In this document: positions 1 to 64,000 of the stretch, one piece after another
Numbering within the stretch: the stretch's first letter is position 1
Layout of the letters: the number at the start of each line of letters is the position of its first letter
Translations under genes and position numbers: made by a program
The notes under the pieces: model-generated
Told to the model about the DNA's origin: nothing
The model's input: only the letters and a program-made list of their open reading frames with translations
Databases searched by the model: none
Assembly (NCBI GenBank): GCA_964203225.1
Contig: CAXNMK010000002.1
Location: 545,664-609,663 of the forward strand
Length of the DNA: 64,000 nt
Origin: Kofleriaceae bacterium
GTDB taxonomy: Bacteria > Myxococcota_A > Polyangia > Haliangiales > Haliangiaceae
Reading direction: 5' to 3'

Positions 1-156
1 CAGGACATCGAGCGAGCGGGGGCCGCGGTTGACGAGGTCGCCCACCAGCCACAGGTGATCGTGCGCCGGCGCGTACGCGACCAGGGACAGCAGGCGCTCG
101 AGGCTCGCCATGCACCCCTGGATGTCGCCGATCGCGTAGCGGGCCATGACGGCGAT

Positions 157-1872
157 CTACACGTCGATGCGGGCGCTGAGGAAGCCCGCGCGACACGAGC
201 CGGCCCGCACCTCGAGGGAGCCGTGGCCGCGAACCAGGTAGCGCGCCCACGCAGCGTGCGTGGTGCCCCGGGTGCCAGGGTACGCTGGCAGGTTGAGGCC
301 GGTGTGCAGGCCGTGGCCCCAGCCGTCCAGGTGACCGAGCGCCTGGTGCGCGGCGCCGGCATCGACCAGCTCGCAGTCGCGCGCGGTGGCCTGGGCGTAC
401 ACGACCTCGTTCCAGTCGAGCGCCTTGGCCGAGGGCAGGCCGTAGCTGCCGAGGTAGCCGTCGTTGTAGACCTCGACGTCGACGCGGGTCAGGCCGCCGG
501 GCAGGGGCTCGCGCACCACGCGGCCGAGCTTGAGCCGGGGTGCGAGGGCCGCCACGCGCAGGGTCACGGCGGTCTGGCTCTCGCACACCGCCTCGAGTTC
601 GTGCAGCGGCGGGTTCCAGATCCCGATCCGCGGATCGACGCCGCCGATCTCGACGGGGCCGAGCTGCGGGTGATCGAACGGGCGCCACGCGGGGAACGTG
701 CGGCCCTCGTTCTCGTCCTTGTCCCACCACGCGAGCTTGACGATGTCGGCGCGCGACACGCGCTCGTAGTACTGCGCGAACTTCGGCGGGCGCTCCATGC
801 CGAGCCGCTTGAACAGGTCCCACAGCTCGATCACGTAGCCGACCGCGCCACGCTGGTTGTACGCGAAGTCGGTGAGGTCGCCGCGGAGCGGCTTGTCGGG
901 CTCGTAGAGGAACTCCTCGTGGCCGGACACCGTCGGGTAGCCGGTGTGCGTGGTCATCCACGCCTCGACCTGGCGGAACACCGCGAGGTCCTCCTGGTTC
1001 ATCTTGCTGTCGGCCGCGTGGCCGAGCGGGCGGATCAGGACGCCGCCGAACGTGTGGTAGTCGATCCACGCGAAGATCTCGGGGTGCGCGACGGCGAACT
1101 CCACCACGCCGCGCGACTCGGGCTCGCTCGCGGCGAACGGGCCCGCGCCGATCTGCTCGTGCGCCGGCGCCCACGACCACGGGAAGTTGCGGTTGAGATC
1201 GATCGGATTATCGCCGAGGAAGTGCGGCGACGGGATGCGCTTGCCGTCGAAGTGCTCGATCGTGCCCTCGGGGTAGAGCTTGTAGAACGGGCCCTCGTCC
1301 TCGAGGGTGCGCTCGACCAGCAGGCCCGGAAACTCCGGCGCCTCGACCAGCTCGCCGCCCGGATCGCGCACGCGCATCGCGAGCGCCAGGCCATCGCCGT
1401 CGATGTCCCCGGCCACCCACCGCGGGGTGCCGCGCTCCACGCGGTGGTCACGGGGCACCGAGCGCACGGTCTTGCCGAGGCGCAGTACGGCCTCGGCGCC
1501 ATCGGGCGACAGCCGCGGCGCGATGTAGAACAGCACCTCGCGCAGGCGCTGGACGATCGGGGCGGGCAGCTCGCTGTCCGCGGGCTCGAGGTGGAGCCGG
1601 AGCACGTCCTCGGCGATCGCCAGCGCCACGCTCGCGCCGCACAGCTCGGCGGCGTGCAGGTTGCCGTCGACCCACACCGCCGGGCGCACCCTGTCCGGCT
1701 CGAGGCCGACCGTCAGCACCCAGACGTCCCGGCCCTCGGGCGTCCGCGCGATCGAGGTCAGCCGGCACAGCTCGGGGTAGGCGGCGGCCCAGGCCTGGAG
1801 CTGGGCGGTCAGGTCCGCGTGGTCGAGGTAGGCGCGGCGGAACCCGCGGGACAGCGAGGCCAGGGTCGGCAT
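157..1872 (-). CDS. M14-family zinc carboxypeptidase (cytoplasmic, no signal peptide)
   Basis: ORF 157..2034(-). Residues such as DFAYNQRGAVGYVIELWD and the Zn-carboxypeptidase N-domain pattern (WVDGNLHAAE). Start placed at internal ATG (MPTLASLSRG...) at 1872 because the upstream extension is Arg/Ser-rich noise. Confidence 0.75.
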   Translation of the reverse strand: MPTLASLSRGFRRAYLDHADLTAQLQAWAAAYPELCRLTSIARTPEGRDVWVLTVGLEPDRVRPAVWVDGNLHAAELCGASVALAIAEDVLRLHLEPADSELPAPIVQRLREVLFYIAPRLSPDGAEAVLRLGKTVRSVPRDHRVERGTPRWVAGDIDGDGLALAMRVRDPGGELVEAPEFPGLLVERTLEDEGPFYKLYPEGTIEHFDGKRIPSPHFLGDNPIDLNRNFPWSWAPAHEQIGAGPFAASEPESRGVVEFAVAHPEIFAWIDYHTFGGVLIRPLGHAADSKMNQEDLAVFRQVEAWMTTHTGYPTVSGHEEFLYEPDKPLRGDLTDFAYNQRGAVGYVIELWDLFKRLGMERPPKFAQYYERVSRADIVKLAWWDKDENEGRTFPAWRPFDHPQLGPVEIGGVDPRIGIWNPPLHELEAVCESQTAVTLRVAALAPRLKLGRVVREPLPGGLTRVDVEVYNDGYLGSYGLPSAKALDWNEVVYAQATARDCELVDAGAAHQALGHLDGWGHGLHTGLNLPAYPGTRGTTHAAWARYLVRGHGSLEVRAGSCRAGFLSARIDV

Positions 1873-2322
1873 GTGGGACCGCACGTTACACGGTCTGCCG
1901 GGCCCCCGGCGGGGGCGGGATCCGTCGCCCGGTCGCGCAACCCCGCGGACCGGGGGGTGTCTGTCCGTGACGCCGGCCACGGACGACGATCTGCCCTGCA
2001 ACGACGTCCGTCTCCGGCCGACTGTTCCCTCCATACTCGAAGAACTCGACGCACGCGGCCCACCGCGGGAGATGACCCATGCTGCCCTTCACCTCGCTGC
2101 CTCAGGTCCGGATCGTGCGCAATGCCGGGCAGCTCGTGCCGCCGCCGCCGCCGCTGCCACAGGCGCCGGGCGTGACCGCCGCGCGGGCGCGCGAGGTGCT
2201 GGCCGTGGCCGTCGGGCTGTGGCCGTTGACCGGCGTGATGCTGCTGGCCATGTGCCTGCTGGTGATGGCGAGCCACTGGTCGTCGCCGTAGGCCGAACCG
2301 GACGCTTCGCTGTCCGCCTCCG

Positions 2323-3213
2323 TCAGTCGTCCTCGAGCGGCATCGCGCGGAGCGTGCGGGGCAGCTCGAGCAGGCTCTCGGTCGGTGAGCCGACCAGCAT
2401 CGCGGGGCTCATGTTGGTGAGGCCCCACGGCTCGACGGTGCCCGACGTGACGGCGAACGCGCCGCCATCGATCCGGCCGACGACGCCGAACCCCGACCTC
2501 ATCGGGACGCGCGCGCTCTCGATGACCAGCTCGGGCAGGCCGCTGACGTCGATCTCGATCAGGCCGCGCTCGCAGGTGAGCACGAGCCGGTAGTTGAGCA
2601 CGCGGCGCTCGAGCAGCAGCACGTTGCCGAGGCCCGCGGTGAATACCTCTTGCCAGCCCTCGGTGGGGCTGCCGTGCTGCGCGAGGTCCTGGAAGCCCAG
2701 GTAGAACAGCCGCGTGTCGTCGATCTTGCGCGCGAGCAGGCCGTGCGCGGTGATCACGCAGTCGAGGAAGCCCAGCTCGTGCAGCTGGGTCACGGCGGAC
2801 AGGTGATCGACCGTCCACCACGAGCCCGGGACGTGGGGCGCGCAGCCGAGGAACACGTTCTTGGCGGAGCTGCCCTTGAGCCACTCGGAGATCGCGCACG
2901 CGACCTCGGGCGCGCTGCCGGTATCGGACAGGCGCCGGTCGCCGTTCCACAGCACGCTGTCGCCGGGGATGCGGTGGATGGCGTCGAAGTGGAAGAACCG
3001 GCCCTGGAACGGCGAGACCAGGCTGAGCTTGTCGCCGACCTTGATGCTCGCGACCGCGTCGAGGTCCTCGGGCACCGCGATGTTGGTCTCGCCGCGCGGG
3101 TCGAGCGCGACGAACAGGAGGCCGCGCGGGGTCAGCCCCTGCTTGCGCAGCTCCTTGAGGCCGAGGATGACCGCCGCCGGATCCCGGTAGTGATACACCT
3201 TGGTGGCGAACAT
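2323..3213 (-). CDS. hypothetical protein (296 aa, no recognised domain)
   Basis: Clean 296-aa ORF with balanced composition, unlike the Arg/Ala-rich spurious frames around it. No motif I can name. Confidence 0.5.
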   Translation of the reverse strand: MFATKVYHYRDPAAVILGLKELRKQGLTPRGLLFVALDPRGETNIAVPEDLDAVASIKVGDKLSLVSPFQGRFFHFDAIHRIPGDSVLWNGDRRLSDTGSAPEVACAISEWLKGSSAKNVFLGCAPHVPGSWWTVDHLSAVTQLHELGFLDCVITAHGLLARKIDDTRLFYLGFQDLAQHGSPTEGWQEVFTAGLGNVLLLERRVLNYRLVLTCERGLIEIDVSGLPELVIESARVPMRSGFGVVGRIDGGAFAVTSGTVEPWGLTNMSPAMLVGSPTESLLELPRTLRAMPLEDD

Positions 3214-3255
3214 CGGACGGAGCCTAGCACGGGCCTCTCGGGTGCCGCGGGCGGT

Positions 3256-4815
3256 CTAGAGCATCACGCCGGTCAGCAGCGCGTTGGCGATGCCGAAGTA
3301 GATCAAGATGCCGCTGACGTCGACGAGCGTGGCGACGAACGGGGCTGACGCGCTCGCCGGGTCAAATCCGAGCTTGCGCAGGACGAACGGGAGCATCGCG
3401 CCCGCCAGCGTGCCGCACAGCACGCAGCCGACCACGGACAGGCCGGCGACCAGCGCCATCATCACGTAGTGATCGCCGTAGCGGCCCCACGTGCCCCACA
3501 GGGCGACGCGGCCGAGTGCGAGCACGCCGAGCACCGCCCCGAGCGCGAGCCCGGTCAGCAGCTCACGGCGGAGGATCAGCCACCAGTCGGCGGCGCGGAT
3601 CTCGCCGAGCGCCATCGCGCGGATCACCAGGGTCGAGGCCTGGGATCCCGAGTTGCCGCCGGTCGAGACGATCATCGGCAGGAACAGCGCGAGCAGCGGG
3701 ACGCGATCGATCTGGCCCTGGAACGACTCGAGGGCGGTCGCCGTCAGCATCGATCCGATCAGCAGCAGCACGAGCCACCCGAGCCGCTTCTTGATCATGT
3801 CGCCGCGGCTCGACTGCAGGTACGGCAGCTCGAGGGCGGCCATGCCACCGAACTTCTGGATGTCCTCGGTGGCCTCTTCCTGGACGACGTCGACGATGTC
3901 GTCGACGGTCACGATGCCCTTCATCCGGCCGCTCTGATCGATGACGGGGATCACGGTCATGTCGTGCTCGGCGAACACGCGCGAGACCGCCTCTTGATCC
4001 ATCTCGTCCGTGACGCGGACGACGTCGGTCTCCATGATCTCGGCGACGATCTTCTTGGGATCGGCGGCGAACAGGTCGCGGAACGACACCACGCCGAGCA
4101 AGCGCTGCTCGATGTCGAGGACGTACGCGTAGTAGATGGTCTCGATCTCGTCGCGGGCCTGGCGCCGCAGGTAGCTGATCGCCTCGTCGGCGGTCATCGC
4201 CGGGCGCAGGCGCGCGTAGCGGGTCGACATCAGGCCGCCGGCCTCGTCCTCGGCGTACGCGAGGAGCGCGGTGACCTCCTTGCGCGTCGGCGCGTCGAGG
4301 AGGGCGAGCAGGTGCAGGCGCTGGGTCTCGTTCCCGACCTGCTGGATCACGTCGGCGACGTCGTCGGGCTCGAGCAGCCGCATCCACTGGCGGCGCTGGC
4401 CAGGGCGGAAGTGCAGCAGCAGCTGTGCGTGATCGGAGGCGGGCAGGGCGACGAAGAACTCCTCGGCGTCCTCGCGCGGCAACACCCGGAGGCCGTCGCC
4501 GCGCTCGTCGAGATCGAGCAGCGGCCACGCGTCCCGGAGGTCCTCGCTCGACAGCTCGTCCTCGGGCGGGGGCCCCGATCCCGCGGCGTCCGTCGAGGGC
4601 ATCGGCGGCATGACCATGGACCGCTTCATGCGCCCGGACGTCTGGACATCCGGGAGGGCCGTCACGTCGGTGTCGTCGCCGCGGCTCTCGGCGACCGCGC
4701 GGATCTCGGCCGCGACCTTGCTCGCCTCCTGCGGGTCGAGCATCGAGATCTCGCCCGTCGCGTTCTCCAGCCGGTCGGACACCGGCTCCGGCACGCTGTC
4801 GTCGGGCGAAGCCAT
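3256..4815 (-). CDS. mgtE: magnesium transporter MgtE (N-domain, CBS pair, C-terminal TM domain)
   Basis: 519-aa ORF. CBS-like segments (VLDIEQRLLGVVSFRDL, VIDQSGRMKGIVTVDDI) are followed by a 5-TM MgtE-type C-terminus (IVSTGGNSGSQAST). Confidence 0.85.
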   Translation of the reverse strand: MASPDDSVPEPVSDRLENATGEISMLDPQEASKVAAEIRAVAESRGDDTDVTALPDVQTSGRMKRSMVMPPMPSTDAAGSGPPPEDELSSEDLRDAWPLLDLDERGDGLRVLPREDAEEFFVALPASDHAQLLLHFRPGQRRQWMRLLEPDDVADVIQQVGNETQRLHLLALLDAPTRKEVTALLAYAEDEAGGLMSTRYARLRPAMTADEAISYLRRQARDEIETIYYAYVLDIEQRLLGVVSFRDLFAADPKKIVAEIMETDVVRVTDEMDQEAVSRVFAEHDMTVIPVIDQSGRMKGIVTVDDIVDVVQEEATEDIQKFGGMAALELPYLQSSRGDMIKKRLGWLVLLLIGSMLTATALESFQGQIDRVPLLALFLPMIVSTGGNSGSQASTLVIRAMALGEIRAADWWLILRRELLTGLALGAVLGVLALGRVALWGTWGRYGDHYVMMALVAGLSVVGCVLCGTLAGAMLPFVLRKLGFDPASASAPFVATLVDVSGILIYFGIANALLTGVML

Positions 4816-4867
4816 CGAGCCACACCCTGCCCAATCGCGCGTGCTTCGTCCAGTGTGGACCGGCGAT

Positions 4868-5050
4868 TCAGGCCGCGGCGCGGGTCGCCAGCTCCTGTGG
4901 GTGGTCCTCCCGCGCGCCGACCGTCCAGGAGCCCTCGGCGCCGCGGAACGTCGGGATGCCGCTCTCGGCGGACACCCTGGCCTCGGTCAGGGCGATCACG
5001 CCCCCCGGCCGGGCCAGCGCGCGGCGACACGCGTCGAAGATGTCTTCCAT
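4868..5050 (-). pseudogene. remnant of Sir2/CobB NAD-dependent deacetylase (N-terminal ~60 aa only)
   Basis: Translation MEDIFDACRRALARPGGVIALTEARVSAESGIPTFRGAEGSWTVG matches the Sir2 NAD-binding motif (GAGISAESGIPTFRG...W). Both Gly of the GAG are substituted. The ORF stops after 60 aa and abuts the mgtE start, so there is no room for the rest of a ~240-aa sirtuin. Confidence 0.4.
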
Positions 5051-5073
5051 CGCGCCGGTGCTACAATTTCGGT

Positions 5074-5598
5074 ATGTCGCGCTGGAGCCCGTCTGTCGTC
5101 CTCGCGATCGCGGCGTCGCTCGCTGCCGGTGCGTGCTCGCGGCCGAGCGAGGAGAGCGGCGCCAAGAAGTGGCCCGCCGCGCCACCTCCGCCGGACAACC
5201 CGCCACCTTCCGAGCTCGCGATCCTGGTCCAGGTGGATGGCGGCGCCCACGCGTCGATCACCGCGGCCACGCTGGCCACCGCGAAGCCGGACTTCCGCGC
5301 CAAGGATCGCCAGGCCTGGCTGATCCCGACGCTGATCCCCGAGGCCGCCGCCGCGGGAGTGGTCGTCGAGGCGGTGTCGCCCACGGGCGTCAGCGTGAAG
5401 TTCGAGCGGCCCCGGACGGGCGGGATCGAGCCGGTGCTGTTCCTGACCCGCCGTGGCGAGGTGATGGTGTCCGCGATCGATCCCAAGGATCCGTTCCCGG
5501 ACTACCACGGCCAGGGCGGGCGGCTGCACCGCTCGGGTGACTCGTGGCCGCGGGTCCAGCCGGTCGCGCGCCTCGTGATCACGCGACCCACGCCGTGA
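5074..5598 (+). CDS. putative secreted lipoprotein, hypothetical (174 aa)
   Basis: ATG at 5074 followed by MSRWSPSVVLAIAASLAAGAC (signal peptide with a Cys at the lipobox position). It is the in-frame tail of the long ORF 3469..5598(+), whose upstream part is antisense to mgtE and spurious. Confidence 0.55.
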   Translation: MSRWSPSVVLAIAASLAAGACSRPSEESGAKKWPAAPPPPDNPPPSELAILVQVDGGAHASITAATLATAKPDFRAKDRQAWLIPTLIPEAAAAGVVVEAVSPTGVSVKFERPRTGGIEPVLFLTRRGEVMVSAIDPKDPFPDYHGQGGRLHRSGDSWPRVQPVARLVITRPTP

Positions 5599-6538
5599 TG
5601 CCGTCATCGGCGGGCGTGATCAGCACGCGCGCCCCGGGGGGCGGTGTTCCGAAGCCGAGCCGCGTCACGCCGAGCCGCGTCCCGAGCGCATGCGCGACCC
5701 AGCCGAACGTGTGGCGCGCATTGATCTCGCACAGCGGGTGGAGCCGGCGCTCGTCACCGGCGCTGTAGACGAACGCGTCGATCGCGAACGGCCCCGCGTG
5801 GCCACGCGCGTGGAGCGCCGCCCCGACCGCGTGGACCGTGGCTTCGAGGCGGGCGACCTCGGTGGCGGTGAGCGCGGGAGGCCGGAGGTCGATGCCGAGG
5901 AACGTGCCGCGGGCATCCGTGACGAGGCCGTGGGGGGCACGCGCATGGACCTGCCCGTCGACGATCGAGGCGCACACGCCGACGTCCAGCACGCGCTCGA
6001 CCCACGGCTCGAACACCAGCGCGCCCGCGCGCGCGAGCAGCCGGCCGAGGCGCGTGGCCTGCTCGACGGTGGGTGCGCCCTCGCCGTGGCAGCGATCGCG
6101 GCCCGCGGTGGTCCACGGGGACTTGGTGACCCAGCGCGGGCCGAGCGCCGCCCTCGCGGCGGGCGCCACCTCGTCGATCGCGTGGATCACGCGCGCGCCC
6201 GGCAGGGCGCAGCCGAGCTGCGCGGCGAGCGCGAGGGCGAGCCGTCGATCGTTGACCGCGCGCGCCTCCGGGGAGGCCCACGCGAGGGTGGGCGCCGGGG
6301 GCGTGCCGGTGCGCATCTCGGGGTGCGGCAGGCCCGGGACCCGGGCGAGGCGCCCGCCGTCGATCGCGGCGGGGGCCCACACCTCGACCGCCGGCGCGTC
6401 CACCGGGGCGAGCGCCGCGAGCAGCGCCGCGTAGTGGCTGACCCGCGTCGCGATCCCACCGGGGAGCGAGCCGCCGGCCCACCGCGCCTCGCAGTCGAGG
6501 TTCGCGTGGATCACGAAGGGCGCGGGGTGCACGGGCAC
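5579..6538 (-). CDS. ATP-grasp fold protein (putative ligase), function unknown
   Basis: 319-aa ORF. WVTKSPWTTAGRDRCHGEG resembles the ATP-grasp lysine/Gly-rich loop, and EINARHTFGW resembles the E-x-N catalytic motif. It sits 10 nt downstream of the DUF455 gene, so likely co-transcribed. Confidence 0.5.
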   Translation of the reverse strand: MPVHPAPFVIHANLDCEARWAGGSLPGGIATRVSHYAALLAALAPVDAPAVEVWAPAAIDGGRLARVPGLPHPEMRTGTPPAPTLAWASPEARAVNDRRLALALAAQLGCALPGARVIHAIDEVAPAARAALGPRWVTKSPWTTAGRDRCHGEGAPTVEQATRLGRLLARAGALVFEPWVERVLDVGVCASIVDGQVHARAPHGLVTDARGTFLGIDLRPPALTATEVARLEATVHAVGAALHARGHAGPFAIDAFVYSAGDERRLHPLCEINARHTFGWVAHALGTRLGVTRLGFGTPPPGARVLITPADDGITAWVA

Positions 6539-6547
6539 GCGCGCAGC

Positions 6548-7364
6548 CTACCGCGGGGCGCCGCTCGGCCGCGTCGGATCGATCGCGGCGAGGGCGTCGA
6601 TGAATGCGGCGTCGAGGCCAGCGCGCTCGCGGGCCTCGCGATCGAACCGGGCGCCGCGGGCCCGGCGCGGGCCGAGCGGGAACTGGACGTGGTCGAGGTA
6701 GGCCTGCCAGGGCGCGGCGTCGGGCGCGAGGCGGCGCAGCCACACGTACGCGAAGTGGACGTGGGCGATCTCGTCGGCGTGGACGCGGTCGAGGGCGGCG
6801 GCGGTGGCGAGGTCCCCGCATGCGCGCGCGGCGGTGGCGTAGTCGCCGGCGAAGTCGAGGTTGGCGTTCTCGAACGTCAGGCCCATGGCGCACACGAACT
6901 CGAGGGGCCCGGCGAGGTGATCGAGCTTGTTCCAGAAGTGGCCGGTGACCGGCAGATCCCCGAACGTCACGCCGTGCGCGGTGAGGCGCTCGCGGTAGAG
7001 CTCGAAGTGGCGCTGCTCGTCGGCGACGATCGCGACGAGGCCACGACGGAAGCCGGCCGGGGCATCGGGGTAGGCGAGGACCGCCCACGCGAACAGCTCG
7101 ATCGCCTGGAGCTCGTGGTTGGCGAGGGCGTGGAGGATGCGGGCGCGCTGGCTGGGATCGCGCATGCCCGCGACGGGCGGGACCTTGGCCTGGCGACCGG
7201 GGACGATCGCGAGGCTGGGTGGCCGGCCCGGCCCCTCCGGGCGCAGCGGTGGCCCGGCGTCCTCGAGGACGAGTTGCTCGGGGCCGGGCGGCGGCACGAG
7301 CTTGCCCGCGAGGGTGTCGGCGGTCACGATCGCGTACGCGTAGGCCCGCGCCGTGGTGCTCACG
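6548..7364 (-). CDS. DUF455 / ferritin-like di-iron family protein
   Basis: ORF 6548..7675(-). The conserved part (ILHALANHELQAIELFAWAVLAYPD ... DEQRHFELYRERL ... DEIAHVHF) shows ferritin-like ExxH pairs. Start set to GTG at 7364, just after the upstream gene stop at 7374; the longer Pro/Ala-rich extension overlaps the upstream gene and is rejected. Confidence 0.6.
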
Positions 7365-7373
7365 ACGGGGACC

Positions 7374-8738
7374 TTAGCGCCGGCGGCGGCCGGCGAGCCC
7401 GAGCACGCCGAGCACGCCGAGGGTGAGCGCGGCGGGGACGGCGGGCAGGCTGCCACCGGCGCTGCAGCAGCCGGCGTCGTCGGACGCCCAGCACACGCCG
7501 CCATCACCGGCGGCGAGGCACGAGAACCCGCTCGGGCAGCTGCCCGCGGACAGGTCGCAGCTCTCGGCGCATGCCTTGTCGCCGGTCGACGAGGTGACGC
7601 AGCTGAACGACAGGCACTCGGCGTTCGCGTTGCAGAACGCGCCGAGGCCACCCGGCGCGTCGGGGCCGGCGACACACACGCCCATCACACACACGTCGTC
7701 GCCCTCGCAGCCCTTCGACGCGGTGCACGGCGGGCCGACGTCGACGTCGAGCATCGCGCTGGCCGGGGTGCCCTGGACGTCGAACGCCTTGAGCTCGATG
7801 GCGTGGGCGCCCTGCGCGATCGTCCTCGGGGCGGCGACGGTGTACGGCGGGGTGGAGCTCGCGACGCCGGTGTCGACGCCATCGATCCACAGCTCGACGC
7901 GGTCGATGCCGACGTCGTCGGTGGCGGTCACGCGGACGAAGAACCCCGGCTGGACCTCGGCGCCCGCGGACGGGGACTGGATCGCGATCGTCGGGGCGGT
8001 CGGCTCGCCGGGGCCGAACATGTCGAGGATGTGCTGGTAGGAGTTCTGCGTGGGCTGGTTGGTGCAGCGGCAGCTGGTGGCCTGGAACTCCCCGCACGGC
8101 GAGTCGGTGGCCTGGAACCGCTTCAGCGACGGTCCCCCGTTGAGGTAGGTCATCGGATCGGCGGCGTTGTACTCGTGCTCGAGGCCGAACGCGTGCGCGG
8201 TCTCCTGCGCCGCGGTCCAGCACAGGGCGTCGGCGTCCGGGCCGTAGACGTCGAACGTGAACGAGATCGCGTTGGGGATCTCGTCGCACGTGAACGGCGC
8301 CACGCCGCCCGCGCCCGCGAGGTCCGCGCGCAGCTCGGTGGCGCGGCCGCCGACCATGTTCTCGTAGTGCGGGACGTTGCCCGGATCGACGTCGGTGACG
8401 CCGATGTTGAACGGCGCGTAGGTCGCGCGTACGCAGGTCATCACCCGCTGCCAGACCTCCTCGCTCTGCTTGAAGCCGGTCAGCGCGACCTCGGCGTCGG
8501 GGATGCTCGAGGTGTCGAGCCGCGCATCCTCGATGCCGGGCCGGACGGTGCACCCGGCGAGCGGGCAGCGGTGCATGTAGATCAGGCGCGACGCCGGCGC
8601 GGCGGCCGGCGGCGTCTGCACCGGCACGTCGACCGTCACGGGCTGCGGGCGGGGCAACGCCTGCGCGCGCGCCGCGGGGCTGGCGAGGAGCAGGCTCAGG
8701 GCGGCGAGCCCGAGGGCAGCGGGGCGGCAGGTGCTCAT
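7374..8738 (-). CDS. secreted metzincin-like protein, Ig-like domain, Cys-rich region, MYXO-CTERM sorting tail (paralog 1)
   Basis: Signal peptide MSTCRPAALGLAALSLLLASPAARAQA. Motif AQETAHAFGLEHEY then DPMTY. Bacterial Ig-like segment (VTATDDVGIDRVELWIDG). Cys-rich block, then GGVCW...GCCSAGG + hydrophobic stretch + RRRR terminus, which is the MYXO-CTERM pattern. ATGA overlap with the upstream paralog stop (8735-8738). Confidence 0.75.
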   Translation of the reverse strand: MSTCRPAALGLAALSLLLASPAARAQALPRPQPVTVDVPVQTPPAAAPASRLIYMHRCPLAGCTVRPGIEDARLDTSSIPDAEVALTGFKQSEEVWQRVMTCVRATYAPFNIGVTDVDPGNVPHYENMVGGRATELRADLAGAGGVAPFTCDEIPNAISFTFDVYGPDADALCWTAAQETAHAFGLEHEYNAADPMTYLNGGPSLKRFQATDSPCGEFQATSCRCTNQPTQNSYQHILDMFGPGEPTAPTIAIQSPSAGAEVQPGFFVRVTATDDVGIDRVELWIDGVDTGVASSTPPYTVAAPRTIAQGAHAIELKAFDVQGTPASAMLDVDVGPPCTASKGCEGDDVCVMGVCVAGPDAPGGLGAFCNANAECLSFSCVTSSTGDKACAESCDLSAGSCPSGFSCLAAGDGGVCWASDDAGCCSAGGSLPAVPAALTLGVLGVLGLAGRRRR

Positions 8739-10222
8739 GACCGGCGGCGCCGGCGGGAGAACACGAGCGCGGCGAACGTCAGCCCGAGCGTGATGGCGCC
8801 GCCCTGGCCCCCCGCGGAGCAGATGCCACCCGTGCCGTCGTCGTAGCCGGGCCAGCACAGGCCGGTGCCGGAGGCGTCGAGGCAGCCGAAGCCCTCGGGG
8901 CACTGGCCCTCGCCGAGTTCGCACAGCTCGACGCAGTACTTGTCGGTGCCGCTCTGGGCGCACGTGCCCGACGAGCAGTCGGGGCCCGACATGCACGGCT
9001 GGCCCAGGCCCCCCGGGGCGTTGGGGCCGGTGACGCAGCGGCCGCCGATGCAGGTGTCGGTGTCCTTCGAGCAGTCCGCGGGCTTGCCGCACGGCGCGCC
9101 GATCACGACCTGGGTCTCGGCGGAGGCCGAGGTGCCGAACACGTCGTAGGCGGTGGCGCGGACCCGGTGCGTGCCATCGGCGAGCGTGGTCGGGGCGTTG
9201 AATGCGTACGGGCCGTTGACGAGCGTGCCGGTGTTGACGTTGTCGACGAACACCTCGACGCGGCCGATGCCGACGTCATCCGTCGCCGTCACCACGATCG
9301 GGAACCCGGGCGCCACGCTCGCGCCGAGCTTGGGATTGGTGATGGTCACCGTCGGCGGCGTCGGCGTGCCCGCGCCGAACAGCGCCGTGATGATCTCGAA
9401 CGAGTTCTGGGTGGCGCGGCCGGTGCAGGCACACGCGTGGAGCTGCTGGTTGCTGCCCGTGCAGGTCGCGCCGAACGGGGACTGGCCGCCGACGCAGTCG
9501 CTGCCGCAGTTGACCTCGGCGTCCTTGAACCGGCGGCGGCCGTTGTACGGGAAGTAGGTCAGCGGGTCGCTGGCGTCCGTGACGTGATCGAGCGCGAACG
9601 AGTGCGCGATCTCCTGCGAGGCGGTGGCGCAGATCTCGTCGACGTCGGAGCCGTAGACCTTCTGGAATGCGAACACGAGCGAGTTCGGGATGTACGAGAC
9701 GCCGCAGTTGAACGGCGACACGCCGCCGGTGTTCGAGTTCATGCCGAGGTCGGTCGGAGAGCCGGCGATCATGATCTCGAAGTGCGGCCCCGGGCTCGGG
9801 TTGGTCGTGGTGACCTCGACGCCGAACGGCGCGAACGTCTGCTTCACGCAGTCGACCACCTGGGTCCACACCGCGTCGCTCGCGTTGAACGCCGTCAGCG
9901 TGCGCGTGGCATTGATGCCCCACATACCCTGGAAGCCGCTGCCGTCGAGCGAGCTCGCCTGGCCCGGGCGCACGATGCAGCCGTTGGGCTTGCAGTTGTT
10001 GAGGAAGATCTTGTTGGAGTTGACCGCGTGGGCGACGGTGCCCGGGTCGATGTCCATCAGCACGCGGTCGGTCCGCGGGCGGGACACCAGCGCCAGCGGG
10101 GCGGTGTCCTCGGTGATCGAGGCGCCCTCCGAGGGCGACCAGGTCACGCCGTCGGCGATCGCAGGTGCGACGCCGAGCAGCAGGGAAGCGGTGGCGACGA
10201 CACGGACCGGAACGCGCTTCAT
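8735..10222 (-). CDS. secreted metzincin-like protein with MYXO-CTERM (paralog 2)
   Basis: Start ATG 10222 with AAGGG 8 nt upstream. Signal peptide MKRVPVRVVATASLLLGVAPAIA. Motif SQEIAHSFALDH...DPLTYF. Same Ig-like, Cys-rich and MYXO-CTERM architecture (GGICSAGG...FSRRRRRS). Confidence 0.75.
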   Translation of the reverse strand: MKRVPVRVVATASLLLGVAPAIADGVTWSPSEGASITEDTAPLALVSRPRTDRVLMDIDPGTVAHAVNSNKIFLNNCKPNGCIVRPGQASSLDGSGFQGMWGINATRTLTAFNASDAVWTQVVDCVKQTFAPFGVEVTTTNPSPGPHFEIMIAGSPTDLGMNSNTGGVSPFNCGVSYIPNSLVFAFQKVYGSDVDEICATASQEIAHSFALDHVTDASDPLTYFPYNGRRRFKDAEVNCGSDCVGGQSPFGATCTGSNQQLHACACTGRATQNSFEIITALFGAGTPTPPTVTITNPKLGASVAPGFPIVVTATDDVGIGRVEVFVDNVNTGTLVNGPYAFNAPTTLADGTHRVRATAYDVFGTSASAETQVVIGAPCGKPADCSKDTDTCIGGRCVTGPNAPGGLGQPCMSGPDCSSGTCAQSGTDKYCVELCELGEGQCPEGFGCLDASGTGLCWPGYDDGTGGICSAGGQGGAITLGLTFAALVFSRRRRRS

Positions 10223-10338
10223 GAGGCACCCTTTCATAGCTGGTAAGGCCGCGCGGTTCCTAGCGGAAACTGCTGGCTTCGTCCAGCCGATGGAGGCCCC
10301 GCGTTCGCACCCACCCGGGGGGGCCCAGCGCGCGGTCC

Positions 10339-11742
10339 TCAGCGTCGACGGCGGCGGGGGATCACGAGGGCGCCGAGCGCGAGGGCGAGCAGGGAGATCC
10401 CGCCACCACTCCCGCTCGCGGCACAGCCACCGTCGTCCCCGGCGCCAGGCCAGCACACGCCGCCGTCACCGGCCGGGATGCAGCCGAAGTCGCCCGGGCA
10501 CCCGTCCTCGTCGGGGTTGCACACCTCGACGCAGTACGCCGCGCCGGTGCCGTCGCCGCCGCACTGGCCGGACAGGCAGTCGCTGTTGCCGACGCACGTG
10601 GTGCCGAGGCCGCCGTCGACGCCGCTGCCCGCGACGCACCGACCCTCGACGCACACCTGGCCGTCACCGGGGCAGTCACCCGAGCCACCGCACGGCTTGC
10701 CGATCGAGGCGGTGAGCTGCGTGCTGGTGGGCGTGCTCGCGATGTCGTAGGCGGTGACCTTGATGATGTGGTTGCCGTTGGCGAGCGCGGTCGGCGCGTT
10801 CCACACGTACGGCGCGGCGGTCAGCGTGTTGATCAGGCGGCCATCGATGCGGAGCTCGACCTTCGAGATCGCGATGTCATCGGTCGCCTCGGCGCGGATC
10901 GGGAACTCGGCGGCGAGGCGCGCCCCGGCGGCGGGCGTGGTGATCTCGACGGTGGGCGGGGTGGGCGCGCTCGGCCCGAACGTGTCCAGGATCTCGCGGA
11001 AGCTGTTCATCGTGCTGCCGCCGCACTGGCAGCCGCGCGCGCTGAACTCGCCGCAGGCACCGGCCTCGTTCTGGAACACCTTCCGGCTCGGGCCGGACTG
11101 GAGGTAGGTCATCGGATCGCGGTTGTCGAACTTGTGGTCGAGGCCCCACGAGTGTGCGGTCTCCTGCGCGACGGTCCAGCAGATGTCGTCGACGCTGCCA
11201 CCGTAGACGTTGGCGAAGCTGAACGAGATGCCGCCGGTGATGAAGCCGCAGCTGAACGGCGACACGCCGCCGACGCCGTTCTGGAACCCGACGTCGGTGG
11301 GGCGGCCGGCGGCGATCGCCATGTGGTAGCCGGCGGTGGCCGGGCGCTCGGTCACGATCTCGACGTCGAACGGCGCGTACGTGCGCTTGACGCAATCGAC
11401 GACCTGCGCCCAGTTGTCGTCGCTGTACGCGTACGGCTGGACGGTGGAGGTCGCGTCGATGATCGACGAGCGGTTGGTGTGCGCGTTCTCGCCACCCGGG
11501 GACAGCTGGCAGCCGTTGGGCTTGCAGTTGTTCAGGTAGATGACGTTGTTCTCGACGGCCGACACGCCGTCACCCGTGAACGTCGGGAGGCCGGGATCGA
11601 CCACCACGTACGTGGGCTGCGCGCGGCTCCATGGAGTGACGAGCGGGTTCGCGGGCGCATCGGCCACGTTCCCCTGGACGTCGGCGTGAACGAGGCCGAC
11701 CGGGGCGGTCAGGGCGGCCAGGACAGCGAGGGCGCGCTTCAT
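10339..11742 (-). CDS. secreted metzincin-like protein with MYXO-CTERM (paralog 3)
   Basis: Signal peptide MKRALAVLAALTAPVGLVHA. Motif AQETAHSWGLDHKF...DPMTYL. Ig-like domain (EATDDIAISKVELRIDG). Cys-rich block, then GGVCWPG...GGCAASGSGG + TM + RRRR. Confidence 0.75.
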   Translation of the reverse strand: MKRALAVLAALTAPVGLVHADVQGNVADAPANPLVTPWSRAQPTYVVVDPGLPTFTGDGVSAVENNVIYLNNCKPNGCQLSPGGENAHTNRSSIIDATSTVQPYAYSDDNWAQVVDCVKRTYAPFDVEIVTERPATAGYHMAIAAGRPTDVGFQNGVGGVSPFSCGFITGGISFSFANVYGGSVDDICWTVAQETAHSWGLDHKFDNRDPMTYLQSGPSRKVFQNEAGACGEFSARGCQCGGSTMNSFREILDTFGPSAPTPPTVEITTPAAGARLAAEFPIRAEATDDIAISKVELRIDGRLINTLTAAPYVWNAPTALANGNHIIKVTAYDIASTPTSTQLTASIGKPCGGSGDCPGDGQVCVEGRCVAGSGVDGGLGTTCVGNSDCLSGQCGGDGTGAAYCVEVCNPDEDGCPGDFGCIPAGDGGVCWPGAGDDGGCAASGSGGGISLLALALGALVIPRRRRR

Positions 11743-11887
11743 GTCCCGGTGTTGTAGCGGACCTGACACCGCTGTCACCATGGACCACCCCTGTCTTCTG
11801 CTCGCCCTCCCTGAGAAGGCGGGACCGCACTCCTGCGGCTCGCACACCTCGCGGGCAAGTCGTTGGGATCGCTGGGCGTTTGACCGG

Positions 11888-12877
11888 TCAGAGCACGGCG
11901 GCGGTGACGATGAACCCGACGTAGGCGAGCACCAGCAGGGCACCCTCCGCCCGGGAGATCCGCCGATCCCCGCGCAGGACGAGCACGCCGAGCAGCGTGA
12001 TCACGAGCAGGCCGACAAGCTCCGTCATGTGGGGCCGGCCGACCAGCGTGATGGGCTGGAGGTAGCCGGTGATCCCGAGCACGAGGAACACGTTGAGCAG
12101 GTTCGAGCCGATCACCGAGCCGATCGCGAGGGCGGCGTGGCCGCGGCGCGCGGCGATCAGCGAGGCCAGCAGCTCCGGTAGCGCGCAGCCGAGGCTGATC
12201 ACGGTCAGGCCGAGCATGCGCTCGCTCATCCCGATCACGCCCGCGAAGCCGCGGCCGCCGCGCACGAACAGGTCCGAGCCGATCACGAGCAGGACCAGGC
12301 CGATGCCGGTCATCAGCAGGGCGGCGCCCGTCGACGCTCGAGGTCGCGCGCGGCCGCCGACGAGCGCGCCGCTCTCCTCGGCGCGGCGGCCCTCGGTGTC
12401 GAGGTTGTCCTCGTCGGCGCTCATCCGGGCGGACACGGTCAGGGTCACGATCGTGAACACCACCGCGCAGCCGATCAGGAGCGCGCCCTCGAGCTGGGTC
12501 AGGCGGCCGTCGCGGAGCAGGAGAGGCATCGCGATCACCGAGCCCACGAGGATCGGCAGCTCGCGGCGGATCATGCGCCCGTCGATCGTCGGCGGGGACA
12601 CCAGCGCGGTCAGCCCGAGGATCAGCGAGATGTTGGCGGCGCACGAGCCGATCACCGTGCCGAGGGCGATCGGCTGGTGGTGCGTGAGCGCGGTCTTGGT
12701 CGCGATCGCGAGCTCGGGAGCGGACGCGCCGTACGCGACCACGGTCAGCCCGATCACCAGCGGCTTGACGCCGAACGTGCGCGCGAGCGAGGCGGAGCCC
12801 CGGATCAGCCACTCGGCACCCCAGTACAGGATCGCGATCCCGAGGATGACCTGCGTGATGTTGAGGGCGGTGCCCAC
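11888..12877 (-). CDS. Ca2+/Na+ antiporter, CaCA (YrbG-like) family
   Basis: 329 aa, 10 predicted TM. Two alpha-repeat signature segments (AYGASAPELAIA and ISLGCALPELLASL) are typical of cation/Ca2+ exchangers. Confidence 0.8.
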   Translation of the reverse strand: MGTALNITQVILGIAILYWGAEWLIRGSASLARTFGVKPLVIGLTVVAYGASAPELAIATKTALTHHQPIALGTVIGSCAANISLILGLTALVSPPTIDGRMIRRELPILVGSVIAMPLLLRDGRLTQLEGALLIGCAVVFTIVTLTVSARMSADEDNLDTEGRRAEESGALVGGRARPRASTGAALLMTGIGLVLLVIGSDLFVRGGRGFAGVIGMSERMLGLTVISLGCALPELLASLIAARRGHAALAIGSVIGSNLLNVFLVLGITGYLQPITLVGRPHMTELVGLLVITLLGVLVLRGDRRISRAEGALLVLAYVGFIVTAAVL

Positions 12878-12902
12878 GTCGGCGACAGTGTCGCCCCCGG
12901 CG

Positions 12903-12966
12903 GCGGCGGGCGCAAGCGAGCTGGTCGGGGCGTCGGGGCGTCGGGGCGTCGGGGCGTCGGGGCGTC
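12903..12966. repeat. tandem 8-nt repeat (GTCGGGGC) x8, intergenic between the SCO1-like gene and the CaCA gene
   Basis: gtcggggc repeated 7 times perfectly plus one variant. Unit length is not a multiple of 3. Eight consecutive GGGG tracts on the plus strand. Confidence 0.9.
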
Positions 12967-12978
12967 GGGGCGTCGGGA

Positions 12979-13749
12979 CTATGAGCCGCCGAACTTGTAG
13001 CTGCCGGCGGTGCGCGCGAGGTAGCGGGCGTGGCGGAGCAGATCGTCGAGCTTCTGCACCTCGCTGGAGTCGTAGACCCCGCGGATCCTCAGGCTGCCGT
13101 CGACCAGCACGAAGTAGCCGTTATGGGAGATCGCGGGCGCGCCCGAGGGCGTCTGGCCTTCGAGGACCATCGAGTTCATGAACGGGCCCTCGACCAGCGC
13201 CTTGACCAGCTCCTCGGGGCCGGTGACGAACCGCCACTTGTCGGCGAGCGCGCCGTAACGCTGGGCGTACGCGGCGAGGCGCTCCGGCGTGTCGTACGTG
13301 GGATCGACCGACACCGACATCAGCTTGATCGGGACCGCGCGCCGGTCGAGCAGCTTGTCCTGCAGGCGCTGCAACTTGAGCGAGGTGATCGGGCAGACCG
13401 TGTCGCACCGGGTGAACACGAAGTTGACGATCGTCGGGTGACCGCGCAGGGCGTCCTCGGTGAACGGCCGGCCCTGCTCGTCGACGAGGCTGAACGCCGT
13501 CACGGTGCCGAGGTCCGGCAGCTCGAGGTGGTCTCCGCGCTTGATCAGCGTGGGGATGAGCACGAACGGCACGACCGCGATCACGAGCAGCGCGAGCATG
13601 ACGAGGAGCAGCTTCTTGCCCGGCACCCCGGAGGGGCGCGGCGCGAGGGCGGCGGGCGGGGTCACCGGCGGACCCTGGCAGATCCGCGGGCCCTTTGCAC
13701 GTGCGCGGGGGTGCGGCAGGTCACCGCGGGTACGTGCTACCGAGGACAT
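12979..13749 (-). CDS. SCO1/SenC family copper chaperone (thioredoxin-like, membrane-anchored)
   Basis: TM segment KKLLLVMLALLVIAVVPFVLIPTLI followed by a thioredoxin-fold domain with CDTVCP (CxxxC) and the HNGYFVLVD region typical of SCO1. Start uncertain (13749-13863). Confidence 0.7.
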   Translation of the reverse strand: MSSVARTRGDLPHPRARAKGPRICQGPPVTPPAALAPRPSGVPGKKLLLVMLALLVIAVVPFVLIPTLIKRGDHLELPDLGTVTAFSLVDEQGRPFTEDALRGHPTIVNFVFTRCDTVCPITSLKLQRLQDKLLDRRAVPIKLMSVSVDPTYDTPERLAAYAQRYGALADKWRFVTGPEELVKALVEGPFMNSMVLEGQTPSGAPAISHNGYFVLVDGSLRIRGVYDSSEVQKLDDLLRHARYLARTAGSYKFGGS

Positions 13750-13891
13750 CGAGGCACCGCACGAGCACGCCCCGTTCCTGTGTGGGTCCATGCAGGCAAC
13801 CCATGAGTTCGAGTGGTTCGCGGCGCGGCGCGGCGGGTGGCCGGTGGCCGGTGGGCCAGTCATGGCAGAACCTATCGCCAGCCGCGCTGGC

Positions 13892-18577
<4,686 letters not shown>

Positions 18578-18601
18578 CCCCGAGCTCCGCGTGATTTTAG
18601 C

Positions 18602-19264
18602 TCACAGCGGCGTCACGACGAGGTTGTCGAACCAGGTATCGGTCTCCCAGTTGTTGACGGCGAAGTACTCGTGACCGGGCCCCTCGAGGGCGTCCTTGTC
18701 GTCGAGCTCGAGGAACGGGGCGTCCATGTCGTTGACGAACCACCGGACCACGCTGCCGGTGCGCTCGATCTTCCAGTGGTAGTGGCGGTTCGGGATCACC
18801 TTGACATCGGCCCGCGAGACCAGCTCCCGGCCATGCTCGTCCATCCGCGCGATCATCGACTTGCTGTTGCTCCAGCCGCCGAAGATCACCATGTATGCGG
18901 TCGCCAGGTAACCGCCGCGGTCCGGGTCGTAGGAGCTGCCGTCGCCGAACACCTCGACCTTGATGTCGCCGCGGGGCTCTGTCGACCACACGTCGACCTC
19001 GATCCGCACGTTGCGCGGCAACTTCTTGCGCAGCCACAGCGGGTGGTTATAGCCGCCCTTCGCCGACAGGGCGCCGTCCACGATCCGGTACGCGTCGCCG
19101 GTCGCGTACCAGTTGGTGCCGAGCTCGGCGCGGTCAAAGCTGTCGTAGAACGGCTGCGTGATCGGGGGGGCGTCCTTGACCTTGCAGGCAGGGAGGCAGG
19201 CCAGCCAAGCGGCTGACACCACGGCGGGAGTGACCAGGGCGCGCACGCCGCACACTGTAGCCAA
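18602..19264 (-). CDS. putative secreted/lipoprotein, hypothetical (220 aa)
   Basis: N-terminal signal with LACLPAC. Balanced composition with many Trp/Tyr; beta-rich. Lies 24 nt upstream of the giant STK on the same strand. Confidence 0.55.
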   Translation of the reverse strand: MATVCGVRALVTPAVVSAAWLACLPACKVKDAPPITQPFYDSFDRAELGTNWYATGDAYRIVDGALSAKGGYNHPLWLRKKLPRNVRIEVDVWSTEPRGDIKVEVFGDGSSYDPDRGGYLATAYMVIFGGWSNSKSMIARMDEHGRELVSRADVKVIPNRHYHWKIERTGSVVRWFVNDMDAPFLELDDKDALEGPGHEYFAVNNWETDTWFDNLVVTPL

Positions 19265-19394
19265 ACCCCCGGGAGTGATCTCTCGGATCGCTAACGTATT
19301 CGATCGCTTGGCGATCTGACCGTTGCCCGGTGTCAGGGGGCCCCTTTATGGTCAACGTGTGGAAGGCACGCTGTCGCTGTTCGAGTGGTCACCA

Positions 19395-19448
19395 CCGGTG
19401 GGTCCGGTGGGTCCGGTGGGTCCGGTGGGTCCGGTGGGTCCGGTGGGT
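19395..19448. repeat. tandem 9-nt repeat (GTGGGTCCG) x6
   Basis: Directly visible. The three frames read (VGP)n, (WVR)n or (GGS)n. Sits between the lipoprotein gene and the exonuclease gene. Confidence 0.9.
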
Positions 19449-19609
19449 CAGGTGGGGCGCGAGGCTGCGCCCACCGCGCGTGACAGCGGCGCCCCGATGC
19501 CCGCGGACGCCGCGACGGCGACCGAGTCCCGCGGTGCCCGCAAGGGGAAGGCCGGCAAGAAGCCGCGAGCGGCCGCCGCGACGGCGCCGGTGGCATCGGA
19601 GACCGCGGC

Positions 19610-19684
19610 GCCCGTGACCGCGGCGCCCGTGACCGCGGCGCCCGTGACCGCGGCGCCGGAGACCGCGGCGCCCGTGGTCGCCCC
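19610..19684. repeat. tandem 15-nt repeat (GCGGCGCCCGTGACC) x~5, reads AAPVT in one frame
   Basis: Directly visible. Same frame as the (VGP)n reading of the 9-nt array upstream. Confidence 0.85.
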
Positions 19685-19872
19685 GGTGCGCGCGCCCGCC
19701 CCGGTGCGCGCGTCCACCCCGGTGCGCCCGCTGCCCGTCGCGGCCGTACTCGCGCCCTTCACGGGCGCTGCGCCTCGCGTCCGACGCGGCGATCCCGGTT
19801 GCGATCGGCCCGGCCCCGTCGTCCGGCGGCGTCCGCGCTCTCGGCACCGGCCCCGTCGCTCACACCGCGCGC

Positions 19873-20688
19873 GTGCTGGTGTTCGACTGCGAGACCACGG
19901 GCACGGACCGCACCCGCGACCAGGTGATCGAGCTGTGCGTGCAGCATGGCCTCGAGTCCGATGCGCCGAGCCAGGTGTGGCGGATCAAGCCGGCGGCCGC
20001 GATCCATCCCGGGGCGCAGGCCGTCCACGGGATCACAGCCCTGGAGCTGGCGGACTGCCCGCCGTTCGAGGCGGTCGCGGCCGAGATCGCCGCGGTGTTC
20101 GCCGAGGCCGAGGTGATCGTTGGCTACAACCTGACGTTCGACATCGACATGCTGCAGGCCGAGTACACGCGGATCGGCAAGCCGCTCCTCGATTTCGGCA
20201 GCAAGAAGATCGTCGACGCGTTCCGGCTGTGGCAGCAATGCGAGCCGCGCAGCCTGATGCACGCGCACCAGCGGTTCGTCGGCAACGAGTTCGCCGCCGC
20301 GCACTCCGCGAGTGCGGACGTCGCCGCCACCGGGCGCGTGCTCGCCGGCATGCTGCGCCACTTCGATCTCGACGCGCTCGACTGGGAGCAGATCGCCAGC
20401 AAGGCGGATCCCACCGCCGCGCAGCGCGCGAGCTGGGTCGGGCCGTCGCGCCACCTCCGCTGGGAGGGCGACGTCGTGGTCCTCGGGTTCGGCAAGCACA
20501 GCGGCGCCGCCCTCCACGAGCTCGCGGCCGGCACCGATCGCGGCTTCCTCAAGTGGGTGATCGGCAAGGACTTCCCGGCCCACGTCGCCGAGGTCTGCAA
20601 GGCCGCCCTCGAGATGTCCGCGGAGCCGTTCCTGGCGTGGGCGCGCGAGCGCCACGGCCCGCCGCAGCCGCCGGCGCCCGCGGCGTGA
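19873..20688 (+). CDS. DEDDh-type 3'-5' exonuclease domain protein with uncharacterised C-terminal domain
   Basis: GTG start. Exo I FDCETTG, Exo II YNLTFDIDML, Exo III HSASADV (H-x4-D). About 100 aa of C-terminal extension has no recognised motif. GC hairpin (ccgcccggcgg) just after the stop. Confidence 0.75.
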   Translation: MLVFDCETTGTDRTRDQVIELCVQHGLESDAPSQVWRIKPAAAIHPGAQAVHGITALELADCPPFEAVAAEIAAVFAEAEVIVGYNLTFDIDMLQAEYTRIGKPLLDFGSKKIVDAFRLWQQCEPRSLMHAHQRFVGNEFAAAHSASADVAATGRVLAGMLRHFDLDALDWEQIASKADPTAAQRASWVGPSRHLRWEGDVVVLGFGKHSGAALHELAAGTDRGFLKWVIGKDFPAHVAEVCKAALEMSAEPFLAWARERHGPPQPPAPAA

Positions 20689-20791
20689 GCTGACCGGGTG
20701 CGCCGCCCGGCGGGAACACGCCGTGGCCGTCGCGCGTTGAGTCGTCAGCTGGCGGCGGTTCTGGTCGCACGGGAGACGCACGCGGATCCAC

Positions 20792-21583
20792 GTGCTCGCC
20801 GCGGTGCTCGCCACCGCCATGCCCCTCGTCGCCACCGCACCCCCCACCGAGCGGCGGCTTCACTCGAACGACGTGGATGCCAGCTCGTTCCTGTGGAACG
20901 ACTGGAACAGGTTCGTCGAGAACTACCACCCGAACTATGTCGCTGACGATGACCCGGCGACCGCGTGGGTCGAGGGCAGCAAGACCAGCGGCGCGGGTGA
21001 GCAGCTCCGGATCCGGGTGACCCAGCTCCCCGACACCACGCGCGTGCGGCTGCGGATCCGCAACGGCTACCAGAACAGCAAGCCGCTGTTCCTCGCGAAC
21101 GCACGCGCGCGTGAGGTCACGCTGTGGCTGCTGCCCTCGGAGGTCGAGGTCCGCGCCACGCTCACCGATCGCGATGCCTGGCAGGAGCTCGCGATCACGC
21201 AGCCGCGCGGGCCGATGCGGGCCGTCGAACTCGACATCGTGCCCGCCGGAGACATCCACCGTCCCCTCGCGCTGCGCGTGTGGCGCTCGTTGGATCCTGA
21301 TCTGCTGACCGAGGTGTTCCTCGGGCGGCGGTTCGAGGACGTCGATGGTGGCGGGAAGACGACGGTGTGGGACTCGTCGAGCGCGCCCGGGCAGACCCGG
21401 CGCCACGAGCTGCCCGTGGCGCTGTTCGGCGGCGAGCCCGACGAGGCGCTCGACCTCGAGCTGGTCTACGTGTTCATCCAGAGCGAGTCCCCGCGCCCCC
21501 ACCGGCTGCCCGCGGAGCCCACCACCCACATGATGGCGCGGCGGCGCCCGCGCATCGACGAGCTGCCCGCGTGTGCACCCTGA
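20792..21583 (+). CDS. hypothetical secreted protein (263 aa)
   Basis: GTG start. Hydrophobic N-terminus MLAAVLATAMPLVATAPP, non-biased composition. No recognised domain. Confidence 0.5.
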   Translation: MLAAVLATAMPLVATAPPTERRLHSNDVDASSFLWNDWNRFVENYHPNYVADDDPATAWVEGSKTSGAGEQLRIRVTQLPDTTRVRLRIRNGYQNSKPLFLANARAREVTLWLLPSEVEVRATLTDRDAWQELAITQPRGPMRAVELDIVPAGDIHRPLALRVWRSLDPDLLTEVFLGRRFEDVDGGGKTTVWDSSSAPGQTRRHELPVALFGGEPDEALDLELVYVFIQSESPRPHRLPAEPTTHMMARRRPRIDELPACAP

Positions 21584-21602
21584 CGGCGGGGCGAGCGGAC
21601 GC

Positions 21603-22001
21603 TCAGGCCGTGCGGCGGACGATCGCGTCCAGCGACGCTGGCCCCGCGCCGCGGACGGCGAGCCACAGGAACACGAAGCAGTAGACGACGGCGAGTTCGC
21701 CGCCGTTGACGATCGGGAGGAACCGCTCGCCCAGCTCGAGCTTCCAGTGGAACTGGATGTACGCGACGGCCATCGTGCCCGCGCTCAGGAACGCGGCAGG
21801 GCGGGTGTACAGGCCGAGTGCGATCAGGGCCCCGCCGGCGAGCTCGATCACTCCGCCGAGCCCCTTCTGCGACAGCAGCTCGACGGGCGCGCGCGTGGTG
21901 AGCGCGCCGAACAGCTTCTGCGCGCCATGCAGCGCGAACATGCAGCCGGTGACGATCCGCAGGACCCTGAGGGTCCAGCTCTCGAGCGTGGCGCGGTTCA
22001 T
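21603..22001 (-). CDS. DoxX family membrane protein
   Basis: 132 aa, 4 [15 protein letters not shown] and [16 protein letters not shown] are typical of DoxX. Embedded as the C-terminal tail of a longer wrong-frame ORF (21603..22577); start placed at MNRATLES. Confidence 0.75.
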
Positions 22002-22059
22002 CGCGGCCGCCTGGTGATAGCGCGCGCCACCCCCGGTGGCACCCCGCGGGCGCGCGCTC

Positions 22060-23442
<1,383 letters not shown>

Positions 23443-23463
23443 GCCGCGGTATGGTAGCCCAGG

Positions 23464-24888
23464 TCACGCGGCGGCCGGGAGCACGAGCGTGAACGTGGTC
23501 TCGCCGTCGGCCGAGGCGACGTCGACGCGACCGTGGTGGTCCGTGGCGATCTCGCGCACGAACGCGAGGCCGAGGCCGGTGCCCTTCTCGCGCGTGGTGA
23601 AGAACGGCTCGAACAGCTTGCCCGAGGTGTCCGGCGAGATCTCCGCACCGCGGTTCCACACCACGAGGGTGAGCTCCTCCCCGGCGGCGCGGGCGGACAG
23701 CCGGACGGCATCGCGCCCGCGGTGGCCTGCGGCGGTCGCGGCCTGGACGCCGTTGCGGGCGAGGTTGATCAGCGCACGGCGGAGCTGGCCGCGGTCGGCG
23801 CGCGCGTGGAGCCCGCACGGCGCGGTCGTGACGGTGAGGTCCTCGGTGCTCGCGAGCTCGGCGATCTCGGGGAGCAGCTCGTCGAGGTCGACGTCGACGA
23901 GCTCGGGCCGCGGGCGCCGCGCGAACTCGAGGAACTCGTTGACCACGCGCTCGAGGTAGCCGAGCTCCTTGCGGATGCGGTCGACGTGCGATCGGCGCTC
24001 GTCACCCTCGGGGAGCTCGTCCTGGAGGATGCCCGCGAACAGCGTCATCCCGGCCAGCGGGTTGCGCACCTCGTGGGCGATGCCCGCCAGCATCTGCTGC
24101 ATGCGCGCGTCGCGCTCGGCGAGCTGCACGCGCATCCGGTCCATGGTCTGCGCGAGCACGCCGATCTCGTCGTGGCCCGGCACGATCACCTCGCCCCGCA
24201 GGTCGCCCGCCCCGATCCGCTCGGCCGCGGCGGCGAGGCGGCGCAGGTTGCGCGTGATCAGCAGCGTGGCGGCGACGGCCGCGAGGATGCTGACGAGTGC
24301 GAGGCCACCGCCCCACACCAGCAGGCGCGTGCGCAGATCGGCGAGCCGCGCGAAGTACGAAGCCGGCGCCTGCGCGCCGATCGCGAGGACGACCGGTGCA
24401 TCCTGCTCGAGCTCGGCGCGCACGGGCGCGTAGCCGGTCTTGTACGTGTTGCCGTCGTTGCCCTCGAACGTCACGCTCGAGGCGGGCGCGCCGCGCGCGA
24501 ACACCTTGGCGAGCTCGGAGCGATCGAGCTCCGCGCGGAAGTAGTGCGTGCCGATCGCCACGCCCGGGCTGGTGTCGACCCGGCTGGCGAACGTTCGATC
24601 GAACACGAACAGCTGCGCGCCGGTCGCGCGGGCGACGTCGGCGAGCTTGGTGACGTAGTTCTGGTAGGCGCGCCCGCCCTCGTCGCCCGGCACGAGGTCG
24701 AGCAGGTACTTGCCGCGGATCTGGGTCGCGGCCGAGGCGGCGATCGCCTCGAGGCGCCGGCCGAGTTCGGCATCGAGATCGCGCCCGCTGACCTCGTGGG
24801 CCACGAACGCGAACAGCGTGAACAGCGCCAGCACCGGCAGCACGAGGGCGGCCAGCAGCTTGGCGAGCAGGTTCGCGCGGAGGCGCAC
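23464..24888 (-). CDS. sensor histidine kinase (TM, HAMP, HisKA, HATPase)
   Basis: H-box GIAHEVRNPLAGM. N, G1 and G2 boxes (NLARNGVQA, DHHGRVDV, GTGLGLAFV). HAMP after a periplasmic segment. Ends 21 nt upstream of the NtrC-type regulator. Confidence 0.85.
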   Translation of the reverse strand: MRLRANLLAKLLAALVLPVLALFTLFAFVAHEVSGRDLDAELGRRLEAIAASAATQIRGKYLLDLVPGDEGGRAYQNYVTKLADVARATGAQLFVFDRTFASRVDTSPGVAIGTHYFRAELDRSELAKVFARGAPASSVTFEGNDGNTYKTGYAPVRAELEQDAPVVLAIGAQAPASYFARLADLRTRLLVWGGGLALVSILAAVAATLLITRNLRRLAAAAERIGAGDLRGEVIVPGHDEIGVLAQTMDRMRVQLAERDARMQQMLAGIAHEVRNPLAGMTLFAGILQDELPEGDERRSHVDRIRKELGYLERVVNEFLEFARRPRPELVDVDLDELLPEIAELASTEDLTVTTAPCGLHARADRGQLRRALINLARNGVQAATAAGHRGRDAVRLSARAAGEELTLVVWNRGAEISPDTSGKLFEPFFTTREKGTGLGLAFVREIATDHHGRVDVASADGETTFTLVLPAAA

Positions 24889-25526
24889 GTGCGGCCTCGG
24901 GGCGTCAGGCGACGCGCGCGGTCAGGCCGCGCGGGACGGTGCGGGCAGGGGCCGTCATCGCGGGAACAGCTTGTCGGGGTTCCAGCCGGGTCTGGTCTTG
25001 GGCGGCTTGGTCGCCGGCTTGAAGCCCGGCGGCAGCGGCTTGCGGGTGCGCGGCTTGGCGTCGGTCGACATGCGATCCACGCCGCGGGGCGGGGCGTCGG
25101 TGCTGCCGGCGGTGGTGGTCGCCGAGCCGGCGGTGGTCGCCGAGCCGGCGGTGGTGTCGACGGCCGCGCCTGTGGCGGGATCGGTCGGGGCGCCGGCGGC
25201 GGTGTCGACGGCCGAGCCGGCGGCGGGATCGGTCGGGGCGCCGGCGGCGGGATCGGTCGGGGCGCCGGTGGCGGGATCGGTCGGGGCGCCGGCGGCCGCG
25301 CTGCCAGCGGGCTCGGTCGGCACCGCGGGCTCCTCGATGGCCGGCGCCGCGGTCGGCGGGGGCTGAGGGGCGTCACCGCCACGGAGGGCGAACGCGATGG
25401 CGGCGATCAGCGCGACCACGATGGCGCCACCGATCGCGTAGATCCGGATCTGGTTGCCCGGCGCCGGCGGTGCCGCGATCCCGGCCGGGTGCGACCCCGA
25501 GTCGGCGAGTTCGCTGGCGACCGGAA

Positions 25527-25775
25527 TGGCGGCGTTGCTGGGGGCGGCGGCGTTGCTGGTGGCGGCGGCGTTGCTGGTGGCGGCGGCGTTGCTGGTGGCG
25601 GCGGCGTTGCTGGTGGCGGCGGCGTTGCTGGTGGCGGCGTTGCTGGTGGCGGCGGCGCTGGTGGCGGCGGCGTTGGTGGCGGCGGCGTTGGTGGCGGCGG
25701 CGTTGGTGGCGGCGTTGCTGGTGGCGGCGGCGTTGGGGGCGGTGGCGTTGGTGGCGGTGGCGTTGGTGGCGGCGG
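25527..25775. repeat. tandem 18-nt repeat (GGCGGCGGCGTTGCTGGT) x~14, inside the STK tail
   Basis: Directly visible. Encodes (AATSNA)n on the minus strand. Confidence 0.9.
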
Positions 25776-25899
25776 GGGCCGTCATCGGCGCGGCGGCCGT
25801 TGTGGCGATCGCGAGATCGTCGACATTGGCGGATGAGGAGACAACGCTGAAGTCGGTCGCCGTAGGTGCGGGTGCGGGTGCGGGTGGGGCTGCCAACAC

Positions 25900-26565
25900 G
25901 GCCGCGGCCGCGGACACGGGGGCGGCCGCGGACACCGGAGCGGCCGCGGACACGGACACGAGGGCGGCCACGGACACGGGAGCGGCCGCGGACGCGGACA
26001 CGGTCGCGGACACGGGAGCGGACACGGTCGCGGACACGGGAGCGGACACGGTCGCGGACACGGGAGCGGACACGGGAGCGGACACGGGAGCGGACACGGT
26101 CGCGGACACGGGAGCGGACACGGTCGCGGACACGGGAGCGGACACGGGAGCGGACACGGTCGCGGACACGGTCGCGGACACGGGAGCGGACACGGTCGCG
26201 GACACGGGAGCGGACACGGTCGCGGACACGGGAGCGGACACGGTCGCGGACACGGGAGCGGACACGGTCGCGGACACGGGAGCGGACACGGTCGCGGACA
26301 CGGGAGCGGACACGGTCGCGGACACGGGAGCGGACACGGTGCGCGGACACGGGAGCGGACACGGTCGCGGACACGGTCGCGGACACGGGAGCGGACACGG
26401 TCGCGGACACGGTCGCGGACACGGGAGCGGACACGGTCGCGGACACGGGAGCGGACACGGGAACGGTCGCGGACACGGGAACGGTCGCGGACATGGGAGC
26501 GGACACGGGAGCGGACACGGACACGGTCGCGGACACGGGAGCGGACACGGGAACGGTGGCGGTAC
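25900..26565. repeat. tandem 12/24-nt repeat (GCGGACACGGGA / GCGGACACGGTC) x~27, inside the STK tail
   Basis: Directly visible. Encodes (SAPVSATV)n on the minus strand. Length heterogeneity among units (gaacggtc variants, one extra base) shifts the frame. Confidence 0.9.
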
Positions 26566-26628
26566 CGGCGGCCGCGGCATCGCCGGGCTCGCCGGCCAGG
26601 ACCTCGGCCTCGGTCCCGGTGGGCCAGT

Positions 26629-28179
26629 TCAGCGGCCTGGCTGACGTGGTCGTCGACGCCTTGCTGGAGGCGTTCCATCCGGTGCTGGCGGCGCTGCGCG
26701 GGGGCGTCGAGCCGGCGATCGAGGTGGCGGCGCCGGCGGGTGCGGCCGCCGTGCTGGGCACGTGGCTCGCGGCGGGCATGGCGGCGCCGACGGCGGGCTT
26801 CGCGGCGCCGGCGACGGGCTTCGCGCGCCCGCCGCCGGCGCAGTCACGAGCGGCGGCGGGGCCGTGGGCTTGGAGGCAAGTCTGGCGGCGCTCGCGCCGG
26901 GCTTGACCACCGAGGGCAGCGCGCGTGGCAGGGCTGCGGCGGTCGCCAGCGCCGGCACGCCCGCCGAGGGCGTGCGCCGGGTGGTCGCGCTGGACGCGTT
27001 GAGGTCCTTGACCGACGGCAGCGCGGACGCCTTCGCGAGCGCCGCGCCGGCGAGCGGGCTGTTGGTGACCGCCTTGGTGCGAGCGCGCATGATCGGCGCC
27101 GACGGCGATGGCTCGAGCATCTCGGGGATCGCGAAGTTCTCGACGGCGTCGGCCGGCGCATGGGCGATCCCGCTCGCGGAGCCATCGAAGTCGACGACCG
27201 CCGGCGGCGGGGCCACCTCGTCGGTCAGCCACGGCTCGGGCTTATCGCCGAACAGCGAGCGCAAGTGGTCCGCGAGCGCCGCGTTCGACGTGCGAAGCGC
27301 CTGCATCTCGGCGAATGCCTCGAGCGCGGCGCGCATCTCATCGGCGGTCTGGTAGCGGTCCTTCGGGTCGACGGCCAGGGCCTTGAGGATGATGTCCTCG
27401 AGCTGCGGCGGCAGGTCCGGGCGGTGGATCGACGGGTGCGGATACGTCCCCTGGACGATCGCGCTCATCGTGAGGAAGTCGTTGTCGCCCTTGAACAGCC
27501 GGCGGCAGGTCGTGATCTCGTAGAGCACGATGCCGAGCGCGAACACGTCACTTCGGCGATCGACGGGCTTGCCGGCGCATTGCTCCGGCGCCATGTACGC
27601 GACCTTGCCCTTGAGCGTGCCGCCGACCGTCTCCGTGGTGCGCAGCGCCGCCGCCTTCGCGATGCCGAAGTCGACGACCTTCACGTTGCCGTCGAAGCCG
27701 ACGAGGATGTTGGCCGGCGAGACGTCGCAGTGGACGAGGCCGAGCGGCTTGCGATCTGGCCCCTGCTGGTTGTGGGCGTAGTGCAGCGCCGACGCGGCGG
27801 CGCCGATGATCGTGACGATGTGCTCGTACGGGACCTTCTGCTTGCGCTTCGCGGTCTCCATCAGGACCTTGCGCAGGTCCTCGCCGTGCACGTACTCCAT
27901 CGCGAAGAAGTACTCGCCGTCGGCCTGCCCGATGTCGTGCACCTGGACGATGTTGTGGTGGTGCAGCGTCGCGGCGAGGCGGGCCTCGTCGACGAACATC
28001 TTCACGAAGGCGGGATCGCGCGCGCGGTCAGCGTGGATCCGCTTGAGGACGACGTGGCGGGAGAATCCCTCGATGCCGGTCGCCAGGGCGAGCAGCACCT
28101 CGGCCATGCCGCCGTTCGCCAGATGCTTGATGATCTGATACCGGCCGAGCGTACCTGGAGACGTCGCCACGTTGTCCAC
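26629..28179 (-). CDS. Ser/Thr protein kinase (kinase domain plus Ala/Pro-rich linker); C-terminal continuation apparently in other frames (see 24955..26628)
   Basis: Kinase motifs GGMAEVLLA, HCDVSPANILV, DFGIAK, APEQ. The frame ends at 26629 inside a Pro/Ala-rich tract. A TM helix and repeat-rich tail lie in other frames downstream. Confidence 0.8.
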   Translation of the reverse strand: MDNVATSPGTLGRYQIIKHLANGGMAEVLLALATGIEGFSRHVVLKRIHADRARDPAFVKMFVDEARLAATLHHHNIVQVHDIGQADGEYFFAMEYVHGEDLRKVLMETAKRKQKVPYEHIVTIIGAAASALHYAHNQQGPDRKPLGLVHCDVSPANILVGFDGNVKVVDFGIAKAAALRTTETVGGTLKGKVAYMAPEQCAGKPVDRRSDVFALGIVLYEITTCRRLFKGDNDFLTMSAIVQGTYPHPSIHRPDLPPQLEDIILKALAVDPKDRYQTADEMRAALEAFAEMQALRTSNAALADHLRSLFGDKPEPWLTDEVAPPPAVVDFDGSASGIAHAPADAVENFAIPEMLEPSPSAPIMRARTKAVTNSPLAGAALAKASALPSVKDLNASSATTRRTPSAGVPALATAAALPRALPSVVKPGASAARLASKPTAPPPLVTAPAAGARSPSPAPRSPPSAPPCPPRATCPARRPHPPAPPPRSPARRPRAAPPAPDGTPPARRRRPRQPGR

Positions 28180-28345
28180 CTCCGAGCGTGCGGGAGCGGC
28201 CTGGTCCCGTCAAGCCGTTGGTGGGGTAGGTTCGCCCGAAACGACCCAACCCGATCCAGTGCCGAGCCGAACCGAATCCGAAACGCCAAAGGCGCCACAT
28301 CGACTCTCGTCGAAATGGCGCCCTGGTGGCGTGAGCCGGACGAGT

Positions 28346-28738
28346 TCAGCGCTTGCTGAACTGGAAGCGAGCGCGCGCGGCCTTCTGGCCGTACTTCTTG
28401 CGCTCCTTCTTGCGCGGGTCGCGGGTGACGTACCCGGCCGCCTTGAGCTTCGGACGCAGTTCGCTGTCGATCTTCATCAGCGCGCGGGTGATCCCGTGGC
28501 GGATGGCACCGGCCTGCGACGAGATGCCGCCGCCCTTGACGGTGGCCTCGACGTTGTACTGGCCGAGGAGGCTGACCTCCTCGAGCCCCTGCCGGATGAC
28601 CATCCGGGCGGTGGGGCGCGAGAAGTAGTCCTCGTCGCTGCGGTTGTTGATGACGATCTGGCCGTCACCGGTGGTGAGCCAGACGCGGGCGATCGCCGTC
28701 TTGCGGCGGCCGGTTGCGTAGGTCTTCTGCATCGACAT
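28346..28738 (-). CDS. rpsI: 30S ribosomal protein S9
   Basis: 130 aa [20 protein letters not shown]...[19 protein letters not shown]...[17 protein letters not shown], canonical S9. Embedded at the end of a longer wrong-frame ORF. Confidence 0.9.
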
Positions 28739-28752
28739 CGTCCTTCGCTCGC

Positions 28753-29211
28753 TTAATTCTGGCCAGGGATCGACAGCGGACGCGGCTTCTGCGCCGCGTG
28801 CTCGTGCTGGGCCGTCTTGTAGATCTTCAGCTTCTTGATGATCCGGCGGCCGAGCGGGCCCTTCGGAAGCATGCCCCACACGGCCTCGCGGATCGCGCGC
28901 TCGGGCTCGGTCGCGAGGACGTCCTTGGCGAGCTTGGTCTTGAGACCACCGGGGAACAGCGTGTGGTGGCGGTAGACCTTCTTGTCGGCCTTGGTGCCCG
29001 TGAGGCGGACCGCGCCGGCATTGAGGACGATGACGAAGTCGCCCATATCCACGTTGGGGGTGTACGTGGCCTTGTGCTTGCCACGGAGGACCAGCGCGAT
29101 CCGCGACGCGATGCGACCCAGCGTCAGGCCGGTTGCATCGATCTGGAACCACTCGCGCTGCGCCTCGCCGGCCTCTTTGGTGAGCCAGGAGCTCTTTTGC
29201 GTCGTGTTCAT
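28753..29211 (-). CDS. rplM: 50S ribosomal protein L13
   Basis: 152 aa [62 protein letters not shown]..., canonical L13. Lies 14 nt upstream of rpsI (rplM-rpsI operon). Confidence 0.9.
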
Positions 29212-29392
29212 GGGCGTTACTCGGAAGGTGGATCGTCTACAAGGTTGCGTAACACCTGTCAAGCGAGGCCTCGGGACACAAGCTCGATTTTGGCGGATGG
29301 GTTGCGCGGTCGCGGACCATATAGAGGATCTGGTCGCAAGGCAAGCTGCTGGTCTTTTGTTCAGTGTCAGCCTGTCGTGATACGAAGGAGGT

Positions 29393-30268
29393 GTGAGAGT
29401 CGGTTTCATCCTCAAGCCCGACAAGAGCGAGGCGGGCGTGCTCCTCGAGGAGCTCGTCCCCTGGCTCCGTGATCTGGGCCATGTCGCTGTGGTCACAACA
29501 GAAGATCAGCTCGTGCCAGACGGCGCGGAGGTCGTCCCGGAGGCCGATCTCGGAGCATCGATCGATCTCGCGGTCGCACTCGGCGGCGATGGCACGATGT
29601 TGCGCGCGGCGCGGCTGGTCGCCGATCACGAGCGCCCGGTCCTCGGGATCAACCTCGGCCAGCTCGGCTTCCTCGCCGGGTTCGCGCCCGCGGAGGCCCG
29701 GCAGGCGCTCGCCGCCGCGCTCGCGGGGACGCTGCCGCAGACGCGCCGGATGCGCCTCGCGGTCACGTTCACCCGCCCCGGTGCCGAGCCGATCACGCGG
29801 TATGCGCTCAACGATGCGGTGATCCACCAGGGCGCGATGGCGCGGCTCGTCGAGATCGACGCCCACGTCGACGGTGAACTCGTCGCGTCGTACCGCGCGG
29901 ACGGGCTGATCGTCAGCACACCCACGGGCTCCACCGCGTACAACATGGCGGCCGGCGGGCCGATCGTGGTGCCCGGGCAGGAGGCGATGACGCTCACGCC
30001 GATCTGCGCGCACGCGCTGACCAACCGGCCGCTCGTGATCGGCGCGGCGTCGAAGATCCGGCTCCAGCTCGGGGCGGATGTGCGCGGCGTGATGATCACC
30101 GTCGACGCGCAGTGGGGGCACTCGATCCTCCCGGGCGATCGCGTGGAGATCACCACGCATGCAAAGCCGCTGATCATGTTCCGCTCGTCGCAGAGCTTCT
30201 TCGATGTGATGCGCGACAAGCTCCACTGGGGCGCGCGCTCGGACCGCAAGGCCAAGGGAGGTGCGTGA
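29393..30268 (+). CDS. nadK: NAD kinase
   Basis: GTG start with GAAGGAGG 5 nt upstream. GGDGTML and NxGxLGFL motifs, DGLIVSTPTGSTAYNMAAGGPIV. The lower-GC 180-bp region upstream is a divergent promoter region shared with rplM. Confidence 0.9.
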   Translation: MRVGFILKPDKSEAGVLLEELVPWLRDLGHVAVVTTEDQLVPDGAEVVPEADLGASIDLAVALGGDGTMLRAARLVADHERPVLGINLGQLGFLAGFAPAEARQALAAALAGTLPQTRRMRLAVTFTRPGAEPITRYALNDAVIHQGAMARLVEIDAHVDGELVASYRADGLIVSTPTGSTAYNMAAGGPIVVPGQEAMTLTPICAHALTNRPLVIGAASKIRLQLGADVRGVMITVDAQWGHSILPGDRVEITTHAKPLIMFRSSQSFFDVMRDKLHWGARSDRKAKGGA

Positions 30269-32013
30269 TGCTCCGCCATCTGCGTGTGACCAACTTCGCG
30301 ATCCTGTCCGACGTCGAGATGGAGCTCGGACCCGGGATGAACGTGCTGACCGGCGAGACCGGCGCCGGCAAGTCGCTGATCGTCGAGGCGGTGAATCTGC
30401 TCCGCGGCGGGCGCGCCTCGGCGGACATCCCGCGGCACGGCGCGGACGAGGCCGTGGTCGAGGCCACGGTCGACGTCCCCGAGGATCTGCGCGCCCGCGT
30501 GCGGGCCGTGATCGAGGCCGCCGGGCTGCCGCTCGGTAGCGGCGATGAGGGTGGCGCCGACGAGGTGTTCATCCGCCGCGTGATCCAGCGCGGCGGGCGC
30601 AGCCGGACCTACGTCAACGGCGCGCTCACCACCGCGGCGCGGCTGGCAGAGCTCGGCGCGCTGCTGATCGACCTGTCGGGCCAGCACCAGCACCAGGGCC
30701 TCGTCGATCCGGCGCGCCACCGCGAGATCCTGGATGCGTTCGGCGAGTCCGCCGCGCAGGTCGCGGCGATGGAGGCGGCGTGGACCGAGCTCAAGCGCTG
30801 CGGCGACGAGCTGGCGGTGCTCGGCGGGGATGAGCGCGCCCGCGAGGCGCGCGTCGACTACCTGCGGTTCCAGCTCGAGGAGCTCGACGGCGCGGCGCTC
30901 CAGCGCGGCGAGGATCAGGCGCACGAGCTCGAGCGCGTGCGGCTCGCGTCGGTCGATCATCTCCAGGGGGCGGCGCGCGCCGCCGAGGAGGTGCTGTACG
31001 GCGGCGACGACAGCGCCCGCGATCGCGTCGCGGCCGCGCTGCGCGAGGTCGAGCGGGCGCTCAAGACCGATCCCACGCTCGAGCCGGTCGCGCGCCAGCT
31101 CACCGAGGTCGAGACCCTGATCGACGACGCCGCGGACCAGCTGCGGACCTACGCCGATCGCCTCGAGGGGGATCCCGAGCGCCTGGCGTGGGTCGACGAG
31201 CGGATCGCGCTGATCCGGCGCCTCCTGCGCAAGCACACCGGCACGCTCGATCAGGTGATCGCCAAGGCGAGCGACCTGCGCGCCGAGCTCGAGACCCTGA
31301 CCGGGCGGGACGCCCGGCTCGCGGAGATGTCGGCGGCGCGCGCACGTGCGGAGGCGGCGGCCCGGGCAGCGGCGGTGGTGCTGACCGCGAGCCGCAAGAA
31401 GGCGGCGCGGCGGCTCGAGAAGGAGGTCGGCGGATCACTCACCGAGCTCGGCATGGGCTCGGCGCGGCTGTCGGTCTCGATCGAGCCGCTCACGGTGGCG
31501 GGTGGGCTCGCCATCACCGGCGCCGATCGCGTCGAGCTGATGCTGGCGTCCAACAAGGGTGAGGACACCCGGCCGCTCGCGAAGGTCGCCTCCGGTGGCG
31601 AGCTGTCGCGCATCATGCTCGCGCTCAAGCTGTCGCTGCGGCGCGCGGACGATGTCGCGACCTACGTGTTCGACGAGGTCGACACCGGGATCGGCGGCGC
31701 CACCGCCCAGGTGGTTGGCTCGCAGATCCGCGCTGTCGCCGGGGACCACGGCTCGGGGGCCGCCGGTCGGCAGGTGCTGTGCGTCACCCACCTGCCGCAG
31801 ATCGCGGCGTACGCGGATCACCACTTCCACGTCGAGAAGGCGGAGGTCGGTGGCCGCACGGAGACCCACGTACGGCGGCTCTCGGTGAGCGAGCGCAAGG
31901 ACGAGCTCGCGCGTATGCTCGGTGGCAGCGCCACCTCGAAGGCGAAGGCCCACGCGGCCGAGCTCCTCGCCGAGGCCGCGCGCCCGCGCAAGCCGGCCCA
32001 GGCGCGCGCCTGA
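30268..32013 (+). CDS. recN: DNA repair protein RecN
   Basis: [36 protein letters not shown] (Walker A), coiled-coil middle, C-terminal signature [13 protein letters not shown] and Walker [12 protein letters not shown]. The ATG overlaps the nadK stop (TGATG). Confidence 0.9.
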
Positions 32014-32062
32014 CCGTCGCCTGACCGTCGCCTGACCGTCGCCTGACCGTCGCCTGAGGTTC
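32008..32062. repeat. tandem 11-nt repeat (GCCTGACCGTC) x4.5 starting at the recN stop codon
   Basis: Directly visible. Every unit contains TGA; because the unit is 11 nt, the copies place TGA in all three plus-strand frames. Confidence 0.9.
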
Positions 32063-32150
32063 GTGTGGCCGGGGGTGGCCGCGCGTGTGGCGCGCCGGCA
32101 GACCCGCGTGGGTCCCGAGTCCGGCGGACCGGTGTGATCCGCGCGTGTGG

Positions 32151-32447
32151 GCTGGTCGGCGCTGGCGTGGCGGTCGGCGCTGGCGTGGCGGTCGGCGCTG
32201 GCGTGACGGTCGGCGCTGGCGTGGCGGTCGGCGCTGGCGTGGCGGTCGGCGCTGGCGTGGCGGTCGGCGCTGGCGTGGCGGTCGGCGCTGGCGTGGCGGT
32301 CGGCGCTGGCGTGGCGGTCGGCGCTGGCGTGGCGGTCGGCGCTGGCGTGGCGGTCGGCGCTGGCGTGGCGGTCGGCGCTGGCGTGGAGGTCGGCGCTGGC
32401 GTGGAGGTCGGCGCTGGCGTGGAGGTTGGCGCTGGCTCGGTGGTCGG
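32151..32447. repeat. tandem 18-nt repeat (GCTGGCGTGGCGGTCGGC) x~16 with minor variants (..GTGACG.., ..GTGGAG..)
   Basis: Directly visible. The plus frame reads (AGVAVG)n; minus frames read (ADRHAS)n, (PTATPA)n or (RPPRQR)n. Intergenic between recN and the minus-strand genes. Confidence 0.9.
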
Positions 32448-32487
32448 CTCCCTCGCGTGTCCGGTGGTTGTGGCGGCTCGCGGTCGC

Positions 32488-32898
32488 TCAGCGGCAAGCG
32501 GACGCGAGCTCGTCGAGCGCGAGCGCGGGGATGAACACCTGCGCCTCGCCGAGGATGTCGCGGGCTCGGTCGCAGTCGCCGCGGAAGCTGAAGCACTTCG
32601 CCACGGTGTTGAGCAGCGAACCGACCAGCCGGCGATCGCGCTCGCTCTCCGCGATCTTGGCGGACTCGCGGAGCGGGCGCAGGTACATCTGGCAGTCGAG
32701 CTCGTGGAACATGTCGAGGCGCCGCGCCAGCCGGCGCAGGCGGGTCTCCGGGTCGGAGGTCAGCGGGCAGTAGAGGTCGGCCATGATCGCGAGGCTGCCG
32801 TTGCCCGAGCCCTGCCGTGCGGTGACCGCGGCCATCTGGCGCGTGCCCTCGTCGCAGTCACCGGCGATCATCGTGCATACCGCCATCGAGCTCTGCAC
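32488..32898 (-). CDS. hypothetical small Cys-containing protein (136 aa)
   Basis: Non-biased composition and 7 Cys. Sits 68 nt downstream of the STK gene on the same strand. No recognisable motif. Confidence 0.3.
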
Positions 32899-32966
32899 AC
32901 GGATGTCGCTCGGCGGCGGCGCCGATAGCGTCGCGAGCGCCGCACGGCAGCCCTTGCCGTCGAACT

Positions 32967-35092
<2,126 letters not shown>

Positions 35093-35096
<4 letters not shown>

Positions 35097-35620
35097 GGGG
35101 TCGCCACGCCGCCATCGCCGCCATCGGTGCCGTCCGCGAGCACGGGCGAGGCGAGCACCCGCGACAGGCTGAGATCGAGCCGGCTGTCCGCGTCTCGGAC
35201 GATGCTGTCGAGGGCGTCGTCGGCGAGCTCGAACGCGGCGATCGCGCGGGCATCGCCGGTGGCGCAGCACCGCGCCAGCAGCAGGTCATCGAGGCGCAGC
35301 CGCGCGAGGGCCGCATCGGCGTCCTTGTGGGCGGCGAGCCCGCTCGCCAGCGCCTCGATCAGCGCGCCATCGGTGACCGCGAAGGCCTCCGGCCAGCGTG
35401 CGCGCGCCGCGGCCAGCGCCTCGCCACGCCGGACATCCAGGCCAGACAGGGCAAGCGCGGCCTGCGACTCGGCAGGGGCGCGCTCCACGAGGTGGGTCCA
35501 CCACGACGACACGGGGACCGAGCATGCCATGGCGCGTCGCTGCCCGGCCGGCCCAAACGCGCGGTCGTGAAGGGCGATCGAGCGCGCGTCGATGCCCGGC
35601 CGCCTGCGTGGCTCGGGCAC
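35093..35620 (-). CDS. hypothetical protein, possibly co-translated partner of the downstream STK
   Basis: Ala/Leu-rich, not obviously an ECF sigma factor. Its stop overlaps the kinase GTG in a GTGA arrangement. Weak. Confidence 0.3.
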
Positions 35621-35626
35621 GGTCGC

Positions 35627-36006
35627 GGGTGGCAGGGTGGCAGGGTGGCAGGGTGGCAGGGTGGCAGGGTGGCGTGGGCGTGGGCGTGGGCGTGGGCGTG
35701 GCCGCGGCGCCGCTGGTGCCGTGATGGTGTGGCGAGCGACGACGAGCAGCCCGCGGCGCCGCTGGTGCCGTGATGGTGCGGCGAGCGACGACGAGCGGCC
35801 TGCGCCCCTGCGGTCCCGTCACCGCCGGGCGGTCAGCCGGCCTCGACCGGCCTGCGCCCCTGCGGTCCCGTCACCGCCGGGCGGTCAGCCGGCCTCGACC
35901 GGCCTGCGCCCCTGCGGTCCCATCACCGCCGGGCGGTCAGCCGGCCTCGACCGGCCTGCACCCCTGCGGTCCCGTCACCGCCGGGCGGTCAGCCGGGCTC
36001 GACCGG
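35627..36006. repeat. compound tandem-repeat region: (GGGTGGCA)x5, (GGGCGT)x5, ~49-nt unit x2, then 52-nt unit x4 (35799..36006), each carrying a GC hairpin (ACCGCCGGGCGGT)
   Basis: Directly visible. The gene-proximal 52-nt unit contains the last 18 nt and stop codon of the rhodanese gene. The other three units repeat that segment (PVEAG-stop versus PVEPG-stop) plus the hairpin. Confidence 0.85.
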
Positions 36007-36315
36007 GAGCTTCGCGCGCTCCCAGCCGGCGATGCCGTCGGACATCACGTAGACCCGCGCGTAGCCGAGGCTCTGGGCGCGCACGGCGCCCGTGTGGCAG
36101 CTGTGTCAACCAGGGCCTGCGCAGTAGAACACCAGCGTCGCGTCGCGGTCTGGCGGCAGGTCGCTGACCGGGTAGCTGTACGGATGAAGGTTCTTCGCGC
36201 CGGGGACCTGGCTGCGGCGCCAGCGGCCCGCGCCGTTGTTGTCGAACACGTGAAAGCCCGGCTCGCCGAGGCGGGCAGCGACCTCCTGGACGGTGAGCTC
36301 GGGCAGCTCCGCCAC
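35989..36315 (-). pseudogene. single-domain rhodanese (sulfurtransferase) with in-frame TGA in the active-site loop
   Basis: GTG start with GAGG 6 nt upstream, directly after the DUF882 gene stop. Translation VAELPELTVQEVAARLGEPGFHVFD...LVFYCAGPG-[TGA 36106-36108]-HSCHTGAVRAQSLGYARVYVMSDGIAGWERAKLPVEPG. The C-terminal part aligns with the rhodanese end (VY..DGG..AW...LPVE). The TGA sits where the conserved loop Arg (C-x-x-G-x-R) is expected; CGA to TGA is a single transition. Confidence 0.6.
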
Positions 36316-36325
36316 GGGGACCTCG

Positions 36326-37093
36326 CTACGAGACCGGCTTGCGGGCCGGCTGCGTGCGGCGACCCGGGCGCTTCGCCTTGCTCTTCTTGCCGCTGTTCGG
36401 GCCCGAGCGGTCCGTCCACCGGTAGCTGGGCTCGCCGGGGGCGCGGAAGTCGACGTGGATGAAGCCGCTGGTCGGGTAGATGCCGATGCCCATGTGGCCC
36501 TGATCCAGGGACTCCGCGTAGGCGTACATGTCCCGGATCGAGACGTCCTTGATCCGGATGTCCATCGCGGAGGCGTGGAAGTGGCGGCTCGACGAGCGCT
36601 CGGCGAACCGGAACCCCGAGACCAGGTCGATCCGCTTGCCCTCGAAGTGGTCGTAGATCCGGGACAGCTGCTCGTATAGCTCGGTGCGCACCGCGCGGAC
36701 CTCGCCGGTCTGGCGGCAGCGGAACAGATCGTCGAGCTTGGCGAGCGCGGCCTCGTCGAACGTGCCGTCAGCCTTGTAGATGTTGACGTGGGCCTCGTCG
36801 GCGAGGTTCTCGGCGCGCAGCCAGACGTCACCCGACGGGCGCTCGAGGGGCTCGGTGCGCAGGCTCGACCGGGCGGCGTTGTGCCCGGTGAACATCGCGA
36901 CCCGCTTGCACTTCTTCTTGCCGCGGACCTTCGAGCACTCGCGCGTGGCGCCCTTGCCGGACCCCTTCCGCTTGCTCGAGCTGTTGGCCGACTTCGCGGC
37001 TGCCATCGCCTTCGGCTTCGCATCCACCGTGGCGACTCCCGGGAGGAGCGTCGCCAGGAGGGCTACGGCGATCAGGAGGGCCAGTCGTCGCAT
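36326..37093 (-). CDS. DUF882 / peptidase M15A (YcbK-like) family protein, secreted
   Basis: Signal peptide MRRLALLIAVALLATLLPGVATVDA. C-terminal HMGIGIYPTSGFIHVD and SGFRFAERSSSRHFHASAMD are typical of YcbK/M15 D-Ala-D-Ala carboxypeptidase-like proteins. Confidence 0.8.
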   Translation of the reverse strand: MRRLALLIAVALLATLLPGVATVDAKPKAMAAAKSANSSSKRKGSGKGATRECSKVRGKKKCKRVAMFTGHNAARSSLRTEPLERPSGDVWLRAENLADEAHVNIYKADGTFDEAALAKLDDLFRCRQTGEVRAVRTELYEQLSRIYDHFEGKRIDLVSGFRFAERSSSRHFHASAMDIRIKDVSIRDMYAYAESLDQGHMGIGIYPTSGFIHVDFRAPGEPSYRWTDRSGPNSGKKSKAKRPGRRTQPARKPVS

Positions 37094-37243
37094 GGACCAG
37101 CAGGCTAGGCCCGACCCGGGATCGAACTCAACAAATACGGCCGCGGAAAATCACCGCCGGATGAAACGACTGTACGCCAGGATGCAATGGCTGCGCGGGA
37201 TCACCACCCGGGTGTTCAGTGGGCCCACCCGGACATCCCCCGC

Positions 37244-37723
37244 TCAGGCCGGCGGTGGGACCGGCAGCGGAGGCAGGTTCACCCCGGGCAGGCCGAGGTG
37301 GACCAGCTCGATCGAGAGCTTCTGCGCAACCTCGAAGATCCGGCTGTCCCGGTAGAACTCGCCGAAGCAGATCCGGGTCACGCCGGCGTTCGCCATCTGC
37401 TTGAAGCAGCTCCAGCACGGGCTGGCGGTCACGTAGACCGTGGCCTTGTCGATGTTCACGCCGTTCTTGGCGGCCTGGATGATGGCGTTGGACTCGGCGT
37501 GGATGGTGGCCACGCAGTGGTTGTCCTCCATCATGTGGCCGACCTCCGAGCAGTGCGGCATGCCGCGGATCGATCCGTTGTAGCCGGTCGACAGGATCGT
37601 CCGGTCGCGGACGATCACCGCCCCCACGAACTTGCGCGGGCAGGTCGAGCGGGTCGCCACCACCTGGGCGATGCTCATGAAGTACGCGTCCCACGACGCG
37701 CGCGGGCGGATGTCCTCGGCCAT
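37244..37723 (-). CDS. dCMP deaminase (ComEB-type cytidine/deoxycytidylate deaminase)
   Basis: HAESNAI and [15 protein letters not shown] (H-x-E ... PC-x-x-C zinc motifs) with the TGYNG upstream segment. Confidence 0.85.
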
Positions 37724-37785
37724 GCGCCATCCTAGATCACCGGGTGCCGGGACGGCGCGCGGCACGGGTGTTATGGTTCGCCGCC

Positions 37786-40689
37786 ATGTCCGCCCCCACG
37801 TCGTCGGGCCAGTCCAAGTACAAGGACAGCGTCAACCTCCCCGAAACTCCGTTCCCGATGCGCGGCGACCTCGCCACGCGGGAGCCCGAGATCCTCGCCA
37901 GCTGGGAGCGCACCGGCCTCTACCAGCGCATCCAGGATGCTCGCGAGGGGGCGCCGCTGTTCGTCCTCCACGATGGCCCGCCGTACTCGAACGGCCACAT
38001 CCACTACGGCCACATCCTCAACAAGATCCTCAAGGACATCGTCGTCAAGTCGCGGACGATGGCCGGGTTCCGCACGCCGTTCATCCCGGGCTGGGACACC
38101 CACGGCCTGCCGATCGAGCTCGCCCTCGAGCGCGAGCTCAAGGACAAGCGCTCGGCGATGAGCCCGGCGGAGTTCCGCCAGGCGTGCCGCGCGTACGCGA
38201 TGAAGTTCGTGGAGATCCAGCGCACCGAGTTCAAGCGCCTCGGCGTGCTCGGCGACTGGGAGCACCCCTACCTGACGCTCGATCCGACGTACGAGGGCGC
38301 GATCGCCCGCGCGCTCGCCACGTTCGCGCGCAAGGGGTTCCTGTACCGGGGCAAGAAGCCGGTGTCGTGGTGCCCGCGCGACAAGACCGCGCTCGCCGAG
38401 GCCGAGATCATCTACGCCGACAAGACCTCGCCGTCGGTGTACGTAAAGTTCCCGCTCGTCGATCGCGGCCAGCTCGACGTCCGGCTCGAGGGCCAGCGCC
38501 TCGCGTACGTGATCTGGACGACCACGCCGTGGACGCTGCCGGCGAACCTCGCGATCGTCGCGCACCCGGCGTTCACCTACGTCGCGCTGCCCAACCCGCG
38601 GGACGCCGGCGAGTCCCTGATCGTCGCCCGCGACCTCGCCGAGGCGTTCACCAAGGCGATCGGCGGCGGGGACCTCGCCGCGGCCATCGAGATCACGCCC
38701 GCGCAGATGGCCACCCTCGAGGGCGGCCGCTACGCGCACCCGTTCCTCGCCGCGGCGCCCGAGGGCGTGCCCGCGGACAAGGTGTGGCGCCTGTGGTTCG
38801 CGGACTACGTCACCACCGAGGCCGGCACCGGGCTCGTCCACACCGCGCCGGGCCACGGCGCCGACGACTACAAGACCGGCATGGCGCACGGCCTGCCGGC
38901 GTACGCGCCGCTCGACGATGCCGCGCGCTACACCGCGGGCATCGCGCTCGACGGTGGCGAGGCGCTGACCGGCAAGACCACGGAGCAGGCCAACCCCGTG
39001 ATCGTCGCGCACCTCGCGGCGTCCGGGCACCTCCTCAACCCGACCACCGACAAGATCCACCACAGCTACCAGCACTGCTGGCGCTGCAAGGGGCCGATCG
39101 TGTTCCGCGCCACGCCGCAGTGGTTCATCGCGATGGACCACGACGGCTATCGCACGGCCGCGCTCGGCGAGATCGACAAGACCACGTGGGTCCCGCCGTG
39201 GGGCCACGATCGGATCTACGCGATGATCGAGAACCGCCCGGACTGGGTGCTGTCGCGCCAGCGCCTGTGGGGCACCCCGATCCCCGCGTTCTATTGCACC
39301 GGCTGCGGCGCCGCGCACGCCAACGCCGACACGATGGACCACATCGCCGGCATCTTCGAGAAGGAGGGCGCCGACGCCTGGTGGACGCGCACGGTCGCCG
39401 AGCTGGTCCCGGTGGGCACCACGTGCGCTGGCTGCGGCGCGGGCCCCGACAAGCTCGAGCGCGAGAAGGACATCGTCGACGTGTGGTTCGAGTCGGGCGT
39501 GTCCTGGCTCGCGATGCAGAACCGCCCCGGCAAGGACGGCGCGGATCACGCGCACATCGACCTCTACCTCGAGGGCTCCGACCAGCACCGCGGCTGGTTC
39601 CACAGCTCGCTGCTCGCGGCGCTCGGCGTCAAGGGCAGTGCGCCGTACGACCAGGTCATCACGCACGGGTTCGTGCTCGACGCCGCGACCGGCACGCCCT
39701 ACTCGAAGTCCGACATCGCCAAGGCGAAGGCGGAAGGGCGCAAGCTCGACTACATCGAGCCCGAGGCGGTCATCAAGAAGAACGGCGCCGAGATGTTCCG
39801 GCTGTGGGTGGCGTCGACCGAGTTCCGGTCCGACATCCCGTACAGCCAGACGATCCTCGACGGCCTGTCCGAGTGGTACCGCAAGCTCCGCAACACGGCG
39901 CGGTTCCTCCTCGGCAACCTCAAGGACTTCGATCCGAACGTACATGGCCGGGAGGTCGTGGTCACGTCGGGGCTCGCGGTCGACCGTTACCTGCTCGCGA
40001 AGACCGATGACGTGGTGGCCCGCGCGCGCAAGGCGTACGAGGCCTACGAGCTGCACGTCGTGCACCGGCTGCTCGTGGAGTTCGTCACGACGGACCTGTC
40101 GGCGCTGTACGGCGACGTCACCAAGGACCGCCTGTACTCCGACGCGGTCGATTCCGGGCCGCGCCGCGCGGCGCAGCTCGTGATGTACGAGGCACTGCGC
40201 GCGATCACCACGCTGATCGCGCCGATCCTCGCGTTCACCGCCGAGGACATCTGGGCGCACATGCCGAAGCGCGCGGGGGACCCGGACAGCGTCCACCTCG
40301 CCACGTTCCCCGCGGCCGCGCCGGCCACGCAGATCGCGGCGGTCGCCGAGCTCGTCACCGAGTTCGGCGTCCTGCTCGCGTGGCGCGAGCGCGCGACCAA
40401 GGCGCTCGAACCGTTCCGCGCGACCAAGAAGAAGTCGGTCGACGCCGAGCTCGAGCTCCACCCCGTGGCTGCCGATCGCCCCACGCTGGCGCGCTACGCG
40501 ACCGAGCTGGCGGACCTGTTCATCGTGTCGGCGGTCACGATCGGCGGCGCCGGCGACGGCACCGCCGTGGTCCGCGAGCACGCCGGCCCGCGCTGCGAGC
40601 GCTGCTGGAAGCACTTCGAGAAGCTGGCCGCCGACCCCGATGACGTGTGCGAGCGGTGCGCGACCGCGCTCGCCGGAAGGAAGGCGTGA
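37786..40689 (+). CDS. ileS: isoleucyl-tRNA synthetase (type 1, C-terminal zinc finger)
   Basis: HIGH motif ([16 protein letters not shown]), KMSKS region, editing domain, C-terminal CERCWKHF...CERC zinc-binding. Start chosen at [19 protein letters not shown]. Confidence 0.95.
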
Positions 40690-40694
40690 GCGCC

Positions 40695-41375
40695 ATGACC
40701 GACACCAGCACCGATACCCCCACCGACACCGCGCCGCCGCCGTCCCCGACGAGCTCGACGAGCTCGACGAGCTCGTCGGTCAGCGCGATCGTCGACACCC
40801 GCTGGAAGATCTTCTGGATCATCGGCCTGCTGTCGCTGGTCGCCGATCAGGCCACCAAGATCTGGGCGCGGGCCTCGCTGCCGACGCACCCGGCCGGCTG
40901 CAACGTCCCGGAGGACTTCATCTCCCACAAGTGCGGCGGTGCCCCGGTCGACGTGATCAGCGGGTTCTGGGAGTGGCACCTGTCGATGAATCCCGGCGCG
41001 GCGTTCTCGATGTTAGGTGGCCAGAGCTTCTCCCGCGTGCTGCTGTCCGCGATCGGCGTGCTCGCGGTCGCCGGCATGCTGTGGATGCTCAAGAAGGCGC
41101 GCGCCGACCAGAAGGTGCTGCACTACGCGCTCGCGTTCGTCGTGGGAGGCGCGGTCGGCAACCTGATCGACCGCATCTACCACGGCGTGGTCACCGACTT
41201 CGTGCTGTGGAAGTACAAGACCCACCATTGGCCGGTGTTCAACATCGCCGACGTCGTGCTGGTCGTCGGCGTCGGCCTGATGGTCATCGACATCCAGAAG
41301 GAGGGGAAGCGGGAGAAGGCCGCCAAGAAGGCCGCGCAGGAGAAGGCGAAGGCCGCGGGCCTGCTCGACCGCTGA
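40695..41375 (+). CDS. lspA: lipoprotein signal peptidase II
   Basis: 4 TM with conserved FNIADVVLVVG and NPGAAFSM segments. Starts 6 nt after the ileS stop (classic ileS-lspA pairing). N-terminal Thr/Asp/Ser/Pro-rich extension. Confidence 0.9.
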   Translation: MTDTSTDTPTDTAPPPSPTSSTSSTSSSVSAIVDTRWKIFWIIGLLSLVADQATKIWARASLPTHPAGCNVPEDFISHKCGGAPVDVISGFWEWHLSMNPGAAFSMLGGQSFSRVLLSAIGVLAVAGMLWMLKKARADQKVLHYALAFVVGGAVGNLIDRIYHGVVTDFVLWKYKTHHWPVFNIADVVLVVGVGLMVIDIQKEGKREKAAKKAAQEKAKAAGLLDR

Positions 41376-41447
41376 GTCCGCCGAAGGCCGCCGTGCGCCG
41401 GGAGGCTGGCGCTGGAAATCGACCCGGGAGATCGTACACTCGGGTCC

Positions 41448-42173
41448 ATGAAGGTCCTCGCGCTCCTCCTGTGCTGTGGTGCGCTCGCCGCGTGCGAGAG
41501 CGACGACGGCGACTACCCGATCCAGCCGGGCGGGAACACCCCGCCGGGCACGTCCTCCCGGCCCGATGGCGGCGCGGGTGGGGACGCCGCAGGGGCGACG
41601 ATCAGCGGGCGCGTGTGCAAGCTCACCGACCTGCGCGCCCACAGCAGCGCGGCGTGCGCGACCACGGGGGCGGCCGGCATCACGGTCACGCTCGGGGCCT
41701 CGACCGCGGAGACCGACGCGACCGGCGCGTTCACGATCCCCACACCCACCGGGACCAACCTGGTCTGGCGTGCATCCGGCGTGGACCTGGTGGGAGCGGT
41801 GATGCCACTCGGGGGGACCACCGAGATCCCGATCATCGACACCGCGACCTACGAGGAGCTGCTGCTGTCGGCCGGCGTGCTGCTGTCGTCCGCGCAGGGC
41901 TCGATCATCGGCTACGTGCGGCGCGCGGGGCAGCCACTGGCGGGCGCCGTCGCCGACGTCACCCCGGTGCCGCCGTATCCCGCGGCGTACGATGGCATCA
42001 CGGCCTCGGTGTGGCGCGCCGGCGCGACGGGCGCCCTCGGGACGGTGTGGGTGCCCGCGCTCGACGCCGGCGCGGTGACGGTGACCGTGACACCCGCAGT
42101 CAGCAGCGTGGTCACGCGGACGGTGCCCGTCGAGGCGGTCGCGATCACGTTCGTGCCGTTCGAGATCCCGTGA
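41448..42173 (+). CDS. lipoprotein, carboxypeptidase-regulatory-like beta-sandwich domains, hypothetical
   Basis: MKVLALLLCCGALAAC (good lipobox LAAC). Repeated ISGRV/GYVRRAG...GA...V motifs suggest CarboxypepD_reg-like folds. Confidence 0.55.
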   Translation: MKVLALLLCCGALAACESDDGDYPIQPGGNTPPGTSSRPDGGAGGDAAGATISGRVCKLTDLRAHSSAACATTGAAGITVTLGASTAETDATGAFTIPTPTGTNLVWRASGVDLVGAVMPLGGTTEIPIIDTATYEELLLSAGVLLSSAQGSIIGYVRRAGQPLAGAVADVTPVPPYPAAYDGITASVWRAGATGALGTVWVPALDAGAVTVTVTPAVSSVVTRTVPVEAVAITFVPFEIP

Positions 42174-42270
42174 GCGCGGCTGGTCCTCTGACCGAGGCGG
42201 AGTGACCACATCGGAGGCGCGATCCATCGCCGATCGCGTCGTTGCGGGGCCGCTAGTGCCGCTAGTGCCG

Positions 42271-43612
42271 CTAGTGCCGCGCTGCGGCCAGGTGGGACAG
42301 GGCGGCGCGCCAGCCCGCGGCCTTGGTCTCGGTCTCCGCGAGCTCGCTCGCCGGCTCCGAGTCCGCGACGATGCCGCCGCCGACGTGGACGCGGAGCTCG
42401 CCCCCGGCGAGGACGCCGATCCGGATCGCGATCGCGAGGTCGAACGCGCCGGCCGCGCCGAAGTAGCCGAGCGCGCCGCAGTACGGGCCCCGGCGCGTCG
42501 GCTCGAGCTCGTCGATCAGCTCCATCGCGCGGACCTTCGGCGCGCCCGTGATCGAACCGCCAGGGAAGGTCGCGCGCAGCAGCTCGGCGTAGCCGACCTC
42601 GGGGCGCGGCTCCGCGCTGACCCGCGACACCTGGTGGTAGAGCGCCGGCAGCTCGACGACGTAGCCGAGAGCGTCGACCCGCACCGAGCCCGCCGTCGCG
42701 ATCCGGCCGAGGTCGTTGCGCTCGAGGTCGACGATCATCAGGTGCTCGGCGGCGTCCTTCGCCGAGGCTGCGCAGCTCGGCGGCGCCGGTGGCGGAGCGC
42801 GGCCGGGTCCCCTTGATCGGGCGGGTCTCGAGTCGCGCGCCGGTGGCCGCGAGGAACCGCTCGGGGGAGCCGGAGATCACGGTCATGCCATCGGCCTCGA
42901 GCAGTGCGCCGTAGGGCGCCGGGGCGACCGCATCGAGCGCGGCATAGATCGCGAGCGGGTCGCCGGGCGCGACGACCGGCGCGACCAGCCGGCGCGCGAG
43001 GTTGACCTGGTACACGTCCCCGGCCGCGAGGTAGTCGCGGATGCGCTCGACCCGCGCCATGTGGTGATCGCCGTGGTCGTCCGCGACGAGCGGCCCCAGG
43101 CTCGGCGGCAGCGTCGGCCGGGCGGGGCGCGCGAGGTGGGCCGCGAGGCGCGCGCGCGCAGCGGGGTCCGGCCCGACGATCTCGAGCGGCCCGGCGCCGT
43201 GCCACCGCGCCATCGCGCCGTACGCCGCCAGCCACAGGTCGGGGGTATCGCCCCCGCGCGTGGGTCCGCCCGGCAGCCTCTCGACCACGCGCGCGAGGTC
43301 GTAGCCGAGCACGCCGACCACGCGCGGGACCGGCGGTGCGTCGTCGGACCTGGTGGTGCGCTCGCAGCCGTGGGCGGCGAGGAACGCCTGCGCCGCGTCG
43401 AGCGGGTCGCCGTCGAACCGGCGCACGACACCGCCCGCGGCGTCGAGCTCGACCAGCGCGTGCCCGCGCGCGATCAGGGTGGCGGTGGGCTCGGCGCTGG
43501 CGAACGACCACGTGCCGAGGCCGTCGTCATCGCGCCCCGAGTGGAGCAGCACCCGCCCACGGAGGCCGCCCAGGCGCGCCGCCGCGTCGAGCGGTAACAC
43601 GGGCTCCGGCAT
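42271..43612 (-). pseudogene. pabB: aminodeoxychorismate/anthranilate synthase component I (PabB/TrpE family), reading frame interrupted by a 1-nt shift near 42760
   Basis: N-terminal part in ORF 41912..43612 up to ...LETRPIKGTRPRSATGAAELRSL. C-terminal part in ORF 42271..42738 (MIVDLERNDLGRI...GGSITGAPK...PYCGALGYF). The conserved AKDAAEHLMIVDL is only restored by removing one G from ctcGGcgaagg on the coding strand (~42760). Confidence 0.6.
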
Positions 43613-43619
43613 CGCGCTC

Positions 43620-45290
43620 CTAGAACTCGTCGTCGCCGGGCGGCGGGCGCTTCGGCGTATCGAGCGCGATCAGCGCCTCGAGGGCATCATCCGCGTCCTG
43701 CGGCGACGGCTCCTCGGCGGGCATCACGCCGCTCATGTCCATCTCGTCGTCGAGCGGGGGCTCGGCGGGCGCTGGCGCGGGCGACGCGGGCCGGGCGCGC
43801 GCCGGCGGTGGGGGGGGCGGGCCATCGCCGGGCACCGATGCCGGCTGGTCGGTCGCGACCGCAAGGGCCGGGGCGAGCGCGGCGACGCGCGGCGCGGGCT
43901 CGATCAGGATGATGCCCTCGCCGGTGCACTCGACGGCGGTGGCGCCCAGCGGCCCGCCGCCCTGCGGCACCACGGCGCGCGGGATCACGCGACCGATCCA
44001 GCCAGCGAGGCGCGCCGCATCGACGAGCACCACGCCCTGGGCGGGTAGCTTGACCCGCACCAGCGGCCTGGCGGCGCGCAGCACGAGCCCGCCGTCTCCG
44101 CGGAACTGGACCACGGGCAGCTGGCCACGCAGGCCCGGGACGTTGCCGTTCTCCCACCGCAGCGAGGTCTCGAACGCGAACACGAGATCCTCGCGCAGGT
44201 AGAGGATGTCGTCGTCGAGCCCGAGCGCGAAGAACGTCCGGTCGTCGGGCAGCGCGAGCAGGTAGCCGGTGCCCGTGACCACGTGGAGCGGCGAGCCGCC
44301 GTGATCGAAGCGCTCCTCGGTCTGCGTGCCGCGCGAGCGCCGCGTGGCGACCTCGTAGGCGAGGTCCCCGCCGGTGACGTGGACGCCATCGAGCCGGGTC
44401 AGGACGCGGTCGGTGACGCGGATCAGCAGCGAGCCGCCGGCGCCGACCTCGAACACCTCGGGGCCGCCCTCGGGGCGGATCAGCTCGTCGGTCGCGAGCT
44501 CGGAGAGCGGGCGCGGCGCGAGGCCGCCCGAGGGCGTGCGCTCGGCGACCGCGGCGGGGCGCGCGGGGGCGGCGGTGATCTCGGGCGGCGAGATCATCGA
44601 CACGCCGGGTGCGGGCGCGGGCGCGGCCATCGCGCGGGGCGGCAGCACGAACTGCATCGAGTCCTCGGTGCGCTGCGCGGTGGAGGGCGGCGCGGGCTCG
44701 GCGCGCGCGCGCACGGCGGCGCTGTCGACGGTGACCTCGGGGTGCGAGACCCGGGCCAAGGGACCAGATGTCGGGCCCGACGCCGGGCGCGCGGCGACCA
44801 CCGCGGGCGTGCCGGTGCGCGCGAGCTGGGCCTGGATCGCCTCGCGCTCGCCGGTGGTGAGGTTGATCTCGATCTCCGTCGCGAACTCGGTCTGGCCGGC
44901 GAACAGGAACGAGCGGTACGCTTCGGCGTACCGCCCGGCGCGCGCGAACGCGAGGCCGAGGTACGTGACGGTGTGGGTGCCGCTCGGATCGAGTGCGCGG
45001 CTCGCCTCGAGAGCGCTGATCGCGCGGTCCGCCTCGTTGAGCTTGAGGTAGACGAGGCCGAGGTTCATCCGGTGCGCGGCGTCGACGGGCGCACGCTCGA
45101 CGAGGTGCTCGTAGATCGGCCGCGCCTGATCGAACTGGTTGCCGCGGAAGTAGGTCAGGCCGAGCAGCGCGAGCGCGCGCACGTTCTCGGGCTCCTGATC
45201 GAGCGCGATCCGGAAGCTGCGCTGGGCGAGGTCGAGCTCCCCCCTCTTGAGCTGCGCCGTACCCCGCGTGAGCGCATCATCGAACACCAC
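43620..45290 (-). CDS. TPR-repeat protein with C-terminal AIM24-like (DUF124-type) beta domain and Pro-rich acidic tail
   Basis: N-terminal TPRs (ALALLGLTYFRGNQFDQARPIYEHLVERAP...). Central segment LIRVTDRVLTRLDGVHVTGGDLAYEV...GTGYLLALPDD...VLVDAARLAGW resembles the AIM24/TIGR00266 fold. Overlaps the comEC stop by 14 nt. Confidence 0.6.
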   Translation of the reverse strand: MVFDDALTRGTAQLKRGELDLAQRSFRIALDQEPENVRALALLGLTYFRGNQFDQARPIYEHLVERAPVDAAHRMNLGLVYLKLNEADRAISALEASRALDPSGTHTVTYLGLAFARAGRYAEAYRSFLFAGQTEFATEIEINLTTGEREAIQAQLARTGTPAVVAARPASGPTSGPLARVSHPEVTVDSAAVRARAEPAPPSTAQRTEDSMQFVLPPRAMAAPAPAPGVSMISPPEITAAPARPAAVAERTPSGGLAPRPLSELATDELIRPEGGPEVFEVGAGGSLLIRVTDRVLTRLDGVHVTGGDLAYEVATRRSRGTQTEERFDHGGSPLHVVTGTGYLLALPDDRTFFALGLDDDILYLREDLVFAFETSLRWENGNVPGLRGQLPVVQFRGDGGLVLRAARPLVRVKLPAQGVVLVDAARLAGWIGRVIPRAVVPQGGGPLGATAVECTGEGIILIEPAPRVAALAPALAVATDQPASVPGDGPPPPPPARARPASPAPAPAEPPLDDEMDMSGVMPAEEPSPQDADDALEALIALDTPKRPPPGDDEF

Positions 45291-47670
45291 GCCGTGATAG
45301 AACCACGAATCGGTCCACGTGGAGGCCCCCGGCGTGGTCGACGATCACGGTGATCGCGCCCTCGGCATCGGTCCGCGCGACCGCGGCGCCGGCCGCCTGC
45401 CAGCGCGCGACCACCGCGGGCGAGGGGAAGCCGAACGTGTTGCCGCGCCCGCACGAGATCACGGCGAGCGCAGGCCGGGTGGCGGCGACGAACGCGGGCG
45501 ACGACGAGGTCGGGCTGCCATGGTGCGGGACCTTGACGACGTCGGCGCGCGGCACGCCCGCGGCGACGGCGAGGTCCTCACCCTCGGCCTCGAGGTCGCC
45601 GGGCAGCACGAACACGCGGCCGCGGTGGTGGAGCGACAGCACCAGGGAGTTGTCGTTGACGCTGCGCACCGGATCCGCGGCGCCCTCCACGCGCGCTCCG
45701 TCGGCGGGCTGGTAGCGCGGGCCCCACACGACGAGCTCGACGGCATCGGGGCCGTCGCCGTGGCGGCGCGCGAGCCCGAGTGGTGGATGTCCGATCCGCG
45801 TCCCGCGCGCGGCGAGCACGGCGAGCACCGCCCGCAGCGAGGGCAGGTCGCCGGCGGCGGACGGCGCGGCGGCGTGCGGGGGCGTCGCGGGCTCGGCGGC
45901 GATCCACAGCTCGGCGATCGGCGCCGCGATGCCGGCGAGGCCGAGGTAGTGATCCGGGTGCGGGTGCGAGAGCACCGCGAGGTCGATGTGGTCGTGGCCG
46001 AGAGCGGCGAGCGCGCGCGTGATCACGCGGCCGGGCGCGCTCGCCGCGGCGAGGTCGCGCGCGCTGGCGAGCCCCCCGGCATCGATCAGCCACACCGCGC
46101 CGTCGGGCAACTCGACGAGCGCGGCGTCGCCCTGGCCGACGTCGAGGAACGTGACGCGCAGCGCCCCCGCGGGCGCGGGCGCCTGCGCGACCACCCAGGT
46201 CAGGCACAGCGCGAGCCACGCGGCGGCGTCGAGGCGGGTCCGGCGCGCGCGGCTGGCGAGGAGCAGGGCGAGGGCGACCCCGGCGGTCATCGTGGCCGCG
46301 CTCGCGACCGCCACGCGCCCGACCGGGATCCCGAGCGCCAGCATGCGCGCGAGCTGATCGACGCCCTCGACGATCCACGCCGCGAGTGCGATCGGCGGAT
46401 CACCGAGCGCGTGCGCGAGCGCGCCGACCGCGAGCCCGGCGAGCGCGAGCGGCAGCGCGAGCAGCTCCAGCGCGGGTGTCAGCACCAGGTTGCCGATCAG
46501 CCCGCCGATCGCGATCTCCTGGAAGTGATAGGCGGTCAGCGGCGCGGTCGTGAGGATCACCCACGCCGACGAGGTGACGCCTCGGACGACGTGGCCACGC
46601 ACGCCCCCGCCCGCGCGGGCCGGCGGCCGGAGCGCGAGCGTGAGCGCGGCGGTGAACGACAGCTGGAACGACGCGTCGTAGATGTCGAGCGGGCGCCACG
46701 CGAGCAGGACGAGGGCGGCGACGCCGAGCGCGTCGAGCAGCCGGAGCGGACGATCGAGCATCGCGGCGAGGAGCACCAGGGCGATCACGAGGAGTGCGCG
46801 CACCGTCGCGAGCTGGGCGCCGGTGATCATCGTGTACGCGAGCGCGAGCGCGAGCGCCGGCGGGGCGGCCCATCGCGCGGGGTGCACGCGCCCGCCCCAG
46901 GGCGACGCCCCGACCAGCCGGGTCAGCAGCGCGAACGCGAGCCCGGCGATCACCGCGAGGTGGAGGCCCGACACCGAGAGCACGTGGTAGATGCCGACCA
47001 CGCGCCAGCGCGCGTCGAGCGTGGGCTCGATGTGGCCGCGATCCCCGGTGACGATGCCGCGCAGCGCGGCGCGCCCACCGGGTGGCCCGCCCGCCGCATC
47101 GAGGCGGGCGCCCCACGCGCGCTGGGTGTCCGCGGCCTTCCGCCACGCCCACGCGGCGAGGCCACCGGCGCGTCCGCGGGGCTCGACGAGCTGCGCGGTG
47201 AGCTCGTAGCGGAGCGCGGCGGCCCGGCGATCGGGGGCGCCCGGGCCCCGCACCCCCTCGGCGGTGCGGACGCGGCCGGTGACGACGATCCGGTCCCCCG
47301 GCGTGAGCGGCCCGCTCGCCCACACCCACAGCTCGGCCCCGGTCGCCACGTCGACCGCCGCGCCCACGCCGCGCGTCGTGGTGATCACCGGCCCGCGCAC
47401 GACGCCCTCGACGCGATCCTCGCCGCGATCGTCGGCGATCACCCCGGCGGGGAGGGGGGCCCGGCCCGCCGCCCCGAGCGCCAGCCCGCAGGCGAGCACC
47501 GCGGGGAGTGCGAAGATCCCGCGGCGACCGGCGAGCAGGGCGAGCGCGGCGGCGGCGCCCCACCACAGCTCGGGGGCGCTCGCCGGCACGCGCGGGGCGA
47601 GGGTGATGCCGATGGCGAGCACGACCGCGAGGGGGAGCGGGCGGAGCGAGGGCGCGATCGGTGCTGACAT
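45277..47670 (-). CDS. comEC: DNA internalisation-related competence protein ComEC/Rec2 (competence TM domain plus metallo-beta-lactamase domain)
   Basis: Multi-TM competence domain (LLAAMLDRPLRLLDALGVAALVLL...). MBL motifs LDVGQGDAALVELPDGAVWLIDAGG and SHPHPDHYLGL, VKVPHHGS. Confidence 0.85.
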   Translation of the reverse strand: MSAPIAPSLRPLPLAVVLAIGITLAPRVPASAPELWWGAAAALALLAGRRGIFALPAVLACGLALGAAGRAPLPAGVIADDRGEDRVEGVVRGPVITTTRGVGAAVDVATGAELWVWASGPLTPGDRIVVTGRVRTAEGVRGPGAPDRRAAALRYELTAQLVEPRGRAGGLAAWAWRKAADTQRAWGARLDAAGGPPGGRAALRGIVTGDRGHIEPTLDARWRVVGIYHVLSVSGLHLAVIAGLAFALLTRLVGASPWGGRVHPARWAAPPALALALAYTMITGAQLATVRALLVIALVLLAAMLDRPLRLLDALGVAALVLLAWRPLDIYDASFQLSFTAALTLALRPPARAGGGVRGHVVRGVTSSAWVILTTAPLTAYHFQEIAIGGLIGNLVLTPALELLALPLALAGLAVGALAHALGDPPIALAAWIVEGVDQLARMLALGIPVGRVAVASAATMTAGVALALLLASRARRTRLDAAAWLALCLTWVVAQAPAPAGALRVTFLDVGQGDAALVELPDGAVWLIDAGGLASARDLAAASAPGRVITRALAALGHDHIDLAVLSHPHPDHYLGLAGIAAPIAELWIAAEPATPPHAAAPSAAGDLPSLRAVLAVLAARGTRIGHPPLGLARRHGDGPDAVELVVWGPRYQPADGARVEGAADPVRSVNDNSLVLSLHHRGRVFVLPGDLEAEGEDLAVAAGVPRADVVKVPHHGSPTSSSPAFVAATRPALAVISCGRGNTFGFPSPAVVARWQAAGAAVARTDAEGAITVIVDHAGGLHVDRFVVLSRRGVR

Positions 47671-47741
47671 GTGGGCCTTATCGATCGGGGGCTGCGGCGG
47701 TTGCGGCCGTTGGTGCGGGGGCACTACGATCGAGCCCGCTC

Positions 47742-48431
47742 ATGCCCTTGGGACGTCGTGTTCGTGTCGTGGTTTTCGGGTCGGTCCTCGTCGCGTCCGG
47801 CTTCGCCGGGCCCGCCCTGGCTGGCTCCGTCGGGGGAACGCTGGAGCTGCCGGTCAATCCGGAGCGGCCGGCGGCGGCGACACGGGGGTTCCTCGATCGG
47901 GTCGAGAACCCGCTCGCGCCCGCGCGCACATTCGCGCTGACCCCGCACCTGCTCGTCGCGCTCGAGGGGGCCGCCAGGCCGACCGCGAGCCAGGTCACCT
48001 GGGACCTCGTGGGGGAGTCGTTCGCGCGGCCGGTGATCGGCGCGTCGGTCGGCGGCGAGGTCGTGATCAAGAACCTGTCGCGGCAGGCGCGCACGCTGGT
48101 CGCCGCCCAGGACCCGAACCTGATCGCGGCCGGGCCGATCAACCCGACCGGGCCGAAGTCGTTCCGCGCGAGCGAGCCCAAGGTCTACACGATCGCCGAC
48201 AAGGACGCGCCGCACCTGATGGGCACCGTGGTCGTGGTCGATGGCTTCGTCGCGACCGTCGACGACGGCGGCAAGTTCGAGTTCCCCGACGTCCCGGAGG
48301 GGACCTACAAGCTCAAGGTGTTCTTCAAGGACGCCTGGCTCGACGTGACGGCCGACGTGCAGGTCAGCGCGAAGGGCAAGACCGAAGTGAATCCCAAGCT
48401 CCCGGCGCTCTCGGCGTCGGCGAAGAAGTGA
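47742..48431 (+). CDS. hypothetical secreted protein (beta-sandwich-like)
   Basis: Signal peptide MPLGRRVRVVVFGSVLVASGFAGPALA. GTYKLKVFFKDAWLDVTADVQVSAKG resembles carboxypeptidase-regulatory/transthyretin-like strands. Divergent from comEC. Confidence 0.55.
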   Translation: MPLGRRVRVVVFGSVLVASGFAGPALAGSVGGTLELPVNPERPAAATRGFLDRVENPLAPARTFALTPHLLVALEGAARPTASQVTWDLVGESFARPVIGASVGGEVVIKNLSRQARTLVAAQDPNLIAAGPINPTGPKSFRASEPKVYTIADKDAPHLMGTVVVVDGFVATVDDGGKFEFPDVPEGTYKLKVFFKDAWLDVTADVQVSAKGKTEVNPKLPALSASAKK

Positions 48432-48438
48432 GCTGACG

Positions 48439-50190
48439 GTGTTCCTGTCGAAGATCTGGTTCTTCCTGGTGGCGCTCGCCGCCGCCGTCGCGCTCACCGT
48501 CGCCCTCGTCCTGCCGCGTCCCGCGCAGCGGTCGACGGTGCAGCTGGAGCAGCAGCGGCTGGTGGTCGCGTGCGGCGTGATCGACATCCTCCTCGGGGAC
48601 GACGCGCGCAACCGCGTCGACCTCACGGGCGCGTTCTCGCGTACCCCCGAGATCGTCGCCGCTCTCGAGGCTGCGTCCGGCACCGAGAAGCTCGACGAGG
48701 CGCGCATGAAGGCCGTGCGCGACATCGGCAACAACGTGATGAAGACGATCCAGGGCAGTCGCAAGCCCGACTTCGCGATGCTGATCGACCGCCGCGGGCG
48801 GGTCGTCGCGCGCGTCAGCCTCGACGAGAACGACTTCGGCGACGTCGCGGCCGGCCGCCCGCTGATCGACGACGCGCTCGCCGGCTACCTCCGCGACGAC
48901 CTGTGGCAGCTCAACGGCACGATGTACTTCGTGTCCGCGGCGCCCGTGATCAAGCGCGACCCGCCGGTGTCCTACGTCGGCGCGATCGTCCTCGGTCACG
49001 CCGTCACCAACGAGCTCGCGAAGAAGCTGGTGTCGTCCCTCGAGGTCGAGGTCGGCTTCTACCTGGGCAAGGACGAGGTCGCGGGCAGCAAGTCGCTCTC
49101 GGTGGATCCCAAGCCGATGCTCGCCGCGGTGCAGAAGCTCGCCGGCGGCGACATCCACCGCGATTGTCAGGCGAACAAGCCCCTCGAGGTGTCCAGCGGC
49201 AAGGACAGCTACACGTCCGTGGTGGCGCGCCTCCCCGGCGAGGCGGGCAACAAGGACGCGTTCTACTCGGTGATGATCAAGCGGCCACAGGCGGTCGGCT
49301 TCACAGGTACGCTCAAGGTCGTCAACCAGAGCGACCTGTCGTTCGACCACTTCCCGTGGGTGTTCGTCGGCGGCGCGTTCGTCGTGATCCTCGGCCTCGG
49401 CATCGGCCTGATGTTCGTGGAGAGCGATCGTCCGCTCAAGCGGCTGACCGCCGATGCGGTGCGGCTCGCCAAGGGTGACACCGAGCGCCTGTCCGAGGAC
49501 GGCCACGGCGGCAAGTACGGCTCGATCGCGCGCAGCGTGAACATCCACATCGACAAGGTCGGCCGCGACGCCCGCAGCGCGAAGAAAGACCTCGACGGCC
49601 TGCTCGGCCCGGCCCTCGAGGGCAGCCTCGGCACGATCGACCTCCTCGCGTCGGCTCTCCCGGCTGCGCGCCCGGGGGGCCCGGCCGCCGCGTCCCCGCC
49701 GCCGTCGGACTTCAAGTTCAACGACCCGGGCGCGTCTGCGCCGCTGTTCGGTGGTCCCGCGGCCCCCGCCGCGCGGCCCGCACCGCTCGCGCTCACGCCT
49801 CCGTCGGTCAAGCCGCGCACCCCGCCCGTCGGCGTGCCCGCGGCGCCGGTCGCTCCGGTGGCGCCGATGGCGTCGGTTGGCGAGTCGATCAACAACCTCG
49901 ACTCGCTTGATGACGACATCCTCGGCGCACCCGAGCCCGAGGTGCCGGCCGCGCCCGCGGCGTCCGCTCACGACGCGGACTTCCAGCAGGTGTTCGAGGA
50001 CTTCGTCGCCACCAAGAAGACGTGCGGCGAGTCGATCACCGGCCTCACCCTCGCCAAGTTCTCCGAGAAGCTCGTGAAGAACCGGGATGACCTGATGGCC
50101 AAGACCGGCTGCAAGGAGGTCCGGTTCACGGTCTATGTCAAGGACGGCAAGGCCGCCCTCAAGGCGACCCCGGTCAAGGACGGGGCGTAG
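48439..50190 (+). CDS. membrane protein with periplasmic sensor-like domain, HAMP-like linker and conserved Cys-containing C-terminal domain
   Basis: TM1 IWFFLVALAAAVALTVALVL, TM2 FPWVFVGGAFVVILGLGIGLMFV, then a HAMP-like amphipathic segment. C-terminus CGESITGLTLAKFSEKLVKNRDDLMAKTGCKEVRFTVYVKDGKAALKATPV. Confidence 0.6.
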   Translation: MFLSKIWFFLVALAAAVALTVALVLPRPAQRSTVQLEQQRLVVACGVIDILLGDDARNRVDLTGAFSRTPEIVAALEAASGTEKLDEARMKAVRDIGNNVMKTIQGSRKPDFAMLIDRRGRVVARVSLDENDFGDVAAGRPLIDDALAGYLRDDLWQLNGTMYFVSAAPVIKRDPPVSYVGAIVLGHAVTNELAKKLVSSLEVEVGFYLGKDEVAGSKSLSVDPKPMLAAVQKLAGGDIHRDCQANKPLEVSSGKDSYTSVVARLPGEAGNKDAFYSVMIKRPQAVGFTGTLKVVNQSDLSFDHFPWVFVGGAFVVILGLGIGLMFVESDRPLKRLTADAVRLAKGDTERLSEDGHGGKYGSIARSVNIHIDKVGRDARSAKKDLDGLLGPALEGSLGTIDLLASALPAARPGGPAAASPPPSDFKFNDPGASAPLFGGPAAPAARPAPLALTPPSVKPRTPPVGVPAAPVAPVAPMASVGESINNLDSLDDDILGAPEPEVPAAPAASAHDADFQQVFEDFVATKKTCGESITGLTLAKFSEKLVKNRDDLMAKTGCKEVRFTVYVKDGKAALKATPVKDGA

Positions 50191-50208
50191 CGCGCCGCGC
50201 CTCCGTGG

Positions 50209-51648
50209 CTACACGGTGGCGACGATGGCGATGATGCGCTCGCGGAGCCGCTGCGCATCGATCAGCGCCTGCGCCGTGGTCGGTCGCTCTGCCGGATCCG
50301 GATCGGCGAGGTGAGTCAGGTGCGCCTGCACGGCCTCGGCGAGATCGGCGGGCACGCCCGCGAACACGCTCGCGGGCAGGCACAGCTCGTCGCCGGTGCG
50401 GACGCCGGCCATCAGGGCGCGCTGCCAGGGTGTGCGCGCGGTCAGGTTCTCGAACAGCACGATCGCGGCGGCGTAGATATCGGCCGCAGGCGTCAGCTCG
50501 CCCCGCCGCTGCTCGGGCGCCATGTACGCGAGCGTCCCGACGGCCTCGGCGCGCTGCTCGCTGCCGCTGGCGGCGCCGCTGACGTCGGGCAGGTGGGCCA
50601 CGCCGAAGTCACCGAGCATGACCTCGACGCCAGGCAGGTCGACGTCGCGCCGGAACATCAGGTTGGCCGGCTTGAGATCGCAGTGGACGATGCCGCGCTT
50701 GTGAGCGGCCGCGAGCGCCGACAGCACCTGGCCGTGGCGCTCGATGGCGCGGCGCAGGGGCCGCGGCCCGCGCTCGCGGAGCACGTCGCGCAGCGTGCCG
50801 CCGGCGGCGAGCTCCATCACGATCCGGCGCGACGGCTCGTCGAGGTCGAGCACGGCGACGATGTTCGGGTGCCGCAGCGACGCCATCACGCGCGCCTCGT
50901 GGAAGAACCGCGCGAGCGCATCGGCGCGCTCGGCGCCGGCGAGGTGCGGGTGGAGCAGCTTGACCGCGACGTCGCGCTCGAACTCGGCGTCGCGCGCCAG
51001 GTACACCACGCCGGTCGCGCCGCGCCCGAGCTCGCGGACCAGCCGGTAGCGCGCGCCGGCCTGCACGCCGACGACGTCGCCCGCGGCGATGGTCTCGCCC
51101 GCCTGCGGCGCCGCGCGGCCGGTCAGCTGCCGCAGCCTCTCGACGCGCGCGCGGACGTTGGGGTAGTCGACGTCGCGCCCGAGCACCGCCTCGTAGTGAC
51201 GGAGCGCGAGCTCGTTCTCGCCCTTCTTGCGCGCGTGCTCGGCGAGCAGGTAGTGCGCGCGCAGCGCATGCGGCTCGGTGCGGCTGAGCAGCTCGAGGTG
51301 GGGGACGGCGGTGGCGAGCTCGCCGCGCTGCTCGTAGCGCTCGACGAGCAGCACGCGCAGAGGCGGCAGGTGCGCGGCGGGCACCTCGGGGACGCCGAGC
51401 AGCTTCTCGATCCACTCGATCGCGAGCCGCTCGTGCCCGCCGGTCCACAGGCCGTCGAGGCGCGTCAGCACGTCGGGGCCGGCGATCTCGTCGCGGCGCC
51501 GGCCCTCCGACAGGTCCTTGACCAGCGCGGCGAGGAACATCTCGTCCTCGCTGCCGAGGTGCTGCGGCTCCGGCGCGGCCGGGGGCGGCGCGACGGGCAG
51601 GCCGCGGCCCTCGCCCTGCCCGAGCAGGCGCTTCCACCACGACGCCAC
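50209..51648 (-). CDS. Ser/Thr protein kinase with N-terminal TPR-like region
   Basis: Kinase motifs GRGATGVVYLA, HCDLKPANLMF, DFGVA, APEQ in the C-terminal half. N-terminal helical repeats (ALRAHYLLAEHARKKGENELALRHYEAVL). Start GTG 51648 overlaps the FHA-gene stop (alternative ATG at 51540). Confidence 0.8.
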   Translation of the reverse strand: MASWWKRLLGQGEGRGLPVAPPPAAPEPQHLGSEDEMFLAALVKDLSEGRRRDEIAGPDVLTRLDGLWTGGHERLAIEWIEKLLGVPEVPAAHLPPLRVLLVERYEQRGELATAVPHLELLSRTEPHALRAHYLLAEHARKKGENELALRHYEAVLGRDVDYPNVRARVERLRQLTGRAAPQAGETIAAGDVVGVQAGARYRLVRELGRGATGVVYLARDAEFERDVAVKLLHPHLAGAERADALARFFHEARVMASLRHPNIVAVLDLDEPSRRIVMELAAGGTLRDVLRERGPRPLRRAIERHGQVLSALAAAHKRGIVHCDLKPANLMFRRDVDLPGVEVMLGDFGVAHLPDVSGAASGSEQRAEAVGTLAYMAPEQRRGELTPAADIYAAAIVLFENLTARTPWQRALMAGVRTGDELCLPASVFAGVPADLAEAVQAHLTHLADPDPAERPTTAQALIDAQRLRERIIAIVATV

Positions 51649-51649
51649 G

Positions 51650-52831
51650 TCAGCCCACGTCGATCTCGTCGCCATCGGCGACGATCCGGTCCCCGCGGAC
51701 CAGCTGCACCCGCACGTCGCCGAGGCGCTCCTCGTTGAACGTGACCTCGCGCGCGGTGCCACGCCCGAGCAGGGGGCGCCCGCCCTTGACCACGAGGTCG
51801 AGCGGGAGCCCGACCGGGGCCAGCGCGAGGCGATCGTCCTCGGCGCCCGCGAGCAGCGCGACGCCGCGATCGAGGCCTCCCGCGCACCGCAGGAGCAGCA
51901 CGCCGGCGGCCAGACCGTAGTCGATCGGGCACTCGTCGCCGAGGCCGAACGTGCCGGTGCCCGAGAGCGGCACGCGCCCGGCGAGCGGGAGGCCACTGAC
52001 GCTGGTGCCGTTGCGTGAGTCGAGGTCGCGCAGCACGAACCCCTCGGGGGTGCGCTCGATCTCCGCGTGCTGGCGTGACACGCCCCCGGCGCGCAGCGCG
52101 AGGTCGCACAGCGGATCGCGGCCAAGGACGATCTTGGGCGCCGCGCACACCACGATCAGCGGCCGGCCGCGCCGCCGCAGCTCGACCTTGCCCGCGGTCA
52201 GCAGCGAGGTGTCGAGCTGATCGAGCAGCCGCCGGTACTCGCCCGCGACCGAGGACGCGCCGATCGCGCGCACCAGCTCGCGGCGGGCCTCGTCGCGGCG
52301 GCCGACCTGCATCGCCGTCTCGTAGCCGGCGAACGCATCGGCCTCGGCGCGCGAGCGATCGTTGGCGGCCTCGTCCTTGCCGAGCGCCAGCTCCATGCGC
52401 TCGACGAGGCCGCCCGCGGAGTACGCGGTGGCGGCCGCGAGGTGATCGCCGATCGCCTCGAGCGCCTCGCCGGCGAGGTGGTGATCGTCGCCGGTGACCA
52501 GCAGCTCCGCGGCTTCGCGGACCTTGGCCCGATCGCGCTCGGTGGCGATGCCCTCGGCCTTCGCCGCCTCGTACTGCGCCTTGCCGAGCGCCGCCGCCGC
52601 GCGCCGCCGCAGCTCGGGCACCTCGCCCGCCCACCGCAGCGCATCGCGGAGCGCGCCGATCTCGGCGAGCCGGCTGCCCGCGCGCGCGGCCCGCGCGAGG
52701 TGCATGCGGACCGCGCCCTCGAGCTCACCGGCGAGGGCATACCGCTCGGCCGCGAGGTCGACGTTGCCCGCGGCCTCGGCGGCCACTGCGGTGCGGTAGT
52801 CGGCGGACAACATGCGGCGGAGGAAGCTCAC
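51650..52831 (-). CDS. FHA domain-containing protein (helical N-terminal region, C-terminal FHA)
   Basis: FHA signature IVLGRDPLCDLALRAGGVSRQHAEIERTPEGFVLRDLDSRNGTSVSG. Immediately upstream of, and overlapping, the STK gene. Confidence 0.8.
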   Translation of the reverse strand: MSFLRRMLSADYRTAVAAEAAGNVDLAAERYALAGELEGAVRMHLARAARAGSRLAEIGALRDALRWAGEVPELRRRAAAALGKAQYEAAKAEGIATERDRAKVREAAELLVTGDDHHLAGEALEAIGDHLAAATAYSAGGLVERMELALGKDEAANDRSRAEADAFAGYETAMQVGRRDEARRELVRAIGASSVAGEYRRLLDQLDTSLLTAGKVELRRRGRPLIVVCAAPKIVLGRDPLCDLALRAGGVSRQHAEIERTPEGFVLRDLDSRNGTSVSGLPLAGRVPLSGTGTFGLGDECPIDYGLAAGVLLLRCAGGLDRGVALLAGAEDDRLALAPVGLPLDLVVKGGRPLLGRGTAREVTFNEERLGDVRVQLVRGDRIVADGDEIDVG

Positions 52832-52861
52832 GGCGGCTGCGCCCAGTATAGCGGGGCGCCG

Positions 52862-54688
52862 TCAGCGGGGCAGGGCCTGGCCGAACTTCGCCTGGTAGTC
52901 CTGCGCGAGCTGGTCGAGCGCGGCCTGGTCCTTGGCCCGGACGAGCGCCTTGCCCAGGGTCCGCCACGCCTGGCCGAGCTCGGGGTCGGCGGCGATCGCG
53001 GCCCGCAGGTGGGCGACCCCGGCGGTGGTGCCGCTCGCCTCGCGCAGCGCGATCACACCCGACAGGTAGAGCGCCCACGAGTTGTCGGGCTGCCCGGCGA
53101 GGGCGCGCCGGCACGCCGCGCGCGCGGGCTCGATCTGGCCCATCCGCAGCGCGAGATCGCAGCGGACCGCCGCGAGCCCGGGGGCGCGGGCCCACCGCTT
53201 CTCGGCGGCGGCGAGCGCGGCCTCGGCGGGGCCGTACTTGCTGGCGTACACCTGCGCGAGCGCGGCCTTGACCGCGCGGACCAGCGCGCCCTCGTCGGCG
53301 GGTGTCACGAACGTCGCGCCGCGCGGCACGCCGTAGCGCGCGCGCACCGAGCGGATCGCGGCAGCGGCGGGATCCGCGTCCAGGCCGGCCTTGGCGAGCG
53401 CACCCTCGGCCCAGGTCAGCGCGTCGATGCCCTGGTACAAACCGATCAGCTGCCGCCACGCGTCCGCGGGCGCGGGCAGGTTCGCGATCGTGGCCTCGGC
53501 CTGGACCAGCTCCGCGCGCGCGCCCACGGCGTCGGCGGCGCGCAGCAGCGCCGCGCCGAGCACGAGGTGCGGCGACGGATCCCCGGGCGCGAGCTCGCTG
53601 ACCCGCGCACACGCGGCCTTCGCGGCCGGGTTGGGCACGACCTTGGCCGGCGGGCCGGCCTGCGCGGCCCCCGTCGGCGGGGGCGCGGTGCCCAGGCCCC
53701 CGGCGAGCAGCTCGCACTTGATCAGGTGCAGCGCGGCGTTGCCGGGGTACGCGGTGAGCAAGTTGTCGAGCTCGCCGAGCGCATTGGCCGCGTCGCCGCG
53801 ACGCGCGAGGTTCTGGATCCGCGTGACCTGATCGTAGGCGGCCTGCGGGATGTCGGCGGCGGTCTTGCCCGCGCGCTGCGCATCGATCACCGAGCGCAGC
53901 GCCGTGGTCACCTCGGCCTTGCGCGCCTCGATCCAGCCGCCCCACTCGGCCTTCTCGATCGCGCCGAGCAGCGCCTTCGCGATCGTCTCGTCGGTGGCCT
54001 CCGCGAGGCGCGCGTCGACCGCGAGCGTCAGCAGCTCGCGCGTGCGGTCCGCGAACCCCGCCTGCTTGATCCCGTAGGTCGGGTGCGCGATCCACGTGGG
54101 ATCGGCCTCGCCGATCGCGCCGAGCGTGGCGGCCACGTGGTGCAGCAGCACGACGGTCTGCTTGTGGCGGCGGTGCGCCGCGTAGAGCTCACCGCGCTCG
54201 GCCTCCTTCAGATCGGGCAGCGCGCTCGCGAGCGCGGCGGTCTCCGGCGTCTCGGCCCACCACCGCACGACCACGTGGTGCCCGAGCGGACGCGCGTCGC
54301 CGAGCTCGGTCATCGCCTTGCTCGCGGTGTCCCCCGCGGCCGTGTAGCCGACGACCCAGGTCACGCCGTCGCCCTTGTCGAGCTCGGTCAGCTGCTGCAG
54401 CGCCGCCGACGGCGCGCCGGTGCGATCCCAGTCCTTCCATCCGGCGACCTGGAGGCGCACGCCGAGCAGCGGCGTCAGCAGCTGGCTCGCGTAGTCGACC
54501 TGCTCGCTGACCTCGTCCTTCCAGCGCGGCAGCGCGCGCACGGCAGCATCGACCCACACCCGGATCGTCGCGGTGCGCGGCTCCCCGGCGCGCGGCCGGT
54601 CCGCCTCGAGGGTGGCGGGCAGGTGGGGCGCCAGGTCGGCGGCGACGCGCTCCTGGATCCGGGGGCCGCCACACGCGAGCGTGAGCAT
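52862..54688 (-). CDS. TPR-repeat protein, probably periplasmic
   Basis: Multiple TPR-like helices in the C-terminal half (LALRMGQIEPARAACRRALAGQPDNSWALYLSGVIAL...). The N-terminal part of the 700-aa ORF is Arg/Ser-rich noise; start chosen at MLTLACGG (uncertain). Confidence 0.55.
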   Translation of the reverse strand: MLTLACGGPRIQERVAADLAPHLPATLEADRPRAGEPRTATIRVWVDAAVRALPRWKDEVSEQVDYASQLLTPLLGVRLQVAGWKDWDRTGAPSAALQQLTELDKGDGVTWVVGYTAAGDTASKAMTELGDARPLGHHVVVRWWAETPETAALASALPDLKEAERGELYAAHRRHKQTVVLLHHVAATLGAIGEADPTWIAHPTYGIKQAGFADRTRELLTLAVDARLAEATDETIAKALLGAIEKAEWGGWIEARKAEVTTALRSVIDAQRAGKTAADIPQAAYDQVTRIQNLARRGDAANALGELDNLLTAYPGNAALHLIKCELLAGGLGTAPPPTGAAQAGPPAKVVPNPAAKAACARVSELAPGDPSPHLVLGAALLRAADAVGARAELVQAEATIANLPAPADAWRQLIGLYQGIDALTWAEGALAKAGLDADPAAAAIRSVRARYGVPRGATFVTPADEGALVRAVKAALAQVYASKYGPAEAALAAAEKRWARAPGLAAVRCDLALRMGQIEPARAACRRALAGQPDNSWALYLSGVIALREASGTTAGVAHLRAAIAADPELGQAWRTLGKALVRAKDQAALDQLAQDYQAKFGQALPR

Positions 54689-54809
54689 CGGCGAGGGCCA
54701 GCAGGCGGCGGGGCATGCCCGACTGTCCCCGGTGCGCGTCGAGCGCGCAAGCCACGTCGCGCGGGAGCGTGGCCACGCGGCGAGCGCGGCCCGGGGTAGA
54801 CTGCGCGGG

Positions 54810-55214
54810 ATGAGCCCGCCGCCCGCCCTGTCCCTGGTGATCGACGAGCGCATCCTCGCCGACGGCACCCACGCCCGGACCCACGCCACCGTCGATGGCG
54901 ACCGCGTGGTGATCCGCGACCACGACGGCACCAGCGGCGCGCTGTCGGTGGCGGCCCTCGACAAGGTGATGACCCGCTACGGCCGCGAGCTCGAGGACGG
55001 CGCGACGCTCGACGGTGAGGCGCTCACGATCCCGGGCGGCTACCGGCTGCGGCGGTACCGGTTCCACGCGGTGGTCGACGCCGAGGGTCGCGACTACCTG
55101 GTGTGGGAGCGCCCCGACGGCGAGCCGCTCGCGGTGATCGCGACGATGGTGACCTCGGCGCTCCGGTACCTGGTGCTCCGGCTCGCGATCGAGCGCCCCG
55201 CCGCGGACAGCTGA
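54810..55214 (+). CDS. hypothetical protein (134 aa)
   Basis: ATG at 54810 (MSPPPALSLVIDERILADG...), balanced composition, no motif recognised. Confidence 0.4.
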   Translation: MSPPPALSLVIDERILADGTHARTHATVDGDRVVIRDHDGTSGALSVAALDKVMTRYGRELEDGATLDGEALTIPGGYRLRRYRFHAVVDAEGRDYLVWERPDGEPLAVIATMVTSALRYLVLRLAIERPAADS

Positions 55215-55287
55215 CGCCGCCGCCGGCCTCCGTTCCACGGGGGCTCTGCCCCGCCCTCCGCGGCAAGCCGCGCAGGGTTCCCACCTC

Positions 55288-56307
55288 ATGATCCTACACA
55301 AGTCGGTCCCCCCATCCCCCGATTGGTCAGCGGAGGTCCTGGCGCGGTGCGCCACCCGGTCCCCGTCGCGCCAGGCGGGCGCGCTGTCGTTCGCGCATGT
55401 CCGCGAGCTGACGCGGGTCGCCACGCCGCGGACCGAGCAGGCCTACCTCGCGGCCGCCGCTGCCAAGACGTCACGCCAGGTGCAGCAGCTGTGCTCGGGC
55501 AAGCAGGCCGGCGATGCGCCCGACGCGCCGCCGGATCCAGCGCTGGTCAAGCACCTCGTCGTCCTCGAGCTGGGCGGCGAGGCGTTCGCGATGTGGCGGC
55601 GGGCGCACCAGGTGCTCGAGGACGAGGTGGGCGAGCGGCTGTCCATGGATGAGCTCGTGATGCAGCTGTGCGCGCAGGCGGTCGCGCCGGCGGTGGCCGC
55701 CGAGGTGCACCCCGCGGTGGCCGCCGAGGTGAGGACCCATGGCGCACCGGCGCCTGAGGTGGATTCGGACCGGTCCCGCGGGACCGCCATCGCGATGCCG
55801 ACCGGGGCCATCGCGATGCCGACCGGGGCCATCGCGATGCCGACCGGGGCCGCCGCCGAGGTCGATGCGGACCGGTCCCGCGGGACCGGCGAGGCGATCC
55901 GGAACGCCGGCCCGGCGCCCACGGCAGCGCCCGGCGTGCGCACGCGCGTGCGCGGCCCCCGGGTCGCGCCACCGCCGACGCTGCACGCGGTGACCACCTG
56001 CCGGACGTACCAGCGCGCCACCGCCAGCGCCGTCGGCAGCGCCGAGCCCCTCACGCCCGCGCAGCGCGACCGCGCGCTGTGCGACGCGATCCACGTCGGC
56101 GACCTCGAGACCAGCGACCGCACGCGGCCGACGCTCACCGTGCCCAACGCGATCCGGCGCAAGGTCGCCATCGCCTGCCACCACGCGTGCGTGGTCCCGG
56201 GCTGCCGCAGCCGGCGCTTCCTGACCATCCACCACCTGCGCTACCAGGCCCACGGCGGGGGCCACACCGTCGAGAACTGCATCCAGCTGTGTCATCGCCC
56301 ACCATGA
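55288..56307 (+). CDS. DUF222-like N-terminal domain plus C-terminal HNH endonuclease motif (REP13E12-like family)
   Basis: N-terminal LSFAHVRELTRVATPRTEQAYLAAAAAKTSRQVQQL resembles DUF222. C-terminal CVVPGCRSRRFLTIHHLRYQAHGGGHTVENCIQLCHRP is an HNH motif. Internal 21-nt x3 repeat (AIAMPTG) flanked by two copies of a palindromic 24-mer. Confidence 0.7.
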   Translation: MILHKSVPPSPDWSAEVLARCATRSPSRQAGALSFAHVRELTRVATPRTEQAYLAAAAAKTSRQVQQLCSGKQAGDAPDAPPDPALVKHLVVLELGGEAFAMWRRAHQVLEDEVGERLSMDELVMQLCAQAVAPAVAAEVHPAVAAEVRTHGAPAPEVDSDRSRGTAIAMPTGAIAMPTGAIAMPTGAAAEVDADRSRGTGEAIRNAGPAPTAAPGVRTRVRGPRVAPPPTLHAVTTCRTYQRATASAVGSAEPLTPAQRDRALCDAIHVGDLETSDRTRPTLTVPNAIRRKVAIACHHACVVPGCRSRRFLTIHHLRYQAHGGGHTVENCIQLCHRPP

Positions 56308-56910
56308 TCGCGTCCATCAGGGGCAGCTGCGCATCGAGGGCACCGCGCCTCATGCCCTCGAGGTCGCGTGGCGGCACCCGGCGTCGAACGAGGAGCTGGA
56401 GGCCGGTGCCGGACCCTGGGTGTGGCGCCGCGTGCCCCCGGAGCCGGTCCGCCCGGGGCGCGGGGCGTGACACCGCACGCGCGGTGGACCGCCGCTGCGT
56501 CGCGCGAGGCGTCCGCACGTGCGCGGCGCGCTCACCGGCCGGGCCCCGCCGAGGCCCCCTCCCCGAGCGCGTCGAGCCGTGATGCGCCGGGCGCCACCGG
56601 ATCGCGCGGGCGGTGCCCGTCGTCCGGAGCTTCTGCGAGCGCCCCGCGGTCCACGTCGGGAGGCCCCAGCGCGAGCGCGGCGCCCGCGCGCCACGCGTGG
56701 TGCACGGTCTGGCCACGCGGTGTTCCCGAGATGTGATCGATGATGAGGTTCCCACCCCGGGTTCGAGACTGGTTCACAGGCTCTCAGGAATCTGAGACCC
56801 ACCGGCGCCGAGAGCACAGGATCCGTGATGTGCACGAAGTCATACGCGCGTGGGATCAGCCACTTGGCGCTGGCACGGAGGCTGCTATCCCTGGGGCCGT
56901 GACCCGTTGG

Positions 56911-57903
56911 ATGATCGCCCTCGTGCTCGCCATGGCCTCGGCCACGGCGGTCGCGCAGCCGGGGCCGGGCCCGGCGCCGGTCGCCACGGGGCGGGCCCAG
57001 GACACCGAGCGCACGCTCGAGGCCGAGGTCCGGCGCCTGACCACGCACTGGACGCAGCTGACCTCGAGCTATCGCCGGCAGCTCGAGGCGATCGACCGGC
57101 TCAAGAAGCAGCGGTCCTCCTGGCGCCAGCAGCGCGCGCTCAAGGACCAGCTCGCCTCCGCCAACGACACCGCGAAGCAGCTCGCCAGCGCGAGCGCCGA
57201 GCTGACCTTGGCGAACACCCGGCTCGCCACCGCGCGCCGGACGCTCCTCGCCGCGATCGACGCCGAGATGGCCGCCGGCGCGACCGGTCCCCGCGCGGCC
57301 GAGCTGACCCGCGTGCGCGCGCGGCTCGCGCCGGCCGTGACCAAGGCGCGGGTCGCCCGGATCGTGCTGCCCGAGCTCGAGGTCGATCCGCTCGCGGACC
57401 CCGAGGAGCTCGAGGAGCAAGGCCGAGCGCTCGCCGACAGCGAGGCCCAGCTGCGCAGCCAGATCGCGGACCTCGAGCGCCAGACCACCCAGCTCGAGCA
57501 GGTGGCCCGGCTGCGGTCGCAGCACGAGCGCGCCGGGGACCTCGCCCGCCGCGACGATGATCAGCCCCAGCGCTCGGCGAGCCAGGGCACGCGCACGTTG
57601 GGTAGCGGGACCGCCGCCGAAGGCGCCAGCGCGCCCGAGGTCGGCGCGCCGCCGTCCGATGGCGGTGACGGCACCGGGCTCGGCACCGGGGTGGGTGGTG
57701 GTAGGTTCGAGGCCGAGGCGACCATCGTGCTCGCCGAGGTCGTCGACGCCACCACCATCGAGTCGCTGACGCGCGCGCAGCGCTCCGGGGATCCGGCGCA
57801 GCGCGCGGCCGCCGCCCGGCGCGCGCGCGACGCGGTCGCCGCCCGGCTGGCGCAGTTGCAGAAGAAGCGCGCCGAGATCCAGCGCCTGCTTCACCCGAGG
57901 TAG
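56911..57903 (+). CDS. secreted coiled-coil protein, hypothetical
   Basis: Signal peptide MIALVLAMASATAVAQPGPGP. Long heptad-like Ala/Leu/Gln/Arg-rich helices (QLEAIDRLKKQRSSWRQQRALKDQLASAND...). Start uncertain. Confidence 0.5.
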   Translation: MIALVLAMASATAVAQPGPGPAPVATGRAQDTERTLEAEVRRLTTHWTQLTSSYRRQLEAIDRLKKQRSSWRQQRALKDQLASANDTAKQLASASAELTLANTRLATARRTLLAAIDAEMAAGATGPRAAELTRVRARLAPAVTKARVARIVLPELEVDPLADPEELEEQGRALADSEAQLRSQIADLERQTTQLEQVARLRSQHERAGDLARRDDDQPQRSASQGTRTLGSGTAAEGASAPEVGAPPSDGGDGTGLGTGVGGGRFEAEATIVLAEVVDATTIESLTRAQRSGDPAQRAAAARRARDAVAARLAQLQKKRAEIQRLLHPR

Positions 57904-58380
57904 CGCGGGTGGGTCGTCGCCCCGCAGCTGGCGTCGCGATCACGCTGACGAGCGCGTCGCGAGGGTTCTCGTAGAACACGACGAGCTCGTGGTCGTCGCT
58001 GAGCTCCTTCCGGCCGGAGATCGAGAGGACGAATTACAGGAAAGTGTGCGGCGTCATCGGCCTCGGCGGCAGGTACTCGCGCAGCACGGATGAGGTCGTC
58101 GAGGACGCGCTCCATGGTCGCCAGCGCTGCCGCCTGTTCTCCAGGTTCGTCCCAGGTAAGGGCCCGCGAATGGACATCTCGATCGCCTTCGCGGTCGATC
58201 CATCCCCGGGGGCGTCGTTGCTCCTCGGTCGCGTACCGGCGGGTACGCTCCCTCGTCGCGCCTCGCCCGCGGGGCGGTTCGCCCACGATCATCGATCGAT
58301 TTACCCGTTCGCGGCCCCTCAAGTCGCCGCTGAAGCACAATGGCGCCGCGAGGCATCGGGTCTCGCAGTACGATGGCGCA

Positions 58381-61300
58381 ATGGTACGTGGAGCCCACCT
58401 GGCGGTGATCGGGTTGTTCGTGGCCGGTCTTTTCGGCGCTTGCGTCTCGCCGACGTCGAACCACTGTCCCACGGTGGATTGTCCGGCGAACGAAGTCTGC
58501 GACGGCCACGGTGGCTGCGCGCAGCAAGCGCAGCTCGACGTCTGCAAGGACAAACCGGACGGGACCTCGTGCAGCTACGACCGCACACCGGATGGCTCGT
58601 GCGCCGGGGGGCTATGCCGTCCGGTCGGCTGCGGCAACGACGCCGTCACCGCCAACGAGGTGTGCGACGACGGCAACACCGCCAACGGCGACGGCTGCTC
58701 GGCGGACTGCAAGTCCAACGAGACCTGCGGCAACGGTGTGGTCGACCCGGCGCGCGGCGAGCAGTGCGACGACGCCAATGCGGTCGACGGCGACATGTGC
58801 CAGCACGACTGCAAGCTCCCGCGGTGCGGCGACAGCGTGACGGATGCGAACCTCGCGGAGACCTGCGACGAGGGTGCTGCGAACTCGACGGCGCCGGATG
58901 CGGCGTGCCGGCCGAACTGCCAGCGCGTGCGGTGTGGTGATGGGGTGGTCGACGTGCTCGCGCTCGAGGCGTGCGACGACGGCAACAATCAGAGCGCCGA
59001 CGGTTGCTCGGGCGACTGCAAGTCGACCGAGACCTGCGGCAACACCATCGTCGACGCGATCGCGGGCGAGGTGTGCGACGACGGCAACATGGCATCGGGT
59101 GATGGCTGCGCGGGTGACTGCCGGTCGGTCGAGGTGTGCGGCAACGGTGTCATCGACATCCTGCGCGGCGAGGTGTGCGACGACGCCAACACGGTCTCCG
59201 GCGACGGCTGCTCGTCGGATTGCAAGTCACTCGAGGTGTGCGGCAACACCATCGTCGACACGATCGACGAGCAATGCGACCTCGGCGTGGCCAATTCGAA
59301 CGCACCCGACTCGGCGTGCCGGATCGACTGCAAGCTGCCGATCTGCGGCGATGCGATCATCGACGCATCGAACCGGGGCGAACAATGCGACGACGGGTTC
59401 ATGAACGCGGACGTCGCCGATGCGTGCCGCACGAGCTGCCAGCTGCCGCGCTGCGGCGACGCGATCAGGGACATGCTCGAGATCTGCGACGACGGCGATG
59501 CCACCTCGGGCGACGGCTGCGCGTCGGACTGTCAGTCGCTCGAGACCTGCGGTAACGCCATCATCGACACCGCTGCCGGCGAGCAATGCGACGCGGGGGG
59601 GGCGAATTCGAACAGCCCGAACGCGCCGTGCCGGGTCGACTGCAAGCTGCCGAAGTGTGGTGACACCGTGATCGATAGCGCCAACGGCGAGAGCTGCGAT
59701 CTCGGCACGGCGAACTCGAGCGCACCCAACGCGTTGTGCCGGACCAACTGTCAGCCACAGCGCTGCGGCGACGCGATCCGCGACACCGCGTTGGCGGAGG
59801 TCTGCGACGATGGCAACACGACGGCCACCGATGGCTGCGCGTCGGACTGCCGCTCGCTCGAGACCTGTGGCAACAGCATCGTCGACACGAGCACGGGCGA
59901 GCAGTGCGACGCCGGCGCCGGCAACGCGAACACGCCGAACGCGCCGTGCCGCCTGACCTGCACGTCACCGACCTGTGGTGACAACATCATCGACAACACG
60001 CTGCTCGGCGAGGGTTGCGATCTCGGCCTGGCAAACTCGAACGCACCGGGCGCCGCGTGCCGGACGAGCTGCCAGCCGCGACGCTGCGGCGACAGCATCC
60101 TCGACGCCGCGACGGGCGAGTCGTGCGACGACGGCAACACGGTCGCGGGTGATGGCTGTTCGGCGGACTGCGAATCGCTCGAGACGTGTGGCAACGGCGT
60201 GGTCGACCTCGTGAACGACGAGCAGTGCGATGCGGGTGGCGCCAACGCGAACACGCCGAACACGCCGTGCCGCACGACCTGCAAGTCACCGGCGTGCGGC
60301 GACAGCATCGTCGACAATACGTTGCTCGGCGAGGGCTGTGACCTTGGCCTGGCGAACTCGAACGCGCCGAACGCAGCCTGCCGGACGAGCTGCCAGCCGC
60401 AACGCTGTGGCGACAACATCCGTGACACCACGTTGGGTGAGTCGTGCGACGACGGCAACACGGTCGCGGGCGACGGCTGCTCGGCGGACTGCAATTCGCT
60501 CGAGATCTGCGGCAACAGCATCGTCGATGTCGTCGACGGCGAGCAGTGCGACGCGGGCGGCGCGAACTCGAACAGCCCGAACGCGCCGTGCCGGCTGACC
60601 TGCCAGCTGCCGAAGTGTGGCGATGTCATCATCGACACCGCGAATGGCGAGACCTGCGATCTCGGGACCGCCAACTCGAGCGCACCGAACGCGACGTGCC
60701 GGACCAACTGCCAGCCTCGGCGGTGTGGCGACACGATCCTCGACAACGCCACCGGGGAAGTCTGCGACGACGGCAACACGGCGGCGAACGACGGCTGCTC
60801 GTCCAGCTGTGGCTCGCTCGAGACGTGTGGCAATAGCATCGTCGACACGAGCACGGGCGAACAATGCGACGCCGGTGCCAGCAACGCGAACACGCCGAAC
60901 GCCCCGTGCCGGCTGACCTGCGCGTCACCGAGGTGTGGCGACAGCATCGTCGACAACACGCTGCTCGGCGAGGGCTGCGACCTCGGCGGGGCGAACTCGA
61001 ACGCGCCGAACGCGACCTGCCGGACGGGCTGTCAGCCGCGACGGTGCGGCGACAATATCCTCGATACCGCGACGGAGTCGTGCGACGACGGCAACACGAT
61101 CGCGGGCGACGGCTGTTCGGCGAACTGTGCGTCGCTCGAGACCTGCGGCAACGGGATCGTCGACCTCGTCGATGGCGAGCAGTGTGACGCGGGTGCTGCC
61201 AACTCGAACGCTCCGAATGCCCCGTGCCGCCTGACGTGCAAGCTGCCGAAGTGCGGAGACACCGTCGCCGACCCGGCGCTCGGCGAGGCCTGCGACCTTG

Positions 61301-64000
61301 GCGTCGCGAACTCCAACCTGCCCAACGCGACGTGCCGAACGAGCTGCCAGCTACAGCGCTGCGGCGACAACATCTTCGACAATACGCTGGGCGAGATCTG
61401 CGACGACGGCAACGCGGTCGCCGGCGACGGCTGCTCGCCCGACTGCAAGTCGACCGAGGTATGCGGCAACAGCATCGTCGACGTCGTCGATGGCGAACAG
61501 TGCGATGCGGGTGCCGCGAACTCGAACAGCCCGGACGCGCCGTGCCGGCCGACCTGCCAGCTGCCGAGGTGCGGCGATGTCATCGTCGACACCGCCAACG
61601 GCGAGAGCTGCGATCTCGGAGGCGCCAACTCGAGCGCGCCCAACGCGACCTGCCGGACCAACTGTCAGCCGCAACGGTGTGGCGACACGATCCTCGATAA
61701 CACCAAGGGCGAGGTCTGCGACGATGGCAACACGGCGGCGAACGATGGCTGCTCGTCCAGCTGTGGCTCGCTCGAGACGTGCGGCAACAGCATCGTCGAT
61801 ACCAGCAAGGGCGAGCAGTGCGATGCCGGTGCGGCCAACTCGAACAGCCCGAACGCGCCGTGCCGGCCGACCTGCAAGCTGCCGGTCTGCGGCGATGTCA
61901 TTGTCGACACCGCGTTTGGCGAGGCGTGCGACCTCGGCGTGGCGAACTCGAACGCGCCCAATGCGACGTGCCGGACGATCTGCCAGCTACAGCGATGTGG
62001 CGACTTCATCCTCGACAATACGAAGGGCGAGATCTGCGACGACGGCAACACGATCGCGAACGATGGCTGCTCGTCGAACTGTGGCTCGCTCGAGACCTGC
62101 GGCAACGGGATCGTCGACGTCACCAAGGGAGAACAGTGCGACGCCGGTGGGCTCAACTCGAACAACCCGAACGCACCGTGCCGGTTGACGTGCAAGCTGC
62201 CGACCTGCGGTGACGGCGTCGCCGATACCGCGTTCGGTGAGGGTTGCGACCTCGCCACCGCGAACTCGAACGGCCCGAATGCCGTGTGCCGCACGAACTG
62301 TCAGCCGCAGCGCTGCGGAGACCTCGTGCTCGACAATACCAAGGGCGAGGTGTGCGACGACGGCAACGTGACGAGTGGCGACAGCTGCTCGGCGGACTGC
62401 AAGTCGACCGAGTTCTGCGGCAACGCGATCATCGATGTCGTCGATGGTGAACAGTGCGACGACGGCAACGCGAGCAATGCCGACACCTGCCACACCGATT
62501 GCAAGATCCCGCGGTGCGGCGATCTGATCGTCGACACGACCTTCAACGAGCAGTGCGATCTTGGCGTCGCGAACTCGAACGCGCCGAACTCGGCCTGCCG
62601 CACGACCTGCGTCCAGCCGCGGTGCGGCGACGCGATCGTCGATACCGCGACCGAGGTCTGCGACGATGGCAACAGCGCCCTCGGGGATGGCTGTCGACCC
62701 GACTGTCGATCGACCGAGGTGTGCGGCAATGGCATCCTCGATCCGCAGACCGGCGAGGTCTGCGACGACGGCAACACGCGCGGTCACGACGGCTGCAGCG
62801 GGTGCGTGCCGGAGTCCGCGGTGGTCCTCGAAGCGAACGGCGCACCGAGCGCCCGCGACATGATGGGGCTCGCGTACGACGCCGCTCGCCAGCGGGTCGT
62901 GATGTTCGGCGGCTGGACGCCGGCGGGGAATCTGAACGACACCTGGGAGTGGGATGGCGTCAGCTGGATCCAGATGACGCCCAAGCACGCGCCCAAGGGT
63001 CGGCTCGGCGTGGCGATGGCGTACGACGCGGCTCGCCATCGCATCGTGCTGTTCGGTGGGTTCACCACCAACTTCGGCGTCATCCAGTCCGATACCTGGG
63101 AGTACGACGGCGTCGATTGGAAGCAGTTCGCGCCGCCGACGTCGCCACCGGGTCGTGCCGAGGCTGCGGCGGCGTACGACGCCAGTCGCCGCAAGGTGAT
63201 CATGTACGGCGGCTACGATGGCAGCACCACCTCCAGGAGCGATACCTGGGAGTGGACCGGCACCACCTGGAACCAGATCACCGGGAGCAACGCCGGCGCG
63301 CGACGCGGTCACTCGATGGCGTACGACGCCAAGTCCAAGACGATCGTGCTGTTCGGCGGCGGCGATAACCGAACCTGGACGTGGAACGGCACGACGTGGA
63401 CGGATCGCGGGGCTCCTGGTGCCGACGGTCCGATCAACAACGGCACCGATCAGACATCGATGGTGTTCGACGCCGATCAGCAGGTCATCGTGCTGTGGGA
63501 TGGCACCTCGAGCAAGACGTTCCACTGGTCGGGCAGCGCCTGGACCACCGTGGCCGGCACGACTCCGACGACGCCGCGCACGCGAATCACGATGGTGTAC
63601 GACTCGATCCGCAAGCAGGTCGTGATGTTCGGCGGTTGCTCGGGGCTGCTGACGACCACGTGCGCGTCCAGTTTCGGTACGGACTTCGCCGACACCTGGT
63701 TGCGCACCGGCACGACGTGGGCGTTGGCTCCGGTGTTCGTCCAGCCCGCCGCTCGGATCCGCGCGGCGGCCACCTACGATCCGTTGCGCAAGAAGGTCGT
63801 GCTGTTCGGCGGTCAGCTCACCGCCTCTCGACGAGCCTGTGGCGTGACCTGCATGCTGAACGAGACCTGGGAGTGGGATGGTCGCAAGTGGACGCTCACC
63901 ACGCCGACGACGCCACCCTCGGCGCGCGCGGGTCACCTGATGGACTACGACACCAGCGCGCGTGCGATCCGGCTGTTCGGCGGCGACTTCCGCAGCAGCG
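58381..64000 (+). CDS. giant secreted (possibly lipo-)protein: N-terminal signal peptide, ~35 tandem Myxococcus-type cysteine-rich repeats, then Kelch-like beta-propeller blades; partial, continues beyond the window
   Basis: [21 protein letters not shown] signal. Repeats 58600-62790 alternate two ~40-aa unit types: C-G-N-x-I/V-V-D-x(3)-G-E-x-C-D-D-G-N-x(4)-D-G-C-S-x-D-C and C-D-x-G-x-A-N-S-N-x-P-N-A-x-C-R-x-x-C-x-x-P-x-C-G-D, period ~240 nt. From ~62800 six or more blades with DTWEWDG..W / FGG motifs (galactose-oxidase/Kelch type). Confidence 0.8.

Follow-up and report, generated by a model that had tools for sequence, protein, structure and literature searches.

Candidate Gln-variant metzincin-fold surface proteases of an unnamed family, encoded beside an apparently independent DUF455-ligase module in Kofleriaceae

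Metzincins are defined by three zinc ligands, all of them His or in the combination His/His/Asp, and Gln is a poor and rare ligand for zinc. In the window studied here (the whole stretch of DNA that was analysed, 64,000 nucleotides in length), three consecutive minus-strand genes encode predicted surface proteins that depart from the metzincin consensus HExxHxxGxxH/D at its first position, where Gln stands in place of His; the Glu and the other two His residues are present. Are these proteins active proteases with an unusual metal site, and what do they have to do with the DUF455 and ATP-grasp genes that follow them?

The array comprises P1 (positions 10339-11742; 467 amino acids), P2 (8735-10222; 495 amino acids) and P3 (7374-8738; 454 amino acids), all on the minus strand. 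GC3 lies between 0.87 and 0.94 in the coding frames of these three genes and of the DUF455 and ligase genes, which share their orientation. The ATG start codon of P3 overlaps the TGA stop codon of P2 (ATGA), so that the predicted ATGA overlap of P3 with its upstream paralog is seen directly. The three proteins are 41-45% identical in pairwise comparisons (44-45% in end-to-end alignments to P1) and have a common layout, which in P1 consists of a signal peptide (aa 1-20), an unannotated N-domain with metzincin-like features (approximately aa 62-258; 10969-11559), a Big_7 Ig domain (aa 263-329; 10756-10956), a Cys-rich module (approximately aa 348-432; 10447-10701) and a MYXO-CTERM-like tail (aa 438-467; 10342-10431). 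The Ig domain is recognized in each of them (Pfam E-values 1e-11 to 9e-18; 1e-13 in P2 and 1e-11 in P3), and P2 carries an additional Cys-rich insertion C-terminal to its Met-turn. Searches of P1-P3 against Pfam and NCBIfam returned Big_7 and weak matches to sorting-tag models only, leaving the N-domain without a model. Collectively, the end-to-end alignment, the Big_7 matches and the HMM searches bear out the original prediction of three co-oriented paralogs with a signal peptide, an Ig domain, a Cys-rich module and a MYXO-CTERM-like tail. Since this arrangement of genes, down to the motifs that mark each subtype, was found again in dozens of related genomes, it is not a product of chance; orthologs of P2 in related arrays keep the P2 subtype of the motif, and P1-P3 are old paralogs with recognizable orthologs in other Kofleriaceae.

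The C-terminal tails of P1-P3 are tripartite and consist of a Cys motif, a hydrophobic helix and an RRRR cluster. This architecture of the MYXO-CTERM motif and the myxosortase pathway that acts on it have been described (PMC11980579). P2 scores above the cut-off of the curated model TIGR03382 (19.1 versus 15.85), P1 (14.7) and P3 (14.3) narrowly miss it, and all three remain below the cut-off of 20 of TIGR03901 (scores 15.0-17.3). Hence, the predicted MYXO-CTERM tail is present in its tripartite form in each protein, while its assignment by curated models holds for P2 and TIGR03382 only. Judged from these sequence features, P1-P3 are probably secreted and lipid-anchored at the cell surface via this tail.

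The metal-site motif of P1, QETAHSWGLDHKFDNRDPMTY, spans aa 193-213 (11104-11166, minus strand) and reads Q193-E194-T-A-H197-S-W-G200-L-D-H203, followed by the Met-turn D209-P-M211-T-Y213. It is located in a predicted helix (residues 184-197) and the loop after it. The corresponding stretches are QEIAHSFALDHVTDASDPLTY in P2 (aa 203-223; 9554-9616, minus strand) and QETAHAFGLEHEYNAADPMTY in P3 (aa 178-198; 8145-8207, minus strand). Three subtypes can thus be told apart (QETAHSWGLDH..DPMTY in P1, QEIAHSFALDH..DPLTY in P2 and QETAHAFGLEH..DPMTY in P3), and their consensus is QExxHxx[G/A]xxH, then DP[M/L]TY. The motif and Met-turn claimed for all three proteins were confirmed by this reading, with the Gly of the motif replaced by Ala, and the Met of the Met-turn by Leu, in P2; the QEXXHXXGXXH form known from VMP-type proteases is consequently found in P1 and P3. 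The Met lies eight residues past the third His and the Tyr two residues further on (M-x-Y). In an alignment of 46 sequences, E194, H197, H203, D209, P210, T212 and Y213 (P1 numbering) are invariant.

Structural comparison relates the N-domain to the metzincins. In a Foldseek search against the PDB the matches were dominated by the Ig domain, but MMP-13 was matched as well (E 2e-3); overall, the fold matches of the N-domain comprise MMP-2, MMP-9, MMP-13, atrolysin and ADAM-8; the predicted structure contains the metzincin β-sheet and an active-site helix bearing xExxH. At the sequence level, phmmer and family-profile searches against PDB sequences recovered only Ig modules and a chance-level 'zincin-like' match (E 0.98), and P1-P3 matched none of the Pfam peptidase models, including Peptidase_M11, even at E ≤1. 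A full HMMER scan (E ≤1e-3) showed that the family to which the N-domain belongs comprises no fewer than 2,994 clusters when grouped at 50% identity. A word-indexed homolog search had returned 61 matches and missed true orthologs, and the family size therefore rests on the full scan; the named hits of the word-indexed search came from Myxococcota in every case. Existing annotations describe members of the family just as 'Ig-like' or 'MYXO-CTERM' proteins. Some members retain His at the first position; these H-variants read AHExGHSxGLxHE and reach the gathering scores of Pfam Reprolysin_3 or Reprolysin_4, which gives the family a sequence-level connection to the metzincin clan. On the strength of the structure model, we regard the N-domain as a metzincin-fold metallopeptidase domain of a large, so far unnamed family that lacks a Pfam or NCBIfam model. 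The original prediction had offered two readings, a distinct uncharacterised metallopeptidase-like family or catalytically altered binding proteins; the fold, the missing model, the size of the family and the dominance of Gln among the inspected members agree with the first.

How far the site is conserved was apparent from 182 full domains. The Glu is kept in 179 of them, the second His in all 182 and the third in 181, the Met in 174 (Leu in the other eight) and the Tyr in 180. The first ligand is Gln in 162, His in 15, Met in four and Asn in one; the 150 inspected representatives are those closest to a Q-rich query profile, so that the Q:H ratio of the whole family may differ. At least 12 changes of the first ligand are required on a neighbor-joining tree of these domains. 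The identity of this residue covaries with the x4 position of the motif (QExAH in 138 of the 162 Gln domains, HExGH in 11 of the 15 His domains), and within arrays every readable motif has Gln (102/102). The Gln codon is CAG in P1, P2 and P3, a single base from the His codon CAC, and because the two residues are one base apart, the persistence of Gln reflects selection.

On balance we favor, with moderate confidence, the reading that P1-P3 are active Gln-variant metzincin-fold surface proteases of this unnamed family, standing next to an independent DUF455-ligase module. They would act as endopeptidases rather than as inert binders, with a metal held by the amide oxygen of Gln, by the two His residues and possibly by the Tyr of the Met-turn; the Ig and Cys-rich modules could serve as a stalk that links the membrane anchor to the catalytic head. 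The Gln ligand may alter metal preference or reactivity, for which Volvox VMP3 offers a precedent: as summarized in a preprint, this protease carries QEXXHXXGXXH, is active and prefers copper (Heitzer & Hallmann, 2002, cited in bioRxiv 10.1101/2020.06.30.165720).

The most serious competitor, which we consider rather unlikely, holds that P1-P3 are ordinary zinc metzincins, in which the zinc is coordinated by Gln itself, or the substitution is made good by a water-mediated site or one assisted by Tyr, with metal preference and function unchanged. It accords with the canonical fold, with the canonical nature of all other site residues, and with the scattering of H-variants through the same family, which suggests that the Q and H states are functionally close. 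Equivalent states that are one base apart should mix more evenly, however, and this is at odds with the uniform presence of Gln in arrays; the covariation with the x4 residue likewise speaks against an unchanged site, as does the presence at the first ligand position of Met, which is soft and not a typical ligand of zinc.

A bolder extension of the favored reading would make the QExxH proteins the first bacterial copper-dependent (or other non-zinc) metzincins, surface-anchored proteases that would number in the thousands, are so far seen only in Myxococcota and would have undergone the same His-to-Gln switch as VMP3; exchange of Q, H and M at the first ligand would tune the choice of metal, and the SCO1 gene two genes upstream would not be there by chance. 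We put this forward as a doubtful conjecture. The copper idea draws on one eukaryotic analogue, which comes from an unrelated metzincin family. Copper-related neighbors were considered as evidence and set aside, given that three of four QExxH sites outside the array are without metal-related neighbors; at the fourth (L001), two weak Metal_resist matches and a two-component system lie nearby. Linkage to SCO1 was discarded as an indication of copper loading as well, for SCO1 stays in loci that have no QExxH genes.

Could the scaffold instead be dead? Gln would then do away with metal binding or with catalysis, leaving the proteins to act as surface modules for binding or recognition, a pseudoprotease or adhesin. 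From the sequence, catalysis may indeed be reduced or lost: among the inspected members, 89% have Gln where a canonical zinc ligand would stand, the P2 subtype further lacks the Gly of the motif and the Met of the Met-turn, and an Ig domain, a Cys-rich stalk and a surface anchor recall surface receptors such as TraA. A dead site, in contrast, would not be expected to keep the Glu, both His residues, the Met and the Tyr almost invariant in so deeply diverged a family, nor does it fit that Q, H and M swap at one ligand while the remaining site is fixed, or that the natural QEXXHXXGXXH protease VMP3 is, by the account available in the preprint, active. We hence judge a loss of function across P1-P3 distinctly unlikely, and the binding-protein branch of the original prediction becomes the weaker one.

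Downstream of P3, the DUF455 gene (6548-7363, minus strand; 271 amino acids; GTG start) encodes a ferritin-like protein whose identity is secured by PF04305 (165.7 bits; cut-off 34.3); it begins 10 nucleotides past the P3 stop codon, not nine as originally stated. The protein has a weak match to bacterioferritin and a predicted pattern of di-iron ligands (E84 / E116xxH119 / E166 / E199xxH202) that is conserved across phyla in an ortholog alignment of distant loci; a literature search on DUF455 found no functional study. The ligase gene (5579-6538, minus strand; 319 amino acids) starts nine nucleotides past the DUF455 stop codon. Neither Pfam nor NCBIfam supports an ATP-grasp assignment for its product, yet the fold does, with a conserved Lys and an E-x-N Mg site, and the predicted ATP-grasp gene is in this way substantiated as one of the PGM1/BesA type. 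Its invariant residues are K139, E177, D254, E271, N273 and R275 (CEINAR motif); the features of a graspetide macrocyclase of the MdnB/MdnC/PsnB type were not found in it. The 10- and nine-nucleotide gaps of P3-DUF455-ligase have no room for a precursor peptide gene, in line with the original observation that none is visible. The gene after the ligase is a convergent lipoprotein gene, and no third conserved gene was seen beside the pair in distant loci; at one locus (L007), Rieske/FAD reductase partners occur. Together, the two genes probably specify a ferritin-like di-iron oxygenase and a PGM1/BesA-type amide ligase acting on a small molecule or a short peptide.

The array is directly preceded by a gene for a membrane protein of the Na+/Ca2+ exchanger family (11888-12877, minus strand; PF01699, E 8e-54) and, further upstream, by a gene for an SCO1/SenC copper-chaperone family protein (12979-13863, minus strand; PF02630, E 7e-26), the conserved first gene of an SCO1-to-kinase block of about 20 kb that is collinear in Kofleriaceae. 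The array is probably co-transcribed with the DUF455 and ATP-grasp genes; a promoter and terminator scan found nothing in this region, where it is uninformative at 72% GC. Tight gaps and a near-constant position of the array upstream of DUF455 are also expected of a functional operon. Of roughly 70 loci, nearly all have the DUF455 and ATP-grasp genes side by side, and in the majority of Kofleriaceae loci the array immediately precedes DUF455, so that the linkage inferred originally is conserved within this family, if only inside the conserved gene order. Because the block is collinear, this adjacency carries little specific information. The number of QExxH copies varies from zero to four across loci while the pair is constant. 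In five Kofleriaceae loci the exchanger and DUF455 flanks are intact, the QExxH genes are absent and the exchanger abuts DUF455; on contigs labelled Planctomycetota or Acidobacteria the pair has unrelated neighbors; in seven loci the ligase gene runs opposite to DUF455; and at four other genomic sites with QExxH homologs the pair is absent. The notion of a graspetide/RiPP modification pair coupled to P1-P3 is consequently not supported, and the comparative data mark DUF455-ligase as an apparently independent, more widely conserved module rather than a dedicated partner of the proteases. That the pair modifies P1-P3, or makes a product which the proteases process or export, is improbable in view of these loci and of the missing space for a precursor gene, even though the genes are co-oriented and closely spaced and the protein structurally nearest to the ligase, PGM1, couples an unusual amino acid with a peptide of ribosomal origin.

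The window brings to light a large family of bacterial proteins, comprising 2,994 or more clusters at 50% identity, with Gln as the rule, His and Met recurrent and the active site otherwise near-invariant. Its Q, H and M members form a natural series on how the identity of a first-shell ligand bears on metal selectivity and activity in metzincins, and a candidate class of surface proteases is added to myxobacterial biology (predation, matrix remodelling). The DUF455 and PGM1/BesA-like ligase genes, a compact two-gene module found across phyla, could provide a first functional handle on DUF455.

Among known systems, Volvox carteri VMP3, to our knowledge the sole characterised QEXXHXXGXXH protease, and the other VMPs share with P1-P3 the exchange of the first His for Gln, the retained Glu, two His and Gly (Ala in P2), and an extracellular, modular build. 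They differ in being eukaryotic metalloproteinases of the extracellular matrix from another metzincin family; with no Peptidase_M11 or other Pfam peptidase model matched by P1-P3 at E ≤1, homology to the gametolysin/VMP catalytic domain was not detected, and the likeness is therefore convergent and at the level of the motif. Archaemetzincins (AmzA; PDB 2x7m, 3lmc) are 11-15% identical to the window proteins and, unlike these, are cytosolic single-domain proteins with a canonical first His; P1-P3 show no evident counterpart of their structural Cys4 zinc site. The matrixins (M10) and the adamalysins/reprolysins (M12B) have the fold of the N-domain in common, and the H-variants of the family attain Reprolysin scores, whereas P1-P3 match none of the M10 or M12B models, have a Met-turn much nearer to the third His and possess no recognizable pro-domain or cysteine switch. 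MYXO-CTERM proteins such as TraA, which is sorted by the myxosortase MrtX, combine a tripartite C-terminus with an N-terminal signal peptide as P1-P3 do, but P1 and P3 stay just under the curated HMM cut-offs, and their cargo domain has no relationship to TraA. The window ligase, finally, is 15-17% identical to the pheganomycin peptide ligase PGM1 and to the L-propargylglycine--L-glutamate ligase BesA; it is about 100 residues shorter than these, has no Pfam match, and is distinguished by its conserved partner, the DUF455 ferritin-like protein.

Because the region has a G+C content of 72% and is crowded with spurious ORFs, reading frames were chosen by third-position GC, and gene starts were set by inspection of start codons. 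GC3 is 0.87-0.94 in the five minus-strand frames named in the original prediction: P1 (10339-11742; 467 aa), P2 (8735-10222; 495 aa), P3 (7374-8738; 454 aa), whose own ATG overlaps the P2 TGA as ATGA, a DUF455 gene (6548-7363) with a GTG start 10 nt past the P3 stop, and a gene for a 319-aa protein (5579-6538), whose start is 9 nt past the DUF455 stop. The DUF455 call is firm (165.7 bits; Pfam), and no Pfam or NCBIfam model matches the 319-aa protein, an ATP-grasp enzyme by fold (PGM1/BesA type) that we refer to as the ligase. A plus-strand gene for a predicted lipoprotein (5074-5598; 174 aa, MSRWSPSVVLAIAASLAAGAC...; GC3 0.91) converges on the ligase gene with a 3' end overlap of 20 nt, and a similarly sized and similarly oriented gene is found at this position in the related loci L006 and L007.

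When P1, P2 and P3 are aligned, identity to P1 is 44-45% over the whole length. Each protein has a signal peptide followed by an unannotated domain of ~200 aa, a Big_7 Ig domain (Pfam E 1e-11 to 9e-18), a module with 12 invariant Cys residues, and a tail made up of a Cys motif, a hydrophobic helix and RRRR. The predicted array of three paralogs with a common architecture is thus borne out by GC3, gene models, full-length alignment and Pfam, and the motifs proved correct letter for letter (P1, QETAHSWGLDH..DPMTY; P2, QEIAHSFALDH..DPLTY; P3, QETAHAFGLEH..DPMTY). The Gln codon is CAG in all three genes, a single base from His. MYXO-CTERM models score close to their cut-offs on P1-P3, and P2 alone passes one. 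Three elements define a MYXO-CTERM (PMC11980579): a signature that includes Cys, a transmembrane helix and, on the cytoplasmic side, a cluster of Arg residues. Since all three tails match this tripartite architecture, P1-P3 are likely to be surface-anchored.

No curated Pfam or NCBIfam family model matches the catalytic domain of P1-P3. Foldseek independently matched the predicted structure of this N-terminal domain to MMP-13, and the QExxH segment sits on predicted helix 184-197, the position of HExxH in metzincins. The third His and the Met are 8 residues apart, which is the spacing of the published archaemetzincin motif. The Met-turn Tyr of astacin and serralysin is a fifth zinc ligand, and the M-x-Y arrangement of the QExxH family presumably resembles this Met-turn. 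Members with His at ligand 1 are matrixin-like in motif (AHEAGHSLGLDHE) and attain Reprolysin_3 or Reprolysin_4 gathering scores (Pfam), so that sequence, in addition to fold, ties the family to the metzincin clan. P1-P3 would work like metzincins and belong to the clan through their fold and their H-variant relatives, but the clan-defining His ligand is missing. With no curated model matched, the suggestion of a distinct, uncharacterised metallopeptidase-like family holds.

A word-indexed search returned 61 matches; every named one is from Myxococcota, mostly Kofleriaceae, and its annotation reads hypothetical, Ig-like or MYXO-CTERM protein. When a profile built from just the catalytic domain was run in a full HMMER scan, 2,994 representative clusters matched at E ≤1e-3, of which 865 reached E ≤1e-30. 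Site residues were counted in 182 full-length domains from the clusters most similar to the Q-rich profile, which makes the Q:H ratio across the whole family uncertain: ligand 1 is Q in 162, H in 15, M in 4 and N in 1; the catalytic Glu is present in 179, the second ligand is H in all 182 and the third in 181, and the Met-turn has Met in 174 (Leu in 8) and Tyr in 180. An NJ tree calls for at least 12 changes at ligand 1 and has the H-variants scattered over it; 11 of 15 H-variants read HExGH, and 138 of 162 Q-variants read QExAH. Three metagenomic proteins of ~1000 aa (P0210, P0312, P0322) have Met at ligand 1 (MEIAHSFGLDHE..DPMTY) and a catalytic domain near the C-terminus, without a MYXO-CTERM tail; in P0210, the only one of the three scanned with Pfam, this domain comes after repeated CarboxypepD_reg domains. 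P0184 (813 aa) and P0254 (764 aa) each carry at least two tandem QExxH catalytic domains (two and three matched stretches, respectively, in the HMMER scan), with a longer spacer before DPMT.

A ligase-family scan of one genome per GTDB species gave 79 loci, nearly all from Kofleriaceae or Haliangiales MAGs, which were annotated with home-made HMMs. They share a collinear block in the same order as the window (SCO1, Na/Ca exchanger, QExxH genes, DUF455, ligase and, further on, MgtE, M14 carboxypeptidase and a large Ser/Thr kinase). This order over ~20 kb (window 157-18577; L008-L086) is kept across dozens of species-level genomes, among which ligase identity is only 35-66%. The large kinase has AAA_16 and TPR domains, and three further Ser/Thr-kinase-like minus-strand ORFs of the window (26632-28209, 32970-35285, 50212-52155) match the home-made kinase HMM. 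L028 (a MAG labelled Dokdonella sp.) and L020, L032 and L039 (labelled Proteobacteria) are short contigs with Kofleriaceae-type QExxH-DUF455-ligase genes (51-58% ligase identity), probably mis-binned or loosely labelled.

Loci with both flanks carry three QExxH copies (25 loci), two (10), one (6), none (5) or four (4). In most QExxH-free loci the exchanger gene directly adjoins DUF455, and their scatter over the ligase tree points to repeated loss of the QExxH genes. Recent tandem duplication is ruled out by orthologs of P1, P2 and P3 with matching subtype motifs in other genomes, which place the triplication before the divergence of these species; the array is old and has gained and lost copies since then. 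Divergence is greatest in the P2 subtype, whose orthologs have A, T, S, R, K or L at the motif Gly position and often Leu for Met. In the closest syntenic contig (L005; 3 Mb, ENA), the P1, Na/Ca-exchanger and MgtE genes are fragmented (8884-11415, 17767-19436), which looks like long-read assembly frameshift errors, not real pseudogenes.

The predicted linkage of DUF455 and ATP-grasp genes to the array is conserved within the Kofleriaceae/Haliangiales block, but neither gene lies near the QExxH homologs that Kofleriaceae and Myxococcales genomes carry at other sites. Conversely, contigs labelled Planctomycetota or Acidobacteria (L070, L073, L080, L083; labels resting on MAG binning alone) carry the DUF455-ligase pair among unrelated neighbours (TPR protein, RNase H) with no QExxH gene. 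This mutual independence speaks against a RiPP/graspetide modification pair. Since the pair and the QExxH genes each occur without the other across the surveyed loci, DUF455 and ligase are, by gene content, an autonomous, conserved two-gene module, with the protease array as a lineage-specific tenant, variable in copy number, of their transcription unit; co-transcription is likely in the source genome. In seven loci (L013, L017, L018, L020, L023, L051, L052) the ligase gene runs opposite to DUF455 and to the other genes of the block, yet it is still the immediate neighbour of DUF455. In one related metagenome contig (L007:4468-5988), a fused Rieske/FAD-dependent pyridine-nucleotide reductase (506 aa) lies between them; it could plausibly serve as electron donor for a di-iron oxygenase, which fits DUF455 as an electron-requiring oxygenase.

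Decay of the catalytic site is difficult to reconcile with these data. The apparatus minus the first His is conserved across a deeply diverged family, and Gln is fixed in 102 of 102 readable motifs of syntenic arrays; persistence of Gln one mutation from His, with the rest kept, argues for a selected, functional site. A literature search for QEXXHXXGXXH gave one precedent, Volvox carteri VMP3, described as catalytically active and copper-preferring (Heitzer and Hallmann, 2002, as cited in bioRxiv 10.1101/2020.06.30.165720). Given the kept site residues, the fixed Gln and this precedent, our preferred reading is that P1-P3 are active metalloproteases whose metal site is altered.

Copper is one candidate for the metal at this site. 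Gln, His and Met are each good copper ligands. A gene for the copper chaperone SCO1 lies two genes upstream of the array in the window, but SCO1 stays in loci without QExxH genes, and no consistent metal-related neighbours were found beside family members at other genomic sites. At one such site (L001; 3549-5754, 8968-11243), the solitary homolog P0007 has an ECF sigma factor cluster on one side and a HisKA/response-regulator pair on the other, each with weak Metal_resist matches beside it; the orthologous site L089 has the sigma factor and two-component genes and no Metal_resist match.

Collectively, the QExxH proteins form an unrecognised, large metzincin family with Gln as first ligand, apparently restricted to Myxococcota. 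They yield no new principle as yet and offer a clean experimental question on metal selectivity. Since no homology to the VMP3 family was detected at the Pfam level, the His-to-Gln switch is convergent; the Volvox VMP group is the closest functional analogue of P1-P3, an analogue and not a relative.

What the first reader, a model, noticed from the sequence alone, without database searches (positions are those of the whole stretch)
35989..36315. Rhodanese gene with an in-frame TGA at the predicted active-site-loop arginine position
The ORF reads ...LVFYCAGPG-TGA-HSCHTGAVRAQSLGYARVYVMSDGIAGWERAKLPVEPG-stop. The sequence after the TGA stays in the same frame and aligns with the conserved rhodanese C-terminus. 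The TGA is therefore either a CGA to TGA nonsense mutation of the conserved loop Arg (C-x-x-G-x-R), giving a recent pseudogene, or a sequencing error, or stop-codon read-through/recoding. Selenocysteine seems unlikely because the catalytic Cys (FYC) is retained upstream; even so, a GC hairpin (GGCGC-CGTGC-GCGCC) lies ~18 nt downstream.
Basis: seen in the sequence. Interest (0 to 1): 0.55.

Follow-up and report, generated by a model that had tools for sequence, protein, structure and literature searches.

The report
Unannotated selenocysteine rhodanese gene in Kofleriaceae
The "stop codon" inside this small sulfur-transfer (rhodanese) gene is almost certainly a selenocysteine codon, kept with its RNA hairpin signal in about 130 related soil-type myxobacterial sequences, so the gene is intact and belongs to a selenoprotein subfamily that public annotation truncates.

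Summary
A 108-codon rhodanese gene lies on the minus strand (36315..35989) and has an in-frame TGA at 36108..36106.

It is not a pseudogene or a sequencing error.
- 130 of 132 related loci carry TGA at exactly this codon. They come from about 50 GTDB species (mostly Kofleriaceae/Haliangiales MAGs) plus 80 metagenome contigs.
- The TGA is followed in frame by about 38 conserved residues that evolve like coding sequence.
- The two exceptions, and all ten full-length protein homologues checked, have Cys there. This is a classic Sec/Cys pair.
- A 6-bp hairpin, GGGCGC-CG[G/U]GC-GCGCCC, starts 14 nt after the UGA (36091..36075). It meets the four published structural criteria for a bacterial SECIS.
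- Synonymous sites inside the hairpin are frozen (0.07-0.13 bits, against 0.76-1.72 elsewhere). The Cys forms lack the hairpin.

The active-site loop reads C65-x4-U70-H-S-C73. Alignments place the canonical loop Arg one residue after the Sec, not at it.

Five rhodanese selenoprotein forms are catalogued (UxxS, UxxG, CxU, UxxG, UxxxxU). None is C-x4-U, and no NCBIfam selenoprotein model passes its cut-off.

Databases hold only 68-89-aa truncations of the TGA forms.

I could not test for Sec machinery in the source genome. The biochemical role is inferred.

The parts
35989..36315 (-). Complete read-through ORF of 108 codons encoding a single-domain rhodanese selenoprotein (GTG start, Sec70, terminal TGA)
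   Evidence: Searches give the translation. One search gives Pfam PF00581 at E=1.6e-11. Searches show tblastn matches spanning residues 1-108 in 132 loci.
36321..36324 (-). Shine-Dalgarno-like GAGG, 5 nt upstream of the GTG start
   Evidence: Read directly from the sequence. Orthologues begin at the same place.
36121..36123 (-). [quoted passage not shown]
   Evidence: Invariant in all homologues. In the AF2 model of the Cys paralogue, the strand is followed by the loop.
36106..36108 (-). In-frame TGA, codon 70, read as selenocysteine
   Evidence: TGA in 130 of 132 loci, TGT or TGC in the other two. The aligned column is an invariant Cys in full-length homologues. The terminal stops of the same genes are mixed TGA/TAG/TAA.
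36097..36099 (-). Codon for Cys73, which forms a U-x-x-C motif with Sec70
   Evidence: Cys in 45 of 48 Sec forms. It is also present in many Cys forms as C-x4-C-x2-C.
36075..36091 (-). SECIS-like hairpin: 5' arm GGGCGC (36091..36086), loop CGUGC (36085..36081), 3' arm GCGCCC (36080..36075). It encodes residues about 75-81 (T-G-A-V-R-A-Q).
   Evidence: Folds at -12.7 kcal/mol. It is the RNAalifold consensus, and 98% of cells are paired. Synonymous sites are frozen. It meets the published bSECIS criteria. It is absent from the Cys forms.
35989..35991 (-). True terminator (TGA) of the gene
   Evidence: Orthologues terminate 35-45 residues after the Sec, at 38 residues in 102 of 128, using TGA 58, TAG 54 and TAA 16 times.
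36326..37093 (-). Upstream co-directional gene for a DUF882/Peptidase_M15_2 protein. Its stop lies 10 nt before the rhodanese start, so it is a likely operon partner.
   Evidence: Pfam PF05951 at E=4.8e-16. The same neighbour sits upstream in 41 of the 53 loci compared: the 52 genome loci plus the window segment.

Best explanation
This is an intact selenoprotein gene.

Recoding (strongly supported by comparative evidence, though not shown directly). The UGA at codon 70 is decoded as selenocysteine by the standard bacterial route. A hairpin in the coding sequence starts 14 nt downstream (GGGCGC-CG[G/U]GC-GCGCCC, with the loop 20 nt from the UGA). It would recruit SelB with Sec-tRNA(Sec) to the ribosome while UGA is in the A site.

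The product. It is a 108-residue cytoplasmic single-domain rhodanese. Its active-site loop is C65-A-G-P-G-U70-H71, followed by S-C73-H at the start of the next helix.

Chemistry (inferred). Cys65 is the usual rhodanese nucleophile that carries a persulfide or attacks the substrate. Sec70 sits six residues along a seven-residue, Cx5R-length loop and acts as a highly reactive partner. It would attack or resolve the Cys65 adduct through a selenenylsulfide. Cys73, part of the U-x-x-C motif, would complete a redox relay to a cellular reductant.

Evolution. The Sec form arose from a C-x4-C rhodanese lineage and is fixed in a clade of Kofleriaceae/Haliangiales.
For: Shown by computation.
1. TGA sits at the same codon in 130 of 132 loci, from about 50 GTDB species and 80 metagenome contigs.
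2. The two exceptions carry TGT or TGC, and every full-length homologue has an invariant Cys in that column.
3. The 21 codons after the hairpin have mean entropies of 0.29, 0.35 and 1.01 bits at codon positions 1, 2 and 3. This matches the upstream coding pattern of 0.15, 0.08 and 0.87. The read-through ORF ends 38 residues later in 102 of 128 loci.
4. The internal stop is always TGA, whereas the terminal stops of the same genes are TGA 58, TAG 54 and TAA 16.
5. The hairpin meets the four structural criteria of the published bSECIS model: a 5-nt loop, a 6-bp stem, G[G/U] at loop positions 2-3, 20 nt between the UGA and the loop, and -12.7 kcal/mol.
6. Four-fold-degenerate third positions inside the hairpin carry 0.07-0.13 bits, against 0.76-1.72 outside it. 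At the closing Ala codon only C-to-T is tolerated, which keeps a G-U pair. Pairs are kept in 92-100% of 118 distinct sequences, with GC-to-AU double changes in three.
7. The Cys forms lack the hairpin.
8. Sec forms are monophyletic in a crude NJ tree.
9. Haliangium ochraceum, which NCBI places in Kofleriaceae, is listed as a Sec-utilising organism.
10. Rhodanese selenoproteins with a Sec adjacent to the catalytic site are already catalogued, as CxU and UxxxxU.
11. The AF2 model of the Cys paralogue P0122 has pLDDT 95.5. It shows strand 59-63, loop C64-R70 and helix 71-81, which puts the Sec-equivalent residue at the end of a seven-residue loop.
Against: - No selA, selB, selD or tRNA-Sec lies in the 64-kb window or in the roughly 400 kb of related loci held. 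The rest of the genome could not be searched.
- No Rfam family matches the hairpin.
- The hairpin is no more stable than shuffled GC-rich sequence in its 42-76-nt context.
- Covariation is sparse because the element is nearly invariant. Only one of six pairs shows a double change in the genome set, and 179 of 500 shuffles reach that count.
- The chemical role of Sec70 and Cys73 rests on position and analogy only. Cys73 is missing in a few Sec forms (L018, L048, L050).
- No selenium incorporation data exist.
Confidence: 0.9

Rival explanations
1. Recent pseudogene: a CGA-to-TGA nonsense mutation of a loop arginine truncates the protein at residue 69.
For: A typical single-domain rhodanese has Cx4R, and simple counting puts the TGA at C+5. 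Gene callers stop there.
Against: The same TGA is present in 130 of 132 loci that diverge to about 60% identity. The downstream 38 codons are under purifying selection. No homologue has Arg in this column, and all have Cys or TGA. HMMER places the canonical Arg one residue later.
Confidence: 0.01
2. Sequencing or assembly error at 36106-36108.
For: The assembly has at least one apparent frameshift elsewhere, in a PabB-like gene near 42740-42800.
Against: Independent assemblies from many projects and technologies show the identical codon.
Confidence: 0.01
3. Genuine termination: a 69-residue half-rhodanese is made, and the downstream sequence is conserved for another reason, such as a separate small ORF or an RNA element.
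For: Databases hold hundreds of 68-89-aa products. The hairpin could in principle be a regulatory or terminator structure.
Against: The downstream segment shows a codon-position substitution pattern in the same frame. It has no conserved start codon and supplies the last helix-strand-helix of the rhodanese fold, which is present in full-length Cys homologues and in the AF2 model. The internal stop is exclusively TGA, while the true stops are mixed.
Confidence: 0.03
4. Read-through without selenocysteine: near-cognate or suppressor decoding of UGA (Trp, Cys or Arg), helped by the weak UGA-C context.
For: C follows the TGA in 127 of 128 loci. Sec machinery was not verified for this genome.
Against: The following C belongs to a conserved His codon. 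The hairpin, frozen at synonymous sites and fitting the bSECIS spacing and loop rules, is not explained by simple leakiness. The Sec/Cys pairing is the hallmark of Sec sites.
Confidence: 0.05

Closest known systems
[quoted passage not shown]
   Same: Both have a rhodanese active-site region with a Sec five residues after the catalytic position. The local match covers window residues 53-106 and profile positions 104-157 at E=7.5e-10. The spacing U-x4-U matches C-x4-U here.
   Different: TsoB is a roughly 570-residue fusion protein with two Sec residues and sits in a three-selenoprotein operon. This protein has 108 residues, one Sec and keeps Cys at the catalytic position. The score is 37.5 against a cut-off of 805. 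I did not see the residue-level register against the TsoB profile.
Rhodanese-related (seleno)protein, LYCAU type (NCBIfam NF041203; 'rhodanese form 3', motif CxU)
   Same: Both are single-domain rhodaneses of similar length that keep the catalytic Cys and carry a nearby Sec. The match is full-length, residues 2-107 against profile 18-125 of 126.
   Different: The Sec is at C+2 there and at C+5 here. The score is 42.8 against a cut-off of 115.
Rhodanese-like selenoproteins forms 1, 2 and 4 (UxxS, UxxG; Geobacter, Sargasso Sea)
   Same: They share the Pfam PF00581 domain and bacterial SECIS-dependent decoding.
   Different: As I read the catalogued motifs and from my own knowledge (not checked on sequences here), in those forms the Sec replaces the catalytic Cys itself. 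Here the catalytic Cys is invariant and the Sec is an additional loop residue.
C-x4-C rhodaneses of Kofleriaceae and other bacteria (P0121/P0122 cytoplasmic; P0123, P0124, P0127, P0131 and P0147 with lipoprotein-like N-termini; L052 Planctomycetota)
   Same: They have the same fold and the same LVFYC-x4-[C/U] loop. They are 37-64% identical to the window protein, and many share the third Cys as C-x4-C-x2-C.
   Different: They have Cys in place of Sec and no hairpin in the mRNA. Several carry signal or lipoprotein leaders that the Sec forms lack. None is characterised.
Cdc25/Acr2-type Cx5R rhodanese-fold phosphatases and arsenate reductases
   Same: The loop has seven residues (C64..R70 in the model of P0122). 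There is a one-residue insertion relative to Cx4R sulfurtransferases in HMMER alignments. The Cx4R/T versus Cx5R distinction is taken from PMC10135228. 1t3k and 2hhg appear among weak PDB hits.
   Different: The Arg is replaced by His in the Sec forms and is variable in distant Cys forms. There is no His before the Cys (YC, not HC). The nearest solved structure is the uncharacterised BH2092, 3nhv, at TM 0.88.

Membership tests
Bacterial selenoprotein gene (Sec-UGA plus bSECIS) | In-frame UGA conserved at the same codon in orthologues | tested here: met
   130 of 132 loci carry it.
Bacterial selenoprotein gene (Sec-UGA plus bSECIS) | Cys-containing homologues align Cys with the UGA (Sec/Cys pair) | tested here: met
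   L044 has TGT and L052 has TGC. Cys70 is an invariant column in A3.
Bacterial selenoprotein gene (Sec-UGA plus bSECIS) | Sequence downstream of the UGA is translated in the same frame | tested here: met
   Entropy at codon positions 1, 2 and 3 is 0.29, 0.35 and 1.01 bits over codons +11..+31. The C-terminus has a conserved length, and it forms part of the rhodanese fold.
Bacterial selenoprotein gene (Sec-UGA plus bSECIS) | Hairpin meeting the bSECIS model: 3-9 nt loop, 4-16 bp stem, G in the first two loop positions, 16-37 nt from the UGA to the loop, and MFE <= -7.5 kcal/mol | tested here: met
   The criteria come from PMC13188914. Here the loop is 5 nt (CG[G/U]GC), the stem is 6 bp, the spacing is 20 nt and the energy is -12.7 kcal/mol. 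Synonymous sites are frozen.
Bacterial selenoprotein gene (Sec-UGA plus bSECIS) | selA, selB, selC (tRNA-Sec) and selD present in the same genome | not testable with these tools
   None lies in the 64-kb window or in the held loci. The only indirect support is that Haliangium ochraceum (Kofleriaceae in NCBI taxonomy) is listed as Sec-utilising.
Bacterial selenoprotein gene (Sec-UGA plus bSECIS) | Selenium physically incorporated at the UGA position | not testable with these tools
   This needs 75Se labelling or mass spectrometry.
Rhodanese-like domain (Pfam PF00581) | Profile match above the gathering score, with a catalytic Cys at the strand-loop junction | tested here: met
   45 bits against 22.2, covering residues 8-100. 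The model of the Cys paralogue reaches TM 0.88 and rmsd 1.5 A to 3nhv.
NF041203 rhodanese_LYCAU (form 3, CxU) | Score at or above the curated cut-off, with Sec two residues after the Cys | tested here: not met
   42.8 bits against 115. The Sec is at C+5.
NF045694 TsoB (form 5, UxxxxU) | Rhodanese/DsbD-like fusion of about 570 aa with two Sec residues and a score at or above the cut-off | tested here: not met
   37.5 bits against 805, and only a local match. This protein has 108 aa and one Sec.
Rhodanese selenoprotein forms 1, 2 and 4 (UxxS, UxxG) | Sec-related motif UxxS or UxxG (Sec replacing the catalytic Cys, in my reading) | tested here: not met
   The motif here is U-H-S-C. The catalytic Cys65 is invariant and the Sec is a separate residue.
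Cx5R (Cdc25/Acr2-type) rhodanese-fold enzymes | Seven-residue loop C-x5-R | tested here: inconclusive
   The loop length fits. Arg is present in the five Cys forms P0121, P0122, P0140, P0157 and P0181. It is His in the Sec forms and variable elsewhere.

The most novel reading that the evidence does not exclude
This would be a sixth, uncatalogued subfamily of rhodanese selenoproteins (C-x4-U-x2-C). The Sec does not replace the catalytic cysteine. It occupies the penultimate position of a seven-residue, Cdc25/Acr2-length loop. That would turn a sulfur-transfer domain into a Cys-Sec-Cys redox relay. The subfamily is fixed across a large clade of Kofleriaceae, and current annotation systematically truncates it to about 69 residues.
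Probability: 0.55. Interest if true: 0.55.

Novelty: new variant of a known kind. Interest (0 to 1): 0.45.

Why it matters
Public databases hold well over two hundred protein clusters of this family only as 68-89-residue fragments named "hypothetical" or "rhodanese-like". A selenoprotein model would repair all of them. It would also add a selenoprotein to Kofleriaceae selenoproteomes, where the only cultured member listed in the source I checked, Haliangium ochraceum, has three known selenoproteins.

The Sec here sits beside a retained catalytic Cys, and natural C-x4-C counterparts exist. That gives a clean natural experiment on what selenium adds to rhodanese chemistry. It also adds a second example, after TsoB's UxxxxU, of the C+5 loop position being chosen for Sec.

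The overlap of the SECIS with the coding sequence explains why the peptide G-A-G-R-A is conserved in Sec forms but not in Cys forms.

Tried and rejected
- Thermodynamic tests did not discriminate. Folding 42-76 nt around the site is no better than dinucleotide shuffles in this 73% GC genome (z = +1.04 and +0.38). Only the isolated 21-nt hairpin stands out (z = -2.46).
- The Rfam scan of 35900-36400 returned only chance hits.
- Formal covariation on the 50-sequence alignment is weak because the stem is nearly invariant. The informative signal was suppression of change at synonymous sites.
- RNAalifold proposes a small 5' hairpin that includes the UGA (columns 1-16). I did not pursue it, since the Gly and Cys-His codons can explain its pairs.
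- The look-up of encoding contigs found no record for P0001, so I did not obtain the source record.
- The Haft and Tolstoy 2025 paper that describes TsoB is not held, so I could not check the register of TsoB's second Sec against U70.
- align_proteins refuses a translation that contains a stop. I therefore modelled the Cys paralogue P0122 instead of the window protein.
- Pfam scans of 27 window ORFs found no sel genes. ARAGORN found no tRNA-Sec in the window or in the 132 loci. Neither result is informative about the whole genome.
- Literature searches for a Myxococcota rhodanese selenoprotein found nothing relevant.

Full report
**The observation**

The gene lies on the minus strand. Translation of 36330..35986 gives RSEVPVAELPELTVQEVAARLGEPGFHVFDNNGAGRWRRSQVPGAKNLHPYSYPVSDLPPDRDATLVFYCAGPG*HSCHTGAVRAQSLGYARVYVMSDGIAGWERAKLPVEPG*.
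- The start is GTG at 36315..36313, with GAGG five nucleotides upstream.
- The internal TGA is codon 70, at 36108..36106. The terminal TGA is at 35991..35989.
- With the TGA read as Cys, the 108-residue product matches Pfam Rhodanese over residues 8-100 at E=1.6e-11, 45 bits against a cut-off of 22.2.

**Is the TGA an accident?**

A protein search returned 253 hits. The best 120 are 70-81% identical (one is 100%), 67-85 residues long, and cover only about 62-64% of the query. Twenty-eight of them, when aligned, all end at exactly ...LVFYC[S/A/T/L]GPG. So gene callers stop at the same codon everywhere.

I then fetched DNA.
- A scan of one genome per GTDB species gave 52 loci, mostly Kofleriaceae, Haliangiales or "Myxococcales" MAGs.
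- A metagenome scan gave 80 more.
- One locus, L051, is cut by a contig end. Of the 132 sequences scored (the other 131 loci plus the window itself), 130 have TGA at this codon, one has TGT (L044, Kofleriaceae) and one has TGC (L052, Planctomycetota).
- After the TGA the frame stays open for 35-45 codons, 38 in 102 of 128 loci. It encodes a conserved C-terminus, HSCHAGAGRAxELGYxNVYVMPDGIAGWEKAKQPVExG.
- Over codons +11..+31 the mean entropy at codon positions 1, 2 and 3 is 0.29, 0.35 and 1.01 bits. This is the signature of a translated sequence, like the 0.15, 0.08 and 0.87 found upstream.
- The true terminators of these same genes are TGA 58, TAG 54 and TAA 16, whereas the internal stop is always TGA.

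These results exclude a pseudogene, a sequencing error and ordinary termination.

**The Sec/Cys pair**

A second protein search, using the L044 Cys form, found full-length homologues: P0121 and P0122 from Kofleriaceae, and P0123, P0124, P0127, P0131, P0140, P0147, P0157 and P0181. In their alignment with the window protein, both Cys65 and the residue aligned with the TGA (Cys70) are invariant. No homologue has Arg there. In a crude neighbour-joining tree the 116 distinct Sec forms are monophyletic, and the L044/P0122 Cys pair lies just outside them.

**The SECIS element**

Folded alone it gives -12.7 kcal/mol.

The current bacterial SECIS model (PMC13188914, read) has four structural requirements, and the hairpin meets all of them:
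- a 3-9-nt apical loop;
- a 4-16-bp stem;
- a G in the first two loop positions, usually as G[G/U];
- 16-37 nt from the UGA to the loop, and MFE <= -7.5 kcal/mol.

The comparative evidence agrees.
- RNAalifold recovers the hairpin as the consensus structure of 50 Sec forms, and 98% of cells are paired.
- Covariation is limited because the element is almost invariant.
- That invariance is itself the signal. In 114 distinct indel-free sequences, the four-fold-degenerate third positions of codons +6..+9 (GGC GCC GGG CGC) carry 0.07-0.13 bits. Other conserved Gly, Ala, Pro and Val codons in the same gene carry 0.76-1.72 bits.
- At the Ala codon that closes the stem only C-to-T occurs, which keeps a G-U pair.
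- The rare variants keep pairing. Examples are GAGCGC...GCGCTC, AGGTGC...GCGCCT, and a bulged alternative in L043.
- Observed loops are CGGGC (111), CGTGC (6) and AGGTC (1). The second loop base is always G, and the third is G or U (T in the DNA), fitting the G[G/U] rule.
- The two Cys-form loci have unrelated sequence here and do not form the hairpin.
- Because the element lies inside the coding sequence, it also explains why the peptide G-A-G-R-A is fixed in Sec forms but variable in Cys forms.

**What could not be shown**

The 64-kb window has no tRNA gene. Pfam scans of 27 large ORFs found no SelA, SelB or SelD. ARAGORN found no tRNA-Sec in any held locus. The rest of the genome is out of reach.

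There is only indirect support. Haliangium ochraceum DSM 14365, which NCBI places in Kofleriaceae, is listed among Sec-utilising organisms with three known selenoproteins. Myxococcus and Plesiocystis are listed as well (Peng et al. 2016, Table S2).

**The protein**

An AlphaFold2 model of the Cys paralogue P0122 is confident (pLDDT 95.5). It has strand 59-63, loop C64-R70 and helix 71-81. The nearest solved structure is the uncharacterised rhodanese BH2092, 3nhv, at TM 0.88 and rmsd 1.5 A. Next come other single-domain rhodaneses: 6mxv, YgaP, GlpE and TSTD1.

HMMER alignments to YgaP and 6mxv place a one-residue insertion in the loop. They align the canonical loop Arg with the residue after the Sec position. 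The loop is therefore of the seven-residue Cx5R length rather than Cx4R/T, a distinction taken from PMC10135228.
- In the five Cys forms P0121, P0122, P0140, P0157 and P0181 the loop reads C-x4-C-R.
- In the Sec forms it reads C-[A/S]-G-P-G-U-H.

So the TGA does not replace the loop Arg.

A third Cys (C73) gives U-x-x-C at the helix N-terminus in 45 of 48 Sec forms.

From these positions I infer a mechanism. Cys65 is the rhodanese nucleophile. Sec70 is an adjacent resolving or attacking selenol. Cys73 is a relay partner. This is analogy, not evidence, and I give it roughly 0.4.

Sec forms have no signal peptide, whereas several distant Cys forms have lipoprotein-like leaders.

**Genomic context**

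The upstream co-directional gene, 36326..37093, is a DUF882/Peptidase_M15_2 protein. It ends 10 nt before the rhodanese start. The same neighbour is found in 41 of the 53 loci compared, that is the 52 genome loci plus the window segment. A dCMP-deaminase-like gene lies further upstream in nine of them, judged from the sequence by eye. The downstream neighbours vary. The context does not point to a pathway.

**Comparison with what is known**

Rhodanese selenoproteins have been known since 2005. The 2026 catalogue of 119 prokaryotic selenoprotein families and subfamilies lists five rhodanese forms: UxxS, UxxG, CxU (NF041203, "LYCAU"), UxxG, and UxxxxU (TsoB, NF045694). It counts a different Sec position as a different subfamily.

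None of the five is C-x4-U. Against NCBIfam release 20 the window protein scores only 42.8 against 115 for NF041203, and 37.5 against 805 for TsoB. The local TsoB match, and TsoB's U-x4-U spacing, suggest that U70 corresponds to TsoB's second Sec. I could not see that alignment.

Records sourced from NCBI for the TGA forms are 68-85-residue "hypothetical" or "rhodanese-like domain-containing" proteins.

I therefore rate this as a new variant of a known kind. It is a real and widespread selenoprotein subfamily that appears to be uncatalogued and is systematically mis-annotated. It is not a new principle.

**Verdict**

- Observation: confirmed.
- Confidence that codon 70 is a Sec codon: about 0.9.
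- Interest: 0.45.

Noticed in passing
window 35616-36006: Four back-to-back tandem arrays fill the region just 3' of the rhodanese gene: an 8-bp unit x7.4 (35616-35673), a 6-bp unit x5.2 (35671-35701), a 49-bp unit x2.1 (35702-35804) and a 52-bp unit x4.1 (35792-36006). The last array overlaps the final 18 nt of the gene, including its stop. About 20 of 109 related loci also have tandem repeats just 3' of the orthologous gene, built from unrelated units. I have no explanation.
   Followed up: partly
window 41912-43612 (minus strand), break near 42740-42800: A chorismate-binding (PabB/TrpE-like) gene appears split by a frameshift. ORF 41912..43612 begins with a plausible N-terminal half and then reads as junk. 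Another frame (42271..42738, or 42274-42876) carries Chorismate_bind profile positions 107-257 of 257. It is either a pseudogene or an assembly indel.
   Followed up: partly
window 58003-63999 (+): An open reading frame of more than 1999 codons runs off the window end. It has many DUF4215 cysteine-rich repeats and Kelch/beta-propeller domains.
   Followed up: no
window 32967-35270 (-): A Ser/Thr protein kinase-like ORF has low-complexity tandem peptide repeats (RADSG about 8 times; APSST and PATAA runs). It lies downstream of the repeat-filled intergenic region.
   Followed up: no
L002 (JBLMXA010000276.1): One TGA-form locus, 74% identical to the window protein, is labelled as an Acidobacteriota MAG, while all other close hits are Myxococcota. 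This could be a binning error or a horizontal transfer.
   Followed up: no
A2 columns 1-16 (window 36111-36096, minus strand): RNAalifold also proposes a small hairpin that encloses the UGA itself, pairing GG[U/C] with [G]CC. The flanking Gly and Cys-His codons may explain its pairs.
   Followed up: no

What the first reader, a model, noticed from the sequence alone, without database searches (positions are those of the whole stretch)
58381..64000. Very large surface protein built from ~35 tandem Myxococcus-type cysteine-rich repeats followed by a Kelch-like beta-propeller
About 4.2 kb of nearly periodic (~240 nt) coding repeat with two alternating Cys-rich units (CDDGN..DGCS.DC and CD.G.ANSN.PNA.CR..C..P.CGD) runs directly into at least six Kelch-type blades (DTWEWDG..W). 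The gene has an N-terminal signal peptide and runs off the window end. The array shows unit-to-unit divergence, so it is not a recent assembly duplication. This architecture suggests an extracellular adhesion or recognition protein. The exact repeat count is also a likely site of assembly collapse.
Basis: partly seen in the sequence, partly recalled or inferred. Interest (0 to 1): 0.6.

Follow-up and report, generated by a model that had tools for sequence, protein, structure and literature searches.

The report
Lipoprotein with cysteine-rich stalk and Kelch head
This is a real but truncated gene for a very large myxobacterial lipoprotein, in which a 40-unit disulfide-rich stalk carries a Kelch propeller head; it belongs to a catalogued family that nobody has characterised.

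Summary
Window 58381-64000(+) is one uninterrupted reading frame of 1873 codons that runs off the window.

**What it encodes**
- A lipoprotein-type signal peptide, with the lipobox LFGA|C at Cys21.
- A 62-aa cap with 8 Cys.
- 40 tandem units of 32-37 aa, each with exactly 4 Cys (4.2 kb).
- Seven Kelch blades plus part of an eighth.

- There are 40 units, not about 35.
- The DNA period is 318 nt (an A-B-B' triad), with a 954-nt higher-order repeat. There is no signal at 240 nt.
- Only the 19 A-type units match TIGR02232/DUF4215. The 21 B-type units match no curated model, but they are homologous variants (hhalign 97%).
- Assembly collapse is unlikely. The longest exact repeat is 35 nt, and dS between copies is at least 0.41.

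**Full-length relatives**
- These come from Kofleriaceae-like metagenome-assembled genomes (MAGs) at 50-66% identity.
- Their head is two six-bladed Kelch propellers plus a Cys-rich tail (AF2 pLDDT 93).
- The triad number varies: 9 here, 4-5 in most close relatives.
- The genes often sit as conserved tandem paralog pairs.

**Most likely role (inferred)**
An envelope-anchored rigid stalk presents a ligand-binding head. This is a new member of a known but uncharacterised kind, of modest interest.

The parts
58381..58443 (+). Start codon and lipoprotein-type signal peptide (aa 1-21, [20 protein letters not shown]|C; lipobox LFGAC, Cys21).
   Evidence: Read from the translation. Arg3, a 12-residue hydrophobic core and [AGS]-C fit the PROSITE PS00013/PS51257 lipobox rule as I recall it. 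An equivalent [GAS]-C lipobox appears in 21 of 30 closest homologues. The two upstream in-frame ATGs would only add Arg-rich sequence that homologues lack. No signal-peptide predictor was available.
58444..58629 (+). N-terminal 62-aa cap domain with 8 Cys ([20 protein letters not shown]...CRPVG).
   Evidence: Conserved at 61-69% identity in the closest homologues. No Pfam or NCBIfam match. Only 47 cluster representatives out of 1.84 billion match at E<=1e-3.
58630..62805 (+). Stalk of 40 tandem cysteine-rich units of 32-37 aa (aa 84-1475). Each unit has exactly 4 Cys, giving 160 Cys. There are 19 A-type units (CDDGN..DGCS..C) and 21 B-type units (CD.G.ANSN.PNA.CR..C).
   Evidence: Unit segmentation. 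TIGR02232 scores 371 bits over 18 stretches and DUF4215 scores 240 bits. A-profile versus B-profile by hhalign gives probability 97.2%, E 3.7e-11. B units alone match no curated model.
59452..62313 (+). Regular core of the stalk: nine A-B-B' triads (aa 358-1311) of 104-107 aa (about 318 nt), organised in a 3-triad (954-nt) higher-order repeat.
   Evidence: Tandem Repeats Finder gives period 318. The triad identity matrix is 69-86% and is highest at a distance of 3 triads. Autocorrelation peaks at 318 and 954. The longest exact repeat is 35 nt, at 60793 and 61747. dS is 0.41-0.61 and dN/dS is 0.22-0.39.
62806..63753 (+). Linker plus Kelch blades 1-6 (aa 1476-1791), corresponding to the first six-bladed propeller of the head.
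63754..64000 (+). Kelch blade 7 and the first part of blade 8 (aa 1792-1873), the start of the second propeller. The gene is cut by the window end.
   Evidence: Translation and blade mapping. The 12-blade consensus and the C-terminal Cys-rich tail are seen in full-length homologues.

Best explanation
The gene encodes the first 1873 residues of a giant envelope lipoprotein of a Kofleriaceae-like myxobacterium. By comparison with relatives, the full protein is probably about 2,150-2,200 residues.

Shown:
- The order of parts is lipobox signal peptide, 8-Cys cap, 40 four-cysteine repeat units, then Kelch blades.
- The repeats are old, diverged copies under purifying selection.
- In full-length homologues the head is two six-bladed Kelch propellers packed as one body, followed by a Cys-rich tail that ends the protein with no C-terminal sorting tag.

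Inferred:
- After Sec export, Cys21 is lipidated and holds the N-terminus in a membrane.
- The 160 stalk cysteines form about two disulfides per unit in the oxidising periplasm. The acidic CDDGN..DG loops may bind Ca2+.
- The result is a long, stiff, protease-resistant rod that holds the double-propeller head far from the membrane, most likely on the cell surface.
- The head binds a protein or glycan ligand, such as matrix, prey or neighbouring cells.
- Stalk length, and so reach, is tuned over evolutionary time by unequal recombination between 318-nt triads. There are 9 triads here, 4-5 in most close relatives and none in the closest one (P0009).
For: Architecture.

Lipobox: it is present here and in 21 of 30 closest homologues.

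Stalk as a generic spacer: the same A/B units are fused to many different heads at either end. These include carbonic anhydrase, M9 collagenase, the lamin-tail domain (LTD), the PPC (bacterial pre-peptidase C-terminal) domain, the FGE-sulfatase domain and C-type lectin.

Rigid packing:
- The unit has invariant Cys, Gly, Asp and Glu columns.
- Extra cysteines co-occur across the unit boundary. 10 of 12 extra arm cysteines follow a unit with 5 or more Cys, against 0.23 expected by chance.

Head:
- The AF2 model has pLDDT 92.8 and pTM 0.93.
- The best structural matches are six-bladed Kelch propellers that act as protein or peptide receptors, namely LZTR1, KLHDC2/3/10 and KEAP1.
- No conserved catalytic-type residues appear among the invariant columns, which are only W, G, D, P, R and T.

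No C-terminal anchor: full-length homologues have no MYXO-CTERM or other NCBIfam hit.

Copy number and selection:
- Triad number varies between orthologues while the flanking AABAAABaA...AA scaffold is conserved.
- Purifying selection acts on the copies.

Precedent: a cysteine-rich tandem repeat was proposed as a rigid stalk presenting a binding domain in TraA (PMC3325183).
Against: - Nothing here shows localisation, lipidation, disulfide pattern, Ca2+ binding or any ligand.
- The AF2 model of seven stalk units is only moderately confident (pLDDT 66; B units about 83, A units about 50). It found no significant structural neighbour, so the rod shape and its length are assumptions.
- The C-terminal 300 or so residues of this particular protein were not seen.
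- The neighbourhood gives no functional clue. The upstream genes have no Pfam match, and there is no synteny with the homologues' loci.
- Lipoproteins can face the periplasm, and no lipoprotein-sorting rule was tested here.
Confidence: 0.55

Rival explanations
1. It is a released extracellular-matrix or biofilm component rather than a cell-anchored receptor. The repeats give a tough, cross-linkable fibre and the Kelch head links matrix polymers.
For: Cysteine-rich repeat proteins are typical of extracellular matrices (statement in PMC3325183). A protein with twelve DUF4215 repeats was found among diatom adhesive-trail proteins (bioRxiv 10.1101/2023.03.06.531300). Many stalk-containing relatives lack a lipobox by my regex.
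Against: The lipobox cysteine is conserved in most of the closest homologues, which argues for membrane attachment at least initially. There are no odd cysteines in the stalk (exactly 4 per unit) to suggest intermolecular cross-links.
Confidence: 0.2
2. The Kelch head is an enzyme, for example a sugar mutarotase like YjhT/NanM or a galactose-oxidase-like oxidase. The stalk merely tethers it.
Against: TIGR03547 (the YjhT family) scores 17 bits against a cut-off of 256. The best matches are binding propellers at 14-18% identity. Galactose oxidase has a seven-bladed propeller, from my own knowledge, whereas these match six-bladed ones. No His, Tyr or Cys columns are invariant in the head.
Confidence: 0.08
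3. The 40-unit array is an assembly artefact, with the repeat number inflated or collapsed.
For: Long tandem repeats are classic trouble spots. A paralogue on a contig of the same length, so probably in the same genome (P0016), carries an apparent frameshift, so the assembly or the gene copy is not error-free.
Against: - The longest exact repeat is 35 nt and no k-mer of 40 nt or more is repeated.
- Copies are 69-86% identical with dS of at least 0.41.
- The frame stays open through 5.6 kb.
- Every unit keeps exactly 4 Cys.
- An independent homologue (P0012) has 39 units.
Confidence: 0.03

Closest known systems
Uncharacterised 'DUF4215 domain-containing / cysteine-rich repeat' proteins with Kelch domains from Kofleriaceae, Haliangiales and Polyangia MAGs (for example P0009, P0001, P0002, P0006)
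   Same: They share the lipobox, the 8-Cys cap, the AABAAABaA scaffold, A-B-B' triads and the Kelch head. Identity is 50-66%.
   Different: This copy has 40 units (9 triads), against 24-26 units in most close relatives and 17 in P0009. Its C-terminal end is outside the window. The best database match is only 55-60% identical, so this exact protein is not in the collection.
TraA, the Myxococcus xanthus outer-membrane-exchange and kin-recognition receptor
   Same: [quoted passage not shown]
   Different: TraA has an N-terminal PA14 head, TIGR04201 repeats and a C-terminal MYXO-CTERM anchor. Here the anchor is an N-terminal lipobox, the repeats are TIGR02232-type and the head is a C-terminal double Kelch. 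Neither TIGR04201 nor TIGR03901 (MYXO-CTERM) matched. It is an analogue, not a relative.
Eukaryotic six-bladed Kelch substrate receptors (LZTR1, KLHDC2/3/10, KEAP1)
   Different: Identity is only 14-19%. Here two propellers are fused in one chain, extracytoplasmic and disulfide-linked, with no BTB, BACK or Cullin adaptor parts.
Human pappalysin-1/2 (PAPP-A, PAPP-A2)
   Same: PAPP-A contains one A-type unit, CGDGIIQKDQGEQCDDMNKINGDGCSLFCRQ (chain residues 866-896). An idealised two-unit A-type sequence that I composed by hand from the unit consensus matches it at E 1e-4, and cryo-EM structures exist (8a7d, 7y5n, 7ufg, 8sl1). It is the only solved example of the unit that I found.
   Different: PAPP-A has a single unit embedded in a metalloprotease, not a tandem stalk. 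The 7-unit profile itself found nothing in the PDB.

Membership tests
TIGR02232 / Pfam DUF4215 (Myxococcus cysteine-rich acidic repeat) | The protein scores above the curated cut-off of the repeat models. | tested here: met
   TIGR02232 scores 371.4 bits against a cut-off of 20.8, over 18 stretches. PF13948 scores 240.3 bits against 27.
TIGR02232 / Pfam DUF4215 (Myxococcus cysteine-rich acidic repeat) | Every unit of the array is recognisable as this repeat. | tested here: not met
   A single A unit scores 41 bits. Single B and B' units, and a 220-aa concatenate of B units only, match nothing in NCBIfam, and DUF4215 matches only at E 0.56. Profile-profile comparison still shows homology (hhalign 97.2%), so the B units are a divergent subtype with a loop 3 residues longer and without the second DG.
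TIGR02232 / Pfam DUF4215 (Myxococcus cysteine-rich acidic repeat) | About 35-residue units with four conserved cysteines, arranged in tandem. | tested here: met
   There are 40 units of 32-37 aa, each with exactly 4 Cys. The Cys columns are invariant across 34 seven-unit segments.
Kelch six-bladed beta-propeller | Kelch HMMs score above their cut-offs and the blade motif is repeated. | tested here: met
   PF24681 scores 86.5 against a cut-off of 50, PF24981 59.5 against 50, Kelch_3 42.3 against 22 and Kelch_4 32.7 against 21.6. Seven blades plus a partial eighth are mapped.
Kelch six-bladed beta-propeller | A closed propeller fold of six four-stranded blades. | tested here: met
   This was tested on the 65%-identical homologue P0009, not on the truncated window protein. 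AF2 gives pLDDT 92.8, and each half aligns to six-bladed Kelch domains.
Bacterial lipoprotein (Lgt/LspA substrate) | N-terminal signal peptide ending in a lipobox [LVI..][ASTG][GAS]-C. | tested here: met
   The sequence LFGA-C21 follows Arg3 and a 12-residue hydrophobic core. The lipobox is conserved in 21 of 30 closest homologues. This rests on a pattern match only; no dedicated predictor was available.
Bacterial lipoprotein (Lgt/LspA substrate) | Actual diacylglyceryl modification and final location. | not testable with these tools
   This needs mass spectrometry, globomycin treatment or fractionation.
TraA-type receptor (PA14 + TIGR04201 repeats + MYXO-CTERM) | TIGR04201 cysteine-rich repeats. 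| tested here: not met
   Only TIGR02232 was reported for the window protein and for three full-length homologues. TraA's repeats are TIGR04201 (PMC3325183).
TraA-type receptor (PA14 + TIGR04201 repeats + MYXO-CTERM) | PA14 head and a C-terminal MYXO-CTERM tag. | tested here: not met
   There is no PA14 hit. Full-length homologues end in ...CPNDC with no TIGR03901 hit. The window protein's own C-terminus was not seen.
YjhT/NanM mutarotase | Scores above the TIGR03547 cut-off. | tested here: not met
   17.3 bits against a cut-off of 256.35 in P0009, and no hit in the others.

The most novel reading that the evidence does not exclude
The cap-stalk-double-Kelch lipoproteins could be a lineage-specific cell-surface recognition system of Kofleriaceae-like myxobacteria. 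The conserved tandem paralogues (g1 and g2) would act as a pair, and stalk length (17 to 40 units) would set the distance at which cells, prey or matrix are engaged. That would make it a functional counterpart of TraA built from unrelated parts. The B-type unit would then merit its own family model.
Probability: 0.1. Interest if true: 0.6.

Novelty: new member of a known kind. Interest (0 to 1): 0.3.

Why it matters
If the inferred mechanism holds, this family is a clear natural example of a modular 'anchor, adjustable rigid spacer, binding head' design in a Gram-negative envelope. The spacer length changes in 106-residue steps.

It also exposes an annotation gap. About half of the stalk units (B-type) are invisible to the curated repeat models, so domain counts for such proteins are systematically too low.

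In practical terms, the gene is a typical uncharacterised myxobacterial giant surface protein. It does not bear on any long-standing question as it stands.

Tried and rejected
- **Source genome.** The IleRS in the window has a 100% identical database protein (P0121) on an 854,426-nt NCBI contig. Neither P0121 nor the paralogue P0016 could be traced to a retrievable contig, so the 3' end of the gene was not recovered.
- **Stalk fold.** The AF2 model of seven units was only moderate (pLDDT 66). Foldseek against the PDB gave nothing significant; ADAM22 and PAPP-A appeared at E>2. The 7-unit profile against PDB sequences gave nothing.
- **afdb50 fold search.** The library was not available.
- **TraA homology.** My recollection that TraA carries these repeats was wrong. 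TraA's repeats are TIGR04201.
- **PAPP-A papers.** They do not discuss the unit.
- **Neighbourhood.** The two upstream same-strand ORFs have no Pfam match. There is no sigma-70-like promoter in 57700-58500. There is no synteny with the homologues' loci, which have SelR, DNA ligase and LigD upstream and Ser/Thr kinases downstream.
- **Antisense ORFs.** The long ORFs inside the gene, 61987-63936(-) and 59751-60959(-), have no Pfam match. They are high-GC3 shadow frames.
- **Literature.** I found no paper on the function of TIGR02232/DUF4215 or of the Kelch fusion.
Full report
**1. Is it there?**

From the ATG at 58381 the + strand is open for 1873 codons to the last base of the window. The in-frame GC content is 0.58, 0.57 and 0.88 at codon positions 1, 2 and 3, a clear coding signature. 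The nearest upstream in-frame stop is at 58000. The two upstream ATGs (58090 and 58114) would only add about 90 Arg-rich residues that no homologue has, whereas 58381 starts directly with a signal peptide. Long ORFs on the opposite strand inside the gene have no family match. They are the usual shadow frames of a high-GC3 gene. The local drop in GC, from about 75% upstream to 64-71% in the gene, reflects the D/N/T/S-rich composition and not foreign origin, because GC3 stays at 0.88.

**2. Anatomy of the window part**

- **aa 1-21.[20 protein letters not shown]|C has a basic residue, a 12-residue hydrophobic core and an LFGAC lipobox. This rests on a pattern match from my knowledge of the PROSITE rule. 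It is backed by conservation of an [AGS]-C lipobox in 21 of 30 closest homologues.
- **aa 22-83.** This is a cap with 8 Cys and no match in Pfam or NCBIfam.
- **aa 84-1475 (nt 58630-62805, 4,176 nt).** Splitting at every CG[DN] gives 40 units of 32-37 aa, each with exactly four cysteines, 160 in all.
  - By loop length there are 19 A-type units (C-D-D-G-N-x4-D-G-C-S-x2-C).
  - There are 21 B-type units (C-D-x-G-x-A-N-S-N-x-P-N-A-x-C-R-x2-C).
- **aa 1476-1873.** After a short linker come seven complete Kelch blades (starts at aa 1491, 1541, 1592, 1641, 1690, 1733 and 1792). An eighth begins at 1849 and is cut by the window end.

**3. Periodicity**

- Tandem Repeats Finder reports a 318-nt period x 10.2 copies at 75% match.
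- Base-identity autocorrelation over the stalk peaks at 318 (0.53), 954 (0.50), and 636 and 1272 (0.47). At 240 nt it is 0.319, below the mean of 0.331.
- The 318-nt unit is a triad A-B-B'. Nine regular triads occupy aa 358-1311.
- Triads three apart are the most similar (85, 86, 82 and 79% DNA identity). The array therefore grew at least once by duplication of a three-triad, 954-nt block.

**4. Real copies or assembly problem?**

- Triads are 69-86% identical in DNA.
- The longest exact repeat anywhere in the gene is 35 nt, and no 40-mer occurs twice.
- For the most similar triad pairs dS is 0.41-0.61 and dN/dS is 0.22-0.39.

These are old copies under purifying selection, and ordinary reads can resolve them. 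Collapse or inflation cannot be excluded without reads, but the sequence gives no reason to expect it. An independent homologue (P0012) has 39 units.

**5. Family assignment of the repeats**

- The whole protein scores 371 bits on TIGR02232 ('cysteine-rich acidic repeat', cut-off 20.8) and 240 bits on Pfam DUF4215 (cut-off 27). The models report only 18 and 10 stretches.
- Tested singly, an A unit scores 41 bits. B and B' units, and a 220-aa concatenate of B units, hit nothing in NCBIfam and only E 0.56 in Pfam.
- A profile of the 19 A units aligns to a profile of the 21 B units with hhalign probability 97.2% and E 3.7e-11. The four cysteines and the CGD...GE-x-CD arm are in register.
- B units are therefore homologous variants with a loop three residues longer and without the second acidic DG. 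About half the stalk is invisible to the curated models.

**6. Relatives and the missing C-terminus**

- A search of 5.8 billion clusters found no protein above 60% identity. It did find a coherent set of proteins at 50-60% with the same layout. Where named, they are called only 'DUF4215 domain-containing protein' or 'cysteine-rich repeat protein', and they come from Kofleriaceae, Polyangia and 'Deltaproteobacteria' MAGs.
- They share four features:
  - the lipobox;
  - the cap;
  - a conserved unit order AABAAABaA-(BBA)n-A(A);
  - a Kelch region whose consensus shows 12 blades, followed by an approximately 90-aa Cys-rich tail (DYDNDGxAGCADxECW...CGDFxCDxGE...CPNDC) that ends the protein.
- Unit counts are 24-26 (4-5 triads) in most close relatives and 17 in the closest one (P0009, 66% identical in the head). 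The window protein has 40 units (9 triads), the longest stalk in its close group.
- No MYXO-CTERM or other NCBIfam model matches the full-length homologues.
- The cap domain alone finds only 47 representatives at E<=1e-3 among 1.84 billion, so the family as defined by the cap is small.

**7. Structure**

- **Head.** I modelled the C-terminal 716 aa of P0009, which is 65% identical to the window's head, using a 60-sequence alignment.
  - The model has mean pLDDT 92.8 and pTM 0.93.
  - The head is thus two six-bladed propellers held together with the tail. The window holds propeller 1 and the first blade and a half of propeller 2.
  - Invariant head columns are structural (W, G, D, P, R, T), and none suggests a catalytic site.
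- **Stalk.** Seven units modelled from 34 in-register segments gave only pLDDT 66 (B units about 83, A units about 50). The model is almost entirely non-regular structure, as expected for small disulfide knots.
  - It has no significant neighbour in the PDB.
- **One solved example of the unit.** An idealised two-unit A-type sequence that I composed by hand from the unit consensus matches one unit in human pappalysin-1 and -2 (CGDGIIQKDQGEQCDDMNKINGDGCSLFCRQ, E 1e-4). Cryo-EM structures exist for these proteins.

**8. Context**

- The window is ordinary myxobacterial chromosome. It carries IleRS (37744-40689), ComEC, MgtE, an NtrC-type activator with its histidine kinase, an FHA protein and at least three Ser/Thr kinases.
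- The IleRS is 100% identical to a database protein on an 854,426-nt NCBI contig. Its best named relatives are Kofleriaceae at 82%.
- A second family member, P0016, sits on a contig of the same length and so is probably in the same genome. It has 16 units, is 50% identical in the head and 69% in the cap, and has a frameshifted C-terminus.
- Upstream of the gene lie a secreted-looking coiled-coil protein (56740-57903) and an ORF with an HNH-like end (55288-56307). Neither has a Pfam match.
- No sigma-70-like promoter was found in the 478-nt upstream spacer.
- In relatives the gene is often one of a tandem pair, as in L001, L002, L078, L079 and L080.
  - In L001, L002 and L079, first genes are 77-87% identical to each other and second genes 74-80%. 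First and second genes are only about 50-55% identical.
  - That pair therefore predates those lineages and has been kept.
- Whether this window's gene has a partner just downstream is unknown.

**9. What it most likely does**

- **Shown:** the domain order, the conserved lipobox, the strictly four-cysteine units, purifying selection, variable triad number and a binding-type double-propeller head.
- **Supporting the spacer idea:**
  - The same A/B units are fused in other proteins to quite different heads at either end (carbonic anhydrase, M9 collagenase, lamin-tail domain, the PPC pre-peptidase C-terminal domain, the FGE-sulfatase domain, C-type lectin).
  - Rare extra cysteines co-occur in the loop of one unit and the arm of the next. 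10 of 12 cases do so against 0.23 expected, which hints at tight head-to-tail packing.
- **Inferred:**
  - Sec export and lipidation of Cys21.
  - About 80 disulfides, and possibly Ca2+ in the acidic A loops, stiffening a long rod.
  - Display of the head away from the membrane, most likely at the cell surface.
  - Binding of a protein or glycan ligand.
  - Evolutionary tuning of reach by unequal recombination between triads.

I put about 0.55 on this. The rivals are a shed matrix component (0.2), an enzymatic head (0.08) and an assembly artefact (0.03). The remainder is unassigned.

**10. Comparison with known systems**

The design resembles TraA of M. xanthus, for which a cysteine-rich repeat stalk presenting a PA14 head was proposed (PMC3325183). 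TraA's repeats are TIGR04201, its head is PA14 and its anchor is the C-terminal MYXO-CTERM. None of these matches here. It is an analogue with inverted polarity, not a family member.

I found no paper on the function of TIGR02232/DUF4215. The repeat is mentioned only in passing, for a diatom trail protein; two other papers contain the phrase 'Myxococcus cysteine-rich repeat', one on a Peregrinibacteria genome and one on human COLQ, but I did not open them.

**11. Verdict**

This is a genuine, correctly spotted giant repeat protein. The protein is a new, unusually long-stalked member of a catalogued but uncharacterised family. It is interesting as protein architecture but not surprising for a myxobacterial genome.

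Noticed in passing
P0016 (database protein on an 854,426-nt contig, the same length as the contig carrying the window's IleRS): This looks like a second cap-stalk-Kelch paralogue in the same genome. It has 16 units, is 69% identical in the cap and 50% identical in the head. After about blade 11 its sequence turns into Arg-rich nonsense, which suggests a frameshift (pseudogene or assembly indel). It could be the tandem partner just beyond the window end.
   Followed up: partly
L001 3936-13879; L002 3423-12115; L078 751-10589; L079 10001-19935; L080 10001-19751: Relatives carry two family members in tandem, often with overlapping stop and start codons. In L001, L002 and L079 the first genes and the second genes form separate orthology groups, so that pair is old and conserved. 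This may hint at a two-component or heteromeric function.
   Followed up: partly
Stalk units of the 120 best homologues (for example P0018, P0021, P0023): Rare extra cysteines come in pairs across the unit boundary. 10 of 12 extra cysteines in the CGx...GE arm follow a unit with 5 or more Cys, against 0.23 expected by chance. This suggests an additional inter-unit disulfide and tight packing of neighbouring units.
   Followed up: partly
L006, L007, L011, L013, L023-L026 and others (Planctomycetota, Acidobacteriota, Chloroflexota, Chlamydiae MAGs): The roughly 11-12-blade Kelch module occurs on its own in ORFs of about 740-790 aa without any cysteine-rich stalk, and sometimes in tandem pairs too (L025, L026). 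The double propeller looks like an older, widespread module that the myxobacterial lineage fused to a stalk.
   Followed up: no
window 37744-40689 (+): This isoleucyl-tRNA synthetase is 100% identical to a database protein on an 854-kb NCBI contig, and its best named relatives are Kofleriaceae at 82%. That places the window in a Kofleriaceae-like myxobacterium. The contig could not be fetched.
   Followed up: partly
window 13892-18577 (-): A 1561-aa protein combines an N-terminal Ser/Thr kinase, an AAA_16 (STAND-type) ATPase and C-terminal TPR repeats. Further Ser/Thr kinases lie at 26629-28179(-) and 50209-52125(-), and an FHA-domain protein lies at 51650-52831(-).
   Followed up: no
window 55288-56307 (+) and 56740-57903 (+): The two ORFs just upstream of the gene have no Pfam match. 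The first ends in an HNH-like Cys/His motif (CVVPGC...HHL...HGGGHTVENCIQLCH). The second looks like a secreted or membrane-anchored coiled-coil protein.
   Followed up: no
Human PAPP-A chain residues 866-896 (PDB 8a7d, 7y5n, 7ufg); PAPP-A2 (8sl1): Solved human pappalysin structures contain a single A-type unit of this 'Myxococcus' repeat, and the structure papers I checked do not discuss it. It could serve as an experimental template for the unit's disulfide pattern.
   Followed up: partly
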